Shown here: piece by piece, positions 1-64,000 of the stretch
Layout: each line of letters starts with the position of its first letter
Numbering within the stretch: the first letter of the stretch is position 1
Assembly: GCA_034422515.1 (NCBI GenBank)
Contig: DAOUJP010000020.1
Location: 65,590-129,589 of the forward strand
Direction of reading: 5' to 3'
Length of the DNA stretch: 64,000 nucleotides
Source: Chloroflexota bacterium
GTDB lineage: Bacteria; Chloroflexota; UBA11872; UBA12225; JAJDUF01
Notes under the pieces: generated by a model
Database searches by the model: none
The model's input: only the letters and a program-made list of their open reading frames with translations
Told to the model about the DNA's origin: nothing
Position numbers and translations under genes: made by a program

Positions 1-1059
1 CTGCTCGATTTCGGAGTTGGTGATCCCCAGGACCCTACACCTGCCTTTATCCGCCAAGCACTGACTGCCGCGCTGACACCGGAGTCGCGCTATCCCACCT
101 CCGCCGGGCTCCCGGAGCTACGACAAGCCATCGCCGGCTGGTTCGGTCGCCGCTTCGGCGTGACGCTCGATCCCGATGTACACGTCTTGCCGGCGAACGG
201 CTCCAAGGAGGCCCTGTTCAACCTGAGCCTGGCGCTGCTCGATGATCCGCGCCGCGGTCCGCAGGCCGTCGGCGTGCCGGAGTTGGCCTATCAAGTCTAC
301 GCCGACAGCGCCCGGCTCCACCATACCGAGGTCATCTCCCTGCCCCTCGACGCCGACTGGCTGCCCGATCTGAACGCGCTGACGCCCGACGTACTCGGTC
401 GTCTGCGCCTGCTCTGGCTGAACTACCCCAATAATCCCACGGGGGCCGTGGCACCGCCGTCCTACTACCGTGAGGTACTGGCGCTGGCCGAGCGTTGGGA
501 CTTCTACGTGGTCTCCGACGAGGCCTACAGCGAGCTATGGTACGACAGCCCACCGCCGAGCCTGCTGCAAACCGGGCTGGAGCGGGCTATCGTCATCAAC
601 ACGCTCTCCAAACGCAGCAACATGACCGCCTATCGCAGCGGCGTGATCGCTGGTGACGCGCAGGTGCTCGCCACCCTCCGCAACGTGCGCCCGCGGATGG
701 GGGTAGCCACCCCGGAGTTCATCCAGCAGGCGGCGCGCGCTGCCTGGGACGATGAAGCACACGTGACGTCCCAGCGCCTACGCTACGCCGAGCGGCGTCA
801 ACTGTTCATCGAGGTCCTGGCCCGAAAGGGGCTGGTCGTAGAGGCGAGCGCGGCGACGTTCTACCTGTGGGTCCGCGTGCCGGAATGGGTGGCCGGGCGC
901 TCGTCGCGGCAGTTCGCCGAGTGGCTGCTGGAGCGCGGGATTGTCGTGCTCCCCGGCGAGTTCTTGGGCGCGCGTGGCGCCGGGCACGTCCGGCTGGCGC
1001 TGGTACCGCCGCTGGAGACCTGCCAACGCGCGGCCGACATTCTCGATAGCGTGCTCTGA
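1..1059 (+). CDS. Class I/II aminotransferase, succinyldiaminopimelate/LL-DAP aminotransferase-like (5' partial, runs off the window start)
   Basis: Frame 1 is open from nt 1 (LLDFGVGDPQDPTPAFIRQALT...); the track ORF 160..1059 is the same frame. NYPNNPTGAV motif of fold-type I PLP aminotransferases. Sits immediately upstream of a DapD-like gene. Confidence 0.75.
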   Translation: MLDFGVGDPQDPTPAFIRQALTAALTPESRYPTSAGLPELRQAIAGWFGRRFGVTLDPDVHVLPANGSKEALFNLSLALLDDPRRGPQAVGVPELAYQVYADSARLHHTEVISLPLDADWLPDLNALTPDVLGRLRLLWLNYPNNPTGAVAPPSYYREVLALAERWDFYVVSDEAYSELWYDSPPPSLLQTGLERAIVINTLSKRSNMTAYRSGVIAGDAQVLATLRNVRPRMGVATPEFIQQAARAAWDDEAHVTSQRLRYAERRQLFIEVLARKGLVVEASAATFYLWVRVPEWVAGRSSRQFAEWLLERGIVVLPGEFLGARGAGHVRLALVPPLETCQRAADILDSVL

Positions 1060-1083
1060 GCGCGGCAGTGATGAGGCGCGGAT

Positions 1084-1935
1084 GTGTTCGACGAAAGGAG
1101 CGGATTGATGGATCGAGAGAGGATGCAGGCGCTGATCGAGGCTGCGGCCAGCGGCGCGCGCGCGACGGATGATGCTGCGGTCGGCGCGGCGGTCGCAGCG
1201 ACGATTGCGGCGCTCGACGACGGTAGCCTGCGGGTGGCGGAGCAAAGCGGGCCGGGCGAGTGGCGAGTCAACGCCTGGGCCAAGCAAGCCATCCTGCTCT
1301 ACTTCGGTATGCAGGACATGGTGATCCACGAGGTCGGACCGTTCCAATTCCACGACAAGGTGCCGCTCAAGCGCAACCTGGACGCCGCCGGCGTGCGGGT
1401 GGTCCCACCCGGCACGGCTCGGTACGGCTCGTTCTTGGAGCCGGGGGTCATTCTGATGCCCGGTTATGTCAACATCGGCGGTTGGGTTGGTGCCGGGACG
1501 ATGGTGGATACCTGGGCGACGGTCGGATCATGCGCCCAGATCGGCCGCAACGTGCATCTCGCGGGCGGCGTGGGTATCGGCGGCGTGCTGGAGCCACCGC
1601 AAGCGCAGCCGGTCATCGTCGAGGACGATGCCTTCATCGGCAGCCGGTGCATCGTTGTCGAGGGCGCAGTGATCGAAGCCGAGGCCGTGTTGGGCGCGGG
1701 CGTGATGATTACAGCGAGCAGCAGGATCGTTGACGTGCGGGAAGGCGCCAACGGCCGAGTGTACCGCGGCCGAGTGCCGGCGCGGGCAGTCGTCGTGGAC
1801 GGCGTGTATCCTCGGCAGTTCCCCGGCGGCGACGCCTACATCCGCTGCGCCTATATCATCGGCACGCGCAGCGAGCGGCACGACAAGAACCTCTCGCTCG
1901 AACAGGCGCTGCGCGACTACGACATCACGGTCTAA
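1084..1935 (+). CDS. dapD: 2,3,4,5-tetrahydropyridine-2,6-dicarboxylate N-succinyltransferase (DapD-like hexapeptide-repeat acyltransferase)
   Basis: Left-handed beta-helix hexapeptide repeats (GGWVGAGTMVDTWATVGSCAQIGRNVHLAGGVGIGGVLEP...VIVEDDAFIGSRC). The true start may be the second Met at 1108. Confidence 0.7.
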   Translation: MFDERSGLMDRERMQALIEAAASGARATDDAAVGAAVAATIAALDDGSLRVAEQSGPGEWRVNAWAKQAILLYFGMQDMVIHEVGPFQFHDKVPLKRNLDAAGVRVVPPGTARYGSFLEPGVILMPGYVNIGGWVGAGTMVDTWATVGSCAQIGRNVHLAGGVGIGGVLEPPQAQPVIVEDDAFIGSRCIVVEGAVIEAEAVLGAGVMITASSRIVDVREGANGRVYRGRVPARAVVVDGVYPRQFPGGDAYIRCAYIIGTRSERHDKNLSLEQALRDYDITV

Positions 1936-2005
1936 ACGATTATAGGCAGATCGGAGGTGTGGCGCGGGAGCATCCTAGAACGGCTGCTCCAGGCATACGT
2001 AACCC

Positions 2006-2033
2006 TTGACAAGCCCCTGCGATACGGTAGAGT
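2006..2033 (+). promoter_or_regulatory. Candidate sigma-70-type promoter (TTGACA-16 nt-TAGAGT) giving a leaderless transcript for the ZIP transporter gene
   Basis: TTGACA at ~2006-2011, a 16-nt spacer, TAGAGT at ~2028-2033, then ATG at 2041 with no room for an SD sequence. Confidence 0.3.
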
Positions 2034-2040
2034 TACTGCT

Positions 2041-2907
2041 ATGGAACTACTCACCTTCAAGATCATCGCTGCCGCTGCGATGATCGCCATGGCCGTATTC
2101 GGCGGCGTGATCCCCCTCTTTGCGGCCCGCATGGCGGGCAGCCAGCGCTTCTTTTCGCTGGGTAATGCCTTTACCGGCGGCATTTTCCTCGGTCTTGGCT
2201 TCATCCACTTCCTGCCCGACGGAATCCATCAGCTTGAGGAGCTTGTGGACTATCCTCTAGCAGTGCTGATGGCGACAGTGGGGCTGGGCGTGCTCCTGTT
2301 GATTGACCGCGTCATCCTCGGCGACCGCTATGGTGAGGATGACCTGATTAACCAGAATCCCCGGGCGTTCTACCCGTACTTGCTGCTGGCGCTCCTGTCG
2401 GTCCATTCCTTTATCGTCGGGGTCTCGCTCGGCCTTGAGCATCACGTGTTGGCCGCAATCGTCATTGTCGTGGGCGTGCTGGCGCACAAGGCATCGGAAA
2501 CCTTTGCCCTGATGGTGAGCACGCATACGGCCGGGCTGGCAGCAAGAGCACAGAAAATCATCCTGACCATCTTTGCCGCGATGACCCCGGTCGGAGTAGC
2601 GGTAGGCTTGCTGGCTACCAACACCTTAGGAGAAAATGAAACCGCCACGGCCTGGGCTATCGGGATTTTCAACTCGTTCGCGGCCGGAACCTTTATCTAC
2701 ATGGCAATCGTCGAAATGATTGACGCTGAGTTGGCGCGTCGCGACGTGCGTGTGGCGAAGTTCGTGATGAGTGTCATCACCGGCGCCGATGACGTGCCGA
2801 TGCCCACGAAGGACACGGACCGGTGGGTGAAGTTCCTGCTGATTATCGCGGGTGTCGCGCTGATCGCGGTGCTGGCCCAGTGGACCCACGTGCCACATGC
2901 CCATTAG
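2041..2907 (+). CDS. ZIP family (ZupT-like) divalent metal transporter
   Basis: Multi-pass membrane protein with the HSFIVGVSLGLEHH and HK...E motifs typical of ZIP transporters. The track ORF starts at 1957, but the Met at 2041 (MELLTFKIIAAA) precedes the first TM helix. Confidence 0.65.
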   Translation: MELLTFKIIAAAAMIAMAVFGGVIPLFAARMAGSQRFFSLGNAFTGGIFLGLGFIHFLPDGIHQLEELVDYPLAVLMATVGLGVLLLIDRVILGDRYGEDDLINQNPRAFYPYLLLALLSVHSFIVGVSLGLEHHVLAAIVIVVGVLAHKASETFALMVSTHTAGLAARAQKIILTIFAAMTPVGVAVGLLATNTLGENETATAWAIGIFNSFAAGTFIYMAIVEMIDAELARRDVRVAKFVMSVITGADDVPMPTKDTDRWVKFLLIIAGVALIAVLAQWTHVPHAH

Positions 2908-2954
2908 CACCGAGCGGCAACGCACCACCCTGAAAGCCCCACAGCCTCCACGAG

Positions 2955-4466
2955 CTACCCCGACGCGCTGATGGCGAGCACCGTGCCGCGGCCGAACTCG
3001 GTCACGATCAGCGTGCCGTCGGGGGCCACGGTTACGTCGGCGGGCAAGCGTAGTCCCGCGGCGAACTCCCGCACCTCGGCCCATTGGAACGCGCCGGCCG
3101 CATCGCGGTGGAGCACCACGCGATGGAGTTCGCCCGGCAGGAAAAGCACCACAAAGGCGTTGTCGCGGTAGTCCGCCGGGAACTGCGCGGCGGCAGAGAT
3201 CGTGATACCGGACGGCGCGCGGTGTGGTGGCCAGATGGCGATAGGTGGACGGGTGGCCGAGGACGGCGGCGGAAAGCCGAACGCTTCCGGGTAGCCATAG
3301 TGCTCGCCCGGCGAGACGAGGTTCAGCTCATCCACCGGCGCGCCAAGTTGCGTCCATGTGGCATCGCCGGCAAAGGCGTCGGGACCGTTGTCCGTGACCA
3401 GTAGCTCGCCGCGTCCAGTGAACGCCAGGCCGGTCGGATTGCGGAAGCCGCGGGCGAATACTTGCATATTACTGCCGTCGGGGTCGGCTACCAGGATGGT
3501 GCCACCCAGCGGCTCGCGCTCCGGGCCGTGATCCGAGGTGCCGCCCTGGCCCAGATACAGCCGTCCGTCGGGACCGAACGCCAACTGTTGGTTGTGGTGC
3601 CAGAGATAGTGGCCGGCGAGCAGGTCGCGCAGGATCGGCCGCGACTGGTCGGCAGTACCGTCGCCGGTCGTATCGCGCAAGGCGATGACCGCACCGCGTT
3701 GAGCAGCGATAAAAGCGTGCGAGACGTACAACTCATCGCCGCGAAACGCCAGGCCGGTCACGAGACCGAGGCCGGAGGCGAACACGCGGCGATCTGTGGC
3801 TTGTCCCGCCGTGACGGCAAAGCTGAGGATTTCGCCGGCAAAGTCGTCACCGGCAGCCCCGGCCGAGCCGACAACGGTGTGGACGCCGACGTAGAGCCGG
3901 CCAGCCGGGCCGAAACGCACCACCGTCGGGCGCTGCAAGTCCGTGACCAGGCGCTGCACCCGGAAGCCCGCTGGCACCGTCACCCGCGACCGATCAACCC
4001 CTGGCGCTGCCGTGTCGGGCGCCGCCAGCAGCGCCGCGAATGCGCCGGCTACACCGAGCACCACGAACACCGTGAGCGTGAGGAGTAGCAGGGCCAGCCC
4101 TACCACCCGGTCTCGTTGGGCAACGCGAAAGAGTAGCCCGGTTAGGGCGAGGCCCAGCACTACCCCCAGCAGCGTCGCGGCGGCACTCCCGGCCGTTGCC
4201 GGCAGATCGAGCGGCACAACCTGGCCTTCCGGCAGCGCGGCGTCCGGGACGAGTACTTGGAGCACGGTATTGACGAGCAGCGCCGGATAGGTGGTGGTCA
4301 GGAGCAGAAAGGCGCCGGTGCTACCGACGGCCACGACGGCGAGGGTGCCCGCCCGCCCAGGCGTTGTTTCCCCGCGGCGGAGGACCCGGAGCACGCCCAC
4401 GAGCACACCGACGCCGAAGGTACACAGCGCGATGGCGAGAGCCGGTGCTACGGGCATGAGCAGCAT
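2955..4466 (-). CDS. Membrane-anchored PQQ-dependent sugar (glucose/sorbosone) dehydrogenase family beta-propeller protein
   Basis: N-terminal TM helices, then a soluble-glucose-dehydrogenase-like propeller (GFRNPTGLAF, VTDNGPD, LYVSHAF motifs). Confidence 0.6.
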   Translation of the reverse strand: MLLMPVAPALAIALCTFGVGVLVGVLRVLRRGETTPGRAGTLAVVAVGSTGAFLLLTTTYPALLVNTVLQVLVPDAALPEGQVVPLDLPATAGSAAATLLGVVLGLALTGLLFRVAQRDRVVGLALLLLTLTVFVVLGVAGAFAALLAAPDTAAPGVDRSRVTVPAGFRVQRLVTDLQRPTVVRFGPAGRLYVGVHTVVGSAGAAGDDFAGEILSFAVTAGQATDRRVFASGLGLVTGLAFRGDELYVSHAFIAAQRGAVIALRDTTGDGTADQSRPILRDLLAGHYLWHHNQQLAFGPDGRLYLGQGGTSDHGPEREPLGGTILVADPDGSNMQVFARGFRNPTGLAFTGRGELLVTDNGPDAFAGDATWTQLGAPVDELNLVSPGEHYGYPEAFGFPPPSSATRPPIAIWPPHRAPSGITISAAAQFPADYRDNAFVVLFLPGELHRVVLHRDAAGAFQWAEVREFAAGLRLPADVTVAPDGTLIVTEFGRGTVLAISASG

Positions 4467-4485
4467 CGTACCATGTTGCTCATGC

Positions 4486-4650
4486 CCCCCTATGGTCCCC
4501 CGTTCCGACGGGGGGACGGCCGTGGCGCACCTCTCTACGGCACAGCTGCCGCCGTATTCCCGACCCCGTCAGGACAGCACATTCCCTCCCCCGTCGGGAC
4601 GGGGGAGGGCTAGGGAGGGGGCCAGCCCTCCCCACCGGCCCCCTATAGGT
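4486..4650. repeat. Composite GC-rich palindromic REP/MITE-like element, copy A (unit 1 CCCCCTATGGTCCCCCGTTCCGACGGGGGGACGG; unit 2 CCCTCCCCCGTCGGGACGGGGGAGGGCTAGGG)
   Basis: Near-identical units recur at 6373-6545. Unit 2 is a perfect 12-bp inverted repeat (CCCTCCCCCGTC/GACGGGGGAGGG). Strictly intergenic. Confidence 0.8.
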
Positions 4651-4658
4651 CCCGCCGC

Positions 4659-5106
4659 CTAGGCGGCGGCCCGGTGGTCACGGCGGGAGGCGGTGCGGTC
4701 GGGAACCGGGTATTGGACGATCACCGCGTATTGGGCGGGAGCCGCCGGTGTGGCGTGCTCGACGTTGCGGAGGGCAGCCAGCGCCACCAAACTCCAGCCG
4801 AGAACAGCGCCAATGGCGACAATCGCCAGGGCAATGCCTTCCAGCGCAAAGCTCCCCAGCGGCGAGAACGGCATGTCGGCGCTGCCCCACGTCATGGCCT
4901 GCCGGGCCAGGTAGGACACGCTCCACACACCGAGCGCTAACCCCAAGCGGCGCGGCCAGCTCACCACTCGCGCCTTGGTAGTAGTAGCGGGTGCCACTAC
5001 CGACACCGCAGGTAGCGCCGCCGGCAGTGCAGTGCTCTCGTCGCTATAGCGCACCGGAGGCAGCCCCGCCCCGCGTCGCCCGTCCGCTGCTGCTGTCCAC
5101 TCTCGC
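4659..5106 (-). CDS. Hypothetical membrane protein
   Basis: Track ORF 4659..5300; one C-terminal hydrophobic TM segment. The start is uncertain; the Met at ~5106 (MREWTAAADG) is chosen arbitrarily. Confidence 0.3.
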
Positions 5107-5321
5107 ATCGTTGCCGCTCCTAGAACTTGTGGTCTATCGAACTCTCGAACTATAGAACGCGCGTTCTCACGGTAGGTTGCGGCCGCGATGTGGGGAAGTC
5201 CCCACATATCAGCCCGGCACCGAGAGGGACGGCGTGCTATGCTGGCCTTGCCGCGTAACGAGCTACAATCGGCGAGCAACCTCGCAGTGAACCGCAGCAC
5301 ACGAGATGGGGAGAGCAGAGC

Positions 5322-6362
5322 ATGAGCGATGACGGTGATTCCAGAAAGGTGGATCCGAGCGGCCTGGAGCAGCTAGTAACCAAGCTGTTCAGCGCCGCTG
5401 GCGTCGGCGATGAGGACGCGCAGTTCATGGGACACGTGCTCACGGACGCCGACCTGCGCGGAGTTCACACGCACGGGACCCGGTTTGCGCCGCGCTACGT
5501 CGAGGGCCTGCGCGCCGGCGGCATGAAGGCGCAGCCCAATCGCCGGCTCGTGGTGGATGCCGGCGCGGTCGGCGTGTACGACGGCGACGGCGGCTTGGGC
5601 CACGTCGCGGCCGCTGAAGCCATGGAAATTGCCATTCGCAAGGCCAAGGAGCACGGGATGGGCAGTGTGGGCGTCCGGCACAACGGACACTGCGGCGCCA
5701 TCGCCTACTACGCCCAAATGGCCGTGGATGCCGGCTGTCTGGCGTTCGCTGCCACGACGGGAGGCACCGCTATCGCCCCGGTCGGCGGTATCGAGGCGCG
5801 CTGCGGTCTCAACCCGATCTCGTGGGCCGCACCGACGCGCCGCGGCTGGGCGTTCAACTTGGACATGGCGCCGTCGGTCGTCGCCGGCTCCAAGGTGGAT
5901 ATGGTCCGGCAACGCGGCGAGCGTCTGCCCTGGGGCTGGGCCATTGACGCCAAGGGCGAGCCGACGGATGATCCCATCGCTGCGCGGGAGGGGGGTACCT
6001 TGCTGCCCATCGGCGGTTACAAGGGTGTCGGGCTGTCAATGGCGACCGAAATCCTGTGCGGTGTCTTCTCCGGTGGCCAACTCGGAGCAACCGGCCGCGG
6101 CTCAGGACACCTATTCCAGGCGATTGACATCGAGCGTGTCATGCCGCTCGACGAGTTCACCGAGCGGATGGAGCGGATGATCGAGGACGTGAAAAGCTCG
6201 GCGCTGGCGCCAGGATCATCCGGCATCACGCTCCCCGGCGAGCTGGAGTGGCAGAAGCGGCAGGAGCACCTAGCCAACGGCATCCCCCTCGACCGGCCCA
6301 CCCGGCACGGCCTGCGCGAGGCAGCCGATGAGGCCGGTGCTCCCTACGACATCGAGCTATAG
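5322..6362 (+). CDS. Ldh_2 family (malate/L-lactate/L-sulfolactate dehydrogenase-like) NAD(P)-dependent oxidoreductase
   Basis: HTHGTRFAPRYVEGLRAGG...GHVAAAEAMEIAIRKAKEHGMGSVGVRHNGHCGAIAYYAQMA is characteristic of the Ldh_2 fold. Confidence 0.7.
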   Translation: MSDDGDSRKVDPSGLEQLVTKLFSAAGVGDEDAQFMGHVLTDADLRGVHTHGTRFAPRYVEGLRAGGMKAQPNRRLVVDAGAVGVYDGDGGLGHVAAAEAMEIAIRKAKEHGMGSVGVRHNGHCGAIAYYAQMAVDAGCLAFAATTGGTAIAPVGGIEARCGLNPISWAAPTRRGWAFNLDMAPSVVAGSKVDMVRQRGERLPWGWAIDAKGEPTDDPIAAREGGTLLPIGGYKGVGLSMATEILCGVFSGGQLGATGRGSGHLFQAIDIERVMPLDEFTERMERMIEDVKSSALAPGSSGITLPGELEWQKRQEHLANGIPLDRPTRHGLREAADEAGAPYDIEL

Positions 6363-6372
6363 TCGCACCGGC

Positions 6373-6545
6373 CCCCCTATGGTCCCCCCGTCCCGACGGG
6401 GGGACGGGGAGGGCGGCGCACGGCCATGGCTGGCGCGGACCATATCCCCTCCCCCGTCGCCAGGGCTGAGGGCCAAGCAGGCGGCGCAGTCTATCCCCTC
6501 CCCCGTCGGGACGGGGGAGGGCTAGGGTGGGGGCCGGCCCCTCAC
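6373..6545. repeat. Composite GC-rich palindromic REP/MITE-like element, copy B
   Basis: CCCCCCTATGGTCCCCCCGTCCCGACGGGGGGACGG at 6373-6408 and CCCCTCCCCCGTCGGGACGGGGGAGGGCTAGGGTGGGGGCCGGCCC at 6494-6540, matching copy A. Confidence 0.8.
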
Positions 6546-6581
6546 ACCCCTGCGCCGCACCACCCGGTACAATGGCCGGTC

Positions 6582-7529
6582 GTGACTCCTTCCTCTCGGC
6601 GGCCTCTGGTCAAGGCTCAGGCCGCTCCGACGCAGCATCGTCCGCTCACCGCCCCGGCAGCCCTCTTTGCGCTCTTGCTCGCCATCCTGTGGAGTGGCCT
6701 GCCCATCGCCACCAAGGTCGGTCTCGACTACGCCCCGCCCTTGCGCTTGAGCGCGATGCGGTTCATCGTCGGCGGGGTCGTGGTCTTCTGCTGGGCACTG
6801 CTCACCAAGACGGACTTGCGCCTCCGTCCCGGCGAGTGGAAGGCCCTCGCCATCCTCGGCGTCCTGTTCTCCGTACAGATCGCCTTTCTCAATATCGGCC
6901 TCGATCTGACTACCGCCGGGCACAATGTCGTCTTGACCGTTACCTTTCCGATCTGGGTCGCCGTCCTGGCCCACTTCTTTGTACCTGGTGATCGACTCAC
7001 CGTGCCGAAGCTCCTCGGTGTGTTCATCGCCTACGGCGGGATGGTGCTGCTGTTCGCCGACAGCCTCGGGATGCATGCGACGGCGCTCCTCGGCGATGTC
7101 TTCTCGGCGATCTCCGGTTTCTTGCTCGGCGTGCGCCACGTCTACAACGCGCGTATGGTACAGAACCTGCATCCGGCCAAATTGCTGCTGGCGCAGGCTG
7201 TCTGCGGTACTGTGTCGCTCTTGACGGCAAGCCTGCTCTTCGAACCTGTGTCCGTCCGGTGGACGGCCCAGTTGGCGACCTCGGTGTTCTATCAAGGGGT
7301 GGTAGTCGCCGGCTTCTGCTTCATTGGTAGCCTGTGGCTGCTCAAGCGCTACTTTCCTTCGCAGGTGAGCGTCATCTCGCTGGCCCAGCCGCTCTTCAGC
7401 ATCATCGCGGCCTGGATCATCCTGGGCGAGCCGTTAAGCTCGACGCTCTGGCTGAGTGCCGCGCTGGTGATAGCGGGCGCCTGGCTAGTCCGGCAGCGCC
7501 CCCGGCGGGCCAGCACCCCCCCCGCTTGA
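6582..7529 (+). CDS. EamA/DMT-superfamily transporter (10 TM)
   Basis: Two EamA-like hydrophobic repeats. The track ORF starts at 6426, but the N-terminal ~50 aa there translate the REP element. The in-frame GTG at 6582 sits just after a TACAAT -10-like hexamer, suggesting a leaderless mRNA. Confidence 0.55.
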   Translation: MTPSSRRPLVKAQAAPTQHRPLTAPAALFALLLAILWSGLPIATKVGLDYAPPLRLSAMRFIVGGVVVFCWALLTKTDLRLRPGEWKALAILGVLFSVQIAFLNIGLDLTTAGHNVVLTVTFPIWVAVLAHFFVPGDRLTVPKLLGVFIAYGGMVLLFADSLGMHATALLGDVFSAISGFLLGVRHVYNARMVQNLHPAKLLLAQAVCGTVSLLTASLLFEPVSVRWTAQLATSVFYQGVVVAGFCFIGSLWLLKRYFPSQVSVISLAQPLFSIIAAWIILGEPLSSTLWLSAALVIAGAWLVRQRPRRASTPPA

Positions 7530-7636
7530 CAACTTCTGCATTTCTGCGGCGTCTCGGATACGAATTGGTATAACGTAACCGCCTGGTCCATATCGTCGAA
7601 GCATAGCTACACCGCCCCGTCCGATGGAGAACCGTC

Positions 7637-8017
7637 ATGCGCTGCACCGTAGACGATACGTTACTCGCCGAGGCTCAGAAAATCCTGCACACCGACAGCG
7701 CCGAAGAGACGGTTGCGGCCAGCCTGCGAGAAACCATCCGCAGCCGCGCCGAGCCGATGGAGCTACCGCTGTACCTGAGCAGCGATGAGAATTTCGAGCG
7801 ATTTCGCCGCGCGCTCCACCACCCACGCACACCGGCAGAGCTAGAGCGCCGCCGTGAGGCCATAGAGGCAGCGGACCGACTGCGGGCGGAGTTAGGTCCG
7901 GACCCGGATTTTAACACGGTGGATACCATCCGTGACATCCGTGGAGGCTGGGCTGACGATGAACCCGACGGGCAGACGAAGCCATCGGCCGGCAGCCGGT
8001 CTTCCCCGGCCGCTTGA
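7637..8017 (+). CDS. Type II antitoxin-like protein with an N-terminal VapB/DUF2191-type domain (MRCTVDDTLLAEAQKIL...) and a C-terminal extension
   Basis: The N-terminal ~40 aa match the 'MRTTLDIDDDLLAEA' antitoxin signature. No intact toxin gene follows. This is the last core-like gene before the low-GC noncoding stretch. Confidence 0.45.
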   Translation: MRCTVDDTLLAEAQKILHTDSAEETVAASLRETIRSRAEPMELPLYLSSDENFERFRRALHHPRTPAELERRREAIEAADRLRAELGPDPDFNTVDTIRDIRGGWADDEPDGQTKPSAGSRSSPAA

Positions 8018-8089
8018 CATTCGCACTGAGTCCCCGCATACTAGCCGGGAGGCGCTGTCATGGCTTCGCGTCGTGAGGTGGTTCAGCAA

Positions 8090-8118
8090 GGGTTGGAAAA
8101 CCAACCCTTTTCTTTTTT
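8090..8118 (+). terminator. Rho-independent terminator (GGGTTGG-AAAA-CCAACCC followed by TTTTCTTTTTT)
   Basis: Perfect stem with a tetraloop followed by a T-rich tract. This is unusual in such a GC-rich genome and lies in the lower-GC junction region. Confidence 0.6.
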
Positions 8119-8718
8119 GGATCCACCACCGCACGATCTACCAAACTGGACAAAATCCAGAACCTTTATGCTGCGTTTCAAGCTGACGGGACAGAATCGG
8201 TAGTCTGGCCGTCTCAATCTCTCCTGCTCTTGCCGCTCCATTCCTGCCAGGCTGACGCCTTCACGCTGGACCTCAAGGGAAATCTCACAGGACCTCATGT
8301 GAGTTAGTCATAGCACTGCGGCCGTAAGTCTGCTCGTGACACTACCACTCCACGGTCGTCGGCAGGCCGCGTTCTTGCGACTCCCGGCCCCGTCGACATC
8401 GCTAGGTAGAACGAACGGGCCGCAAACTCGCCTGTAGCAGCCCTGGCTGGCTCGGAGTATCATAATGGTGGAGTGGGAAGCGACACCAGCGTGTCCCCTT
8501 CGTCCCTTGGTCTGGGTTCGTCACGTGTGTGGCTGGATACAGCAACCGGATTCGAGCCGCTTTCGGCCCAGTTGTCCCAAGTGCATCGGTTCGGGAAACT
8601 CTCATAGGGGCCTCACGGCCAAAGGCCGCCGCCGCGAAATCGGGGGCAGTTCAGTTGGCATGGCAGACCGTATGCCACTGCCGATGAGGTAGGGACTGTC
8701 ATGGCGGCGTGCGGCTGT

Positions 8719-8733
8719 GATTTCCGGTCTGTC
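8719..8733 (+). promoter_or_regulatory. Conserved 15-nt motif GATTTCCGGTCTGTC (copy 1), ~70 nt upstream of the sigma-factor operon, followed at +30 by GAGAGTTGG
   Basis: Exact 15-mer repeated at 13692-13706 with the same downstream G(A/G)GTTGG box at +30/+31. Both copies are intergenic and precede an operon start. Confidence 0.5.
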
Positions 8734-8804
8734 TTTCTACGCGCGGTTAAAATTGAGAGTTGGTTGCATCTAGTCACCGAGCAGAACACGCTATGAGTTA
8801 GCAG

Positions 8805-9632
8805 ATGGGCCATGTGACCACAGAGCAAGATACATCGTGCTTGCCGGAGCCATTGACGCGCAAGAACGCGGATGGTGAGGTCTATTGCCGCCAGGCGGCT
8901 GTGGACAGGCAGATCCAGACGGCTCTTGGGCTTGACAGTGGGGAACTCCGAACCCGCTCCGAGGTGACGGACAAAGCGTCGCCCGACTTCCTCAAGGAAG
9001 AGGCGCTGGTCTATCTGATTCGACACTACCACCGGGCAGCGGATCAGGGCTGTGTGAACTTCCTGTCGGAGGCCCTACTTCGCCGCTGTGCCACCTGGAT
9101 CAGTCATCAACTGCACAGCTTGGATAATGAAGCGGCAGAGGAAGGGTATTCGGACGTCGTGACGCGACTGTTCGAACGGATCCTCGACTTAGACAGTGAC
9201 CGCGGCGACTTCCTCCAAGTCCGATTCTGGATGGTACTCAAGAAACTTGCCGTGGATGTCTTTGACAGACAGCTACGGCAGCTCACCCGTGGACGAGACA
9301 GCATCCCTCTGACAACTATTGCCGGACATGACGGCGAAGACGACAAGGCGGCAACACGTGGAGCTCGGTTGCGCACGCCGGGCGCGCTCGCGACACGGGC
9401 CGCCGAATCGGAGGCGATCGAGCGCACCGAAATCCGCGAGGCCCTGAGCCAGTTGGACGAGCCTCTTAGGTCAGCGTTCCTGCTACGGCATTTCGTGGGG
9501 TTGCCGATCGAAGATCAGGACCCAGCCGTGCATACGATTAGCCGGCGCTTCGGCAAGACGCCGCGCACCATCCGGAACTGGCTCGCTAGAGCGGGTAAGT
9601 GCTTGGCAATGTGGCGGGGAGGGCAGGGATGA
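8805..9632 (+). CDS. Sigma-70 family (ECF-like) RNA polymerase sigma factor
   Basis: The C-terminal region-4 HTH (LSQLDEPLRSAFLLRHFVGLPIEDQD...ISRRFGKTPRTIRNWLARAG) matches the sigma-70_r4_2 pattern, and the region-2-like segment is upstream. Its stop overlaps the next gene by 4 nt. Confidence 0.6.
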   Translation: MGHVTTEQDTSCLPEPLTRKNADGEVYCRQAAVDRQIQTALGLDSGELRTRSEVTDKASPDFLKEEALVYLIRHYHRAADQGCVNFLSEALLRRCATWISHQLHSLDNEAAEEGYSDVVTRLFERILDLDSDRGDFLQVRFWMVLKKLAVDVFDRQLRQLTRGRDSIPLTTIAGHDGEDDKAATRGARLRTPGALATRAAESEAIERTEIREALSQLDEPLRSAFLLRHFVGLPIEDQDPAVHTISRRFGKTPRTIRNWLARAGKCLAMWRGGQG

Positions 9633-10273
9633 ACAGACCAACCGAGCCTGAGCGGTTGGAGGGTGTACTCGACGCCTATGTGGCGTCTGGTGCCGGCCCG
9701 AATGCCGCGCTTGACGAGTGGATTCGGCGCTATCCGGAGTTTGAGCGAGAACTAATCGAGTTCGCGGCCAGTTGGAGCCTGATGAAATGGTTGCCTCACG
9801 CTCCTGACGCCGAGGAAGTTGACGAGACAACGCTGGTGCTGCGAGGAATGAGTGTCGTTCAGGACTTGCTCCACAGGCAGTCATCAGAGTCAGCCTCAGA
9901 CCCTGTCACGCCCATCGGGAGTCTGATAACGGAAGGGCGAGCACAAGGTTTGGATCCCCGCCGGTTGGCGCAGGCCGTTGGAGTGGGGGACAGCTTGCTG
10001 AGTAAGCTCGACCGCCGCTTAATCACCCCCGCCTCAATCCCGCAAGAGCTGATCGAGCGCCTTGCACAGGTTACGCAACGCAAGGTTACGACCATCACCG
10101 CCTATCTTCAGCAGGGCCCGACATTGACGGCTGCGGCTGAACATCGCTCCGAGCAAGCACCGAAGCTCATGGAGCCGGAGGATTTCTTTGATGCCGTTGG
10201 CGCCGATCCAACAATCAGTCGTGAGCAGGCTGACTACTGGTTCGCACTTGGGCGATCCATGGGTGCATTATGA
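9629..10273 (+). CDS. XRE-type HTH domain protein (ImmR-like repressor / anti-sigma-like adaptor candidate)
   Basis: Central HTH (LDPRRLAQAVGVGDSLLSKLDRRLI). Its 4-nt ATGA overlaps with the genes on both sides suggest translational coupling in a 3-gene operon. The Met at 9629 is preferred over the track start at 9599. Confidence 0.5.
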   Translation: MNRPTEPERLEGVLDAYVASGAGPNAALDEWIRRYPEFERELIEFAASWSLMKWLPHAPDAEEVDETTLVLRGMSVVQDLLHRQSSESASDPVTPIGSLITEGRAQGLDPRRLAQAVGVGDSLLSKLDRRLITPASIPQELIERLAQVTQRKVTTITAYLQQGPTLTAAAEHRSEQAPKLMEPEDFFDAVGADPTISREQADYWFALGRSMGAL

Positions 10274-13200
10274 GCCACTGGGGCGAAATAAGAAGGCGGG
10301 CGAGGGCGCAACGCGCCGAAGTGCTTCGAGAGACTAGGGGAGACTTGTCAGCTGAATCGTTGCTTACCGCGGCCGAAAGGTTGACCGGCTTCGAACGAAT
10401 CGGCCTGCCAGTTGGCGACTCGTTGCTGGACGGCGCTGATGCAAAACTCCAACACAACATGGAGCGGGTTTGGTTCAACCGCGAAGTCGAACCTAGGCTG
10501 GCTCGCTTCAATCAAGCCCACGAGTATGCACATCTCTGGTTACACCCCGAACGGGGCAACCAGCTAGAGTGTGGCCTTGATCCTGAGGCTGTTGAGGAAC
10601 CCCTACCCATTGGCGTGAATCGAGTAGAGGGGTATGGCCCTGAGGAGTTGCGAGAGCGTGAGGCGAACGTCTTTGCGCGGGAGTTCCTGCTCCCGACCGA
10701 TGTCCTACGCGAGTGGTACGAGACCGATAATGCAAGCGCGAATGAAGTTGCAGATAGACTGGGACTTCCAGAGGGGTTGGTCTTGCAGCAGATGGCGCGG
10801 GCGCTTCTTACGCCAGAAATCCCCTCTACGCACGTATCACCTGGCGATACAGACCAACGACCGTTAGACCCCAGCCAGGAGGAAGCTGCTCACGCCCCAC
10901 GCGGCCCCCTACTCTTGGAGGCCGGTCCAGGTACCGGCAAGACCCGTACCCTCATCGGACGGATCGTCTTTCTTCTTAAGCAAGAGGTGCCACCAACCGC
11001 GATACTTGCACTGACGTTCTCGAACCGCGCAGCTGAGGAGATGCGATCACGTGTGGCGGAGGCCGAACCAGCCGCCGCCCTCCGTATCTGGATTGGGACC
11101 TTTCATGCGTTCGGACTTGAGCTATTGCGCAAGTACGGTACACGACTAGGACTGCCGCCCCATATCAGCGTACTCGACCCATCTGAATCGATAGTCCTTG
11201 TGGAGCGCATGCTGCCCGAGTTGGACTTGGATTACTACCAAAACCTATATGACCCCACCTTCTATCTCCGGGACATCATGGCCGCGATCTCGCGCGCCAA
11301 GGACGAGTTGGTGGGGCCAGAGGAATACGCCGCACTCGCCGAGAGCATGCGCAATGAAGCGGCCACCCCCGAGGAGATCGAGAGGGCAGAGCGGACGATC
11401 GAGGTAGCACGGGTTTACACCGCCTACCAAGCAGCGCTTGACTGCGCCCATCTGCTTGATTTTGGCGACCTCATCTTCAAGGCTGTGTCGCTGCTCAGGG
11501 CACACGCCGATGTGCGAAACGCCCTCCGCAGCAGCTATCGTCACGTCTTGGTCGATGAGTACCAAGATGTCAACCGGGCCAGTGCCCTCCTCCTAAGAGA
11601 GATCGCGGGTGCCGGCGCTGGTCTCTGGGTGGTTGGAGATACGCGGCAGGCGATCTACCGGTTCCGGGGTGCTGCTCCGGCGAACATGCGGCACTTTAGC
11701 GAAGATTTCTCTGGCGCGATAGTGAAGACCCTCCGACGCAACTACCGGTCGCAGCCGGTGATCGTCGACGTGTTCGCCGGGCTGGCGCCTGAGATGCGCG
11801 CGGCACGAGGCGGACCGATCTTCATGCCCTGGGAGCCAAACCGATCGCTCTCCGGTGGGCACGTCTTGATGGAGGTTGCCGACGACCTGACTGCGGAGGC
11901 CGAGGGGTTGGCGAGGGAGATTGAGCGCCGGCACGCCGCCGGCATTCCTTACAGCGAGCAAGCGGTCCTGTGCCGCTCGCACACCAACCTTGGTAGGTTC
12001 GGAGCCGAACTCGAGCGTGTCGGTGTGCCTGTTCTGTACCTAGGCAATCTCTTTGAGCGGCCTGAGGTGCGTGACATGCTTGCCCTTTTGTCCCTCGCGT
12101 GCGAACCAGACGGGAACGGCTTGGTCCGCGTTGCGCGCTTTTCCGAATACAGAATCCCGCTCAACGACGTGCTCGCTCTAATTGAGCTGGCTCGCGACCG
12201 AGAGGTTCCCTTTCCGGAGGCTTTGGGCCTAGCGGGAGAAGCCGCGACGGTCTCGGCGCACGGACAAGCGCGGCTCGCCCTTTTGGCTCATCACCTTGAT
12301 GGTTTGCACCACGTTGGGCCCTGGAGACTGCTCGCGCACTACTTGTTCGACCGAAGCGGCTATCTACATCACCTCTTAGCCGACCAGTCCGTAGGGGGAC
12401 AGCAGCGCCTGCTCGCACTCTATCAACTCCTCCAGTTCGCCCACGAGCAGCGACCAGGGGTTCCCGGTGAGCCAGCCGACTCGAAGCTCCGCCTACTTCG
12501 TTACATTCGCCGGCTCGAGATCTATGGCGAGGAAAAGCCACTCCGGCAGGTACCAGTCTGGGCGGACGATATCGAGGCGGTCCGGCTGCTCACTGTCCAC
12601 GCGAGCAAGGGGCTTGAGTTTCGAGCGGTTTACCTACCGGCACTAGGCCGCGGCATCTTCCCGGCGAGCCGCCAAGCACAGACATGTCCGCCACCCACGG
12701 GTATGCTTGCTCCCGACCACGACGACCTGAGCAACCACGACGAAGAAGAGGAGTGCCTCTTCTTCGTCGCGCTATCCCGCGCTAGAGACATACTGTGCCT
12801 CTCCCGCGCCCGCCGGTACGGTGCCCGGAATAGCAATCCGTCAGCTCTGCTCGTCGAGATCGCTGATCTGTTACCTGCCGATCCGGGTGGCCAAGTTACT
12901 TGGCCATCCAGCGCACCGAGTCCGGCTGCTGCACCTGAGCCGATGCCGGCAAACGAGACTTACTTGGCGGCTGACCTGGACGTATACCTCCGCTGTCCCC
13001 GGCAGTACTTCTACGAGTCTGTTCTGGGGCTGAGTCGCCAGCGTGAGGACTCTGGATACGTCGAGTTTCACCGCTGTGTCTATCGCGTACTGCGCTGGAT
13101 GGCGGAGCAGCGTGCCTCCGGACAACCCGCTGATGAAGCCACGGCACTTGCATACCTAGCCCGGGTCTGGGAGGAGCAAGGGCCGCACGGGCATGTCTAT

Positions 13201-13671
13201 GAGGAGTTGTATCGTAATTCAGCTATTGCTCTGGTGCAGCGGGCGGCAAGACGGCCATTCACGTCACGTGGCGCCAAGACCCAGCCCCAGTGGGAGGTGC
13301 GAGTCCCGCTGGGTCGTGTTCGTTTCGTCCCGGACCACGTCGAGGTACTCAATGATGGCACTGAGATCGTTGAACGTATCCGTACTGGGCGTCCGACGAA
13401 GAGCGAAGCAGGAAAGGACATCTACGCCCTGTACGTGATGGCAGCCCGGGATGCCGAGCCACTCGTTCAACGGAGAGTGCAAGTACGATACTTGTCCACC
13501 GATGACGTGGAGCCAATCAACCTCAAGCCGCGAACCATCAAGACTCGGCTAAACCACTACAACGATGCTATCGCTGGGATCCTGCGCGATGATTTCTCGC
13601 CGCGTCCCAATGACCGTGTCTGTCCGCGCTGTCCTCACTATTTCATCTGTCCGCTAGGCGAGGACGCCTAA
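10270..13671 (+). CDS. Fusion protein: ImmA/IrrE-family Zn metallopeptidase (HEXXH) + UvrD/Rep-family SF1 helicase + C-terminal RecB/Cas4-like PD-(D/E)XK nuclease with an Fe-S cysteine cluster
   Basis: HEYAHLWLH (HExxH, DUF955-like) near the N-terminus. Walker A GPGTGKTRT, motif II VLVDEYQDVN and motif VI VHASKGLEFRAVYL of UvrD-like helicases. The C-terminal domain has an early Cys (YLRCPRQYFYE), a DIYALYV (QhxxY-like) motif and a terminal CPRCPHYFIC triad, as in Cas4/AddB nucleases. Confidence 0.7.
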   Translation: MSHWGEIRRRARAQRAEVLRETRGDLSAESLLTAAERLTGFERIGLPVGDSLLDGADAKLQHNMERVWFNREVEPRLARFNQAHEYAHLWLHPERGNQLECGLDPEAVEEPLPIGVNRVEGYGPEELREREANVFAREFLLPTDVLREWYETDNASANEVADRLGLPEGLVLQQMARALLTPEIPSTHVSPGDTDQRPLDPSQEEAAHAPRGPLLLEAGPGTGKTRTLIGRIVFLLKQEVPPTAILALTFSNRAAEEMRSRVAEAEPAAALRIWIGTFHAFGLELLRKYGTRLGLPPHISVLDPSESIVLVERMLPELDLDYYQNLYDPTFYLRDIMAAISRAKDELVGPEEYAALAESMRNEAATPEEIERAERTIEVARVYTAYQAALDCAHLLDFGDLIFKAVSLLRAHADVRNALRSSYRHVLVDEYQDVNRASALLLREIAGAGAGLWVVGDTRQAIYRFRGAAPANMRHFSEDFSGAIVKTLRRNYRSQPVIVDVFAGLAPEMRAARGGPIFMPWEPNRSLSGGHVLMEVADDLTAEAEGLAREIERRHAAGIPYSEQAVLCRSHTNLGRFGAELERVGVPVLYLGNLFERPEVRDMLALLSLACEPDGNGLVRVARFSEYRIPLNDVLALIELARDREVPFPEALGLAGEAATVSAHGQARLALLAHHLDGLHHVGPWRLLAHYLFDRSGYLHHLLADQSVGGQQRLLALYQLLQFAHEQRPGVPGEPADSKLRLLRYIRRLEIYGEEKPLRQVPVWADDIEAVRLLTVHASKGLEFRAVYLPALGRGIFPASRQAQTCPPPTGMLAPDHDDLSNHDEEEECLFFVALSRARDILCLSRARRYGARNSNPSALLVEIADLLPADPGGQVTWPSSAPSPAAAPEPMPANETYLAADLDVYLRCPRQYFYESVLGLSRQREDSGYVEFHRCVYRVLRWMAEQRASGQPADEATALAYLARVWEEQGPHGHVYEELYRNSAIALVQRAARRPFTSRGAKTQPQWEVRVPLGRVRFVPDHVEVLNDGTEIVERIRTGRPTKSEAGKDIYALYVMAARDAEPLVQRRVQVRYLSTDDVEPINLKPRTIKTRLNHYNDAIAGILRDDFSPRPNDRVCPRCPHYFICPLGEDA

Positions 13672-13691
13672 ACCTCACGGTGCCGGGCAGA

Positions 13692-13706
13692 GATTTCCGG
13701 TCTGTC
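13692..13706 (+). promoter_or_regulatory. Conserved 15-nt motif GATTTCCGGTCTGTC (copy 2), ~105 nt upstream of the Ubl-E2-JAB-E1 operon
   Basis: Identical to the motif at 8719-8733 and followed by TTAGGGTTGG at +31. It lies in the intergenic region between the helicase-nuclease gene and the Ubl gene. Confidence 0.5.
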
Positions 13707-13812
13707 CCTGCCCCAGCGATTGTCCTATTAGGGTTGGCAAGTGACACCCTGGCAGTCGCGGAGCGTCACTCACTTCAGCAACCCCACATTCCGTGTGAGA
13801 AAGGACAGACAG

Positions 13813-14334
13813 ATGAGTCAACCTGATGCTACAGACCACATCGAGCTCTTTATCCAGGGCGAGGGGATCCCCAAGATCGCGCTGGTGAAGGTACATCCCG
13901 AGTATACGGTCGCGGACCTCATCAAGGTGGCCCGCGAGCATAGCCTGAGCGTACCCGAGGGATCGGAGGTGTTTGTCCTCCTAGAGAACACCGACGCCCC
14001 CCTGCTGTTGGATGCGAAGATTGATGAGGTCGGCCTAGCCCCACGTAGCCGCGTGCATATCCATCGCTGTCGGCGAGTGGAGGTAACGGTCAATTTCAAC
14101 GCAGATCAACTCAAAGGATTCTTCCCACCATCGGCGACACTCGCGTGGGTCAAGAAGTGGGCAGTCGGCAAGGACGGCTTCGGCATGGCGGATGTGGATG
14201 CCACCGAGCACCTGCTTCAGATGTGCGGCTCGACTGACCGGCCTGACGAGGACGTGCATATCGGCACGCTAGTGAAGCTTTCGAACGGGACCCTTTGTTT
14301 CGATCTGGCCCCCAAACAGCGCGTAGAGGGATAA
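13813..14334 (+). CDS. Ubiquitin-like (tandem beta-grasp, ISG15-like) protein ending in Gly (BilA-like / polyUbl)
   Basis: 173 aa, large enough for two beta-grasp units. The first (HIELFIQGEGIPKIALVKVHPEYTVADLIKVAREHSL...VFVLLEN) resembles ThiS/MoaD/Ub folds. The C-terminal residue is Gly (…RVEG*). It is immediately followed by E2-, JAB- and E1-like genes. Good RBS (AAAGGA) before the ATG at 13813. Confidence 0.55.
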   Translation: MSQPDATDHIELFIQGEGIPKIALVKVHPEYTVADLIKVAREHSLSVPEGSEVFVLLENTDAPLLLDAKIDEVGLAPRSRVHIHRCRRVEVTVNFNADQLKGFFPPSATLAWVKKWAVGKDGFGMADVDATEHLLQMCGSTDRPDEDVHIGTLVKLSNGTLCFDLAPKQRVEG

Positions 14335-14337
14335 GGC

Positions 14338-14826
14338 ATGTCTAAGGGCGTAATGGGGGTAGACGAGCAGGTGTTTCGCGCGCACCTCGCAGCCGGCGCG
14401 TTCCAGAGTGGCGTCGACCGGGGCCGCTGGCGCTTGCTCGCGCTCGACTGGCCACATGCCCTGATCGCCATTCAGGCTGCCGAGAGGGCCGGCGGCCCAG
14501 CCGAATATGCGCTGCGCTTCGAGTGCATGAACTACCCTCAAACACCGCCGACAGCTCAGCCATGGGACGCTGAGAGAAACACGCCGCTTGCACCAGCCCG
14601 CTGGCCAACCGGAACAAGGCGAGTATCGCTTGCCTTCAATCCCGGATGGAAGCACGGGGGCTGCCTATATCTGCCTTGTGACCGGCTTTCGATTGAGGGC
14701 CACGATGCTTGGCGGACCCAGCATCCTTCGATGATCTGGTCGCCAGCGAGCGACATCACACATTACCTGAGGATTGTCCATGATCTTCTCACTTCGAGCG
14801 ATTATTCGGGCCCTCGCGGCGCCTGA
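14338..14826 (+). CDS. E2-like (UBC-fold) ubiquitin-conjugating enzyme homolog (BilB-like)
   Basis: 162 aa with a candidate catalytic Cys in the AFNPGWKHGGCLYLPCD segment (analogous to HPN...C of E2s). Assigned mainly from its conserved position between the Ubl and the JAB/E1 genes. Confidence 0.45.
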   Translation: MSKGVMGVDEQVFRAHLAAGAFQSGVDRGRWRLLALDWPHALIAIQAAERAGGPAEYALRFECMNYPQTPPTAQPWDAERNTPLAPARWPTGTRRVSLAFNPGWKHGGCLYLPCDRLSIEGHDAWRTQHPSMIWSPASDITHYLRIVHDLLTSSDYSGPRGA

Positions 14827-15304
14827 GCACCGGCTGAGTTGTCCCAGAGGAGTCTGGCGACGAGGGATCGCTGAAGTTGCACGCCGGGGAGAGGGACGGC
14901 ACGAGAGTGGCGCCTTCCTGCTTGGTCGCCGGCATGGTCTGCGCGGACACGTCGTGCGATTTGCCTACTACGATGACTTCGACCCATCCTGCCTTAAATC
15001 CGGCATTGTCGTGTTCGATGGAGCGGGGTTCGGACCGCTGTGGCAACTCTGCCGGCAGACCGGGCTGAGTGTCCTTGCCGATCTGCACACGCATGGCGGC
15101 TCTGGCCGGGCACGTCAGAGCGAACTTGACAGGGACAACCCCATGATCGCCCAGCCCGGTCACGTAGCGCTCATCGTCCCGAAATTTGCTCGCGACTTCA
15201 GGATGGAGGATGTGAGTATCTACGAGTACCTCGGTGGTCATAGTTGGCGCGATCACGGCAGTGCCCGTGGTGGGCGCTTCTTCTACACAGGGATATGGGC
15301 ATGA
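14774..15304 (+). CDS. JAB/MPN (JAMM) metalloprotease, deubiquitinase-like (BilD-like)
   Basis: Complete JAMM motif: upstream Glu (HESGAFLLG), then HTHGGSGRARQSELD (HxHx8Sx2D). The ORF overlaps the E2 gene and the true start may be downstream. Its stop overlaps the E1 start (ATGA). Confidence 0.65.
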   Translation: MSMIFSLRAIIRALAAPEHRLSCPRGVWRRGIAEVARRGEGRHESGAFLLGRRHGLRGHVVRFAYYDDFDPSCLKSGIVVFDGAGFGPLWQLCRQTGLSVLADLHTHGGSGRARQSELDRDNPMIAQPGHVALIVPKFARDFRMEDVSIYEYLGGHSWRDHGSARGGRFFYTGIWA

Positions 15305-16701
15305 CAGTTACCTCAAACGTTGGACCGGATCAGTTGCACCGGCTCGTGAAGTTGGCGCTCGACACCGGCGAGGCAGCGAGCCTCGATGAGGCCCAGCGGC
15401 TCTTTGGTAGCTATCGCCTCGGCATCGTGGTCGGAAGCGATATCGCGCATTCCCCGACGCTGCAGGCAGCCGTGTTGACCGCCGTCAACGCGGGCCGTCG
15501 CAGTTTTCTTGGTGGTGTGTCCGTCGACGGCGCAGTTGATGTGCCGCTCCTCATCCCGTGGGGTCGCTGTCGCACGCTAGAGGAAGCCATCGTGGACCTA
15601 CGGGGGACCAGCATGGCTGTTGTCCCCGGGATTCCGCGCATCGTGATCGGCGACACATCCGCACCGTCAGGCGAGGCGGAGTTCGCCGTGCGCGCGACTT
15701 TCGATGGGTGGTGTGGGGGCATCATACCTCTTGACCAAGGTCACCGTCTGCCAGAGCGCCAAGAGTGTGTTCCGGCCGGTGTGCTCGCCGGGGCGCTCGG
15801 AGTTGCCGAGGCATTTCAGTTCGTGCGGGGCGACAGCGCTATTGCGGGCCGGCGGGATGTTGGGCTGTCATTGTGGCAACCTGAAGCCGACACCAATTGG
15901 CTCGCTGCTGGCGAGCGGGGGCCGACTTTGGAGAGGCTGCCAGCGAGAGCTTGGCTGATCGGCCTCGGTCATCTTGGGCAGGCGTTTCTGTGGACACTCG
16001 GACTCCTGCCATATGCGGCGCCTGGAGACGTGAGTCTCGTCCTCCAAGACTTCGATGCACTCGTCGAGGCAAACGACAGTACCTCACTACTCACGACACG
16101 GGCTAGCTTCGGTGTGAAGAAGACACGGGCCATGGCCCGCTGGTGCGAAGCGCGCGGGTTCCGCACTTCGATTGTGGAACGCCGATTCGCTGCCGACTTT
16201 CGGGTTGCGGCAGACGAACCAAGCGTTGCCCTGTGTGGAGTTGACAACGCGCTGGCCCGAGCCGACCTCGAGGATGTTGGCTTCGGCCGCGTCATTGAGG
16301 CCGGGCTCGGCGCTGGCACGCGGGAGTACCTTGCGTTTCAGATACACACTTTCCCGGCACGCCGAGCCGCGAGATGCCGCTGGGGAGCGGACGTAGATCA
16401 CTTGAACGACGGGAATGACAATGCCGATAATCCGGCGTACCGCGCATTAGCCCACGAGGGGCTCGATGATTGTGGAATCACGACGCTGGCCGGACGCACT
16501 GTCGGCGCGTCATTTGTGGGAGCGGTCACGGCCGCAGTGGTCGTCGCCGAACTCATGAGGATGGCAATGGGTGGACCCCGATACGAGGTCGTGGATGGGA
16601 GCCTGCACTCACTTGAACTGCGCCAGGCGGTGGTGTGTGCCGAAGGGGCACCGTTCAATCCAGGAACGGCGGCTGCAACTCTCAAGACCGACGGTCAGTG
16701 A
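15301..16701 (+). CDS. E1-like ubiquitin-activating enzyme (ThiF/MoeB/HesA superfamily; BilC-like)
   Basis: Rossmann GxGxxG (AWLIGLGHLGQAFLWTLGLL) and ThiF-like downstream segments (GVDNALARADLEDVGFGRVIEAGLGAG). Co-operonic with the Ubl, E2 and JAB genes. Confidence 0.6.
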   Translation: MTVTSNVGPDQLHRLVKLALDTGEAASLDEAQRLFGSYRLGIVVGSDIAHSPTLQAAVLTAVNAGRRSFLGGVSVDGAVDVPLLIPWGRCRTLEEAIVDLRGTSMAVVPGIPRIVIGDTSAPSGEAEFAVRATFDGWCGGIIPLDQGHRLPERQECVPAGVLAGALGVAEAFQFVRGDSAIAGRRDVGLSLWQPEADTNWLAAGERGPTLERLPARAWLIGLGHLGQAFLWTLGLLPYAAPGDVSLVLQDFDALVEANDSTSLLTTRASFGVKKTRAMARWCEARGFRTSIVERRFAADFRVAADEPSVALCGVDNALARADLEDVGFGRVIEAGLGAGTREYLAFQIHTFPARRAARCRWGADVDHLNDGNDNADNPAYRALAHEGLDDCGITTLAGRTVGASFVGAVTAAVVVAELMRMAMGGPRYEVVDGSLHSLELRQAVVCAEGAPFNPGTAAATLKTDGQ

Positions 16702-17096
16702 CCCATCCTGCGCTACCGTCACGTGGCAGACTCCAGAGTCTAGGAAGTTCTCAACCTGCGAGTCAACTCAAGGCCGAGCTAGCATCATCACGTGTGATCC
16801 TCAATATGGAGACCGGGGCCGCGACACTCCTACAAGCATGCCACACCCAGGAGCACTCAAGTGCTGACCACCGAAGGGGCCATGGGATCGAAGGAGCATT
16901 TCGCGAAGCGGCATTCCACGCTCCCCGCTTCACTAACTGTGCAAGGGTACTCGTGGGGAGTGGCACTGGACAGTGCATGGCATCCAAACGGTCTCGATCC
17001 ATTATGATGAGGGACTGTAGACAAGGAACTGGTGCCATCCCCATGGGGTTGTGACCGCGCCGGGGTGCTTGCACCGATAGAGAGGACTGATGGCCG

Positions 17097-20000
17097 TTGG
17101 ATACTGCTACCGTGATCTGTGAAGGACAGGTGCTGACCGGGCCGCTGTTCAGCGAGCCGATGCGGGTGGAGACGGTGCGCCCCAACGGCCCCGATTCCGT
17201 GGAGGCCGGCTTGGTCGGGCAGCAGACGGAGCGGTTCCGGCGGGTGACGCTGACGGCAGCCGACATCGCAAGCCTCTCCGTCGCCAGTGCTGCGCTTACC
17301 TACGACGGAGACGGACAACTCCTGCGGCTCGGCCTCCAGGCGTATACCCTCGGCATCGCCCACGAGTTCGACCCCTACTTCGGCCTCTCCATCTCGCGGG
17401 TGGACCCGCTGCCCCATCAACTCGAAGCGGTCTACGACTACTTCATGAAGCTCCCCAGCGTGCGGTTCCTGCTGGCCGATGATGCCGGTGCCGGCAAGAC
17501 GATTATGGCTGGCCTGTTGATCCGCGAGCTCAAGCTGCGTGGGTTGGCCGAGCGGACTCTGGTCGTGTGCCCAGCCAACCTGACCTTTCAGTGGCAGCGC
17601 GAGTTGAAAGAGAAGTTCGATCAGCAGTTCCTGGTACTGAAGGGGAGCGATGTCCGCGACCAGTTTGGCGTCAACCAATGGCTCAGCCAAAAGCAGGTGA
17701 TTACTTCCCTCGATCTGGCCAAGCGCGAGGATATCTTGCCGGGCTTGCGACAGGTGCGCTGGGACCTGGTCATCGTAGATGAGGCCCATCGCATGTCAGC
17801 GCGAGACGAGACGCACAAGAGCCAACGCTACCGGCTGGGCGAGCTCCTCCGGGACAGCGCCGACAACTTGCTGCTTCTGACCGCCACGCCGCACAAGGGC
17901 GATCCGCACAACTTCACCCTCTTCCTGCAATTGCTCGACCAGGACGCCTATGCCGACGTGCAGTCCATCCGCGCGGCGATGGATAAGCAGCAGGCGCCCT
18001 TCTACCTGCGACGGACGAAGGAGGCGATGGTCTACTTCCCAGAACGTCAGCCGGACGGGGAGTGGGCCGCCCGGCCCGTGTTCACGAAGCGGATCACCCA
18101 CACGGCTGGCTTTGCTATCGCCGGGGATGAGTTCGAGCTGTACCAGGAGGTGACGCGGTTCGTGAAGCGGCAGAGTGCCCGCGCGGCGGCGCAGGGTGAC
18201 GACCGGCGAGCACGCGCCGTCGGCTTCCTCATGTCCCTCTACCAGCGGCGGCTCGCTTCCAGCACCTACGCCATGCGCCGCTCCCTGGAAAATCGGGCGA
18301 AGCGCCTGGCGGAGAACCTCAAGCAGGCCGAGGTCCTGGCACGGACAGTACCGCCCGACTTCTCCAACTGGGAAGCGGAGGAGTTCGAGGAGCTAGAGGA
18401 CCACGAACGCGAGCGCTTGGAGCGACTGCTGGACGCCGTCACGCTGGCCCGCAACGCCGAGGAGGTGCGCCGGGAGATCACGGCGTTGCAGGGCCTCGCC
18501 AGCACAGCCAAGTCCCTCGAAGGGTCCGGGAGCGAAGCGAAGTTGAGCCGGCTCAAGGAAATACTGCGCGAGCAAGGATTCTTCGACCACCCGGACCAGC
18601 AGTTGCTCATCTTCACCGAGTTCAAGGACACCCTCGACTACCTCCTGGAACGGTTGCAGGCCTGGGGGTTCCGCGTGGGAAGCATCCATGGCGGCATGAA
18701 GCCGGGGTCACGCGACGAACCAGGCACCCGGCTCTACACCGAGCAACAGTTCCGGGAGGGCGCCATCCAGGTGCTGGTGGCCACCGAGGCCGCCGGCGAG
18801 GGCATCAACCTCCAGTGCTGCCACATCCTCTTCAACTACGATATTCCCTGGAACCCCAATCGGCTGGAACAGCGTATGGGACGTATCCACCGCTACGGCC
18901 AGCGCTTCGATTGTCTCATCTTCAACTTTGTGGCCACCAACACCATCGAGGGCCGCGTGCTCCAGCGGCTGCTCGATAAGCTCCAAGAGATCAGGGACGC
19001 CCTCGAAGATGATGCCGTCTTCAATGTCGTCGGGGAGGTGTTGCCCGCCGCTCACGTGGATCGCGTGTTTCGGGACTACTACGCTGGCCACCTGGGCGAC
19101 GCTGACCTGGAAGACCGGCTCCTGCGGGACGTGGACGAGCGCCACTTCCGGGCCATTTGCCAGAATGCGCTGGAGGGGTTGGCGGCCAAGGGGCTCAACC
19201 TGGAGCTGCTCGTCGAGCGCCGCGCCCGCGCCCAAGCGCGCCGGATGGTGCCCGAGACCATCGCCCGCTTCCTGGCCGAGAGTGCTGGCAGCGCGTCCCT
19301 CCCCCTTCCCCCCGTGCGCCGCTGGCCACACACGTTTCAGCCGGGCCGGACGCCAACCGCCTTGCGGCGCTACGAGGGCGAGCCGGACTGGCAGCTCCCG
19401 GCGCTGGCGGTGCGCTACCCGCGAATTTCGACGGACCGGCACACGGCGGAAGCGCACAATCTGGAATGGGTTACGCCCGGCCATCCACTGTTCGAAGCCC
19501 TGCGCCGCCACGACCTGGAGCTGGCCCGGGAGGCCTTCGCCAGGGGGGCCTGCTTCCACTCCCTCCAACACGAGACCCCGGCGCGCCTCGACTGCTACAA
19601 GGCGCAGATCGTGGACGGCCTCGGCCACATCATCCATGAGCGGCTGTTCACCGTGGAGTTGGCGGAAGGCCGAGAACCCCGCCTCCGGGAGCCGGACATC
19701 CTCGGCAACCTGACGCCTGCCGCCGCCCCGGACGGCTTGCCTGCCGTGGCTACCCTGCCGGAAGCGACCGAGTGGCTGCACTCGGAGACGCTCGGACCGT
19801 TCATTGACGAGGTGCGTGCGGAGCGCCTGCCGGAGGTCGAGCGTATCGCCGATCATGTCGAAGTGGCCTTGGGCGAGGTGCTGTCCCGAGTTGACCAGGA
19901 GGTCGGCCGCGCCGGCGACGAGGTGCGGAATCAGATCACCGGTGCCGAGGGCCGCTTCGCCCAGGCCGAGGCCCGGCAGGATGAGGCACTGGCACGCCGC

Positions 20001-20540
20001 GAGCGGCGACGGCGCGAACTGACCCAGCAACGGGCGCTGACGCTCCAGGGCGTGGAGCGGCTGGCCAGCGTGCTGATCCTCCCACATCCTGAACGGGGCA
20101 GTGACGAGGTCCAACGGCTGCGGCCCAACCCGGAGACCGAGCAGGTCGCCATGCGCGTGGTCATGGCGCACGAGCAGGCCCAGGGACATCTCGTCACCGA
20201 CGTTCACGAGCAGAACCTGGGCTACGACGTGACCAGCTTGAATAAGGAGACCGGCGAGTCGCGCCTGATCGAGGTGAAGGGCTTGGCCGCTGCCGCTGGC
20301 ACTATCCTGCTGACGCCCAACGAGCGCCGCGTGGCGGAAGACCGCCGCGATTGCTACTGGCTGTACGTCGTCACGAATTGCGCCAGAGAGCCGCGGCTCC
20401 AGGACCCGATCCGGGACCCGGCCCGGTTCCCCTGGCACGAGGTCAGCAAGGTGCAGCATTATTGGCTGGAGCTGAACGCCATGACCCAACCCATGCAGAT
20501 CCGAGAGCAACGGGCGCCATACGGAGGACGGGACTCTTGA
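17097..20540 (+). CDS. SNF2-family helicase with a C-terminal DUF3883-like restriction-endonuclease-fold domain ('anti-phage-associated helicase')
   Basis: TTG start with a GAGAGGA RBS. SNF2 motifs: ADDAGAGKT (I), LVIVDEAHRMS (II), LLLTATPHKG (III), helicase-C (QRMGRIHRYGQ). The C-terminal TPNERRVAEDRRDCYWLYVVTNC...DPARFPWHEV matches DUF3883. Confidence 0.7.
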   Translation: MDTATVICEGQVLTGPLFSEPMRVETVRPNGPDSVEAGLVGQQTERFRRVTLTAADIASLSVASAALTYDGDGQLLRLGLQAYTLGIAHEFDPYFGLSISRVDPLPHQLEAVYDYFMKLPSVRFLLADDAGAGKTIMAGLLIRELKLRGLAERTLVVCPANLTFQWQRELKEKFDQQFLVLKGSDVRDQFGVNQWLSQKQVITSLDLAKREDILPGLRQVRWDLVIVDEAHRMSARDETHKSQRYRLGELLRDSADNLLLLTATPHKGDPHNFTLFLQLLDQDAYADVQSIRAAMDKQQAPFYLRRTKEAMVYFPERQPDGEWAARPVFTKRITHTAGFAIAGDEFELYQEVTRFVKRQSARAAAQGDDRRARAVGFLMSLYQRRLASSTYAMRRSLENRAKRLAENLKQAEVLARTVPPDFSNWEAEEFEELEDHERERLERLLDAVTLARNAEEVRREITALQGLASTAKSLEGSGSEAKLSRLKEILREQGFFDHPDQQLLIFTEFKDTLDYLLERLQAWGFRVGSIHGGMKPGSRDEPGTRLYTEQQFREGAIQVLVATEAAGEGINLQCCHILFNYDIPWNPNRLEQRMGRIHRYGQRFDCLIFNFVATNTIEGRVLQRLLDKLQEIRDALEDDAVFNVVGEVLPAAHVDRVFRDYYAGHLGDADLEDRLLRDVDERHFRAICQNALEGLAAKGLNLELLVERRARAQARRMVPETIARFLAESAGSASLPLPPVRRWPHTFQPGRTPTALRRYEGEPDWQLPALAVRYPRISTDRHTAEAHNLEWVTPGHPLFEALRRHDLELAREAFARGACFHSLQHETPARLDCYKAQIVDGLGHIIHERLFTVELAEGREPRLREPDILGNLTPAAAPDGLPAVATLPEATEWLHSETLGPFIDEVRAERLPEVERIADHVEVALGEVLSRVDQEVGRAGDEVRNQITGAEGRFAQAEARQDEALARRERRRRELTQQRALTLQGVERLASVLILPHPERGSDEVQRLRPNPETEQVAMRVVMAHEQAQGHLVTDVHEQNLGYDVTSLNKETGESRLIEVKGLAAAAGTILLTPNERRVAEDRRDCYWLYVVTNCAREPRLQDPIRDPARFPWHEVSKVQHYWLELNAMTQPMQIREQRAPYGGRDS

Positions 20541-22255
20541 CCCCAGAACGCCTCCAGGCACTCATCGCCGGCGGCGAAACCCTCGCCGTAGAGTTCAAAG
20601 GCGAGGCGGCCGCGCCCTTGGGGGATCGGGAGCTTGTCGAAACGGTCGTCTGTCTGGCTAACCGGAGCGACGACGGCCCCGGCTGGCTGCTGGTCGGAGT
20701 TGAGGATGACGGCCACGTGAGCGGCGCCCGTGCCCGCCACGAGACCGGGGGGATCGACCCCGTGCGTATCCAGGCGCTCGTGGCGAACCGCACGCGCCCC
20801 CCGCTTACCACGCGCGTCGCAGTGGATTCGAGCGGCGGACGGGATATCCTCATCATCGAGGTCCCCGCCGTTCACCGGCCCGTCGGTACGGCGGACGGAC
20901 GCTACCTGCGGCGCGCCATCGGCGGAGATGGCAAGCCATCCTGTGTGCCGTTCCACTTCCACGAGATGCAGTCGCAGCAGGCTGATCGCGGGATGCTCGA
21001 TCATGCTGCACTCCGGCTGGACGGCATCGGGATGGACGCGCTCGATCCGCTGGAGTTCGAACGCTACCGGCGCACAATCCGAGAGCACCGGCACCGTGGG
21101 GACAACGCGTTGCTCGATCTCAGCGACGTGGAACTGGCCAAGGCCCTGGGCGCGGTGGAGCACACCAATGGTGCCGTGACCGTCCGGGTGCTGGGCCTGC
21201 TGCTCTTCGGACGGGAGGACGCGCTGGCTGCCGCCCTGCCGGCGCACGAGGTGGCGTTCCAGGTGCTCGCCGGCAACGACGTGCAGGTCAACGACTTCTT
21301 GCGCTGGCCGCTGCTCCGGGTCATGGAAGAGCTGGCGGCCCGCTTTGAGGCGCGCAACCGCGAGCAAGAGGTCCACGTGGGCATGATCCGCGTCGGAGTG
21401 CCCGATTATCCCGCCCGCGCTTTTCGCGAGGGGGTCGCCAATGCCTTGATCCACCGGGATTACACCCGTCTTGGGGCCGTGCATGTGCAGTGGCGGGAAG
21501 ACCGGCTGGAAATCTCGAACCCCGGCGGCTTCCCGCTGGGAGTGCGCCTGGACAACCTGCTGGTCACTGCGCCGCGCCCCCGCAATCCGCTGCTGGCCGA
21601 TGCGTTCAAGCGCGCCGGCATCGTCGAACGCACCGCGCGGGGCATTGATACCATCTTCTACGAACAGCTTCGCAATGGCCGCCCCGCCCCCTCCTACGAC
21701 CGCAGCACCGAGGCCGGCGTGACCCTGGTGCTCCCCGGCGGCGTAGCCCACCTCGGATTCGTGCGGCTCGTGGTGGAGGCGGGCCGGGAGAGCAGCCCGC
21801 TTTCCCCGGACGAGCTGCTGCTCCTGACCGGGTTACAGCGGGAGCAGCACATAACGGCCGGCGAGGCAGCCGCAATGATACAAAGGGGGGCAGCGGATGC
21901 GGAGCATCTCCTGATGCAGTTGGGGCAGCGCGGTCTCGTCACCGTGCGGGGTTCGCACCGGCGGCAGGGGTTCCGGCTATCGGAAGCTGCGGCCCGGCAG
22001 CTTGGTGACCGCGTGGATGCCCAGCGCGGGCGCGCTGCACCAATCCGGCATGACGAGCTGGTGCGCCGGTACGTTGCGAGTCATGGCTCGATTTCACGCA
22101 AGGAAGCCGCGCGGCTCTGCGCCATCTCCGACTCGCGGGCCTATAGACTGTTGAAGCGGCTGGAGTCGGCCGGGGTCCTCCGGCGCATTGGCACACGCGG
22201 CCGGAACGTCCGCTATGAGCAAAACGCCGAGAAACGCACGGCGCGCGTTTCCTAA
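20537..22255 (+). CDS. AlbA_2 (Schlafen-like 'divergent AAA') + HATPase_c_4 domain protein (putative nucleic-acid-binding regulator)
   Basis: The N-terminal ETLAVEFKGE signature is typical of AlbA_2 (PF04326). The C-terminal part is winged-helix-like. The TTG start at 20537 overlaps the helicase stop (TTGA). Confidence 0.55.
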   Translation: MTPERLQALIAGGETLAVEFKGEAAAPLGDRELVETVVCLANRSDDGPGWLLVGVEDDGHVSGARARHETGGIDPVRIQALVANRTRPPLTTRVAVDSSGGRDILIIEVPAVHRPVGTADGRYLRRAIGGDGKPSCVPFHFHEMQSQQADRGMLDHAALRLDGIGMDALDPLEFERYRRTIREHRHRGDNALLDLSDVELAKALGAVEHTNGAVTVRVLGLLLFGREDALAAALPAHEVAFQVLAGNDVQVNDFLRWPLLRVMEELAARFEARNREQEVHVGMIRVGVPDYPARAFREGVANALIHRDYTRLGAVHVQWREDRLEISNPGGFPLGVRLDNLLVTAPRPRNPLLADAFKRAGIVERTARGIDTIFYEQLRNGRPAPSYDRSTEAGVTLVLPGGVAHLGFVRLVVEAGRESSPLSPDELLLLTGLQREQHITAGEAAAMIQRGAADAEHLLMQLGQRGLVTVRGSHRRQGFRLSEAAARQLGDRVDAQRGRAAPIRHDELVRRYVASHGSISRKEAARLCAISDSRAYRLLKRLESAGVLRRIGTRGRNVRYEQNAEKRTARVS

Positions 22256-22343
22256 ACGCACTCGTGCTATTAAACGCACGCGAACGGCTCATTAGCAGCG
22301 GCCGCTCAACTGGAGAGGGCATCCGATTCTCAGGAAGGTTTGA

Positions 22344-23210
22344 ATGAAAAGGATCGACGACAGTACGTTAGAAACGGTCGCTGAGTTGGTGTGTGGCTCA
22401 GGCGAGGGTGCTGGTGGAGGCTATTCGTCTCCGGGTCCTTATCGAACAATGGGCGAAATCAACGCATTCTTCCGCCGTGCGGGAGTGAGGCCTAGGGGTC
22501 AATCGTCAACCAGAAAGTGGTTCGTGTTGGAGTCTTTGCAATCAGTCAATGGGACAAATGGTCTGGAGAAGATACTGCTGAGAATATCATCTCCAAAAGA
22601 GTGTCGTGGCGATTCAGATTTGACGCAAAAAGTGGTTGACCACCTGAACGACGCTCTGCAGGTAGAGGGGCTGGAGGTCTACCTAGTTGGTGTTGATCCT
22701 CGAATTCGGGAGCGCAAGGCCTCTGCAAGTGTTCCCAGGGTGCAAGCGGCACCGTCAGAAGTTGCTCCCGATTTCCATCGCCTAGTAGAGGATAGCTCAT
22801 TGGCGGCAATATTATTACTGCGGTGGGAGGAAGCTCAGAAATGCGTCAATGCAGAAGCTTATCTCTCTGCTGTAGTAATGATGGGTAGCATCTTAGAGGG
22901 TGTGTTATTGCACAAAGTCGAAACAAATCCTGCAGATGCAAACCGAGCCAAGGAATCGCCGAAGAATCCGACAACTGGAAAACCTAAACAGTTCCACGAG
23001 TGGGGTCTCTCTGCCTTGATTGATGTTGCTCACGAATTAGGCTGGCTTCAGGGGGACGTTAGGCGCTTCAGTCATGCGTTGCGGGATTCTCGCAACATCG
23101 TCCATCCTTACATGGAAAGGTTGCTATCCGATAGACCGGATCGTGATACCTGTTCAATTTGCTGGCAGGTTGTTCGTGCGGCTGTTGCCGACTTGTTGGA
23201 AATAGACTGA
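22344..23210 (+). CDS. Hypothetical protein with a C-terminal HEPN-like Rx4-6H motif (RDSRNIVH); noticeably lower-GC gene
   Basis: The ORF sits in the AT-richest stretch of the window and is embedded between defence genes. The motif match alone is weak evidence. Confidence 0.35.
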   Translation: MKRIDDSTLETVAELVCGSGEGAGGGYSSPGPYRTMGEINAFFRRAGVRPRGQSSTRKWFVLESLQSVNGTNGLEKILLRISSPKECRGDSDLTQKVVDHLNDALQVEGLEVYLVGVDPRIRERKASASVPRVQAAPSEVAPDFHRLVEDSSLAAILLLRWEEAQKCVNAEAYLSAVVMMGSILEGVLLHKVETNPADANRAKESPKNPTTGKPKQFHEWGLSALIDVAHELGWLQGDVRRFSHALRDSRNIVHPYMERLLSDRPDRDTCSICWQVVRAAVADLLEID

Positions 23211-23215
23211 ATGAC

Positions 23216-26191
23216 ATGATCCCGAAAGAGTGCAAGCGACTGGCGGAGGTGGACTTCCCCATTTCCGAGGTGTCCAAGCACGCGGCGCGGGAGAAGTCCA
23301 TCCGACACGGTCATCCCTCGACGCTGCACCTGTGGTGGGCGCGGCGGCCTCTGGCCTCGTCGCGTGCCGTATTGCTGGCGCTGCTGCTGCCCGATCCATG
23401 CGAGTCGCTCTGCCCGCAATCATTCCGGGAACGCGCCAGGGAAGCCCTGCTGGCGCTGCGGACGCGGCCCTCCGCGTGGGAGAAACAGGTCCAGACAGAT
23501 GAAGGGCTGCGGGCGGCGCTCCTGCGCTTCATTGCCGACTTTGCCAACTGGGACAACGCCGCGAACGACGACTACCTGACGACGGGACGGGCGCTGGTGC
23601 GGGCCGCGCACCCGGAGCAGTCGCCGCTGGTCGTGGACCCCTTTGCCGGCGGCGGCTCCATCCCGCTGGAGGCGCTGCGGCTCGGCTGCGAGGCCTTTGC
23701 CAGCGACCTCAACCCGGTGGCCTGCCTGATCCTCAAGGTGCTGCTGGAGGACATCCCGCGCCATGGGCCGGGCCTGGCGGATGAGCTGCGGCGGGTCGGC
23801 GCGGAGATCAAGGAACAGGCAGCTAAGGAACTGGCCGACCTCTACCCCCAGGACCCGGACGGGGCAACACCTATCGCCTACCTCTGGGCACGGACGGTGC
23901 GCTGTGAAGCGCCCAACTGCGGTGCAGAGATTCCACTCATGCGCTCGCTGTGGCTGTGCCGGAAGGACAAGCGCAAGCGGGCGCTGCGGACCAGGATCGT
24001 GCGGGCGGACAGCGGGCCACCGCGCGTCGAGTTCGAGATATTCGCGCCGCAGTCCAATAGCGAGGTGGCCGACGGCACCGTGGCTCGCGCCAAGGCGACC
24101 TGTGTCTGCTGCGGTGCTGTGCTGCCGCCGGAGCGAGTACGCGCCCAGTTGTCTGCACAGAAAGGTGGCGCGGACGCAGTGTTCAATGCGGCCGGCCGCC
24201 GCACCGGCGGCGCGCGCCTGACGGCGGTCGTTACGCTCCGTCCTAGTGAAAGGGGCCGCCACTACCGCCTACCGACGGCTGACGACTATTCGGCTGTGCA
24301 TCTGGCACGGGAGCAGGTGAGCCGTATCCTGGATGAATGGGAGCGTGGTGGGAAGCAGGGCCTCTGCCCGGTGCCGGACGAGGTGATTTCGCTGAACGAA
24401 ATCCGGCGAATCAGTGTCCCGATCTACGGTATGCGTCGGTGGGGTGACCTGTTCACAGCGCGGCAGAAGGCAGCACTGGTGCAGTTGGGAAGGTTGGTCC
24501 CAACCTACGGGGAATCACTGAGAAGTTTGCTCGCCATAGCCGTGAGTCGAGTCGCTGGTGGTGGTGCATCCAGTTCCGCATGGCTGGCTTCTGGGGAGGA
24601 GGTCAAGCATGCGATCCCTCGGAATGCTCTGCCAATGGTCTGGGACTTTGGCGAATCGAACTGTCTAGCAACCACGTCGAGAAGCTGGGATAGTGCTCTT
24701 AACTCGATAGTTAATGTACTTGAAGGTGGCTCACTGGGATTAGTCTCCAGCCGAGTTGAACAGGCGGACGCTACCGATCACTCTCTGCACGATCAAGCCG
24801 CCGGAGTGTGGTTCACGGATCCACCTTACTACGACTCCGTACCCTATGCACATCTTTCGGATTTCTTCTTCGTATGGCTCCGACGTTCACTCGAACATAC
24901 GTTACCGGCAAGCCCCTTGAGTGAACACAACAGTACGACACCCAAAGACCGTGAAATTGTAGTGGATCGTCCGCACCACTTGAGCACATCCAAGAAGGAT
25001 GCCCTATTCTACGAGACCGAAATGGTGAATGCTTTCATCGAAGGTCGCAGAGTATTGCGGGAAGACGGGATTGGTTCTGTGGTGTTTGCCCACAAGACCA
25101 CCGAAGGCTGGGAAGCACTACTCTCCGGCCTGATCCGTGGCAGTTGGACTATCACCGGCTCCTGGCCCATTGCGACTGAAATGGGCGCAAGACTCAATGC
25201 GCGCGAGACCGCAGCTCTCGCCACCAGCATTCACCTCATTTGCCGTCCGCGACCCAAGGACGCGCCGGTTGGCGATTGGGCCGACGTACTGCGGGAGTTG
25301 CCTGGGCGCGTCGGGGACTGGATGCAGCGGTTGCAGGGCGAGGGCGTCCGGGGCGCGGACCTGGTGTTCGCCTGCGTCGGACCGGCGCTGGAGATCTACA
25401 GCCGCTACCGCCGCGTGGAGACACCGGCGGGCGACCAGATCGAGCTGCCGGCGTACCTGGAGAAAGTGTGGGAGGTCGTCGGCCGCGAGGCGTTGGAGCA
25501 GGTGCTGGGCACGGCGGAGGCGCAGGCCCGCAACGGCGCAGCCGCCGCACTGGAAGAGGATTCCCGCCTGACCGCGCTATTCCTGTGGACGCGGCAAAGC
25601 ACCGACGAACGGCCTGCTGCTGGGAACGACGCCGGTGATGATGCAGAGGACGGCGAGGCGGCAGCGTCGCGGCGCCGGCCCGCCGGCTACAGCCTGCCGT
25701 TCGACGTGGTGCGCCGCTTTGCCCAGCCGCTCGGCATCCACCTCGAGGCCTGGGAAGCGCGCCTCGTCGAGACCAAGAAGGGTGTGGTGCGCCTGCTGCC
25801 GGTCAGGGAACGCAGCGAACAGCTTTTCGGTGAGGCTGGGGCCGGCACGCTGGCCGACGAGATCGAATGGAACGCGGCGGCCGCGCAGCAGTTGAGCCTT
25901 TTCTCCACCGCACCGCCGCCCGTGCGCGGCCGGCAGCGAGGCCGGGGGCGGATGGCGGCCGTCGCGGACGATCTCGATGCTCCCTCGGCCGCGACGACGC
26001 TAGACCGGGTTCACGCCGCAATGCTCTTGCAGGCGTCGGGCCGCAGTCAGGCATTGCGGAACCTGCTGCGGGCCGAGCAGGAACGCGGCCCTGATTTCCT
26101 GCGCCTCGCCAACGCGCTGACCGCCCTCTACCCGCGCGGCAGCGATGAGAAGCGGCTGCTGGACGCCATGCTGTTGGCGGCGCCACGGTGA
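23216..26191 (+). CDS. DUF1156-domain N6-adenine DNA methyltransferase ('anti-phage-associated DUF1156 protein')
   Basis: N-terminal KRLAEVDFPISEVSKHAAREKSIRHGHPSTLHLWWARRPLASSRAV is the DUF1156 signature. SAM motif I VVDPFAGGGSIPLEA. Motif IV FTDPPYYDSVPY (DPPY) places it in the N6-adenine class. Confidence 0.75.
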   Translation: MIPKECKRLAEVDFPISEVSKHAAREKSIRHGHPSTLHLWWARRPLASSRAVLLALLLPDPCESLCPQSFRERAREALLALRTRPSAWEKQVQTDEGLRAALLRFIADFANWDNAANDDYLTTGRALVRAAHPEQSPLVVDPFAGGGSIPLEALRLGCEAFASDLNPVACLILKVLLEDIPRHGPGLADELRRVGAEIKEQAAKELADLYPQDPDGATPIAYLWARTVRCEAPNCGAEIPLMRSLWLCRKDKRKRALRTRIVRADSGPPRVEFEIFAPQSNSEVADGTVARAKATCVCCGAVLPPERVRAQLSAQKGGADAVFNAAGRRTGGARLTAVVTLRPSERGRHYRLPTADDYSAVHLAREQVSRILDEWERGGKQGLCPVPDEVISLNEIRRISVPIYGMRRWGDLFTARQKAALVQLGRLVPTYGESLRSLLAIAVSRVAGGGASSSAWLASGEEVKHAIPRNALPMVWDFGESNCLATTSRSWDSALNSIVNVLEGGSLGLVSSRVEQADATDHSLHDQAAGVWFTDPPYYDSVPYAHLSDFFFVWLRRSLEHTLPASPLSEHNSTTPKDREIVVDRPHHLSTSKKDALFYETEMVNAFIEGRRVLREDGIGSVVFAHKTTEGWEALLSGLIRGSWTITGSWPIATEMGARLNARETAALATSIHLICRPRPKDAPVGDWADVLRELPGRVGDWMQRLQGEGVRGADLVFACVGPALEIYSRYRRVETPAGDQIELPAYLEKVWEVVGREALEQVLGTAEAQARNGAAAALEEDSRLTALFLWTRQSTDERPAAGNDAGDDAEDGEAAASRRRPAGYSLPFDVVRRFAQPLGIHLEAWEARLVETKKGVVRLLPVRERSEQLFGEAGAGTLADEIEWNAAAAQQLSLFSTAPPPVRGRQRGRGRMAAVADDLDAPSAATTLDRVHAAMLLQASGRSQALRNLLRAEQERGPDFLRLANALTALYPRGSDEKRLLDAMLLAAPR

Positions 26192-26225
26192 TTACTGGAC
26201 GCACTTTGGAACACGGAGGGATGAC

Positions 26226-26483
26226 ATGACGACCAATCCCGAGCTCCTCCAGCGCATCACCGCTCGGCCGGGCGTCTTTGGTGGCAAGCCGATCATCCGC
26301 GACATGCGTATTGCCGTGGAGCATGTGCTGGGGATGCTTGCAGCCGGTGATTCTGCGGAGACGATTCTCCGGGAATATCCGGTCCTGGAACCTGAAGACA
26401 TCCAGGCGTGCCTGCTTTTTGCTCACCGCTCAATGGCCGGCGAGCATGTGTATGAACGTGTACCCGTGAGGGAAGCGTCTTGA
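26226..26483 (+). CDS. DUF433 family protein (antitoxin-like partner of DUF5615)
   Basis: 86 aa, RITARPGVFGGKPIIRDMRIAVEHVLGMLAAGDSAETILREYP, the typical DUF433 fold. Its stop overlaps the next gene's TTG start. Confidence 0.6.
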   Translation: MTTNPELLQRITARPGVFGGKPIIRDMRIAVEHVLGMLAAGDSAETILREYPVLEPEDIQACLLFAHRSMAGEHVYERVPVREAS

Positions 26484-26839
26484 AGTTCCTGCTCGACGTA
26501 TGCGCGGCGTCCCACAGCATGCATACGACGCTAACGGACTTGGGCCACGATGTCCTATCAGCTTTGGAAAGTGCCCCACTAGCCACCGATGAAGAATTGC
26601 TCGCCCTCGCAACTGAGCAGCAGCGGGTGCTTATTACCGAGGACAAGGACTTTGGCGAGTTGGTATTTGTACGTCGCTTGCCGCACCCATGCATCATTCG
26701 CTTTGTCGGCATGTCGGTCGCGGAGAAAGTGGCCGCAATGGGTGATCTGATCGAGTACCATGCGGATGCAATGTATGAGCGGAGTATGATCGTGGTGACA
26801 CAGAGTCGGGTTCGGATACGTCGCGGAGCACGCGGTTAG
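26480..26839 (+). CDS. DUF5615 (PIN-like / Mut7-C RNase fold) toxin-like protein
   Basis: MKFLLDVCAA...VLITEDKDFGEL is characteristic of DUF5615, which pairs with DUF433 in type II TA-like cassettes. Confidence 0.55.
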   Translation: MKFLLDVCAASHSMHTTLTDLGHDVLSALESAPLATDEELLALATEQQRVLITEDKDFGELVFVRRLPHPCIIRFVGMSVAEKVAAMGDLIEYHADAMYERSMIVVTQSRVRIRRGARG

Positions 26840-26954
26840 GGAAGCGGCGGCTAGTGAACCCTTGGTAAGGCGGTCGTAGCGTCCGCGCGTTGGTGTACCG
26901 GCCGCCGTCAGGCTGAAGGACAACCAGAGGCTTCAGGCCGCTGAGGTAGGAGGC

Positions 26955-29753
26955 TTGCTCATGCAACCCTGGTACAGAGTGGTCACGCCCCGTCAGGAAG
27001 TCCGGGAGGGCCGGTCGTTCAGTCCGGACGAGTTTGCGATTGCCCTGGAGCAGGTGGTGGCCGGGACCGCGCCACCGGACTACCGCGACCCGGCGCAGTT
27101 CTTCTCGCGCACGTGCTTTACCCGCGCCTTGACGGAACATGCCGGCATGGTGCTCCGGCGCCTATCCGGCCGGACGGAGAACACGGCGCCGGTGCTGACG
27201 CTGATTACGCAGTTCGGCGGCGGGAAGACGCACACGCTCACGTCGCTCTACCACCTCGCCAAGGCGGGGCCGGCCGCCGCCAAGCTACCCGGTGTCGCGG
27301 CGCTGCTACGCGCGGCGGGTATTGCGGAGGCTCCCGCCGCCCGCGTTGGCGTCTTCGTCGGCAATGCCTGGGACCCCGCGCCAGGACGGGAGACACCCTG
27401 GATTGACCTGGCCCGGCAACTGGCCGGCGATGCCGGCGTCGCCGCGCTCGGCGCAACCGCCCGGACCACGCCGCCGGGAACCGAGGCGCTGGCGCGGGTA
27501 TTCGCCGCCGCGGAGGCGCCGGTGCTGCTGCTCTTCGATGAGGTCCTGAACTTCGTCAATCGCCATCGCCGCCTGGCAGATAGCTTCCATGCCTTTCTCC
27601 AGAACCTGACCGTCGCCGTCACCGGCGCGACCCGCGCGGCAGCGGTCATCAGCCTGCCGCGCAGCCAGGTCGAGATGACCGCGCGGGACCAGGAGTGGCA
27701 GGAGCGGATTACCAAGGTCGTGCGCCGCGTTGCCCGCGATCTCATCGCCAACGACGAGTCCGAGATCAGCGAGGTGGTGCGCCGGCGCCTGTTCGAGGAC
27801 CTCGGGAGCAAGCGCGTGCGCCGGAACGTGGCTCGGACCTATGCCGACTGGTGCTTCGAGCGCAGCGCTAGGCTGCCCGCCGAGTGGACGGCCGTGGACA
27901 CCGCGACCACGGACAAGCGGGCCAGAGACTTCCTCCGCAACCGATTCGAAGCCTGCTATCCCTTCCACCCGGCGACGCTGTCCGTCTTCCAGCGCAAGTG
28001 GCGCGCGCTCACCCAATTCCAACAGACTCGCGGGGCGCTGGCGATGCTGGCGCAATGGATTTCCTGGGCCTCGCGCGAGCAGTTCCAGCAGGCGCGGACG
28101 GAGCCGCTGATTACCCTGGGATCGGCGCCGCTGCATGTGCCCGAGTTCCGCGCCGTGGTGCTCGGCCAGCTGGGGGAGCAACGGCTTGACGTGGCCATTG
28201 ACGCCGATATCGCCGGGGAGCTGGCGCACGCCAAGGCCTTGGACGCGGACACCACGGGTGCGCTGCGCGACATCCACTGCCGCGTGGGCACGGCCATCCT
28301 GTTCGAGTCTTCCGGGGGGCAGGTGGACAGAGTGGCCAGCCTGCCGGAACTGCGGTTTGCGCTGGGGGAGGAGCCTGCTGTCGATACCACAACCGTTGAC
28401 AGCACCGCATTAGCGCTGGAGCGATCCGGGTTCTTTATCCGGAAGATTGGTACGGACGGCTATCGCATCCACCATCAAGCGACGCTACGCAAAGTCGTCA
28501 GCGACCGGCGCGCCTCGCTCGACGAGGAGACAGAGATCAAGCCGGCGGTCCGCAAGCTGGTTCAGGGTGAGTTCGCCCGCGACCCGACGATTCCGGTCGC
28601 CTATTTTCCGGAGGATGGGAGCGCGGTGCCGGATTCGCCGCGCCTGACGCTGGTCGTCGTGGACCCCGCTGAGGATTGGGACGGTGGGGGGCTCCTCCGC
28701 GCACGCATCGGCGAGTGGACCAAGGAGCGGGGCCGGTCGCCGCGGCTCTATCCTGGCTCGCTGGTCTGGTGTGCAAAGAAGCCGGGACGGGAGCTGCGGG
28801 AGCGGGTTGCGCTATGGCTCGCCTGGCAGCGCGTGTCGCGCGAGGTTGCAAGCGGCTCGCTCGGTACCGAGTTCGACCGCGGGGAGCGCACCGAAGTGCA
28901 GACCAGGGTCAGGGAGGCGGAGGCGGAGGCCAAAGAGGAGGTGTGGGCCAGTTATCGCTTCGTTGCGCTGCGGGAGGCCCAAGCGGCGGACGAACTGAAG
29001 GTCATAGACCTCGGCGCGGGCCACTCCAGCGCCAGCGGCACCCTCTGCGATCGGATTGTCACCGCCTTGAAGTCCGAGGCGCTGCTGAACGAGTCCGTCG
29101 GAGCCGGGTACATCGAGCGGCATTGGCCGCCGGCCTTTGAGGAGACGGGTGCCTGGCCACTCAGCGGCCTGCGGCGGAGCTTTCTCGACGGCTCGTTGAC
29201 CCGGCTGCTGGATGCGGATGCGGTGCTGCGCCGGAAGATCGTCGAATTCGTGGGTAGTGGGGACTTTGGGCTGGCCTCCGGGGACCGCGGCGACGGCCAA
29301 TATGCGCGGCTGGAGTACGCAGAACAGATTGGGGAGGAAGCGGTCACGTTTGACGACGACATCTTCCTGCTCACCAAGGCCAGGGCTCAACAGGTCCAGG
29401 CCCCTTCCGGCGGCCGGACGCCGCTGCAACCGGTACTCTCGATGGCCCCGTCCACCACCACTGAGCCGGACCCCGATTCTGGTTTGAGCGGCCTCTCGCC
29501 CACTCCCCATCCGCCATCAGGGGGAAAAACGGCAACGCTGCGGCTCACGGGTACTGTGCCGCTGGAACTCTGGAACGGGATCGGGAGCAGAGTGCTAGCT
29601 AGGCTCCGACCCGCAGGAAGCCGGAGCGTGGATGTAGATGTCGCGCTTGCCGTGACGGTTGACGCAGCGCAGGCCCATCACCAAACGATGGAACTGCGGC
29701 AGGCCCTCGCCGACCTGAGACTGGACGATCAGGTGCAGGTGGAAGCATCGTGA
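26955..29753 (+). CDS. DUF499-domain P-loop ATPase ('anti-phage-associated DUF499 protein')
   Basis: 932 aa. Walker A TQFGGGKTHTLTSL and Walker B LLLFDEV. The size and the N-terminal MxxWYRVVTPRQEVREG segment are typical of DUF499 proteins that co-occur with DUF1156 methyltransferases and DUF3883 helicases. Confidence 0.65.
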   Translation: MLMQPWYRVVTPRQEVREGRSFSPDEFAIALEQVVAGTAPPDYRDPAQFFSRTCFTRALTEHAGMVLRRLSGRTENTAPVLTLITQFGGGKTHTLTSLYHLAKAGPAAAKLPGVAALLRAAGIAEAPAARVGVFVGNAWDPAPGRETPWIDLARQLAGDAGVAALGATARTTPPGTEALARVFAAAEAPVLLLFDEVLNFVNRHRRLADSFHAFLQNLTVAVTGATRAAAVISLPRSQVEMTARDQEWQERITKVVRRVARDLIANDESEISEVVRRRLFEDLGSKRVRRNVARTYADWCFERSARLPAEWTAVDTATTDKRARDFLRNRFEACYPFHPATLSVFQRKWRALTQFQQTRGALAMLAQWISWASREQFQQARTEPLITLGSAPLHVPEFRAVVLGQLGEQRLDVAIDADIAGELAHAKALDADTTGALRDIHCRVGTAILFESSGGQVDRVASLPELRFALGEEPAVDTTTVDSTALALERSGFFIRKIGTDGYRIHHQATLRKVVSDRRASLDEETEIKPAVRKLVQGEFARDPTIPVAYFPEDGSAVPDSPRLTLVVVDPAEDWDGGGLLRARIGEWTKERGRSPRLYPGSLVWCAKKPGRELRERVALWLAWQRVSREVASGSLGTEFDRGERTEVQTRVREAEAEAKEEVWASYRFVALREAQAADELKVIDLGAGHSSASGTLCDRIVTALKSEALLNESVGAGYIERHWPPAFEETGAWPLSGLRRSFLDGSLTRLLDADAVLRRKIVEFVGSGDFGLASGDRGDGQYARLEYAEQIGEEAVTFDDDIFLLTKARAQQVQAPSGGRTPLQPVLSMAPSTTTEPDPDSGLSGLSPTPHPPSGGKTATLRLTGTVPLELWNGIGSRVLARLRPAGSRSVDVDVALAVTVDAAQAHHQTMELRQALADLRLDDQVQVEAS

Positions 29754-30081
29754 TCGCCAGCCCGAACCGCCACAACACGGCGATGCCTGGAGGGAATAGC
29801 CACGTGGTGGGTGTGGGCGGCGGTGGCTTGGCAAGATGCTGGAATCTGTCCGAGCACCAACCGTCCTTGACACCGAGGCTGTGCAGAAACTGAGGCTGGG
29901 CTGCCCCTGGTAGGTCGGGAGGGGCATTCTTCTGGGACGTCAGCGGGGTGGCTACGCTCGTAGTCGTTATCGCCGTGGGCATATAGTTCCAGGAAGAGTG
30001 GGGGATAGTGAACCGTTTCGGTGGAGTTGTCCCCACCGGGACGGGCTTAAACGCAAGAAGCCCGCATATAGGGGGAGGCAG

Positions 30082-30116
30082 GGGAAGCCATCGCTGGCAA
30101 TGCGATGGCTTCCCCT
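30082..30116. terminator. Bidirectional hairpin terminator (GGGGAAGCCATCGC-TGGCAA-TGCGATGGCTTCCCC) between the convergent DUF499 and helicase genes
   Basis: Perfect 14-bp inverted repeat immediately 3' of the minus-strand helicase stop (30127) and ~330 nt after the DUF499 stop. Confidence 0.5.
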
Positions 30117-30126
30117 ACTGGAGCGA

Positions 30127-32427
30127 TCAGCGTCCCGCGCTGACCAACTTGGCCTCCTGCTCTTGAGCCACCAGCCACTCGAAGAGCGGCAGGGTCGCGG
30201 GCGACTGTTTGCGCCGGCCCTTTGGCTTCGCGGGTTCCTGGGCCAGGAACTCTGCCCAGGAGAACAGTTCCTCTTGCTGCGGTGCCGGGTCGTCGTCGTG
30301 CCGACGTTTGCCGTTGACCGCTACCGCTGCTTCACCCTTGCCGTTCGCCCCGCTGGCGGGGGCCGCGACCACCATCGGCTCGCTTGCGACGGCCTGCCAG
30401 CCCTCGTCCACCAGCAACGTCTCGGCGTCGGCTGCGGCTGCCTGCGCTTGGGCGAACACCGCTGCCACCGCCTCGGTTGCCGCCGGCTCATCCCCACTGA
30501 CGATCTGGCGGGCCAGCGCCAGCAGCAGGTCGTCGCCATCGTCCCCGTAGGCGGCCAGCCCCTCCTCCGGCAGCTCCCCCTCCACCGCCAGCGAGCTTTG
30601 CAGCTTCTTCGCCACCAGTGTCAGGGCATCGGCCTGCAAGGTCTGCCGGTAGGCCAGGTAGACTACCTGCACCGGCCGGGTCTGCCCGATCCGCCAGGAC
30701 CGGCGCGAGGCCTGCCGCAGCGTGTAGACCGAGTAGTCCGTCTCGTACCAGCAGACGGTCGCAAAGTCGATCAGGTCCAAGCCCGTCTGCACCAGCCGGG
30801 GATGACACACCAGCACGTCCAGGCCTTCCTCGACCCGCTCCGCCACCCACGCTTCGCGGCGGTCAGGCTTCACCGCGTCCGCCTTCAACACGGCCACCCG
30901 GGCGCCCTGCCGGGTGAGCAGCGCGTGCAGCCGCCCGGTGATGTCCCGCGTGCCGGTATGGGTGACGTAGACCAGCACCCGGCGCCCGGCACGGCGCTCC
31001 GTTGCCACCAGGTCCAGCAAGGCCTGCTCCTTCGGATACACGCGCTCCGCGGACAAGGGCGGTACCTGGACCAGGGGGTGCTGCGTCTGCGGATCGAAGA
31101 CCGTCTCGCCGCGGGTGCAGCCGTCGGGGTAGGCCAGCAGGGTTTGCAGGTAGGCGCCCAGCAGCCGCTTGGACCCCTGGGACAGCGCAGCGGCCAGGGC
31201 CTTGCGCAGCGTGGTGAAGACGGCCTGGTAGGCGCTGCGCTGGGAATACCCCGTCTCATCCGGCGTGTCGTCGAGGTCCACCAGGCGTACCTGCTCGGTG
31301 TAGGGCGGTAAGCCACTGGCCACGTCGGCGAGGCGCAGGAAGACGGTGTGCCCGATGAGGTGGAACAGGGCGGCCGGGGCCAGGCCGGGCCGCTCCCGGA
31401 TCACCGTGCGGTAGCGCCGGCGCCGGCTGTGGCGGCCGTCCTCCAGCGGCTCATCGGCCGGCCGGCGGACGGTGTGCTCGACAAACCCGTAGCGGGCGAT
31501 CCAGCGGGACTCTTCGTGGTGCGCGAACTCCGCCCGCAGGGCCGGGGAGAACCGGTAGAGCAGGTGGAAGAGGGTGCTGGCGTAGCCACCGGCCAGGGTG
31601 CCGGTGAGCGCCAGGGAGGTCCCGCAGACGTCGGCCAGAATGCCGGCGGCGATGCCCTGGGCGGACCCGCGCCCCTTGTATTCATGCACCTCGTCGGCGA
31701 TCAGCAGGTCGAACCAACCCGGCAGCCGCTGCTTGATGTAGTCGGCGAGGGGATAGCGGCGGGGACCGCGGCGGTCGGCCTGCCAGAGGGCGGCGCCGCA
31801 CGCACTACAGCGGCGCTTGCGGCGGGCCAGCTCCGCGTCCGTCAGGGGCACGCCGTCGGAGGTGACTACCTGGGTGGCACAGACGGGGCACGTCGGGACG
31901 CGGAACGGTTCCCCCGTGGCCTCGTCCCGCAGCAGCCGCCCGTCGGCGGTGGCCCAGCGTTGAGTGACAGCGGGCTGCCAGCGGTAGGAGAGCTTGGCGC
32001 GCTCGCGGGACATGATGGCGAAGAGCGGGCCGGGGCCGCTGGCGTGGCGCAGCCGCTCCAGGTCCGTGATGGAGGTGACGATGGCGGCGCGGGCACCGGG
32101 GATGGTGGCTTCCACCTCCCGCTGCCACTTCCGGGTCAGGTGGGGTGGGACCAGCACCAGGATGCGCTGGCAGCCGGCCAGGTGGGCGGCGGCGGTGGCG
32201 ATGAAGGTCTTGCCGGTACCCATCTCGCCGACGACGGTGGTGCCGCGCTGGGTGGTGAGGGAGTGGGCGGTGCCCCGAATGGCGGTTTCCTGGGCCCCCA
32301 GCGGGGTGCGCAGCAACGGGGGCAGCGGCCGGTCGTCCCGGGCGGGCCGGTACTGGGGTGGGTAGGAGTCCACCACCCGCTGGGCGATGGCGTCCTTGTA
32401 GGTGTCGAGGAACGTGCTCAGGTTCAT
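30127..32427 (-). CDS. DEAD/DEAH (SF2, SNF2-like) helicase with an internal zinc-ribbon (phage/ICE replication module)
   Basis: Walker A GEMGTGKTF, DEVH box (LLIADEVHEYKG), a CPVC...CSAC zinc ribbon, and a helicase C-terminal domain (VCHPRLVQTGLDL). Confidence 0.6.
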   Translation of the reverse strand: MNLSTFLDTYKDAIAQRVVDSYPPQYRPARDDRPLPPLLRTPLGAQETAIRGTAHSLTTQRGTTVVGEMGTGKTFIATAAAHLAGCQRILVLVPPHLTRKWQREVEATIPGARAAIVTSITDLERLRHASGPGPLFAIMSRERAKLSYRWQPAVTQRWATADGRLLRDEATGEPFRVPTCPVCATQVVTSDGVPLTDAELARRKRRCSACGAALWQADRRGPRRYPLADYIKQRLPGWFDLLIADEVHEYKGRGSAQGIAAGILADVCGTSLALTGTLAGGYASTLFHLLYRFSPALRAEFAHHEESRWIARYGFVEHTVRRPADEPLEDGRHSRRRRYRTVIRERPGLAPAALFHLIGHTVFLRLADVASGLPPYTEQVRLVDLDDTPDETGYSQRSAYQAVFTTLRKALAAALSQGSKRLLGAYLQTLLAYPDGCTRGETVFDPQTQHPLVQVPPLSAERVYPKEQALLDLVATERRAGRRVLVYVTHTGTRDITGRLHALLTRQGARVAVLKADAVKPDRREAWVAERVEEGLDVLVCHPRLVQTGLDLIDFATVCWYETDYSVYTLRQASRRSWRIGQTRPVQVVYLAYRQTLQADALTLVAKKLQSSLAVEGELPEEGLAAYGDDGDDLLLALARQIVSGDEPAATEAVAAVFAQAQAAAADAETLLVDEGWQAVASEPMVVAAPASGANGKGEAAVAVNGKRRHDDDPAPQQEELFSWAEFLAQEPAKPKGRRKQSPATLPLFEWLVAQEQEAKLVSAGR

Positions 32428-32608
32428 GCTGCTCTCCTTTCTTCCCTTCGGTTGCGGTGAGTCGGTCGGGGGTCGGTCGTGTGCAGTGGGTGGGGGTAAC
32501 TTGGGGGAGGCGCCGGGGTAGGAAAAACGGACGCGGCCCCGCCGTTCCGAGGCCGGAACAACGAGGCCGCGTGGGATCGTAGGACGGTGCCGACTATGGG
32601 GGAACGCG

Positions 32609-33646
32609 CTAGGCGGCGATGTCGGTGATGGCGCCGGTGTGCAGGTCGAGGGCGACCACCGTGGTGTGCAGCCGCTCGCGGCGCACTTCCTGCTCGCGGG
32701 TGCGCTCCACCAGCACCAGCTCCTTGGCCGTGCGCCCCTTCACCAGCAGGCGCTGGCCGTTGGCCTCCAGGCAGAGGTTGTCCAAGAAGCCGGCGGCCAC
32801 CAGCATGGCCAGATGCCCGCGGCGCAGCGGCAGCAGCGGCCGGGGGCGCGGCGTCTCTGGCGGCCAGAGCGCGTCGGTGACGGTGGCGTGGGTCCACAGG
32901 CCGCTGCGCCGGGCCTCGGCCGCCGCGGCCAGCGGATCGACCGTGCGGGTGCTGAACAGCAGGTCGCCGGCCGGGGTGGCCGGCACGGTGTAGCGCGGCG
33001 TGGGCGCCGGCGTCAGTTCCCGTAGCGCCTCTGCCGCCCAGCGGTGGATCTGCCGCTCGGCGGCCGGGTCGGGCTGGGGCCGGGCGCGCCGGCAGCCGGT
33101 GAGCACGACCTGGTCGAAGGCCGCCCGCTCCGGACGGGGGAAGGCCCAGCAGGCCAGGCGCCGGTAGTGGGCGGCAAGGAAGCGAGCCGAGACCGGCAGG
33201 CGGCGCCGGGGGACGATGAAGACGAGCACGCCATGCTCGGCCAGGTAGCGGGTGCAGTGCCGCAGGAAGCGGTGCTCGGACCGCTGCTGTTCGCCGTCGT
33301 GGTCATAGGGGGGATTCAAGAGTAGCAGGCCGAAGGCGCGGTTGGCGATGGCGGCGGCGAAGAGGTCGGTGGCCAGGGTGTGATCCAGGCGGGTGGTGGC
33401 CTGGGCGGACCGCTCCTGGTGCAACTCGACGCCGTAGGTCTCCAGGGACAGGGCGCTGTACGGATGCAGGCGGCTGGCGAGGTGGGCCAGAGCGGCCCCG
33501 GCGCCGCAACAGGGGTCGAGCAGGCGGACGGTGCCGTGAGACCCGGCGGGGCGGCGGGCCGGTGGACGCAGCAGGGTGGCCAGCCGGTCGAGGACGCGCG
33601 GCGGGGTGGGATAGAACCCCCCTTTGGCTTGAGCGGCTAGACGCAT
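32609..33646 (-). CDS. N6-adenine DNA methyltransferase (NPPY class)
   Basis: SAM motif LDPCCGAGAAL and catalytic LLNPPYDHDG. Adjacent to the helicase in a phage-like arrangement. Confidence 0.6.
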   Translation of the reverse strand: MRLAAQAKGGFYPTPPRVLDRLATLLRPPARRPAGSHGTVRLLDPCCGAGAALAHLASRLHPYSALSLETYGVELHQERSAQATTRLDHTLATDLFAAAIANRAFGLLLLNPPYDHDGEQQRSEHRFLRHCTRYLAEHGVLVFIVPRRRLPVSARFLAAHYRRLACWAFPRPERAAFDQVVLTGCRRARPQPDPAAERQIHRWAAEALRELTPAPTPRYTVPATPAGDLLFSTRTVDPLAAAAEARRSGLWTHATVTDALWPPETPRPRPLLPLRRGHLAMLVAAGFLDNLCLEANGQRLLVKGRTAKELVLVERTREQEVRRERLHTTVVALDLHTGAITDIAA

Positions 33647-34332
33647 GGTGGGTCTCCTTTCTCCTCATTGGTGGTGTGACTGGCTGCCGGTGCCGCTGCC
33701 GGCTCGTCCAGGGTGAGCGTGCCGGCGGCGACGGCGTGGGCGAGGTCGGCCTGGAGGGCGGTGGCGTGGGGCCGGCAGTCGTAGGCGACGAGGCCGGCGG
33801 TTTGCAGCGGGGTGATCTCCTCCTGGGCCAGGCCGCGCTGCCAGAGCCAGGCGGCCCAGGAGTGGTGCAGCGGCAGGGGACTGCGCCGGTCCAGGAAGCG
33901 ATGGTGCAACTGGGGTGCGTCCGCTTCGTGTGGGGCCAGCAGCAGGAACTGCTCGCGCTCGGTGGCGTACTCGGCCAGCGTGGTGTAGACCAGCGCGTGC
34001 CAGCCGCCACAGACCGGCAGCCGCGTGAGCTTGGTAGTCCAGGTACCGACGGTGTGGGCGGGAATAACACAACGCTGGAAGCTGCCGGCGAGCGCGGTGC
34101 CCTCGGCGCCGGGGATGAGGTGGGCGACGGCGGGCGGCTGCTTGAGCAGGGCGGCCCAGATGGCCTTGAGGGCGGTTTGGGCGCCGACCAGGGAGAGGAA
34201 CCAGAGGCCGTCGGTGGCCGGGTCGCGGGCGAAGGCGTCGGCGGTGGCGGTGAAGCCGCCGGCCGTGACCGTGTACAGCGTGGCGGGGTCCAGGGTGGTC
34301 GGCGGGGTGGGGTGGGTGCTGGTCATGTCCAT
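33637..34332 (-). CDS. Hypothetical protein (231 aa)
   Basis: C-terminal part of the track ORF 33637..35013. MDMTSTHPT is the first Met after the upstream RadC gene ends. Not low-complexity, unlike the upstream read-through. Confidence 0.35.
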   Translation of the reverse strand: MDMTSTHPTPPTTLDPATLYTVTAGGFTATADAFARDPATDGLWFLSLVGAQTALKAIWAALLKQPPAVAHLIPGAEGTALAGSFQRCVIPAHTVGTWTTKLTRLPVCGGWHALVYTTLAEYATEREQFLLLAPHEADAPQLHHRFLDRRSPLPLHHSWAAWLWQRGLAQEEITPLQTAGLVAYDCRPHATALQADLAHAVAAGTLTLDEPAAAPAASHTTNEEKGDPPCV

Positions 34333-34376
34333 GCTCCTTTCGTTGTTGGGTGGGGTGCCGGACGGGCCCTCGGGTC

Positions 34377-34889
34377 CTAGCTGGGCAGCAGCCCCTGCTC
34401 CCGCAGGCTCACGGCGCGGTCGCCACCGATCACGATGTGGTCGAGCAGCGCGATGTCCAGGAGCTGCGCGGCGGCCATCAACTCCTTGGTGACGGCGACG
34501 TCCGCCGGGCTGGGCGTGGGATCCCCCGAGGGATGGTTGTGGACGACGATGAGGCCCGGGGCGGCCGCGACGATGGCCGGGCGGAACACCTCGGCGGCGC
34601 GGATGCGCGCCGCGTCGACGGTGCCCTGGTAGATCACCCGTTGACCCACCACGCGGTGCTTGGTGTTGAGCAGCAGCACGCGCAGCTGCTCCTGCACCAG
34701 TGGCGCCAACTCCGGCCCCACCAGTTGCTGCACGTCGGCGGGGCCGGAGATCGTGGGCCAGTCGGCGGGCGCACCAGGGGGCTGGGTGTCGACCTCGTAG
34801 CGCAGGGCCAGTTCGCCCAGCACCTGCAGGTTTTGGCGCAGGGCCGCCAGCAGGGAGGCGGTGGGTGGTTCGTAGGTGGTCGTGGTCAT
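34377..34889 (-). CDS. RadC-like JAB-domain protein
   Basis: The HNHPSGDPTPSPAD (JAMM-like HNHPSG) motif defines the RadC/DUF2466 family, common in phage and ICE modules. Confidence 0.6.
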   Translation of the reverse strand: MTTTTYEPPTASLLAALRQNLQVLGELALRYEVDTQPPGAPADWPTISGPADVQQLVGPELAPLVQEQLRVLLLNTKHRVVGQRVIYQGTVDAARIRAAEVFRPAIVAAAPGLIVVHNHPSGDPTPSPADVAVTKELMAAAQLLDIALLDHIVIGGDRAVSLREQGLLPS

Positions 34890-34996
34890 CGCACGCTCCT
34901 TTCAGACGGTGTGGGGGAAAACGAAAGCGGGGCCGCCCCCCGGCAGTGGGAGGCGGCCCCGCGTGGTGGGCAGCTACGACGATCCCGGGGCTGCGG

Positions 34997-35755
34997 TTAC
35001 GGTCCTGGCTCACTCCTTTCAGCCGGACTGACCGGCGCTAGTTTCTGAGCGGCGCCTTCGACCAAGGGCAGCAACTTGGCGGCGGGCACGGCGTCCAGGT
35101 CCTGGCCCAGCCGTTGGCGCACGGCCGTGCGGACCTGCGCGGCGGCGAAGCCCTGTTGGGCGCCCAGGGCCAGCAGCGTCTGGCGCAGTGGCGCGGCCCA
35201 GGTGTCGGTGCCGCCGTTCCCGCCATCACCGGCGAGGTCGTTGCCGAACTGCGCCCCCAGCGTGCGCAGCGCCCGCTTCAATGCGTCGGTCACGGCGCCC
35301 TTGTAGGCCGTCTCGTGGCCCTGGGCGCTCTCCTCGGCCACCACCCGGAAGCCCACGTCGGTGCGCGGGGGCATGCCCGGCACGTGCAGCCGGACGGTGG
35401 CGGTGTAGGCCGTGGTGTGCGCGACGGCGCCGGTCTGGGCGTCGCGGGTGGTGATGTCCCGCGGGGTGACCGCGCCGACGAGGTCATAGCCCCAGCCGCC
35501 GTAGCCGAGCAGGCGGTTGGCCTGCTGGATGGCGACCCGTCCGGGGAGATAGGGGAAGGTGTGCCCGGCGCGACCCTTCCGTTGCGCGACGAGGCTGGGG
35601 TCCAAGGGCGCGTCCAGTTGCTGGGCGACGGCGGGAGCCAGACCGGTCCACTGGCGGTCGGGCGCCAGATCACCGACGGGTTCCGTCCTCGCCAGGGGCG
35701 CGGATGCGGCGGGGATACCATTGCTGCGTTCGTTGCTGCGGGTGACGTTGGACAT
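34997..35755 (-). CDS. Rad52/Rad22-family single-strand annealing protein (phage recombinase)
   Basis: FPYLPGRVAIQQANRLLGYGGWGYDL...RDITTRD...AYKGAVTDALKRALRTLGAQFGNDL matches the Rad52_Rad22 N-terminal annealing domain. Confidence 0.6.
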   Translation of the reverse strand: MSNVTRSNERSNGIPAASAPLARTEPVGDLAPDRQWTGLAPAVAQQLDAPLDPSLVAQRKGRAGHTFPYLPGRVAIQQANRLLGYGGWGYDLVGAVTPRDITTRDAQTGAVAHTTAYTATVRLHVPGMPPRTDVGFRVVAEESAQGHETAYKGAVTDALKRALRTLGAQFGNDLAGDGGNGGTDTWAAPLRQTLLALGAQQGFAAAQVRTAVRQRLGQDLDAVPAAKLLPLVEGAAQKLAPVSPAERSEPGP

Positions 35756-35993
35756 CGGATACTCCTTCCTTCCTTGCTGCGTTGTCGGTTCTCGGTGGAC
35801 AGCGGCGTGCTGGGGCGCGCGGCAGTACGGAGGGACAGCGGGCCGTCAACCGGGGGGGCCGGGCGACGGAGGGTAGGAACCGGCTGGGGATAGCCGGTGC
35901 GCGCGGCGCTGGGACGCGGGAGCGTCAGTCGTGCGCAGCGGTGCCACTGAGGGAAGCGGCCCGGTGGCAGCGTGGCCAGCGGGGGATCGCCGG

Positions 35994-37052
35994 CTACCGC
36001 GGCCGTTGTGCGGTGGCCAGCCGGCGCCGGAACACCGCGCGACCATCCGGCCGGGTGGCCAGGTCGGCCACATCGCTGACCCCTGGCGGGAGGGTGATGG
36101 TGGTAGCCCGCTGCCCCAGCAGTTCGGTGAGCCGCGCCGCGGCTGCCCGACCCGCGGCGTCGGCGTCGAAGGCCAGCACCACGCGGGGGCAGGTGCGCAG
36201 GGCGGCGGCGACCCGGTCCAGGCCCTGGGTGCCCAGCACCGCAGCCGCCGGCAGGCCCCATTCCACCAGCGTGAGCCAGTCGAACAGCCCCTCGGTCAGC
36301 ACCACCCGCGGCGGCGCCGCACCCAGGCGTCCCAGGCCCAGCAGTGGCTTCGGGCCGGGCAGCGTCTGGAAGCGGGGGATGCGTTCCGGCGCGATGGCCC
36401 GCCCCGCCAGCCACCGCACCTGGCGGTCACGCACTGCCGGCACCACCACCATGCCGGCGAACCGCTCGGCACCCCGCCCGACGAACAGTCCCGATGCCCG
36501 CTGCTGCGCCGCGTCGAAGCCGGCAGCAGTCAGGGCGCCACGCAGCCCGCGCCCTGGGGCATAGCCCAGCCCCAGGCGCCTAGCCGTTGCGGGGCTGATG
36601 CCGCGGCTCGCCAGGTATGCCCGCCCTTGGGGGTACCGCCACAGCGCCCGGTGATAGCAGCGGGCCGCCGCCGTCAGCAGCGCCGGGTCGCGCGGGGGCC
36701 GGGCGGTGGCGTGGGGCCGACTGCGGGTGGCTAGGGCCGGGGGCCGCGCGTGTGCTGGTGTGGCCAGGCCCGCCCCGCCGTCGAGGCGCCGGATGGCTTG
36801 GGGCAGGGTCAGGCCTTCCACGCGCTGTACGAAGTCCAGCACGTCGCCGCTGGCGCCACAGCCGAAGCAGTGGAAGCGGGCGGTGTCGCCGTACACCGTG
36901 AAGCTGCCCTCGGTCTCGTCGTGGAAGGGACACCGGCCCTGGCGGACGCGGCCTTGGCCCCGCAGTTGCACGCCGGCCGCCAGGACCACGTCGGCCAGCG
37001 GGTGCCGCTGCTTGAGCGCGGCGAGGTCTACGAACTGCTGGGCTACCACCAT
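35994..37052 (-). CDS. DnaG-like DNA primase (CHC2 zinc finger + Toprim)
   Basis: CPFHDETEGSFTVY...FHCFGCGASGD zinc finger, and Toprim (VVLTEGLFDWL...VVLAFDADAAG). Confidence 0.6.
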   Translation of the reverse strand: MVVAQQFVDLAALKQRHPLADVVLAAGVQLRGQGRVRQGRCPFHDETEGSFTVYGDTARFHCFGCGASGDVLDFVQRVEGLTLPQAIRRLDGGAGLATPAHARPPALATRSRPHATARPPRDPALLTAAARCYHRALWRYPQGRAYLASRGISPATARRLGLGYAPGRGLRGALTAAGFDAAQQRASGLFVGRGAERFAGMVVVPAVRDRQVRWLAGRAIAPERIPRFQTLPGPKPLLGLGRLGAAPPRVVLTEGLFDWLTLVEWGLPAAAVLGTQGLDRVAAALRTCPRVVLAFDADAAGRAAAARLTELLGQRATTITLPPGVSDVADLATRPDGRAVFRRRLATAQRPR

Positions 37053-37816
37053 GCTGCACCTCCTATGTATTGCTCTGCCGTAGGCATCGAAACCTCCTCA
37101 TCGCTGTGGTCAGGGCAGTGCGTCGCGACCGACGGCACTGGGGCCAGGCTGTCCGGGCATGACCTCCTTTCGGGTGGTCCGTGTGGGCAGCGGGCGCACG
37201 GGGACTGCTGACGGGAGCGGCTGGTGCGGGACGCGCGCTACCCCCGGTCGGATGCCTTGCCGTGGGACGCGGTGCGAGGGGGAACCCCGGCCAACGCACG
37301 AGCGGGGTGGCTGCCGTGCGACCAAGGTCTGTGGTGGGGGAATGGAGACGGCGTGCCACGATGCGGGACCGCGCTGGGAGCACGCTGGGAGAGCGACACC
37401 GAGCGGCGCAGTGCGCGCAACGACCAGCAGGTGCTGGTGTCGCTGCCGCGTTGACGAGCGGGCGGCGGGCGGCGGCGGCAACGGGTGGTCAGCGCGCGGG
37501 ACGCCCGCCAACCGTGGTGTCCCAGGAGCGCCGTGCCGGTTGCACGTCACCCGCTGGACTGGGCTGCTGGCGATGGGATTCCTCCCTGCGTCACAGCAGC
37601 GGTGCCCTCATGGGGACCGTCGGGAGAGCAAGGCTCGATCCCGTGCGGTCTCGCCCGGGTCTAGGGCTGGACCCCCAGGTTTCTAAGGCGGGAAATCCTG
37701 GCAAAGCCTGACAATACGCTCAGTATTCCGGCTCCGGCCCACCGGTGACAAGGGGTTGTGGCCTCCCCGCGCCAAGTGCTTGCCCGCCTGGTGCTCCCAG
37801 GCGGCTGTCATGCGGC

Positions 37817-38629
37817 TCACCCCAAGCCCAGCGTGAGCACCCGGCGCAGGCGGCGTCGCCACGCCGCCCGGCGGCGCTCGCCGCGCACCCGCGCCAAAGT
37901 CCGCTGGCGCCAGGCCACCTCGTGCCGCCGGGTGAGGGCATCCCAGGGATACGTCGCCGGCGGCAGCGTCAGGCGGTGGGTTTCGATCAGGGCCAACTCC
38001 AACTCCCGCAGCCGCGCCTCCGCGCGCACGGCGCTCAGGTGGTCGGCCGCCCCGGCCCGCGCCTCCCGTGCCTGCCGCCACGCGATGATGAGTGGGGCCG
38101 CTGCGCCAAATGCCGCCGCTTCCCCCGGCACGGCGTCGGCAGTGACGACTGGGGGAGCGACCTGCTGGGCATCCCTCGTTGTCCGCCCCAGCGGTGTCGC
38201 CCCGCCCCCGGCGCCCTGGCAGGACTCCAGCGCCGCTAACCGTTGCTCCAGGGCCTGGGTGCGCTGCGCGGCTGCGTCCCGCAGTTGTTGGCCCTGCGCG
38301 CTGATGGCCGCCAGCAGCTCCTCCCGTTGGCGCCGCAGCGCCGCCTCTAGGTGCTGCTCCCACTGGCGACGGGCCTCCGCCACGCTTTCGGTCGGAGCGT
38401 CGGTGACCTTCCCCGCCAGCAGGTGCCGCTCCAGGGCGTCCTGCATCCGCCGCGACAACCGGCCGCTGTTCACCGCTGCGGCCACCGTCTTGCGGTGGAC
38501 CCCCAACACGGCGGCGGCTCCCGTCCGCCCCTCTTGCCGCACCAGGTCGTGCAGCAGCACCAGCAGCCGCAGTTCCTGCACGCTCTCCAGACTGGGGGTC
38601 TGCGTCTCCATGCTGCGCTCCTCGCTCAT
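37817..38629 (-). CDS. HTH-domain regulatory protein with a C-terminal coiled coil
   Basis: HTH (GRTGAAAVLGVHRKTVAAAVN) followed by heptad-rich QxxLxALE repeats. Preferred over the overlapping Gly/Ala/Arg-rich 375-aa ORF. Confidence 0.4.
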   Translation of the reverse strand: MSEERSMETQTPSLESVQELRLLVLLHDLVRQEGRTGAAAVLGVHRKTVAAAVNSGRLSRRMQDALERHLLAGKVTDAPTESVAEARRQWEQHLEAALRRQREELLAAISAQGQQLRDAAAQRTQALEQRLAALESCQGAGGGATPLGRTTRDAQQVAPPVVTADAVPGEAAAFGAAAPLIIAWRQAREARAGAADHLSAVRAEARLRELELALIETHRLTLPPATYPWDALTRRHEVAWRQRTLARVRGERRRAAWRRRLRRVLTLGLG

Positions 38630-39025
38630 CTACGCACCGGCCGCGATCCTGTAGGGCCGCGCTTCCCTGGGGCACTTGGCCACCATACTCCGGCTGCGAC
38701 ATGGCCACCGTTGGCCGGTCCCAGGGAAGCACGTGGCGCCTGCCTTGGAACCAGCCCTCGCACCCAGGTGCTTGCTGGAATGGAGCCATCCCACCTGCCG
38801 GTGCGCCCATTTTCTATCTGGTAGCGGGGGGCTCTGACCCACCACGCGGCCAAGCGGTCCCCAGTACGGATTCCTGTACACGTCCATTACAGCGGTAATA
38901 CCCCCGCGCTGACCAGGCCTTTTAAGGGGGGCCGCGCGTGCCCTCCCTCACAAGGCATTCCGCCGGGCACGCTCGGTCGGCATCCTAGTGAGCGGGCACC
39001 GGGCAGCCGGCCGGCCGGTGCTGCC

Positions 39026-39054
39026 TTGACTATACGGCGGAGATGAGGCATAGT
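39026..39054 (+). promoter_or_regulatory. Candidate promoter for the RHH-integrase operon (TTGACT-17 nt-CATAGT, alternative -10 TAGTTA)
   Basis: Within a 455-bp divergent intergenic region. AGGAG RBS at ~39075 before the ATG at 39086. Confidence 0.3.
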
Positions 39055-39085
39055 TATGTAAGACTAAGTCGCATTAGGAGCGGCC

Positions 39086-39310
39086 ATGAAACGGACGACA
39101 AAGACCATCACCTTCTCGCTACCCCCGGCGATGGCGGCCCAGGTGCGGGCCGTGATGCGGGCGGAAGGCCGCACCATGAGCGACCTGGTGCGCGAAGCCC
39201 TGCGTCTCTACATGGAGGAGCGGGAATGGCGCCAGACCGTCCGCTACGAGCGGCTCCAAGCCCGTCGCGCCGCCGAGCAAGCTGACCCAGGAGGCAACCC
39301 CGATGCGTAA
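39086..39310 (+). CDS. Ribbon-helix-helix (CopG/ParD-like) DNA-binding protein
   Basis: 74 aa; KTITFSLPPAMAAQVRAVMRAEGRTMSDLVREALRLYMEE is a canonical RHH. Its stop overlaps the integrase start. Confidence 0.6.
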   Translation: MKRTTKTITFSLPPAMAAQVRAVMRAEGRTMSDLVREALRLYMEEREWRQTVRYERLQARRAAEQADPGGNPDA

Positions 39311-40889
39311 CCAACCGGACCCCACCCCGGCGGCCCTGTATGCCCGCGTGTCCAGCGACCGCCAGGACGTGGACCTCTCCGTGGCGGCCCAACTGCGGGC
39401 CCTGCGGAACTACGCTGCCCAGCATGGCTATGTCGTGGTCCGCGAATACGTGGACGAAGCGGAGAGCGGGCGCGTCGCCGACCGGCCGGAGTTCCGCAAG
39501 CTGCTCGAGGCTGGTGGCCGTCCCCAAGCGCCCTTCCAGGTCATTCTCGTCTGGAAGTTCTCCCGTTTCACCCGCAAGCGTGAGCATGCGGTCGCTTTCA
39601 AGGCCATGCTGCGGCACCGGGGCATCAAGGTGGTCTCCATCACGGAGCACGCCGACGACTCGCCCACCGGGCGGCTGATGGAAGCCATCATCGAGAGCGT
39701 GGACGAGTTCTACTCCGAGAACCTGGCCCAGGAGGTCACGCGCGGGATGCGCGAGGCCGCGGCCCGGGGGTATTTCCTGGGGCCGCGGCCGCCGTTCGGC
39801 TATCGGCGGGTCAAGGTCCGCGACGGGGCGAAGGAACGGCCGACCTTGGTGGTGGACCCGGCCACTGCGCCAGTGGTGCGGGAGCTGTATGCGCAGTCGT
39901 TGCGCGGCCACGGCTTGAAGGAGCTGTGCCGGGACTTGAACGACCGCGGCATCACTAATCGCGGGAAGCGCTGGCGGCGGAATGCGCTGCACTACCTGCT
40001 GACCAACGAAGCCTATACCGGCACCGCCGTCTGGGGGCGGACCACCAAGGGCACCCAGGCGCCGGACCCGGTGCGGGTCCCGGACGCCTGGCCGGCGCTG
40101 GTGACGCGGCAGCTGTTCGAGCAGGTGCAGCAGGCGTTGAAGGAGCGCGCGCCGGCGATGCAGCGGCCCGGCCGGGTGGGCAGCACGTTCCTGTTGAGCG
40201 GGCTGCTGCGCTGCGGGGTGTGTGGCAAGGCTTACGTCGGCCAGGGGGCGAAGAGCGGCCGGTTCGCCTACTATGTCTGTGGCACGTTGCAGCGGGAGGG
40301 TGCCGGCACTTGCACCGCCCGCTACCTGAACGCGCCGAAGGTCGAGGCCTTCGTGGTAGACACGATCAAGGGGCGCATCCTGAACGACGCGACGATCACC
40401 GAGTTGGTGCTGCTGGTGGCGGAGGAGATTGACGCGGTGGCCGGCGAGGTGGCCGGCCGGCTGGAGACGATTGCAGCGGAACTAGCAGACGTCAGCAGCC
40501 GGCTGGAGCGGCTCTACGAGGCCTTGGAGACCAGTGCGTTGACCCTGGAAGCGCTGTCGCCGCGCATCCTGGCGCTGCGGCACCGGCAGGATCAGTTGGG
40601 CGCGGCGCGGGAGGCGGCCGAGCACCAGTTGGCCCAGCGGAAGGTGGAGCTGCCCGGCACGACGGAGATCAAGGGATACGTGGCGGACTTCCGGGCGTTG
40701 TTGCAGCGGGGCACGTTCCCGGAGCGGAAGGCGCTGCTGCGCAACTTCGTGCAGGGGATCGAGGTGGTGGACGACGCGGCGACGCTGACGTACACGGTGC
40801 CCATGCCGGCGGACGGCATGACCAGGGAGGGGGTGCCGGTTCTTGATTTTGTCCAGTCCGGCCTATCGCTACGGGACCGGAGCACATGA
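39303..40889 (+). CDS. Large serine recombinase (integrase)
   Basis: N-terminal resolvase catalytic domain (ALYARVSSDRQDVDLSVAAQ... with the nucleophilic Ser), a recombinase domain, a Cys-rich zinc ribbon (CGVCGK...YVCG) and a C-terminal coiled coil, 528 aa. Confidence 0.8.
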   Translation: MRNQPDPTPAALYARVSSDRQDVDLSVAAQLRALRNYAAQHGYVVVREYVDEAESGRVADRPEFRKLLEAGGRPQAPFQVILVWKFSRFTRKREHAVAFKAMLRHRGIKVVSITEHADDSPTGRLMEAIIESVDEFYSENLAQEVTRGMREAAARGYFLGPRPPFGYRRVKVRDGAKERPTLVVDPATAPVVRELYAQSLRGHGLKELCRDLNDRGITNRGKRWRRNALHYLLTNEAYTGTAVWGRTTKGTQAPDPVRVPDAWPALVTRQLFEQVQQALKERAPAMQRPGRVGSTFLLSGLLRCGVCGKAYVGQGAKSGRFAYYVCGTLQREGAGTCTARYLNAPKVEAFVVDTIKGRILNDATITELVLLVAEEIDAVAGEVAGRLETIAAELADVSSRLERLYEALETSALTLEALSPRILALRHRQDQLGAAREAAEHQLAQRKVELPGTTEIKGYVADFRALLQRGTFPERKALLRNFVQGIEVVDDAATLTYTVPMPADGMTREGVPVLDFVQSGLSLRDRST

Positions 40890-40951
40890 GTAGAAAAAGT
40901 GCTCCGGCATGTTATATGTGCCATCAAGCGGCCTGCCCTGAACATCCGTGA

Positions 40952-41080
40952 GGTTCTGAGACCTCAGCTCAATATCTGTCCGGAGCCGAGCAAGTAGGCG
41001 CGACGTTCATCACTGCCGATAGACGCCTTTACCAGCGCATTGAGCAACTGACCTATGTGCGCTGGCTGGGCGAAGTGTGA
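40952..41080 (+). pseudogene. 3'-terminal remnant (43 codons) of a PIN-domain (VapC-like) gene at the element junction
   Basis: In-frame GSETSAQYLSGAEQVGATFITADRRLYQRIEQLTYVRWLGEV* resembles a PIN C-terminus (xTLITADrrL). It has no start codon and an upstream in-frame stop at 40949, and begins 62 nt after the integrase stop. Confidence 0.4.
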
Positions 41081-41107
41081 CTTGCCGGCGGCGCCCGGCA
41101 AGCTGAC

Positions 41108-43930
41108 ATGAAGCGGCTTATCACGTATGCTATCGGCCAGAAAGTGCAGACAAGGCGTGCGATGAACGTGAATGTCACTGTTGATGGTCGGCAGGTCGCG
41201 GTGGCAGAGACGGCCACCGTCCTCGACGCGGTGTGCGCGGCCGGCATCGAAATACCGCATCTCTGCAAAGATGCCGACCAGCCGCCTATCGGCGCGTGCC
41301 GGACCTGCTTAGTCGAGGTGGAGGGCGGACGCGGCTTTCCGGCCTCGTGCCATACACCAGTGCTTGACGAGATGATTGTCCGCACACGCGGCGCGGCGCT
41401 CGAACGCATCCGCAACGGTGTCCTGGCGCTTACGCGGGCGATGCAGCCGGCAGATGTGGCTGCGCCGGCCGGCGGAGTGGGGAAGGAATTCGGCGATACA
41501 CTTGATCTCTTCCGGCTGGCCGAGCCGCTCGACGGCCTGACGCCCAAGCCCCGGCCGGACGTGGACGACAGCAACCCCATCTTCCAGTTGAACCACGAAG
41601 CCTGCATCATGTGCGGGCGCTGCACCACGGCCTGCGAGGATATTCAGCACATCGGCGCTATCTCCATCGCCGGCACGGCCGAGCAGACTCACATTGCCCC
41701 TTTCATGGATCAAGAACTGATTGAATCGATCTGCACGACGTGCGGTCAGTGCGTCTCGGTCTGTCCCACCGGGGCGCTCCACCCCAAGCCTGTGCTGGGC
41801 CACGATCCGGTAGTGGCCCGCGAGGTCAAGAGCGTGTGCGCCTACTGCGGCGTCGGGTGCGGTATCACGATGCAGGTGGACGAGCATGACCGCCTCATCA
41901 ATGTGCTCGACGATCCCGCCAACCGGTCCAGCCAGGGGATGCTGTGTGTGAAAGGGCGTTTCGGTCTCACCTTCATCCAACACGAGGACCGCCTGACCAC
42001 GCCGCTGATCCGCAAGAACGGTGTACTCACCGAGGCGTCCTGGGATGAGGCACTGGACTTGGTAGCGGAGAAATTTGCCGAGTACCGCGGCTCGTTCGGA
42101 TCGCTGGCCTCGGCCAAGGCCACCAACGAAGACGGCTACGTGCAGCAGAAGCTCGTTCGCCTCCTGATGGGCACCAATAACATTGACCACTGCACGCGGC
42201 TCTGCCACTCCCCCTCGGTCGAGGCGATGATCGCGCAGCTCGGCAGCGGGGCAACGAGCAATTCTTATGCCGACTACCGCAACGCCGGCTGCCTGATGGT
42301 CGTCGGCAGTGATACCGGTTCCAACCATCCGGTGATTGCCTCGCAGCTCCGCCAGGCCATTGACGAGCGCGGCGCCAAGTTGATTGTGATCAATCCGAAG
42401 CGCATTGAACTCTGTAACTACACCGACCTCTGGCTGCGGCCCAACCCCGGCACCGACGTGGCGCTATTCAACGGCCTCGCGCGCGCGGTGCTCGACGCGG
42501 GACTGGCCGACGAGGAGTTCATCCGCGAGCGGACGGAGGGTTTCGCGGCGCTGGAAGCGACCTTAGCGGACTACAGTCCCGCGGTGGTCGAGCAGATTAC
42601 CGGTGTTCCCGCCGCGGACATCCGCCGCGCGGCGGCATTGTTCGCGCAACCGCCGTTTGGCGGCTCCTGCCTGATCTGGGGCATGGGCATCACCCAGCAT
42701 ACGAATGGCACCGACAATGCCTCGGCGTTGCTCAACCTGGCCCTCGTCACCGGCCAGATCGGGAAGCCGGCCACCGGCGTCTCGCCGCTCCGCGGTCAGA
42801 ACAACGTCCAGGGCTGCGGCGACGCGGGCTGCATTCCCGATAAGCTGCCCGGCTATCAGAACCTGACCGCCGACACGCGGGAGCCATTCGAGCGGCGCTG
42901 GGCAGGGCCGCTGCCCAGCGAGGAAGGTCTCGTCGTCACCGACATGATGGCGGCCGCAGCGCAGGGTGCCCTCGCCTGTATGTACATCACCGGCGAGAAC
43001 CCGTTACTCAGCGAGCCGTACCTGGCACACGCGCAGCAGGCACTGTCGAACCTGAAATTTCTCGTGGTGCAGGACATCTTTCCCCACGAGACCTCCGAGT
43101 TGGCCGACGTGGTGCTCCCGGCCACTTCCTTTGCCGAGAAAGAAGGCACGTTTACCAACAGCGAACGACGGGTACAGCGGGTACGGCCAGCCATTTCGCC
43201 CGTCGGCGAGAGCCGGTCCGACTGGTGGATCGTCTGCGAGATCGGCAAACGACTGGCGCGGCGGCTGGGCAGGGATCCGGGGCAGTTCGAGTACACCGGT
43301 CCGGCAGCCATCTTCGACGAACTGGCTGCGCTCACCCCGTTCATGGGCGGTTTGTCACATGAGCGGTTGGACCGCGAGGGCGGTATCCAATGGCCCTGCC
43401 CAACACCGGATCATCCCGGCACGCCGCAGCTTTACACGGACTCCTTCCCGGTAGGCAAAGCCAAGTTCGTGCCCGTGATCCAAGGCCCGCCGGCGGCCGA
43501 GCTACCCTCGCGGCGGTTTCCGCTCATCCTCAACACCGGGCGCGTTCTTTACCACTGGCACGGTGGGACCATCACTCGCCGGGCCGAGGGACTACTAGCG
43601 CGGGCGCCCTACCTGGAGGTCGCCATCAATCCCGATGATGCCCAAGCCGCCGGCCTGAGCGACGGCGATGACGTGCGCGTCGTCTCGCGGCGCGGCGAGC
43701 TAGACGGCAAGGCGCTGGTCAGCGAGACCGTGCAGCGCGGTGAGGTCTTTGTTCCATTTGTCAAGCTGCAAGAATCGGCGGCCAACTTCCTCACCAACGC
43801 CGTTTTCGATCCGAAGTCGAAGATTCCCGAATACAAGGTCTGCGCCGTGCGGCTCGAAAACCCCGCGGCCCCCGCGCGCTGGCGTCGCGGCCGCCGGCGC
43901 ATGGGCCTGCCGGTCGGCACGCGCCGATAA
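41108..43930 (+). CDS. Formate dehydrogenase alpha subunit / molybdopterin oxidoreductase with N-terminal 2Fe-2S and 4Fe-4S domains (FdhA/FdsA-like)
   Basis: 2Fe-2S ferredoxin (CRTCLVEV), 4Fe-4S (CIMCGRCTTAC; CTTCGQCVSVCP) and MopB (CAYCGVGCG) domains. The start may be at 41162 (MNVNV). Confidence 0.75.
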   Translation: MKRLITYAIGQKVQTRRAMNVNVTVDGRQVAVAETATVLDAVCAAGIEIPHLCKDADQPPIGACRTCLVEVEGGRGFPASCHTPVLDEMIVRTRGAALERIRNGVLALTRAMQPADVAAPAGGVGKEFGDTLDLFRLAEPLDGLTPKPRPDVDDSNPIFQLNHEACIMCGRCTTACEDIQHIGAISIAGTAEQTHIAPFMDQELIESICTTCGQCVSVCPTGALHPKPVLGHDPVVAREVKSVCAYCGVGCGITMQVDEHDRLINVLDDPANRSSQGMLCVKGRFGLTFIQHEDRLTTPLIRKNGVLTEASWDEALDLVAEKFAEYRGSFGSLASAKATNEDGYVQQKLVRLLMGTNNIDHCTRLCHSPSVEAMIAQLGSGATSNSYADYRNAGCLMVVGSDTGSNHPVIASQLRQAIDERGAKLIVINPKRIELCNYTDLWLRPNPGTDVALFNGLARAVLDAGLADEEFIRERTEGFAALEATLADYSPAVVEQITGVPAADIRRAAALFAQPPFGGSCLIWGMGITQHTNGTDNASALLNLALVTGQIGKPATGVSPLRGQNNVQGCGDAGCIPDKLPGYQNLTADTREPFERRWAGPLPSEEGLVVTDMMAAAAQGALACMYITGENPLLSEPYLAHAQQALSNLKFLVVQDIFPHETSELADVVLPATSFAEKEGTFTNSERRVQRVRPAISPVGESRSDWWIVCEIGKRLARRLGRDPGQFEYTGPAAIFDELAALTPFMGGLSHERLDREGGIQWPCPTPDHPGTPQLYTDSFPVGKAKFVPVIQGPPAAELPSRRFPLILNTGRVLYHWHGGTITRRAEGLLARAPYLEVAINPDDAQAAGLSDGDDVRVVSRRGELDGKALVSETVQRGEVFVPFVKLQESAANFLTNAVFDPKSKIPEYKVCAVRLENPAAPARWRRGRRRMGLPVGTRR

Positions 43931-43942
43931 GCGCCCGCACAC

Positions 43943-45580
43943 CTATACGGCGCCGGGTTCCTGCGGGAGACGGAGCGTGAACCGGGCGCCGCGGTGAGTA
44001 TTCTCGGCGCCGACGGTGCCCCCGTGGGCCGCGGCGATGGCCTGCACAATCGCCAGCCCCAAGCCGTTGCCCGGCTGTGCAGTGGCGTTACGGCCGCGGT
44101 AGAAGCGGCCGAACAGGTGGGATAGGTCAGTCTCCAGAATGCCACTGCCGTCGTCGGTGACGACGCACGTTACCCATGCCGCATCCTGTTGCAGCGCGAC
44201 CTGCACTGACCCGCCGGCCGGGGTGAACTTGATCGCGTTATCCAGCAGGTTGCCCACCGCTTGCCGGAGCTGCCCGGCCTCGCCGCGCAGCACTACCGGC
44301 TGCGGTGGCACCGCCAGCGCAAAGTCGAGGCCGGCTTGCTCCGCTTGCGAGGCGTACAACTCGGCCACCTCGCGGAGCAGGGCGACCGCGTCAACCGATT
44401 CATGTGCCCCGTTGGTAGCGCCAGCCTCGATACTGGAGAGGTCCAGGAGGCCGCTTGTCAAGGTCTCCAGGCGGCTGACCTGCGACTGCGCGCGTGCCGT
44501 CAGCGTCGCTCGACGTTGCCGGGTTGCTTCCTGCCCCAACAGTTCAAGGTTGGTCTGGAGCGCGGTCAACGGCGTGTGTAGCTCATGGGCAGCATCGGCA
44601 ACAAAGCGACGCAGGGTCAGGACCGTGCTTTCGACGCGCTGGGCCATCTCGTTGAACGCGGCGGCCAACTGCCCGACCTCATCCCGACGGCGCACGTCGG
44701 CGCGCGTGCCGAGATCACCGCGCGCCATCCGCTGTGTGACCCGTGTGAGATCGAGCAGTGGTCCTGTGAGGCGGCGACTAATGAGCCAGCCGACGACCGC
44801 GGCCAGCATCACCGCTATGGCGCTGGCTACCGCCCAGACCCAGGCAACACCGGTGAGGACTTCACGGCCAATATCCGGCCCCTCCGATAGCTCAAGAAAG
44901 CCGCGTAGCTCCCCTTGGGCATCGTAGATGGGCTGCCGGAGCACCACATTGGAACGTGTGGCCCCCAACGGCGTGTCCGGCATGAAGCCGAAGCCGAGGC
45001 GGGTCGCAAGACTGGCGCCGGCATCCAACAGGCCCGGCTCCAGCACTTGGGCGCCGCCGCGCACCACTGCCGCGCGAGATTCGGCATCTACGCCGATCAC
45101 GATGACCTGCCGCGCGATCCGTACCTCTTCTCGCACGGTGGCTACTCCGGCGCCGGCAATGGCAATCTCCGTGCGGAACGTGCCCTGCTGATCGGTAGCT
45201 GCCGCCGCCTGAGTAAAGACCTCCGACAGCCCACCGGACACAAACGTCAGGGAGACGTTCGCCAACGCCCGTACCGCGTCCGGCGCCCCGGAGTCGCCCA
45301 GCACCTCGCTTTCACGGTTCAGCAGCCGCACCCTGGTCTGCGACAAGAAGGACAAGCTCTTGAGCCGACTGTCCAGCGCCGCGGCCGATGGCGCTGATGC
45401 CAGTAGGAGGGGTACGTAGTCGTGCATCGCCTGGGCGTTGGCAACGAGATAGCTCACCTCCTGGCGGCGGTACGTGTCCCGCAGGATGGCCAGGAGCACA
45501 CCGCCAAGCGCCAACGCGGTGAGCAGGGCGATGGCGGCATAGGTGAGCGGCAAGCGCCAGCGGATGGAACTGGGTATCAT
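43943..45580 (-). CDS. Sensor histidine kinase (TM-HAMP-HisKA-HATPase)
   Basis: H-box RFVADAAHELHTPLTAL and N/G boxes (LDNAIKF, DDGSGI, GNGLGLAIV). The Met at 45580 (MIPSSIRW) is chosen because the upstream part of the track ORF translates a REP element. Confidence 0.7.
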   Translation of the reverse strand: MIPSSIRWRLPLTYAAIALLTALALGGVLLAILRDTYRRQEVSYLVANAQAMHDYVPLLLASAPSAAALDSRLKSLSFLSQTRVRLLNRESEVLGDSGAPDAVRALANVSLTFVSGGLSEVFTQAAAATDQQGTFRTEIAIAGAGVATVREEVRIARQVIVIGVDAESRAAVVRGGAQVLEPGLLDAGASLATRLGFGFMPDTPLGATRSNVVLRQPIYDAQGELRGFLELSEGPDIGREVLTGVAWVWAVASAIAVMLAAVVGWLISRRLTGPLLDLTRVTQRMARGDLGTRADVRRRDEVGQLAAAFNEMAQRVESTVLTLRRFVADAAHELHTPLTALQTNLELLGQEATRQRRATLTARAQSQVSRLETLTSGLLDLSSIEAGATNGAHESVDAVALLREVAELYASQAEQAGLDFALAVPPQPVVLRGEAGQLRQAVGNLLDNAIKFTPAGGSVQVALQQDAAWVTCVVTDDGSGILETDLSHLFGRFYRGRNATAQPGNGLGLAIVQAIAAAHGGTVGAENTHRGARFTLRLPQEPGAV

Positions 45581-45653
45581 GGCGTTTTCCTTTAGCTTCC
45601 TCCGGGCACGAGTAGGTCTGCGTGATGCGGGCCTCGCCTGGCCCCCCACCCTG

Positions 45654-45700
45654 ACCCTCCCCCGCAGTGGCGGGAGGGGCCATAGGGGGGGCGGCCCTCG
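45654..45700. repeat. REP-like palindromic element, inverted copy (CCCTCCCCCGCAGTGGCGGGAGGGGCCATAGGGGGGGCGGCCC)
   Basis: Same CCCTCCCCCG/CGGGGGAGGG hairpin and CCATAGGGGG unit as the copies at 4.5 and 6.4 kb. Lies between the RR stop and the HK start. Confidence 0.7.
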
Positions 45701-45721
45701 TCCCACTGCGCTGCCAATGGA

Positions 45722-46420
45722 CTAGCCAACCAGCCGGTAGCCGGTGCCGGGAACGGTGCGGATGAGTGCCGGGTGGCTGGGATCATGCTCGACCTTCTCC
45801 CGCAACCGGCGCACGTGGACGTTGACGGTGCGCTGGCTCTCGACCTCGGCACCGTACCCCCAGACCGCATCCAAGATTTGAGCGCGACTGAGTGCCTGGC
45901 CGGGGTGCTGCGCCAGATAGACCAACAGCCGGAACTCGGTGGGCGTCAGGTTGACCAAGTGCTGCCCACGCCACACCTGCGCTCGACTGCGATCAATCAC
46001 GAGATCACCGGCGTAGAGCACCTCGGCACCGGCGACGGATAGCTCGCCATAGGCACGGCGCAGCAGTGCCCGGACCCGCGAAAGCAACTCGCTCAGGCTG
46101 TACGGTTTCGTGACATAGTCATCGGCGCCCATCTCCAGGCCGAGCACCTTTGCCGTCTCGTCCCGCCGGACGGTTAGCATCAGAATCGGCTGGCGCAGCT
46201 TCAGCTCGCGGAGCTGCCGGCAGAAGTCGAACCCCGAACCGTCGGGCAAACGCACGTCGAGGATGATGAGCTGCACCCGGCCGCTTTGCGCGTAGGCGAC
46301 ACCCTCGGTCCCGGAGGAGCGCCAGACGACCTCGTAGCCTTCCTGCTCCAGTCCGTCTTGCAAGCTCGTCGCTACCGCCGGGTCGTCTTCGATCACGAGA
46401 ATGCGCGTGGATTGATTCAT
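45722..46420 (-). CDS. OmpR-family response regulator
   Basis: REC domain (ILVIEDDPAV...ILDVRLPDGSG...TKPY) and a winged-helix output domain (NLTPTEFRLLVYL...VHVRRLREKV). The track ORF 45722..46900 over-extends upstream. Confidence 0.75.
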   Translation of the reverse strand: MNQSTRILVIEDDPAVATSLQDGLEQEGYEVVWRSSGTEGVAYAQSGRVQLIILDVRLPDGSGFDFCRQLRELKLRQPILMLTVRRDETAKVLGLEMGADDYVTKPYSLSELLSRVRALLRRAYGELSVAGAEVLYAGDLVIDRSRAQVWRGQHLVNLTPTEFRLLVYLAQHPGQALSRAQILDAVWGYGAEVESQRTVNVHVRRLREKVEHDPSHPALIRTVPGTGYRLVG

Positions 46421-46457
46421 GGCTGCACATGTGCGGGCTGCCCGCACCGACTGTGAC

Positions 46458-47123
46458 CTACAGCAGCGCGAGCGCCCGGAGTGCCGCCAGCGTATCGGCA
46501 GTCTGGCCGTCACCGGGCCATAGCCAGCCACGCTCGACAAAGAAGCCGGGTAGCATCTGGGAGTGGTAGCGGCCGTCCGCGTCCGGGGCCAGCGGTTGAT
46601 ATTTTCCGGCCGCATCCAGTACGTACACGTTGATCTGCTCCACGACCGGATTGAGCAGCCAATACTCCGAAACCCCGTAGTGTTCGTAGTCGCGCATCTT
46701 GCTCCCCCAGTCGCGGCCCGCCGTGCTCTTCGATAGCACTTCCACGACCAGATCGGCGGCCCCGGCAATGTGTGTCTCCTGCATCCGCTCGGCGTGCGCG
46801 CTGGCCACGAACGCGACGTCGGGAACATACCGCTGCTCGCCGAGGTGCATTCCGGCATCAATGAACACTCTGCCCAGAGCATGTGACTGAACGAATACAT
46901 CCAGTAACTGCGAGATGGTCAGTTGTGTTCGCCCGTACAGGAGGGTGGCTGGGGGCATAGTGATGATCTCCCCATCAATTAATTCGGCCCTGATCTCCTC
47001 GTCCAGCGCCTCGTACAGCTCCTCCGGTGTCTGAGGCTGTGGCGGAGCGACCACCTCCGCTGGAACAGAGGGCGCCGGTATGGGAGGCGCTGGTGCAGTT
47101 GCGATTGTCTCTACCATGTCCAC
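46458..47123 (-). CDS. Uma2-family (DUF820) PD-(D/E)XK endonuclease-like protein
   Basis: AELIDGEII...PDVAFV...ADLVVEVLSKST...YEHYGVSEYWLLNP matches Uma2/DUF820. Confidence 0.55.
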   Translation of the reverse strand: MDMVETIATAPAPPIPAPSVPAEVVAPPQPQTPEELYEALDEEIRAELIDGEIITMPPATLLYGRTQLTISQLLDVFVQSHALGRVFIDAGMHLGEQRYVPDVAFVASAHAERMQETHIAGAADLVVEVLSKSTAGRDWGSKMRDYEHYGVSEYWLLNPVVEQINVYVLDAAGKYQPLAPDADGRYHSQMLPGFFVERGWLWPGDGQTADTLAALRALALL

Positions 47124-47253
47124 TCCTCAGCGCGGATCGTTCGGCAGCAGCATCTTACCGATCATGAGTATAGACTGTCCTCGCGGGGCCGGGGCGCGGC
47201 CAACCGATAGGCGACGCTGCGGGGGCGGAACGAGTCCCTGAAACCGGTGCTTG

Positions 47254-48228
47254 TCAAGCCTCGCCCCGGGATGGGGCGGCCGTTGCGGTGGTTGCATGGT
47301 GCCCTTCCAACGGTTCCACATGCACCACCAACTCCGTCGCCGGCAGCGCGGCGCGGACGGCCTGCTCGATCTTGGTGGCCCGCCGATGCGCCTCGCGGAC
47401 GCTGTGCTCGCCAGGGACCAAGACGTGGACATCCGCGAACTGGCGGGCGCCGCTACGCCGCGTGCGTAGCTCGTGGAAGGTCATCCCCGGCTCCAGGCAG
47501 TCCTCAATCGCCTGAGCGATCACCGCCGTATCCGACGGGGACAAGGCCGTGTCCATCAGCCCCTGGAAGGAGCGCCAGAGCAAGCGTCCCCCGGTACGTA
47601 AGATATGGAGGCCGACTGCTAGGGCCAAGAGTGGGTCCAGCCAGGTGAGGCCGGTCAGGAGCACCAGCCCCAGCCCGGCAACCACCCCCATGGTCGTCCA
47701 GACATCCGTCATTAGATGTTGAGACTCCGCCTCCAGCGTGATTGAGCGGCTCCGGCGGCCAACGCGCCGGAGTACTTGTGACACGGCGAGGTTGATCGCC
47801 GCTGCGCCGAGCGAGAGCGCCAGGCCGGTGCCAAGCGCCGTCAGTGGGGCCGGGTTGAAGAGGCGAGCGCCAGCCACAAAGAGGATGCCACCGCCCGCGA
47901 GCAGGATCAGCACTCCTTCAACGCCGCTGGCAAAGTATTCGATCTTGCTGTGGCCATAGGTGTGGTCGCGGTCGGGTGGGTGCGCCGCGTACCACAACGC
48001 GAACAGCGCCAGCAGCGCCGTGGCGAGGTTGACGAGCGATTCGCCGGCATCGGAGAGCAGCCCCACCGACCCCGTAAGCTGGACGGCCGCGAGCTTCAGG
48101 GCTATCGTAGCTAGGGCCGCGGCCACGGAGAGCAGGGCATACCGCGGCAGCGGCGTGCTACGACTACTCTCTGCCGCCGCACTATGACCCTGCATTGGAC
48201 TAATAGCTCTCTTCCTGCACCATAGCAT
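47254..48228 (-). CDS. Cation diffusion facilitator (CzcD-like) transporter
   Basis: Six TM helices plus a C-terminal cytoplasmic domain; HxxxD-type motifs (LSDAGESLVNL). Confidence 0.65.
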   Translation of the reverse strand: MLWCRKRAISPMQGHSAAAESSRSTPLPRYALLSVAAALATIALKLAAVQLTGSVGLLSDAGESLVNLATALLALFALWYAAHPPDRDHTYGHSKIEYFASGVEGVLILLAGGGILFVAGARLFNPAPLTALGTGLALSLGAAAINLAVSQVLRRVGRRSRSITLEAESQHLMTDVWTTMGVVAGLGLVLLTGLTWLDPLLALAVGLHILRTGGRLLWRSFQGLMDTALSPSDTAVIAQAIEDCLEPGMTFHELRTRRSGARQFADVHVLVPGEHSVREAHRRATKIEQAVRAALPATELVVHVEPLEGHHATTATAAPSRGEA

Positions 48229-48333
48229 ACCAAATGCGGCGATTAGATGCCTATACAGGCACAGAAAGCGTTAATGCAAAGTGATAGCAACTGCGTTACG
48301 ATGCTGCTGCGTGCGGCGCGGCAACGCGGTGGG

Positions 48334-49452
48334 CTAGGGGAAGGTGATGCCGAGCTTGATGGACTGCTCCGGGTGCCGGTCAATGGCGGCGTAGGCGGCG
48401 GCGCTCTCTGCAAACGGCACAATCGGCGAGACAATCCCTTCCGTCCGCACGCGACCGTTAAGGAGCCAGCGTAGTCCCAGGTCGGCGAGGCGGTGCAGGT
48501 CCCAGGCCGGATAGTCGCGCGATGGCAGGCTCTCGGCACGCACCGACACCAGCGTGAGCTGATTGAGATGGAACTCGTGTCCCAGGTGGACACCGCTGGC
48601 GTCGCGGCCATAGAACGAGATCAGGCAGATCGTGCCGCCGAAGCGGGTAGCGCGGATCGCCTCGTGCAGCGCGGCGGGATTGCCGCTGACCTCAACCGCA
48701 ACATCCACCCCGCGCTGACCCCATTGCGTGGGCCGCTCGGTGTAGCCACCCACAACGTGCGGAAACGGCGCGGCCGGCTCGTGCTGCCGGCCCGCCGGGG
48801 CGGTCAATTCGCGGATGGCGTGTCCCACGTCGCCGGTGAGCGGGTCAAGGGCAGCATCGGCGCCGAGCGCCAGCGCAAGGTCGCGCCGCGCCTTGATCGG
48901 GTCCACTGCGATTACTTGATCGGCGCCGGCCAGGCGGGCCAACTGCACGGCCATTTGACCGATAGCGCCCAATCCGAACACCGCCACCCGGTCGCCCAAC
49001 CGGACGTTGCCCTCGCGCAGCGGCAGGGCCATGACCAGCGGATCGAGGCAGACGGCCGCCTCCGGGGTCAGGCCGGTTGGCAGCCGGTCTACGCGGCCGG
49101 CCTCGACCGTGTGCGTCTCGCGGATGGGTAGGTGGCCGAAGACCCGCTCACCGACGCGGAAATCGGTCACGGCGGCGCCCACCTCCGTCACGACGCCGAT
49201 AGCCATATTGCCCAGGGGGGCCGGGCGAAAGGTCTGCTCCGCGTCCGCTGACGGTGGCACGGGCAGAAAGCAGCCCCACGCCGCGTCATAGCGCCGGTCG
49301 GTGTGCCCGGCCCGGTAGCTGACCATCTCGGTACCGTGTTTGGGTGCGGCAAACTCGCTGCGGATGCGAATCTGCGTATCCCCCAGCGGCGGCTCGGCGT
49401 ACTCGCGGAAGTCCGGCGTGCGCGGGGCGACGGTGACTAACTCGCGCGGCAT
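48334..49452 (-). CDS. Zinc-binding medium-chain alcohol/polyol dehydrogenase family protein
   Basis: GHLP...GxGxxG (VFGLGAIGQMAV) Rossmann fold, MDR architecture. Confidence 0.55.
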   Translation of the reverse strand: MPRELVTVAPRTPDFREYAEPPLGDTQIRIRSEFAAPKHGTEMVSYRAGHTDRRYDAAWGCFLPVPPSADAEQTFRPAPLGNMAIGVVTEVGAAVTDFRVGERVFGHLPIRETHTVEAGRVDRLPTGLTPEAAVCLDPLVMALPLREGNVRLGDRVAVFGLGAIGQMAVQLARLAGADQVIAVDPIKARRDLALALGADAALDPLTGDVGHAIRELTAPAGRQHEPAAPFPHVVGGYTERPTQWGQRGVDVAVEVSGNPAALHEAIRATRFGGTICLISFYGRDASGVHLGHEFHLNQLTLVSVRAESLPSRDYPAWDLHRLADLGLRWLLNGRVRTEGIVSPIVPFAESAAAYAAIDRHPEQSIKLGITFP

Positions 49453-49638
49453 CGGTTCCTACTCCCCGGCTGCATAGCTGCTGACGATGGTGCCACAGGC
49501 GCGATCTCCAGTGTCCCAGCCGCAAGGAGATTGCGCTCGTCGCCACCTGATTCACAGTAGCCGGCGCGTGCTGACGTCCGGCTGGCCGCCGATGCAGCCT
49601 ATACTGAAAGTAGGGACACGCACGGAAGCGGAGGAACG

Positions 49639-51048
49639 ATGCTCCCGATTGGTGATGAGAACTTTGGCCGCCGACGCCGGCCGATTGTCAACTATGCGCT
49701 GATCGGGACGTGCATTGCAGTCTTTGTACTGCAAGGGCTGGCGTCGGTCGATTCGGAGGCCCTCGTCCGTACTTGGGGACTGGTACCAGCACGCTTGCTG
49801 CACGACGGTCCGTTCGCCGCCCACACGCTCATCACCCACATGTTCCTCCACGGCAACCTCCTCCACATCGGCGGCAACATGCTCTTTCTGTGGGTTTTCG
49901 GTGCCAACATTGAGGATGAGTTCGGGCACGTACCCTATCTGCTTTTCTATCTGGGTACCGGCGTCCTCGCCGGCCTGGCGTCGGTGGCGCTGCGCTCCAC
50001 GTCCGACGTGCCGGGGATCGGGGCGTCGGGGGCGATCTCCGGGGTGCTCGGTGCGTACCTGGTGTTATTCCCGCTCCACGAGATTCGCGTGATCATTCTG
50101 CATCCCTTCACCGTGCTACTCTGGCTCGGCTCGATCTTTCTGCAAAACCGTCCGGAGCTACCCAAGATCGGTATCTCGGCGCTCTACGTGCTGTTGTTCT
50201 ACGTCATCTACAACTTTGTCGGCGCGCTCGCGGGTATTGTCAGCCCTTCGAGGGTAGACTCGGTGGCCCACTTGGGCGGTTTTCTCGGCGGGTATCTCAT
50301 CGTGCTGATCTTGCGGAGGCGGTTCGGTCTATGGCCGGATACGGCGGCGGACGCCGAGGGGCCAGCCGCGGCCGCGCGCACTGGGATGGCCGACCGACGG
50401 ACCGAGGCGGAGCGGTTGCAGGCAGTGGGCAACTGGGCGGAAGCACGCGAGACGCTGGAAGCGGCGCTGGCGCAGGATGAGCCGGGTGACGATGTACGCG
50501 GCCGGGTCTCCGTATACCTCCACCTGGCCGAGGTCTTGACACATCAAGGGGAGCTAGACGTTGCCGCAGAGCGCGTCGCTGCCGGGCGAGCGTTAGCCCA
50601 GGCCCACGAATACGCTGATTTGGTGGCGCACGCCGACCTCACTGCCGGGCACGTGGCGCAGCAGGCCAACGATGCCGCCGGTGCGGAGCGGCTCTTGCAG
50701 CGGGCGCTAGAGTGGGCACGCGCCGAGACTATTCAGGCCCTCCCGGCGGCGCAAGTCGTGCTGGCGGCCGCCGACCTTGCCGACCGACTGGGGCCGGTCG
50801 AACAAGGGCTGGCGCTGCGCCGCGAGGCGGTGCGGATGCTCATTCAGGCCCGCGACCGGCGGAGCGCGGTTGACGCTTTGATAGAGATCGGTGAACGGCT
50901 GGTGGCAGCGGGGGATACGGCCGGCGCCTATGCCGCTCGGCGGGAAGGGTTGCGCCACGCGCGAGCAATCTACTATCTTGATGCCGTCGAGCGCCTGACC
51001 GCGGAGCTAACGGCACGCCGGGCGAGCACCAACCGCGAGTCGCCGTGA
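49639..51048 (+). CDS. Rhomboid-family intramembrane serine protease with a C-terminal TPR-like domain
   Basis: GASGAISGVLGAY (GxSG) and AHLGGFLGGY (catalytic His) in TM helices, then Ala/Leu-rich TPR-like repeats. Confidence 0.65.
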   Translation: MLPIGDENFGRRRRPIVNYALIGTCIAVFVLQGLASVDSEALVRTWGLVPARLLHDGPFAAHTLITHMFLHGNLLHIGGNMLFLWVFGANIEDEFGHVPYLLFYLGTGVLAGLASVALRSTSDVPGIGASGAISGVLGAYLVLFPLHEIRVIILHPFTVLLWLGSIFLQNRPELPKIGISALYVLLFYVIYNFVGALAGIVSPSRVDSVAHLGGFLGGYLIVLILRRRFGLWPDTAADAEGPAAAARTGMADRRTEAERLQAVGNWAEARETLEAALAQDEPGDDVRGRVSVYLHLAEVLTHQGELDVAAERVAAGRALAQAHEYADLVAHADLTAGHVAQQANDAAGAERLLQRALEWARAETIQALPAAQVVLAAADLADRLGPVEQGLALRREAVRMLIQARDRRSAVDALIEIGERLVAAGDTAGAYAARREGLRHARAIYYLDAVERLTAELTARRASTNRESP

Positions 51049-51094
51049 GTTGGGCGAGGGGAGTGGTCATCTCGGAGGAGCGAGGTATAGCGCG

Positions 51095-51793
51095 ATGGAA
51101 CAGTTATCTCAGCGGTACTCTGCCCCGTTTTTGGTCATCGCTGCCGTGTTTGCGACGACGCTCGTCGTCTCCAACATTATCGCCGTGAAGATAGCGGGGT
51201 TCGCCGGGCTAACCATCTCCGTGTCTTTCGTCCTCTTTCCGATCAGTTACATCTTCGGCGACATTCTGACCGAGGTGTATGGCTATGCCGCCGCGCGCCG
51301 GGTCATCTGGCTCGGCTTCGCCTGCAACGTGCTGGCGGTCATTGCCATTTGGTTGGGCCAAATCCTCCCATCGGCCTCCTTCTGGGAGAATCAGGCGGCT
51401 TACGAAACCATCCTCGGAGCCACGCCGCGGCTCCTGATCTCTTCATTTATCGCGTACCTGTTCGGCGAATTCTTGAACTCCTTTGTCCTGGCAAAGCTGA
51501 AGATCGCTACCGCCGGCCGCTGGCTCTGGCTGCGGACAATTACCTCCACGGTGGTCGGTCAGGGCGTGGATAGCCTCATCTTCTACACGTTGGCCTTTGC
51601 CGTACTGCCAGTTATTGGTGGAGTGATGTCCGGAGGGGACCTCGCCGTGACTATTATCACCGCATGGCTCGTCAAGTCGGCGTATGAGGCGCTGGCCACA
51701 CCGCTGACCTATGCGGCCGTGAGTTACTTCAAGCGGCTGGAGGGGGTTGACACCTACGACCGCGACACCAACTTCAACCCGCTCTCCGTGTAG
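51095..51793 (+). CDS. Queuosine-precursor transporter (YhhQ/DUF165, VUT family)
   Basis: FLVIAAVFATTLVVSNIIAVKI...LFPISYIFGDILTEVYGY is characteristic of YhhQ. Confidence 0.6.
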   Translation: MEQLSQRYSAPFLVIAAVFATTLVVSNIIAVKIAGFAGLTISVSFVLFPISYIFGDILTEVYGYAAARRVIWLGFACNVLAVIAIWLGQILPSASFWENQAAYETILGATPRLLISSFIAYLFGEFLNSFVLAKLKIATAGRWLWLRTITSTVVGQGVDSLIFYTLAFAVLPVIGGVMSGGDLAVTIITAWLVKSAYEALATPLTYAAVSYFKRLEGVDTYDRDTNFNPLSV

Positions 51794-51833
51794 CCGGCCA
51801 GCGAGGCGCCAAGACGAGGAGGCGAGAACCGAG

Positions 51834-52661
51834 GTGGTTGGGAAACTGGCGCTCATCGGCGGCGGCTTCATGGGTGAGGCGATTCTCTCTCGTCTCATCA
51901 CCGCTGTCGTGGTGGCGCCCAGCGCCGTGTCCGTGGGTGAGCCGGTCACCGAGCGTCGAGAGACGCTGACCCGGCAGTATCAGGTCCAGGCCGTCGCGGA
52001 CAACCGCGCAGCGGTCACGGACGCGGCCGTGGTGCTGCTGGCCATCAAGCCCCAGCAGACCGAGGCGGTGCTGGCCGCGCTGCGCGGCACCCTCGGCCCC
52101 GACACGCTGGTCGTCTCGATTATCGCCGGGACGGCGCTCTCCGTCCTGACGGCTGGTCTCGATCATCAGCCGGTGGTGCGTGCGATGCCGAACACGCCGG
52201 CGACGGTCGGGGAGGCCATGACCGTCTGGACCGCGACACCCGCCGTCTCCGCGGCGCAACTGGCCACGGTGCGGGAAATCTTCCGGGCCATCGGGCGCGA
52301 AATTCAGGTGGACGGGGATCGGTACGTAGATATGGCTACGGCCGTCAACGGGAGCGGGCCGGGCTACGTCTTCCTTGTGATCGAGGCATTGATAGATGCG
52401 GCGGTGCAACTCGGCTTGGCACGACCGGCCGCGCACGAACTGGTGGTCCAGACGGTGTTGGGCGCGGCCGCGTTGGCGCGAGACACCGGGGAGCATCCGG
52501 CCGAGTTGCGTAATCGGGTGACAACCCCCGGGGGGACAACGGCGGCTGGCCTGTTGGCCATGGAAGCCGGCGGCCTCCGCGCGGCGCTGGCGCACGGGGT
52601 CATCGCCGCCTACGAGCGCAGCGTGGCGTTGGGCGCTGGTACCCAACCCGGCTCCCGGTGA
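51834..52661 (+). CDS. proC: Pyrroline-5-carboxylate reductase
   Basis: LALIGGGFMGEAI (NADP-binding) and RAMPNTPATVGEAMTVW, the P5CR signature. GTG start at 51834 with an upstream AGGAGG. Confidence 0.65.
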   Translation: MVGKLALIGGGFMGEAILSRLITAVVVAPSAVSVGEPVTERRETLTRQYQVQAVADNRAAVTDAAVVLLAIKPQQTEAVLAALRGTLGPDTLVVSIIAGTALSVLTAGLDHQPVVRAMPNTPATVGEAMTVWTATPAVSAAQLATVREIFRAIGREIQVDGDRYVDMATAVNGSGPGYVFLVIEALIDAAVQLGLARPAAHELVVQTVLGAAALARDTGEHPAELRNRVTTPGGTTAAGLLAMEAGGLRAALAHGVIAAYERSVALGAGTQPGSR

Positions 52662-52812
52662 GGCCAGCGGTGTCCCACACCTCCCCGGCGGACAGCGCTG
52701 ACTGCTGAAGACCGGCCGCCGCTGGTATACTGCCGAAAGAGGCGCCACCGGCAACGTCCGGTATTCGCTCGGTCCAAGCCTACCCGACAGTGCAGTTCAC
52801 CGGTGCAAGCCC

Positions 52813-53490
<678 letters not shown>

Positions 53491-53552
53491 CCGCCGCGCG
53501 GCGCTTCTCCAGGCTCTCCGGTCGGACCGAGGCACGTGAACGGAATCAGCGC

Positions 53553-54473
53553 ATGAACTGGATCGGCCGGGCGTGGGAGGTGTTCGACTACGCAGTGGTG
53601 GCCGCGCTCGTGGGCCTCTGGCGCCATCGCTTTATGACGGGCGCCACGGTGCTGACGACTGCGCTGATGCTCTTGATGCTCAACGTCTTTGTCGTGCTGG
53701 TCACGCACCTGAACGTGGCGCTGGAAGCGTTGGAGCAGCGCGTCAACGTCATCGCGTACATCCGTGAAGATGCCCCCCCCGGTGAGGTACTCGCCTTGCG
53801 ACGCACACTCCAGAACCGCTCGGACGTGCTCGAAGTGATCTACGTGACGAAAGATGAGGCGCTGGCCCGGCTGCGTGAGCACTTCGCCGACCGGTCGGAG
53901 CTACTGGACATGGTATCGGACAATCCCTTGCCGGCATCCCTGGAAATCCGTGCCCACGATCCCGAAAACCTCGGGGCCATCGTCTCGCTACTACGGGCAA
54001 ACTCCGTAGCGGAACGGGAAGACGCGGTGTTGGAAGAGGTGACTTTACAAGAGGACATCGTGGAGCATTTGCTGCGGCTCACTACGGCCACGCGCGTCGC
54101 CGGTATGGCGATGACCGGGGGACTGGCGGTCGCCAGTCTGTTTATCGTCATCAACACCATTCGCATCGCTGTATACTCTCGCCGGCAAGAGATCGAAGTG
54201 ATGAAGCTGGTGGGTGCAACGGACTGGTTTGTACGCTGGCCCTTCGTCTTCGAGGGGATACTCTACGGGCTGCTGGCTGCGCTGCTGACGCTGTTGATCG
54301 TCGTCCCGGCCTACGATCCGGTCGTGGAGAACTTCTGGGCGCTCCTGTCGTTCTTACCGGTAGAGCGCGATCCACAGTTCGCTACCAAGCTGGCGCTGAT
54401 GACGATAGTGGTGGGGACCGCTCTCGGCGCTGCGGGGAGCTACATCTCGGTGCGCCGGTTCCTGGAAGTATAG
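53553..54473 (+). CDS. ftsX: FtsX-like permease
   Basis: Four TM helices with a large periplasmic loop; follows ftsE. Confidence 0.6.
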   Translation: MNWIGRAWEVFDYAVVAALVGLWRHRFMTGATVLTTALMLLMLNVFVVLVTHLNVALEALEQRVNVIAYIREDAPPGEVLALRRTLQNRSDVLEVIYVTKDEALARLREHFADRSELLDMVSDNPLPASLEIRAHDPENLGAIVSLLRANSVAEREDAVLEEVTLQEDIVEHLLRLTTATRVAGMAMTGGLAVASLFIVINTIRIAVYSRRQEIEVMKLVGATDWFVRWPFVFEGILYGLLAALLTLLIVVPAYDPVVENFWALLSFLPVERDPQFATKLALMTIVVGTALGAAGSYISVRRFLEV

Positions 54474-54476
54474 ACC

Positions 54477-55154
54477 ATGATCGTACTGCGTAACGTGTGG
54501 AAATGGTACGACGACGACACGGTGGCCTTGCGCGGCATCACCCTCACGGTGCCGCGCGATGACTTCGTGTTTCTCGTGGGTCCGAATGGCGCCGGCAAAA
54601 CGACTTTGCTGCGCCTCCTGAATTGCGCCGAGACGCCGAGCGACGGTTGCATTCTGGTCAATGGTCAGGACGTGGAGGACCTCGACGAGCAGGAAGTCTC
54701 CAAGTTCCGCCAACGCATCGGGGTCGTGTTCCAAGATACGCGCCTCTTCGCGGACAAAACCGTGTACGAGAACGTCGCCGTCAGTCTGCAAGTGTCGGGA
54801 GATGGGCGTGCCAGCGAGCTTGTATGGGAGGCGCTGGAAGTCGTGCAGCTGGCCGATCATGCCAAGCGTCTGCCGAGGGAGCTTTCGGGTGGCGAGGCCC
54901 AGCGGGCCGCCATTGCACGGGCGATTGTGCGGCAGCCACAGCTCCTGCTGGCCGACGAGCCGACCGCCAACCTCCCGCCGGCGATGGCGTGGCAGGTGCT
55001 CCAGGTGCTCACCGACATCCATCGCTACCATGGCGTGACCACCCTCATCGCGACGCACGACCGGGAGGTCGTTGATCGGATGCGCCAGCGGGTCGTGGAG
55101 TTGGCGCACGGATCCATTGTGCGCGATCAGCGCGGAGGCCGCTTTGCCGCCTAA
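54477..55154 (+). CDS. Second FtsE-like ABC ATPase
   Basis: Walker A GPNGAGKTT, signature LSGGEAQRAAIARAI, Walker B LLLADEPTANL. Confidence 0.6.
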   Translation: MIVLRNVWKWYDDDTVALRGITLTVPRDDFVFLVGPNGAGKTTLLRLLNCAETPSDGCILVNGQDVEDLDEQEVSKFRQRIGVVFQDTRLFADKTVYENVAVSLQVSGDGRASELVWEALEVVQLADHAKRLPRELSGGEAQRAAIARAIVRQPQLLLADEPTANLPPAMAWQVLQVLTDIHRYHGVTTLIATHDREVVDRMRQRVVELAHGSIVRDQRGGRFAA

Positions 55155-55212
55155 CGTGTGCCGGCCATACTCCACGCGCCGACGGCTGTCGGGGCTGCTG
55201 CGTGCCGTCACC

Positions 55213-56472
55213 ATGCTCCTGCTGCTCATCACCTTGGGCGGCCCGGCCGCCACGCCCGTGGCCGCCAACCCTTTCGATGACGCCGTTGAGGCGGCCAAAG
55301 AGGCGGTTGACGCCGCCAGGAGCCGGATACAGCAACTGACCCAGCAAAAGGAGCAGACTCAGCAGCAGCGCGAGCAGAAGGAAGCAGAGCTGCGGCAGCT
55401 CCAACGAGAAGGGGAGACGGCGCGGGCGGCCCTTGAACGGGTCCGGGGCGAACTGAACGTGGCCGAGCTGCGTCTGGCAGCGATCAAGACGGAGTTGGAC
55501 AAGATCGAGGTGCATATCCGCGATCTCGAAGCACAACAAGAAGAGTTGCGCGCGGAGCTATTCCGGCGTTCTGCTGCCTATGGGTCGCGTCTGCGCGTGA
55601 TCTATAAATGGACGCAGCAACCGCCGTTGGTTCTGATCCTCGGGTCTACCGACCTCCACGATTTCTTGAAGCGGCTTAATGGTTTCACCGCCTTCGCCCG
55701 TGAAGACAGCCGGCAGGTCGCCGCCTTGCGGCGGGATCACGAACAGGCGGAGCGGGTTCGGCAGGAGCTTGACGCGGAAAAGGCCCGGGCCACGGAGCTG
55801 CGCGACGAGGCAACGGAGGTCAAGCAGACTCTGGACATCAAACGCGACCAGCGACAGCAGTTGCTCGCACAGATCGAGGCCGATGAAGCGCGCACGCGAG
55901 AAGAAATCACCGAAATGGATCGGCAGGCCGAGCGCTTGACCGAGCAGATCCGGCACCAAGTCGAAGTCGAGCTACCCAGACGGCAAGAAGAAATCCGGCG
56001 TCGAGAAGAGGCGCGCCGCCGCGCGGCCGCGGGCCAAGCTGGGATCCAGGTAGTACCGGCGCCGAGCGGCTCCTTCATCTGGCCGGTTAGCGGGCCGATT
56101 ACCGCCGTCTATGGACAACGCACGTTTGCCCAGCGCTTCCACACGGGCCTCGACATTGCCGCCAACCTACGGGTGCCGATCCGGGCGGTCGCGACCGGCA
56201 GCGTCCTGTACGTGGGGTATGCCGTGCCAGGGAATCGCCGGGCGTCGTATGGGATGTATGTGACCCTGTTGCACGGTGACGGGAAAGTGACCTTGTACGC
56301 ACACCTGGATGACCGCGTCAGCCCGCCACCGGTCGAGAAGGGCCAGATTATAGATCAGGGCACGGTGTTGGGCGCAATCGGCATGACCGGTATTACCAGC
56401 GGGCCACACCTCCACTTCGAGGTGCGCGAGCCGGACGGGAGAACCCGCAATCCGCAGGAGTTCCTGCCCTAG
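55213..56472 (+). CDS. M23-family peptidoglycan endopeptidase with an N-terminal coiled coil (EnvC-like)
   Basis: Signal peptide, long Q/E/R-rich coiled coil, then a C-terminal M23 domain (HTGLDIA...GMTGITSGPHLHFEV). Confidence 0.7.
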   Translation: MLLLLITLGGPAATPVAANPFDDAVEAAKEAVDAARSRIQQLTQQKEQTQQQREQKEAELRQLQREGETARAALERVRGELNVAELRLAAIKTELDKIEVHIRDLEAQQEELRAELFRRSAAYGSRLRVIYKWTQQPPLVLILGSTDLHDFLKRLNGFTAFAREDSRQVAALRRDHEQAERVRQELDAEKARATELRDEATEVKQTLDIKRDQRQQLLAQIEADEARTREEITEMDRQAERLTEQIRHQVEVELPRRQEEIRRREEARRRAAAGQAGIQVVPAPSGSFIWPVSGPITAVYGQRTFAQRFHTGLDIAANLRVPIRAVATGSVLYVGYAVPGNRRASYGMYVTLLHGDGKVTLYAHLDDRVSPPPVEKGQIIDQGTVLGAIGMTGITSGPHLHFEVREPDGRTRNPQEFLP

Positions 56473-56583
56473 CGACGCGGCGACATCGTGTTTCGCCGGG
56501 CAGTGCTCGGCGCCTACCCGGCAGGCTCCCGCTTCCTCTGCCGGATCACGCCTGGGTACGGAGGAGAAAGCGCCGAACTGCGG

Positions 56584-57945
56584 TCAGGACACCGTGACGC
56601 TGCCGTGGGGCAGGGGCACCGTTTCCACCCAGATTTTACCCGGCTGCAAGTACACTTCCTGGCCGGAGCGGTCATAGAACACGGTGCGCGACCGGCGCGT
56701 TGCCTTCTGCCAGGTACCCTCAATGACCTGTCCCTGCTGGATGATCTGCGCTCGCCCGGTGCCGAGCGTGCCGTACAGCAAGCGCACATTGCCGGGGTAG
56801 CCGTCGTCGGCCGGCGACTCCTCCTGGAATTGCACCAAAATCGTGGCGGCCCTGATCTGCTGGCCGGTGCCTGGGTCCACGTGCGGCACCCCGCCCATGA
56901 TCCGGCGATATAAACCCGTCGACGCTTCATAGCGCCACTGTACCGCGTAGCCTGAGGCACTCGGCCAGAAGGCGATATGCACTGCCGTATGTGTCGCGCT
57001 CGCCGGAGGTGGTTGCTCCGCATCCGCGAACTGCCAGGCCCGGAAATCCCGGTTCCAGCTTTCCCCTGCTGCGTCAACGGCGGTGAGGCCGCGCCGCGCC
57101 GCGACGCCCCAGAGCCGTTGGGTATCGGTATACATCGTATGCTCCAGCGAGACGTTGCGGCTCCTGTCGCGCCAATACACCGGCGCGCCAATCCGGAACT
57201 CATCGAGGTCGCTGTAATCTGCCCAGCCGTAGCGCTTGATCTGTCCCAGCGCGTCTGCACGGGCACCGTTTTGGCACCCGATACCCGTCCGCTGGTCGCA
57301 ATAGGCGGCTCCTACGTGGGCGTAGAGCGGGAAACGGCCATACTCGGATATCCAATCGAGGAAGTACGTCCGGGCGCTGCGTACCGGTCCGGCGCGGACC
57401 GCCTCCATGCCACGGTCGCAATAGAACACGGCCAGAAAGCGCGTGATTCCACCTTCAGCGACCGCCTCGTAGACCACGTCGGCCGAGGCCAGTCCGTATT
57501 GCGGTCGCGCATCAGGATGGTTCTCGATCATCACGCCGAGCGGACGTCGTGTCTCCCAAGCCGTGCGGTAGGCTTCGGGGTAGCGGATGCCGTTCAACGG
57601 ACATTCATCACTGTCTCGCACTTCATGGACCACCATGGTCGGTATGGCGTACGGCCGGGTTTCTTCCGCCGGGATGAGGCGCACCGAGTCGAACGGGAAC
57701 CCGAGACTCGTGGTCTCCGGTAGCTCCGCGGACAAGGAGCTATCGTTAGCGACTGCTGGCGGCGCGTGGTCGTGAGCACAGAGCGGATCGAGCAGGTCCG
57801 CTTGCAACGGGAAGCGTCCCAGTCCGACCGCCGGCTCCAGATAGGCACACGTCACTGCAACGGCCGGCGGTGCGGCCACCGTGAGCACCAGCCCGAGCGC
57901 CACCAGGGCCAGCGCCAGCCGCGACCATCGAGATTGCGTAGTCAA
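56584..57945 (-). CDS. Secreted hypothetical protein (possibly DUF3048/YerB-like)
   Basis: N-terminal signal peptide (ALALVALGLVLTVAAPPAVA). The family assignment is tentative. Confidence 0.3.
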   Translation of the reverse strand: MTTQSRWSRLALALVALGLVLTVAAPPAVAVTCAYLEPAVGLGRFPLQADLLDPLCAHDHAPPAVANDSSLSAELPETTSLGFPFDSVRLIPAEETRPYAIPTMVVHEVRDSDECPLNGIRYPEAYRTAWETRRPLGVMIENHPDARPQYGLASADVVYEAVAEGGITRFLAVFYCDRGMEAVRAGPVRSARTYFLDWISEYGRFPLYAHVGAAYCDQRTGIGCQNGARADALGQIKRYGWADYSDLDEFRIGAPVYWRDRSRNVSLEHTMYTDTQRLWGVAARRGLTAVDAAGESWNRDFRAWQFADAEQPPPASATHTAVHIAFWPSASGYAVQWRYEASTGLYRRIMGGVPHVDPGTGQQIRAATILVQFQEESPADDGYPGNVRLLYGTLGTGRAQIIQQGQVIEGTWQKATRRSRTVFYDRSGQEVYLQPGKIWVETVPLPHGSVTVS

Positions 57946-58282
57946 CCTTCCTCCTTTGCAGCACCGCTATGTACGCGATAGTTAACGCAGCGGCCGGCGC
58001 CCCGGATACAGAAACCCGGCGTGCTGGAACAGAAGCCGGCCTAGCGACCATCGGGACCATCGCTGCCGCGGCCGGCCGGGCGCGACGGTATACTCCCGGT
58101 GCTCGGAGGCGCGGCGGCATCCCTTCCGAAAGCGGAGTTGCACGACTGCGCCCGCTCGCCTCCTGACACTGCAAGATTACCTCGCACTCCCTGAGGGCAA
58201 TGGCCTGGAGCGCGAGATTATCCGGGGGAGATTATTCGAGTCCCCACGACCACGCATCCTGCACCAACACCTGCTTGGCGAG

Positions 58283-58756
58283 TTGTTTGCACTGCTGAGT
58301 CACTACACACGCCAGCGTGGTGGGCATCCCATTCAGGTCATTCTGGATGCTGACTTGCTGATGGATGCCCTGCATACGTACCTCTCGCCCGATCTAATGT
58401 ACTTCCCACCCGAGGCCGTCCCAACACTGCTGGACCTAATGATGCGCGGCCACCGCATCCATCTCCGGGACGCTCGACCAGAGTTGGTCGTCGAGGTGCT
58501 CTCACCCCGGAGCGAGGGGCGTGACCTCGTGGAGAAGCGGGCAGTCTACACCGCGGCCGGCATTCCCCACTACTGGGTTCTCGACCCGCAAGAGCAGACG
58601 TTCCGGGAGTGTGTGCTCGACCCGGGGCGCGGCGAATATGTCGAGTACCGGCACGAGCAAGCAACGGTGAGGCCATGGCTCTTTGCCCACGCGCAGCCGC
58701 CGCTCACTCTGGACCTGCCGCGCCTCTGGCCAGTGGACCGGTACCCATCGGCCTGA
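58283..58756 (+). CDS. Uma2-family (DUF820) endonuclease-like protein
   Basis: PELVVEVLSPRSEGRDLVEKRAVYTAAGIPHYWVLDP matches the Uma2 core. Confidence 0.5.
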   Translation: MFALLSHYTRQRGGHPIQVILDADLLMDALHTYLSPDLMYFPPEAVPTLLDLMMRGHRIHLRDARPELVVEVLSPRSEGRDLVEKRAVYTAAGIPHYWVLDPQEQTFRECVLDPGRGEYVEYRHEQATVRPWLFAHAQPPLTLDLPRLWPVDRYPSA

Positions 58757-58838
58757 CCTGACGCGGGCAGCGTGGTAGTGGTACAATAGAAAAGTGCCGG
58801 TCGTAACCGGAGCCGCAAGGTTCGCGGGTACGGCCAGA

Positions 58839-58921
58839 GGAGGGATGGCTGAGCGGCCGAAAGCGGCGGTCTTGAAAACCGTTGGTCGAAAGACCCGGGG
58901 GTTCGAATCCCTCTCCCTCCG
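58839..58921 (+). tRNA. tRNA-Ser (anticodon TGA), long variable arm
   Basis: Acceptor GGAGGGA/TCCCTCC, anticodon loop CTTGAAA, extra arm GGTCGAAAGACC, T-loop GGTTCGAATCC. The ends are approximate. Confidence 0.7.
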
Positions 58922-58959
58922 CCGGAAGCCTAAGCCGGACTTGCCAGGCAGCAGTCTAT

Positions 58960-59050
58960 GGAAGGGTCGCATAGTTGGCCTAGTGCGGCGGTTTGCTAAA
59001 CCGCTACAGGGGAAACCCTGTCGTGGGTTCGAATCCCACCCCTTCCGCCA
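58960..59050 (+). tRNA. tRNA-Ser (anticodon GCT) with encoded CCA
   Basis: Acceptor GGAAGGG/CCCTTCC, anticodon stem GCGGT/ACCGC with loop TTGCTAA, long variable arm, T-loop GGTTCGAATCC, 3' GCCA. Confidence 0.75.
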
Positions 59051-59288
59051 CTACACCGCTCAAGCGTGTTCCCAGCAAGGGCACGCTTCCTCTTTGGCCT
59101 AGTCCCCCAGCCACACCGCCTCGCACGCGCGAGACTACGCCGCCGTGGCACTTTGTCGCTCGCGCAGGATACATATGCTACTATAATCCTAGCTCATGCG
59201 GCAGCGGCAGTGCGCTCGCAGCCCCGCTGCCGCCGCACACGCGGTCCGCCCCCTACCACCGGCACATTGTTGACTCGCCGATGACAGA

Positions 59289-60410
59289 TTGCTGCCTATG
59301 AACCACCCTCCGGCACCCGACGACGAGCGGCGCTTTTGGCTGGCCCTCCATCGCCTGCCCGGTGTGGGGCCAAAGCGGTTTCGACAACTGCTCGACCACT
59401 TCGGCGCTATCGAGGCTGCCTGGAAAGCCACTCCGACTCAGCTCGGTCAAGCCGGGATTGATCGTCGGACGGCGGCGGCTATCGTTGAGGGACGCGGACA
59501 GGTAGACCCGGAGCGAGAAGTCGAACGGCTGGCAGCGGCGGGGATCACGGTGCTGACCTGGCTGGACGAGGACTGCTACCCGCCGCTGCTCCGCACCATT
59601 GCCGCGCCGCCGCCGGTGCTGTACGTCCGTGGCGAGCTTACTGCCCAGGATCGCAGCGCCATCGCCATCGTCGGCACGCGGCGCCGCACGACCTACGGTC
59701 GCACCGTCGCCACGAAACTGGCCGGGGACCTGGCCAGCGCCGGGCTGACCATCGTGAGCGGCCTGGCGCGGGGGATTGACGGCCACGCGCACCGGGCAGC
59801 TCTCCAGCACGGCGGGCGCACATTGGCGGTGCTCGGTCACGGCCTCGACACCATCTATCCAGCCGAGCACCGCTCCCTCGCCGCAGAGGTGGCCGCGCAG
59901 GGAGCGCTCCTGAGCGAGTATCCGCCCGGCGTTGGACCGGCGGCCGAGCATTTCCCGGTCCGCAATCGGATCATCAGTGGCTTGGCGCTGGCGACGGTGG
60001 TCGTCGAGGCCGGTGAAGCCTCGGGCGCACTCATCACGGCACGCGCCGCAGCGGACGAGGGGCGCGACGTGTTTGCGGTGCCGGGGCCGATCACCTCACC
60101 CGCGAGCCAGGGCTGTCACCAGCTCATTCAGGAAGGGGCCGGGCTGGTCAGCGCGGCGCAAGACATTCTGGACGCGCTCAACCTCCACCTGGCGCCGGCG
60201 GCCCATCAGCTGGCGATGGCGATGCCGGCCAACGACGAGGAAGCGCAGGTCCTGGCAGCCCTCCAGCGCACGCCAGGAGCACCCTGCCACATTGACGACA
60301 TCATCCGCGACTCCCAGCTTCCGGCACACACGGTCGGGAGCACGTTGACGGTGCTGATACTGAAAGGCTTGGCGCAGGAGCTGGGCAACCAGCACTACGC
60401 CAGCCTATGA
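59289..60410 (+). CDS. dprA: DNA-processing protein DprA (Smf)
   Basis: ALHRLPGVGPKRFRQLL (SAM-like) and a Rossmann-like DprA domain (IAIVGTRRRTTYGRTVA...IVSGLARGIDGHAHRAAL). Confidence 0.7.
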   Translation: MLPMNHPPAPDDERRFWLALHRLPGVGPKRFRQLLDHFGAIEAAWKATPTQLGQAGIDRRTAAAIVEGRGQVDPEREVERLAAAGITVLTWLDEDCYPPLLRTIAAPPPVLYVRGELTAQDRSAIAIVGTRRRTTYGRTVATKLAGDLASAGLTIVSGLARGIDGHAHRAALQHGGRTLAVLGHGLDTIYPAEHRSLAAEVAAQGALLSEYPPGVGPAAEHFPVRNRIISGLALATVVVEAGEASGALITARAAADEGRDVFAVPGPITSPASQGCHQLIQEGAGLVSAAQDILDALNLHLAPAAHQLAMAMPANDEEAQVLAALQRTPGAPCHIDDIIRDSQLPAHTVGSTLTVLILKGLAQELGNQHYASL

Positions 60411-60561
60411 ATGTGAGCGAGTCGGTTGCAGTGAGTATCAGTGAGCAGGTAATAAGCCGGTCCGCTACCGATGCACCGATTGCCCGTTACGGAACTGAGC
60501 AGCGCCGTTGCCCCGGCGGGCAGCGCGTCGCTGCCGCGATGCACCGAGGGGATAACGGGAG

Positions 60562-61512
60562 ATGGCAGCACGCGAGCAGGTCCAGATCGGCGCACACCTC
60601 AATGGTGGCGTGAACAAGGCCACCGCCCACGCCGACCGGATCGGTTTACGCGCCGGACCAATTCAGCTCTTTGCCCGTAGCCCTTCCGGCTGGCGCACAC
60701 CCAACCACAAAGACACGGCGGTCAGCAAGTTCCGCGCCGCGTGTGCGGAGCGCGAGCTTGGTCCCGCCTTCATCCACGGCATCTACTTGATGAACTTTGC
60801 GTCCCTCGATGAGCGCATCTACGGGAACAGTCTCGAAGCGTTGACCGCCGAGTTCCGCGTCGCGGCGCGTCTGGGCGTTGCGGGAATCGTGATCCACCCC
60901 GGCGCGGCCAAGGGCCAATCGGTGCCGGAGGCGCTGGATCGCGCGGCGGGCGCCCTCCGGCACTGTCTCGATGCGACCGCTGACGACGCCGGCGAGGTCG
61001 AGTTGCTGCTGGAGACGTGCGCCGGTCAAGGCACCACGCTCGGTCGCACGTTCGAGGAGTTGGCCGGGCTGCTGGAGCGCCTCGATCACGATCCCCGGGT
61101 CGCCATTTGCCTCGACACGTGCCACATGCACGCCGCCGGTTACAGCCTGACGCCGCAGGCCCAGCAATCGGACGCGGCGCCGGAAGCGGCCGATGCACCG
61201 GCTGCCGGGAAGTCGCGCAGCGCCGTCGTGCGACAGACCGCCTCGCTCGAAGAGACGGTGGCAGTCTGCGACCGGACGGTGGGGCTATCACGGCTGCGCT
61301 TGGTTCATGCCAACGATTCCAAGGTGCCGTTCGGCACCAATCGTGACCGCCACGAGAACATCGGCCACGGCTCAATTGGCGAGGCGGATTTTGCAGCGGT
61401 GCTCGCCCACCCGGCGTTGCGGCGCCTGCCGTTCGTCTTGGAGGTGCCGGGCTTCGACAAGAAGGGGCCGGACGCGCCCAACCTAGAGGCGCTGCGGCGC
61501 CTCGCGGGCTAG
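60562..61512 (+). CDS. nfo: Deoxyribonuclease IV (endonuclease IV, AP endonuclease family 2)
   Basis: IGAHLN..., IVIHPGA, LLETCAGQGTTLG, CLDTCHMHAAGY and HANDSK..G...DRHENIGHGSIG match the Nfo signatures. Confidence 0.7.
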   Translation: MAAREQVQIGAHLNGGVNKATAHADRIGLRAGPIQLFARSPSGWRTPNHKDTAVSKFRAACAERELGPAFIHGIYLMNFASLDERIYGNSLEALTAEFRVAARLGVAGIVIHPGAAKGQSVPEALDRAAGALRHCLDATADDAGEVELLLETCAGQGTTLGRTFEELAGLLERLDHDPRVAICLDTCHMHAAGYSLTPQAQQSDAAPEAADAPAAGKSRSAVVRQTASLEETVAVCDRTVGLSRLRLVHANDSKVPFGTNRDRHENIGHGSIGEADFAAVLAHPALRRLPFVLEVPGFDKKGPDAPNLEALRRLAG

Positions 61513-61570
61513 GCGACCTCACCTCAACCTTGTTTCACGGAGAGAGCACGCCCACATCCAGGTGCCGGTG

Positions 61571-62428
61571 CTAACTCGCCATGCTGCGTGGGCTGTGTCG
61601 CTCCGCGAACGTCACAGGCAAGGCGGCCAGTCGCGCACGCATGACCCGCACGGCCTCGGCGTTGTTGTCAATGAGGATGAAGGAGCGGCCGAGTTGGGCT
61701 GCGGCGATGCCGGTTGTGCCGCTGCCGGCGAAGAAGTCCAGCACCACGTCGCCAGGGTGCGAGGAGGCGCGGATAATCCGTTCCAGGATGCCGAGCGGCT
61801 TCTGTGTTGGGTAGCCGGTCTTCTCCTTGCCGTTCGGGCTGACAATCGTGTGCCACCACGTATCGGTGGGCAGTTTGCCGCGCGCCGCCTTCTCCGGCCC
61901 GACCAGCCCCGGTGCCATGTAGGGGATGCGGTCAATGTCGTCTACGTTGAAGGTGTAGCAGCCGGGGTCCTTGACGTAGAACAGGATGTTGTCGTGCTTG
62001 GCCGGCCATTTCTTGCGCGTGCGGGCGCCGTAGTCGTAGGCCCAGATGATCTCGTTCAGGAAGCACGCGCGCCCGAAGATGTCATCGAGCAGTACTTTGC
62101 AGTAGTGGACTTCGCGGTAGTCAATGTGGAAGTAGAGCGAGCCGGTCGGTGTGAGCACACGATAGGCCTCGACCAAGCGCGGGTGTAGAAAGGCGAGGTA
62201 GTCGTCGAACCGGTCGGCAAAGGACTTGGTGCCGAGTGTGGTCGTCTCGTAGCGCCGGCCCTGAAAACCCGTGCGGTCGCCGGTCTCGCTACGCACGGTC
62301 TTGAGTTGGGTACGGGTCTGCGTGGTGCCGGTGTTGAAGGGCGGGTCAATATAGATCAGGTCTACGGACTCGCTCGGCAGCGTTTCGAGAATCGGCAGGT
62401 TGTCGCCGTAGTAGATCGTGTTGGGCAT
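61571..62428 (-). CDS. Beta-class N4/N6 DNA methyltransferase, orphan (no adjacent restriction enzyme)
   Basis: DPPF motif near the N-terminus (LIYIDPPFNTG) and a C-terminal SAM-binding FFAGSGTTGIAA, the permuted motif order of beta-class MTases. Confidence 0.65.
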   Translation of the reverse strand: MPNTIYYGDNLPILETLPSESVDLIYIDPPFNTGTTQTRTQLKTVRSETGDRTGFQGRRYETTTLGTKSFADRFDDYLAFLHPRLVEAYRVLTPTGSLYFHIDYREVHYCKVLLDDIFGRACFLNEIIWAYDYGARTRKKWPAKHDNILFYVKDPGCYTFNVDDIDRIPYMAPGLVGPEKAARGKLPTDTWWHTIVSPNGKEKTGYPTQKPLGILERIIRASSHPGDVVLDFFAGSGTTGIAAAQLGRSFILIDNNAEAVRVMRARLAALPVTFAERHSPRSMAS

Positions 62429-62637
62429 GGAACGTCCCTCATTGATGGAGGCCAGGATAGTCAGGATAGTCAGGGCAGCCCGGTCGCCACGCTGGCGGTA
62501 GTGTACCGCGCCCGGCAGCCGCAGCGCCGGACACCGCGGTTGCCGGCGCTAAATTGCGCTGACTCCTTGACCGACTGCGCCGACCGCGCTACAGTCTGGC
62601 AGGCACGGAGCGACAAACAGCAGAGGAGCGGTACACA

Positions 62638-63597
62638 ATGAGCGATTCCGGTCGTCCGGCGTATCTCTGGCTTGACGGTGAGCTAATGCCCTGGGAGCAG
62701 GCGACGGTGCATGTCAGTATCCTGGGCTGGTCCACGATGGGCGGTGTGTTCGAGGGCATCAAGGCGTACTGGAATGCCGACCACGAGCAACTCTACGGCT
62801 GGCAGTTTTTGGAGCATTTCGAGCGGCTCGACGACTCCATGAAGATGCAGCGCATGTCGGTGCCGTACAGTCCGCAGGACTTGGCGGCGGCGGCCGTGGA
62901 CGTGTTGCAGGCCAACAACCATCGTGGTGATGCCTACGTGCGTCCGCTGGCCTACCATGCCGACGCCGATTGGTTCGGCACGCTGGAGGATAGTAGCACC
63001 AGCGTGCTGATTTGGACCAAGCCGTTCGATACCGTCTTGGGCACTGGGACCGTGGTCAAGGCCGGGGTTAGCTCGTGGACGCGCGTCTCGGATAACTCGC
63101 TCTCGCCGCGGATCAAGTGCATCTCCAACTACCAGAACAGCCGCATCGCGCTGATCGAGGCCAACCGGCACGGCTACGACCAGCCGATCTTGCTCAATGC
63201 CGACGGGAAGGTCACGGAGGGACCGGCCTCCTGCCTATTTATTGTCCGCGACGGCGTGGCGATTACGCCGAGCACGACGAGCGGTATTCTGGAGAGCATC
63301 ACCCGCCGCACGCTCTTGCACCTCTGCGAGGAAGAGTTGGGCATCCCGGTGGCCGAGCGCGAGGTGGACCGCACCGAGCTGTATATCGCAGATGAGGTGT
63401 TCTACTGCGGAACGGGCGCGGAGATAACACCCGTCGGCTCGGTTGACGGCTACCGGATCGGTGACGGCGGGATTGGCTCCATCACCACCCGGATCGAGCA
63501 CCTGTTCCACGACCTCGTGCGCGGTCGCCATGCGCGCTCGGCGGAGTGGTGTACCCCGATCTATAGCACGGCGCCGGTCAGCGCAGCCGCCGGCTGA
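62638..63597 (+). CDS. Class IV (branched-chain/D-amino-acid) aminotransferase
   Basis: LWLDGELMPWEQATVHV...GVFEGIKAY and the fold-type IV PLP pattern. Confidence 0.6.
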   Translation: MSDSGRPAYLWLDGELMPWEQATVHVSILGWSTMGGVFEGIKAYWNADHEQLYGWQFLEHFERLDDSMKMQRMSVPYSPQDLAAAAVDVLQANNHRGDAYVRPLAYHADADWFGTLEDSSTSVLIWTKPFDTVLGTGTVVKAGVSSWTRVSDNSLSPRIKCISNYQNSRIALIEANRHGYDQPILLNADGKVTEGPASCLFIVRDGVAITPSTTSGILESITRRTLLHLCEEELGIPVAEREVDRTELYIADEVFYCGTGAEITPVGSVDGYRIGDGGIGSITTRIEHLFHDLVRGRHARSAEWCTPIYSTAPVSAAAG

Positions 63598-63640
63598 CGG
63601 TGCTGCCGAACGTTCGGCCCCGGCTTGGCCCCCACCCGCA

Positions 63641-63668
63641 CCCTCCCCCGTTGCGACAGGGGAGGGAG
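63641..63668. repeat. REP-like hairpin (CCCTCCCCCGTTGCGACAGGGGAGGGAG)
   Basis: Same CCCTCCCC/GGGGAGGG arms as the other copies, immediately 3' of the aminotransferase gene. Confidence 0.6.
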
Positions 63669-63732
63669 TTGCCGTCCGACCGTGTGGCGTGCTGGGGGGT
63701 GCCCACCACCCACCACCGCCCGGAGGGACGCC

Positions 63733-64000
63733 ATGTCGGCACCGCCCAGTGTAACCCAATGGACGCAGCTCGTCGCCACGCAGTTGCCGCCCTTGAGCCG
63801 GCCCCAGGCCCGCGTGCTCGCCCTGTGGAGCCTGAGGCTGGTGCTGGCCCGCTCGTGTGGCCTCACGGCCGTCAGTGTGTTCGTGGCCAGCCTGCAGGAT
63901 CGCCAGGAAAACACCGTGCGCCAGCAACTCCGCGAGTGGTGCTACGAGGCGCCCGCCAAACGGGGGCACCAGCGCCTGGCGCTGGCGCTGGAAGCCTGGT
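63733..64000 (+). CDS. Partial ORF running off the window end (possibly a transposase N-terminus)
   Basis: ATG at 63733, open to the end (MSAPPSVTQWTQLVATQLPP...RQENTVRQQLREWCYEA). The function call is a vague recollection of IS701-like N-termini. Confidence 0.2.
   Translation, partial: MSAPPSVTQWTQLVATQLPPLSRPQARVLALWSLRLVLARSCGLTAVSVFVASLQDRQENTVRQQLREWCYEAPAKRGHQRLALALEAW

Follow-up and report, generated by a model that had tools for sequence, protein, structure and literature searches.

A serine-integrase defence island beside a PIN toxin remnant in a Chloroflexota bacterium probably inserted into DNA that had already replaced most of the toxin gene

When the gene for a large serine recombinase lies next to the stump of a toxin gene, did the integrase split the toxin? 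The question is raised by a 64-kb stretch of DNA, here called the window, which is part of a 1.02-Mb metagenome scaffold from a Chloroflexota bacterium (ENA ERZ23495174, NGUY21-1 scaffold_4). The initial annotation described a serine-integrase element with a partnerless VapB-type antitoxin gene at one edge and a C-terminal PIN remnant at the other, and proposed that the recombinase had integrated into a vapBC-like locus and split the toxin gene. All the evidence used here is comparative and drawn from metagenome assemblies; both island junctions in the window are present in two assemblies made from one sample. L004 (OZ241866.1), the closest complete genome, has a DNA identity of about 87%.

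The remnant lies in an open frame lacking a start codon, which begins at 40952, 62 nt past the integrase stop, and runs to a TGA at 41078-41080 (42 sense codons and the stop). By itself the frame had no Pfam match, and its 42 residues gave no match in a word-index protein search. Exhaustive searching with phmmer, across 1.84 billion representatives, matched it to P0001, a protein of 149 aa (E = 3.5e-11, 76% identity, remnant residues 5-42 aligned to P0001 residues 112-149), and to P0003 (E = 4e-4). P0001 and P0003 are both PF01850 PIN proteins, placing the remnant in that family by homology to their C-termini. The match is far beyond chance and the frame evidently holds a PIN toxin C-terminus, as had been claimed. 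The intact PIN-family homologues that this claim implied were also found, a search with P0001 returning a tight family of 149-aa PIN proteins.

How much of the frame is toxin gene was determined by comparison with other loci. Across 40985-41080, 87 of 96 nt are identical to the intact PIN gene in the related locus L087. Only 11 of 18 are identical across 40967-40984, a stretch common instead to L159, a contig described below. We considered and rejected the reading of 40967-40984 as diverged PIN sequence (AQYLSGAE against ALYLTAAE), given the poor agreement with L087 and its presence in L159. Because these 18 nt are shared with L159, the genuine PIN (VapC-like) 3' remnant on the plus strand covers only about 40985-41080, or some 31 codons and the stop. 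It represents only residues ~118-149 of P0001. A functional toxin has a complete PIN domain with four acidic active-site residues; the remnant keeps one, the fourth (the aspartate of TAD).

The rest of the toxin gene is missing. When P0001 was compared with the 64-kb window by tblastn, the sole match was at 40967-41077 (78% over 37 aa, E = 1e-15); all remaining matches had E > 0.1 and were noise, and the ~112 N-terminal PIN residues are absent from the window. The PIN N-terminus had been expected near 8.0 kb. It was not found there, in the DNA just after vapB (8018-8400), nor near the GC boundary at 29.8-30.1 kb, nor anywhere else in the 64 kb.

At the other edge of the element is the vapB-like antitoxin ORF (7637-8017, plus strand, 126 aa), which scores 24.4 bits against PF09957, above the cut-off of 23.4. 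In the related loci L084-L089 the genes follow one another without interruption in the order Ldh_2, EamA, 116-aa vapB, PIN (149 aa), FdhA, HisKA and response regulator. The orthologues of the window VapB in these loci directly precede the PIN gene, and the stop of the 116-aa antitoxin gene overlaps the start of the 149-aa PIN gene. Since intact vapB-PIN pairs occupy the same EamA...FdhA synteny in L084-L089, the VapB at 7637-8017 is the antitoxin cognate to the toxin that survives as a stump at ~41 kb. The partnership between antitoxin and remnant suggested in the initial annotation is thus upheld, and an element with a serine integrase does lie between the two. To its right, the conserved backbone resumes with an FdhA-like molybdopterin oxidoreductase gene (41108-43930, plus strand), identified by Pfam and by synteny with L004, L084-L087 and L156.

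The intact loci align to the window in two blocks. By blastn, L087 1511-1851 corresponds to window 7603-7943 (95%) and L087 2227-5196 to window 40973-43927 (93%); L084 and L085 give the same two-block match at 88-90%. The left homology break falls inside vapB, at 7943/7944, 74 nt ahead of its stop. Up to 7943, the end of codon 102, the vapB DNA is ancestral and 90-95% identical to vapB of the intact loci; beyond this point it is unrelated, and the last 24 codons (7944-8017) come from a segment that we call X. A search with the window VapB found the same odd tail in P0031 and P0032, and VapB proteins with the replaced tail are present in three lineages.

Other relatives have changed at this site in their own ways. 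In L156 (5683-6201; GCA_022824545.1), compared with L084 10007-10359, a clean 353-bp deletion, a separate event, has removed PIN codons 3-120. It spares vapB and the last ~29 PIN codons, and its right endpoint is at most ~5 bp from the X/PIN junction of the window (~40985-40988). The toxin was thus lost at least twice independently, with the antitoxin and a near-identical 3' stump retained. In L004 (9204-9745, between EamA and FdhA) a RelE/ParE-like toxin and an antitoxin, encoded on the minus strand, replace vapBC; with this different module at the site, L004 was rejected as a reference for attB. L087 has an extra 80-aa gene at the locus. The EamA/FdhA intergenic site is a hotspot of toxin-antitoxin turnover.

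The empty site is preserved in L159, a TARA metagenome scaffold, and in L160, both of them contigs that derive from other samples and carry P0032. L159 1673-3248 matches window 6564-8138 at 89% and L159 3248-3373 matches window 40862-40987 at 91%; in both contigs the equivalent of window 8138 is joined directly to that of 40862, with no element between. When the window up to 8139 was joined to the window from 40865 onwards, the product aligned colinearly to L159 at ~90%, and the sole gap was of 1 nt at the joint, which reads GATCCTATCG in L159 (one extra C) and GATCTATCG in the reconstruction. Alignment with an island-free relative, the check that had been set beforehand, therefore provides attB from a relative that is ~10% diverged, the extra C leaving a 1-nt uncertainty for the ancestral site of this genome. 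L159 and L160 stop ~460 bp past X and differ there from the window.

The DNA surrounding the empty site is segment X, ~320 bp in total, made up in the window of a left part at 7944-8139 and a right part at 40865-40987, both read on the plus strand. The left part is pre-element DNA that is not vapBC; it is colinear with L159 and L160 at 89% and has no similarity to the intact loci L084-L089. The right part is target DNA that is neither element nor PIN, being 91% identical to L159 3248-3373 and L160 687-812, with no match to the intact vapBC loci ahead of ~40967/40985. A third contig, L155, has sequence in common with X only up to 8116, followed by different DNA. Since X is present in L159 and L160 where the element is absent, and up to 8116 in L155, it is older than the insertion.

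The best explanation, and one we consider very likely, is that X replaced the 3' end of vapB and most of the PIN gene, and that the element then integrated into X. On this reading, the ancestral locus was EamA, vapB (116 aa), PIN toxin (149 aa) and FdhA. In one sublineage, the last 14 codons of vapB and codons 1-~117 of PIN (~375 bp) were replaced by the ~320-bp X, the outcome being a new-tailed VapB, a small unit running from promoter to terminator, and a PIN stump of 31 codons. The 32.7-kb element afterwards integrated conservatively into an attB of ~50 bp in X, with no target duplication or deletion. Both steps are shown by the comparison of loci. The ancestral locus has lost ~375 bp, which a serine integrase, whose insertion is conservative, could not bring about.

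A scan of X showed what it brought to the locus. In addition to the new VapB tail of 24 residues, it supplies a promoter-like site at 8014-8042 (TTGACA-17-CATACT) and, ~45 nt on, a strong terminator-like 9-bp hairpin with a T-run (8088-8119); attB sits immediately 3' of this hairpin. Two further hairpins, at 40877-40907 and 40949-40966, are in the right part. The stretch 8014-8119 has the appearance of a ~70-nt small-RNA-like unit without an Rfam match, and X as a whole likewise has none. The loop of the terminator-like hairpin is AAAA in the window versus TTTT in L155 (10368-10480) and L159 (~3125-3230), with the stem kept. Past the X terminator, L155 continues with unrelated DNA (10481-11081) closing in an ORF start, MNLLTVFSRFPDQQACIA, which we take to resemble IS1595-type transposases. 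Upstream of its vapB, L155 also has a 76%-identical copy (9857-9944) of the region of the window spanning the PIN stop and FdhA leader (41061-41147).

X could itself be what remains of a previous mobile element, which deleted DNA as it inserted into vapBC and then decayed, and whose landing site the present element reused. We regard this as possible but doubtful. In its favour, X has no relation to vapBC, brings promoter-like and terminator-like signals of its own and lies in a site of repeated turnover (the RelE/ParE-like pair of L004, the different DNA with the IS1595-like ORF start of L155, the 80-aa gene of L087), and tail-to-tail integrase pairs in some relatives of the element suggest that one element may stack against the end of another. 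X showed neither a recombinase remnant nor a terminal repeat, however, and among the fetched loci it has no match beyond L155, L159 and L160. Such an origin for X would refine the first step of the replacement-then-integration explanation, with which it is compatible, and is no full alternative to it.

The ends of the element were mapped within X. The 20-mer GGTTCTTGATTTTGTCCAGT at 40838-40857, in the 3' end of the integrase gene, has one other copy in the 64 kb at three or fewer mismatches. This second copy, at 8145-8164, is inverted and has 1 mismatch, where 0 copies are expected by chance. Compared with 8141-8164, the attR arm (in 40838-40890) forms an inverted repeat with 21 of 24 matches. 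We could thus map attL to 8113-8164 (B arm ~8113-8137, crossover CTA 8138-8140, P' arm 8141-8164), with the sequence ...CACGAT-CTA-CCAAACTGGAC..., and attR to 40838-40890 (P arm 40838-40862, CTA 40863-40865, B' arm ~40866-40890), with the sequence ...GTCCAGTCCGGC-CTA-TCGCTACGG.... Only CTA is common to the two. The central dinucleotide is probably CT, which is favoured over TA because TA is palindromic. The reconstructed attP of 52 bp, GGTTCTTGATTTTGTCCAGTCCGGCCTACCAAACTGGACAAAATCCAGAACC, is an imperfect palindrome in which 21 of 26 pairs match (42 of 52 positions are self-complementary); its junction reads ...GTCCAGTCCGGCCTACCAAACTGGAC... and that of the restored attB ...CGCACGATCTATCGCTACGG.... 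The range of 8020-8800 predicted for attL contains the real site. That predicted for attR, 40890-40951, was 30-90 bp too far to the right, the actual crossover being inside the integrase ORF.

These positions bear on the original proposal, that the recombinase entered an intact PIN gene and split it, taken together with later deletions of the N-terminal part. The PIN stump and its cognate vapB do flank the island, and just ~100 bp separate the integrase stop from the breakpoint at 40967-40985. Yet attL and attR, each of them intact, are found 100-200 bp inward of the vapBC breakpoints, X is uninterrupted and free of the element in L159 and L160, and the replaced VapB tail is common to lineages with different downstream DNA. 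Nor does any relative of the integrase adjoin a PIN gene, this PIN family being found near integrase relatives in 0 of 65 loci. Joining the flanks of the element restores X, not a PIN ORF. We consider a split by the integrase highly improbable; what stands of the proposal is that the locus is a decayed vapBC, while the target itself was the unrelated X. What is left of PIN is a dead remnant, whose nearness to the integrase is coincidental in mechanism.

A donor that already had the island could also have passed it to this lineage, with homologous recombination in the island's flanks (vapB/X and FdhA) and no placement by the integrase here. The flanks are 87-95% conserved across relatives, which would make such an exchange feasible, and activity of the integrase in this genome is only presumed. 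The junctions nevertheless show site-specific recombination to be the original event, with inverted P and P' half-sites in attR and attL, CTA in common, no target duplication and a precise empty attB in a relative; homologous recombination would alter only where that event took place. We think transfer of this kind quite unlikely, and continue with integration of the element into X.

The element so defined spans ~8140-40864 (~32,725 bp) and is absent from L159 and L160. Its left ~22 kb is mosaic, with a GC content of ~60-65%, and its right ~9 kb, encoded on the minus strand, has ~72%, the step between 8000-30000 and 30000-39000 being sharp. With a GC step within a single att pair, the element is a mosaic of differently sourced modules. 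The possibility that only the high-GC block at 30-41 kb is the element was rejected, given the P' arm at 8145-8164 and an empty site that removes the whole 32.7 kb.

Defence genes occupy 10270-29753. The left cargo comprises a sigma-70-r4-like gene, a 1133-aa fusion of M78 peptidase, UvrD (GajB-like) and PDDEXK, BilA, BilB and BilD of the ubiquitin-like Bil system (PADLOC family matches with E down to 6e-170), HmaA (SNF2), HmaB (DUF1156 methylase) and HmaC (DUF499 ATPase; PADLOC matches with E down to 4e-175), and an SLFN/AlbA_2 protein of the architecture SLFN/AlbA_2-HATPase_c_4. BilC and GajA were not identified in the cargo. On the minus strand of the right part are genes for a helicase, a mad2/DUF6094-like methyltransferase, RadC, Rad52 and a primase, followed by the RHH and integrase genes. 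No capsid, phage structural or conjugation genes were seen in the element. With this gene content it is best classed as an integrative genomic (defence) island that includes a replication/recombination module.

The integrase gene (39303-40889, plus strand) encodes a large serine recombinase of 528 aa that combines Resolvase (PF00239, E = 4.9e-33), Recombinase (PF07508, E = 1.8e-23) and zinc ribbon (Zn_ribbon_recom, PF13408, E = 3.3e-16) domains in one protein of the ~500-aa class. An RHH (CopG-type) gene (39086-39310, plus strand; PF01402, E = 2.4e-7) overlaps its start. The RHH-integrase pairing recurs in L119, L129, L138 and L144, and the RHH protein may be a regulator or directionality factor. 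With the integrase and both att arms intact, the element is presumably still excisable. The attP junction of a circular form was not found in viral contigs, and a viral-contig search with the integrase also gave no match.

The element itself encodes integrase residues 1-520, codon 521 (CTA, 40863-40865) is the crossover, and target DNA supplies residues 522-528 together with the stop. The P arm of attP thus consists of the last element-encoded codons of the integrase itself (VLDFVQSG). Nine relatives (66-76% identity) have near-invariant DNA through ...GTTCTCGATTTTGTCCAGTCCGGCCCACCA and then diverge fully, the conserved DNA ending at ...GGCC(C)ACCA, at about residue 520 of the same VLDFVQSG stretch. 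As the crossover is codon 521, the relatives align only to residue 520. The reconstructed attP regains the family motif GGCC-N-ACCA, with GGCC from attR and ACCA from attL, 32.7 kb apart in the window. No inverted P' copy marking a left end was found within 10 kb in the loci of the relatives, and there is no integrase pseudogene behind the P' arm in the window.

More distant relatives place the boundary at the same point. In those at 50-55% identity, the same codon is adjoined or overlapped by an opposite-strand tRNA gene, with an overlap of 4 nt in L102, L103, L105 and L134. As tRNA genes abut this codon, the boundary between element and host in the family is at the extreme 3' end of the integrase ORF. 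Complete tRNA genes (Ala, Gln, Glu, Arg or Met) are found at the integrase 3' end in L102-L110 and L134; such an association with tRNA 3' ends is more familiar from tyrosine integrases. The window has two neighbouring tRNA-Ser genes (TGA and GCT anticodons, 58839-59050), which are unrelated to the element. L091 (5653-8771) encodes two paralogous large serine recombinases (~55% identical) tail to tail, and such pairs are also present in L093, L094, L097, L113, L120 and L137. The paired ORFs overlap at an att-like imperfect palindrome, GTCCAGTCAGGCCCACCAGACTTGAC, so that each tail is the antisense of the other's C-terminus.

A crossover inside the ORF changes the end of the protein. In the integrated state the 528-aa integrase ends in LSLRDRST, its final 8 codons and stop (40863-40889) being derived from the target. 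In the circular form the frame would read into the P' side (8140-8203), giving a predicted protein of 541 aa ending in LPNWTKSRTFMLRFKLTGQNR. By analogy with the integration-dependent immunity switches of some mycobacteriophages, this change of C-terminal tail might tune the stability or directionality of the integrase, an idea that we consider unlikely.

Large serine recombinase integrases of the phiC31, Bxb1, TP901-1 and A118 type are found in phages and integrative elements. Like them, the enzyme described here has the Resolvase-Recombinase-zinc ribbon architecture and short att sites, with an imperfectly palindromic attP of ~50 bp, conservative insertion and 2-3 bp common to attP and attB. 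Unlike them, its P arm and crossover are inside the integrase ORF (codon 521 of 528), with the last 7-8 residues changing on integration, and its host is an uncultured Chloroflexota bacterium whose element shows no phage structural or conjugation genes. The element thus appears to be a large-serine-recombinase integrative element of the ordinary kind. It is mildly unusual in that the crossover lies inside the integrase ORF, its family associates with tRNA 3' ends, and integrase pairs occur tail to tail.

The gene-interrupting serine-integrase elements skin/sigK, SPbeta/spsM and A118/comK come under the term 'regulated gene integrity' (PMC7192596). As in those cases, a serine-integrase element adjoins a truncated host gene. 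Regulated gene integrity requires both halves of the gene to flank the element and to be rejoined on excision; the window lacks the 5' three quarters of the PIN gene, and the element is not of this gene-splitting type. Compared with VapBC type II modules (PF01850, PF09957), which in the relatives are overlapping vapB-PIN pairs, the module of the window is dead: its toxin retains 31 codons and a single acidic residue out of four, and its antitoxin has a replaced tail. In its Bil, Hma and Gabija-like helicase cargo, a likeness drawn from PADLOC family matches, the island resembles defence islands on other integrative elements.

This locus illustrates that reading an integrase beside a gene stump as a split gene, plausible from the sequence by itself, can fail in its mechanism even though each observation is right. 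Base-level attL, attR, attB and attP are now mapped for a serine integrase from uncultured Chloroflexota, and the sites could serve as a part for genome engineering. Current understanding of these systems is unchanged by the case, which documents a toxin-antitoxin locus as a hotspot.
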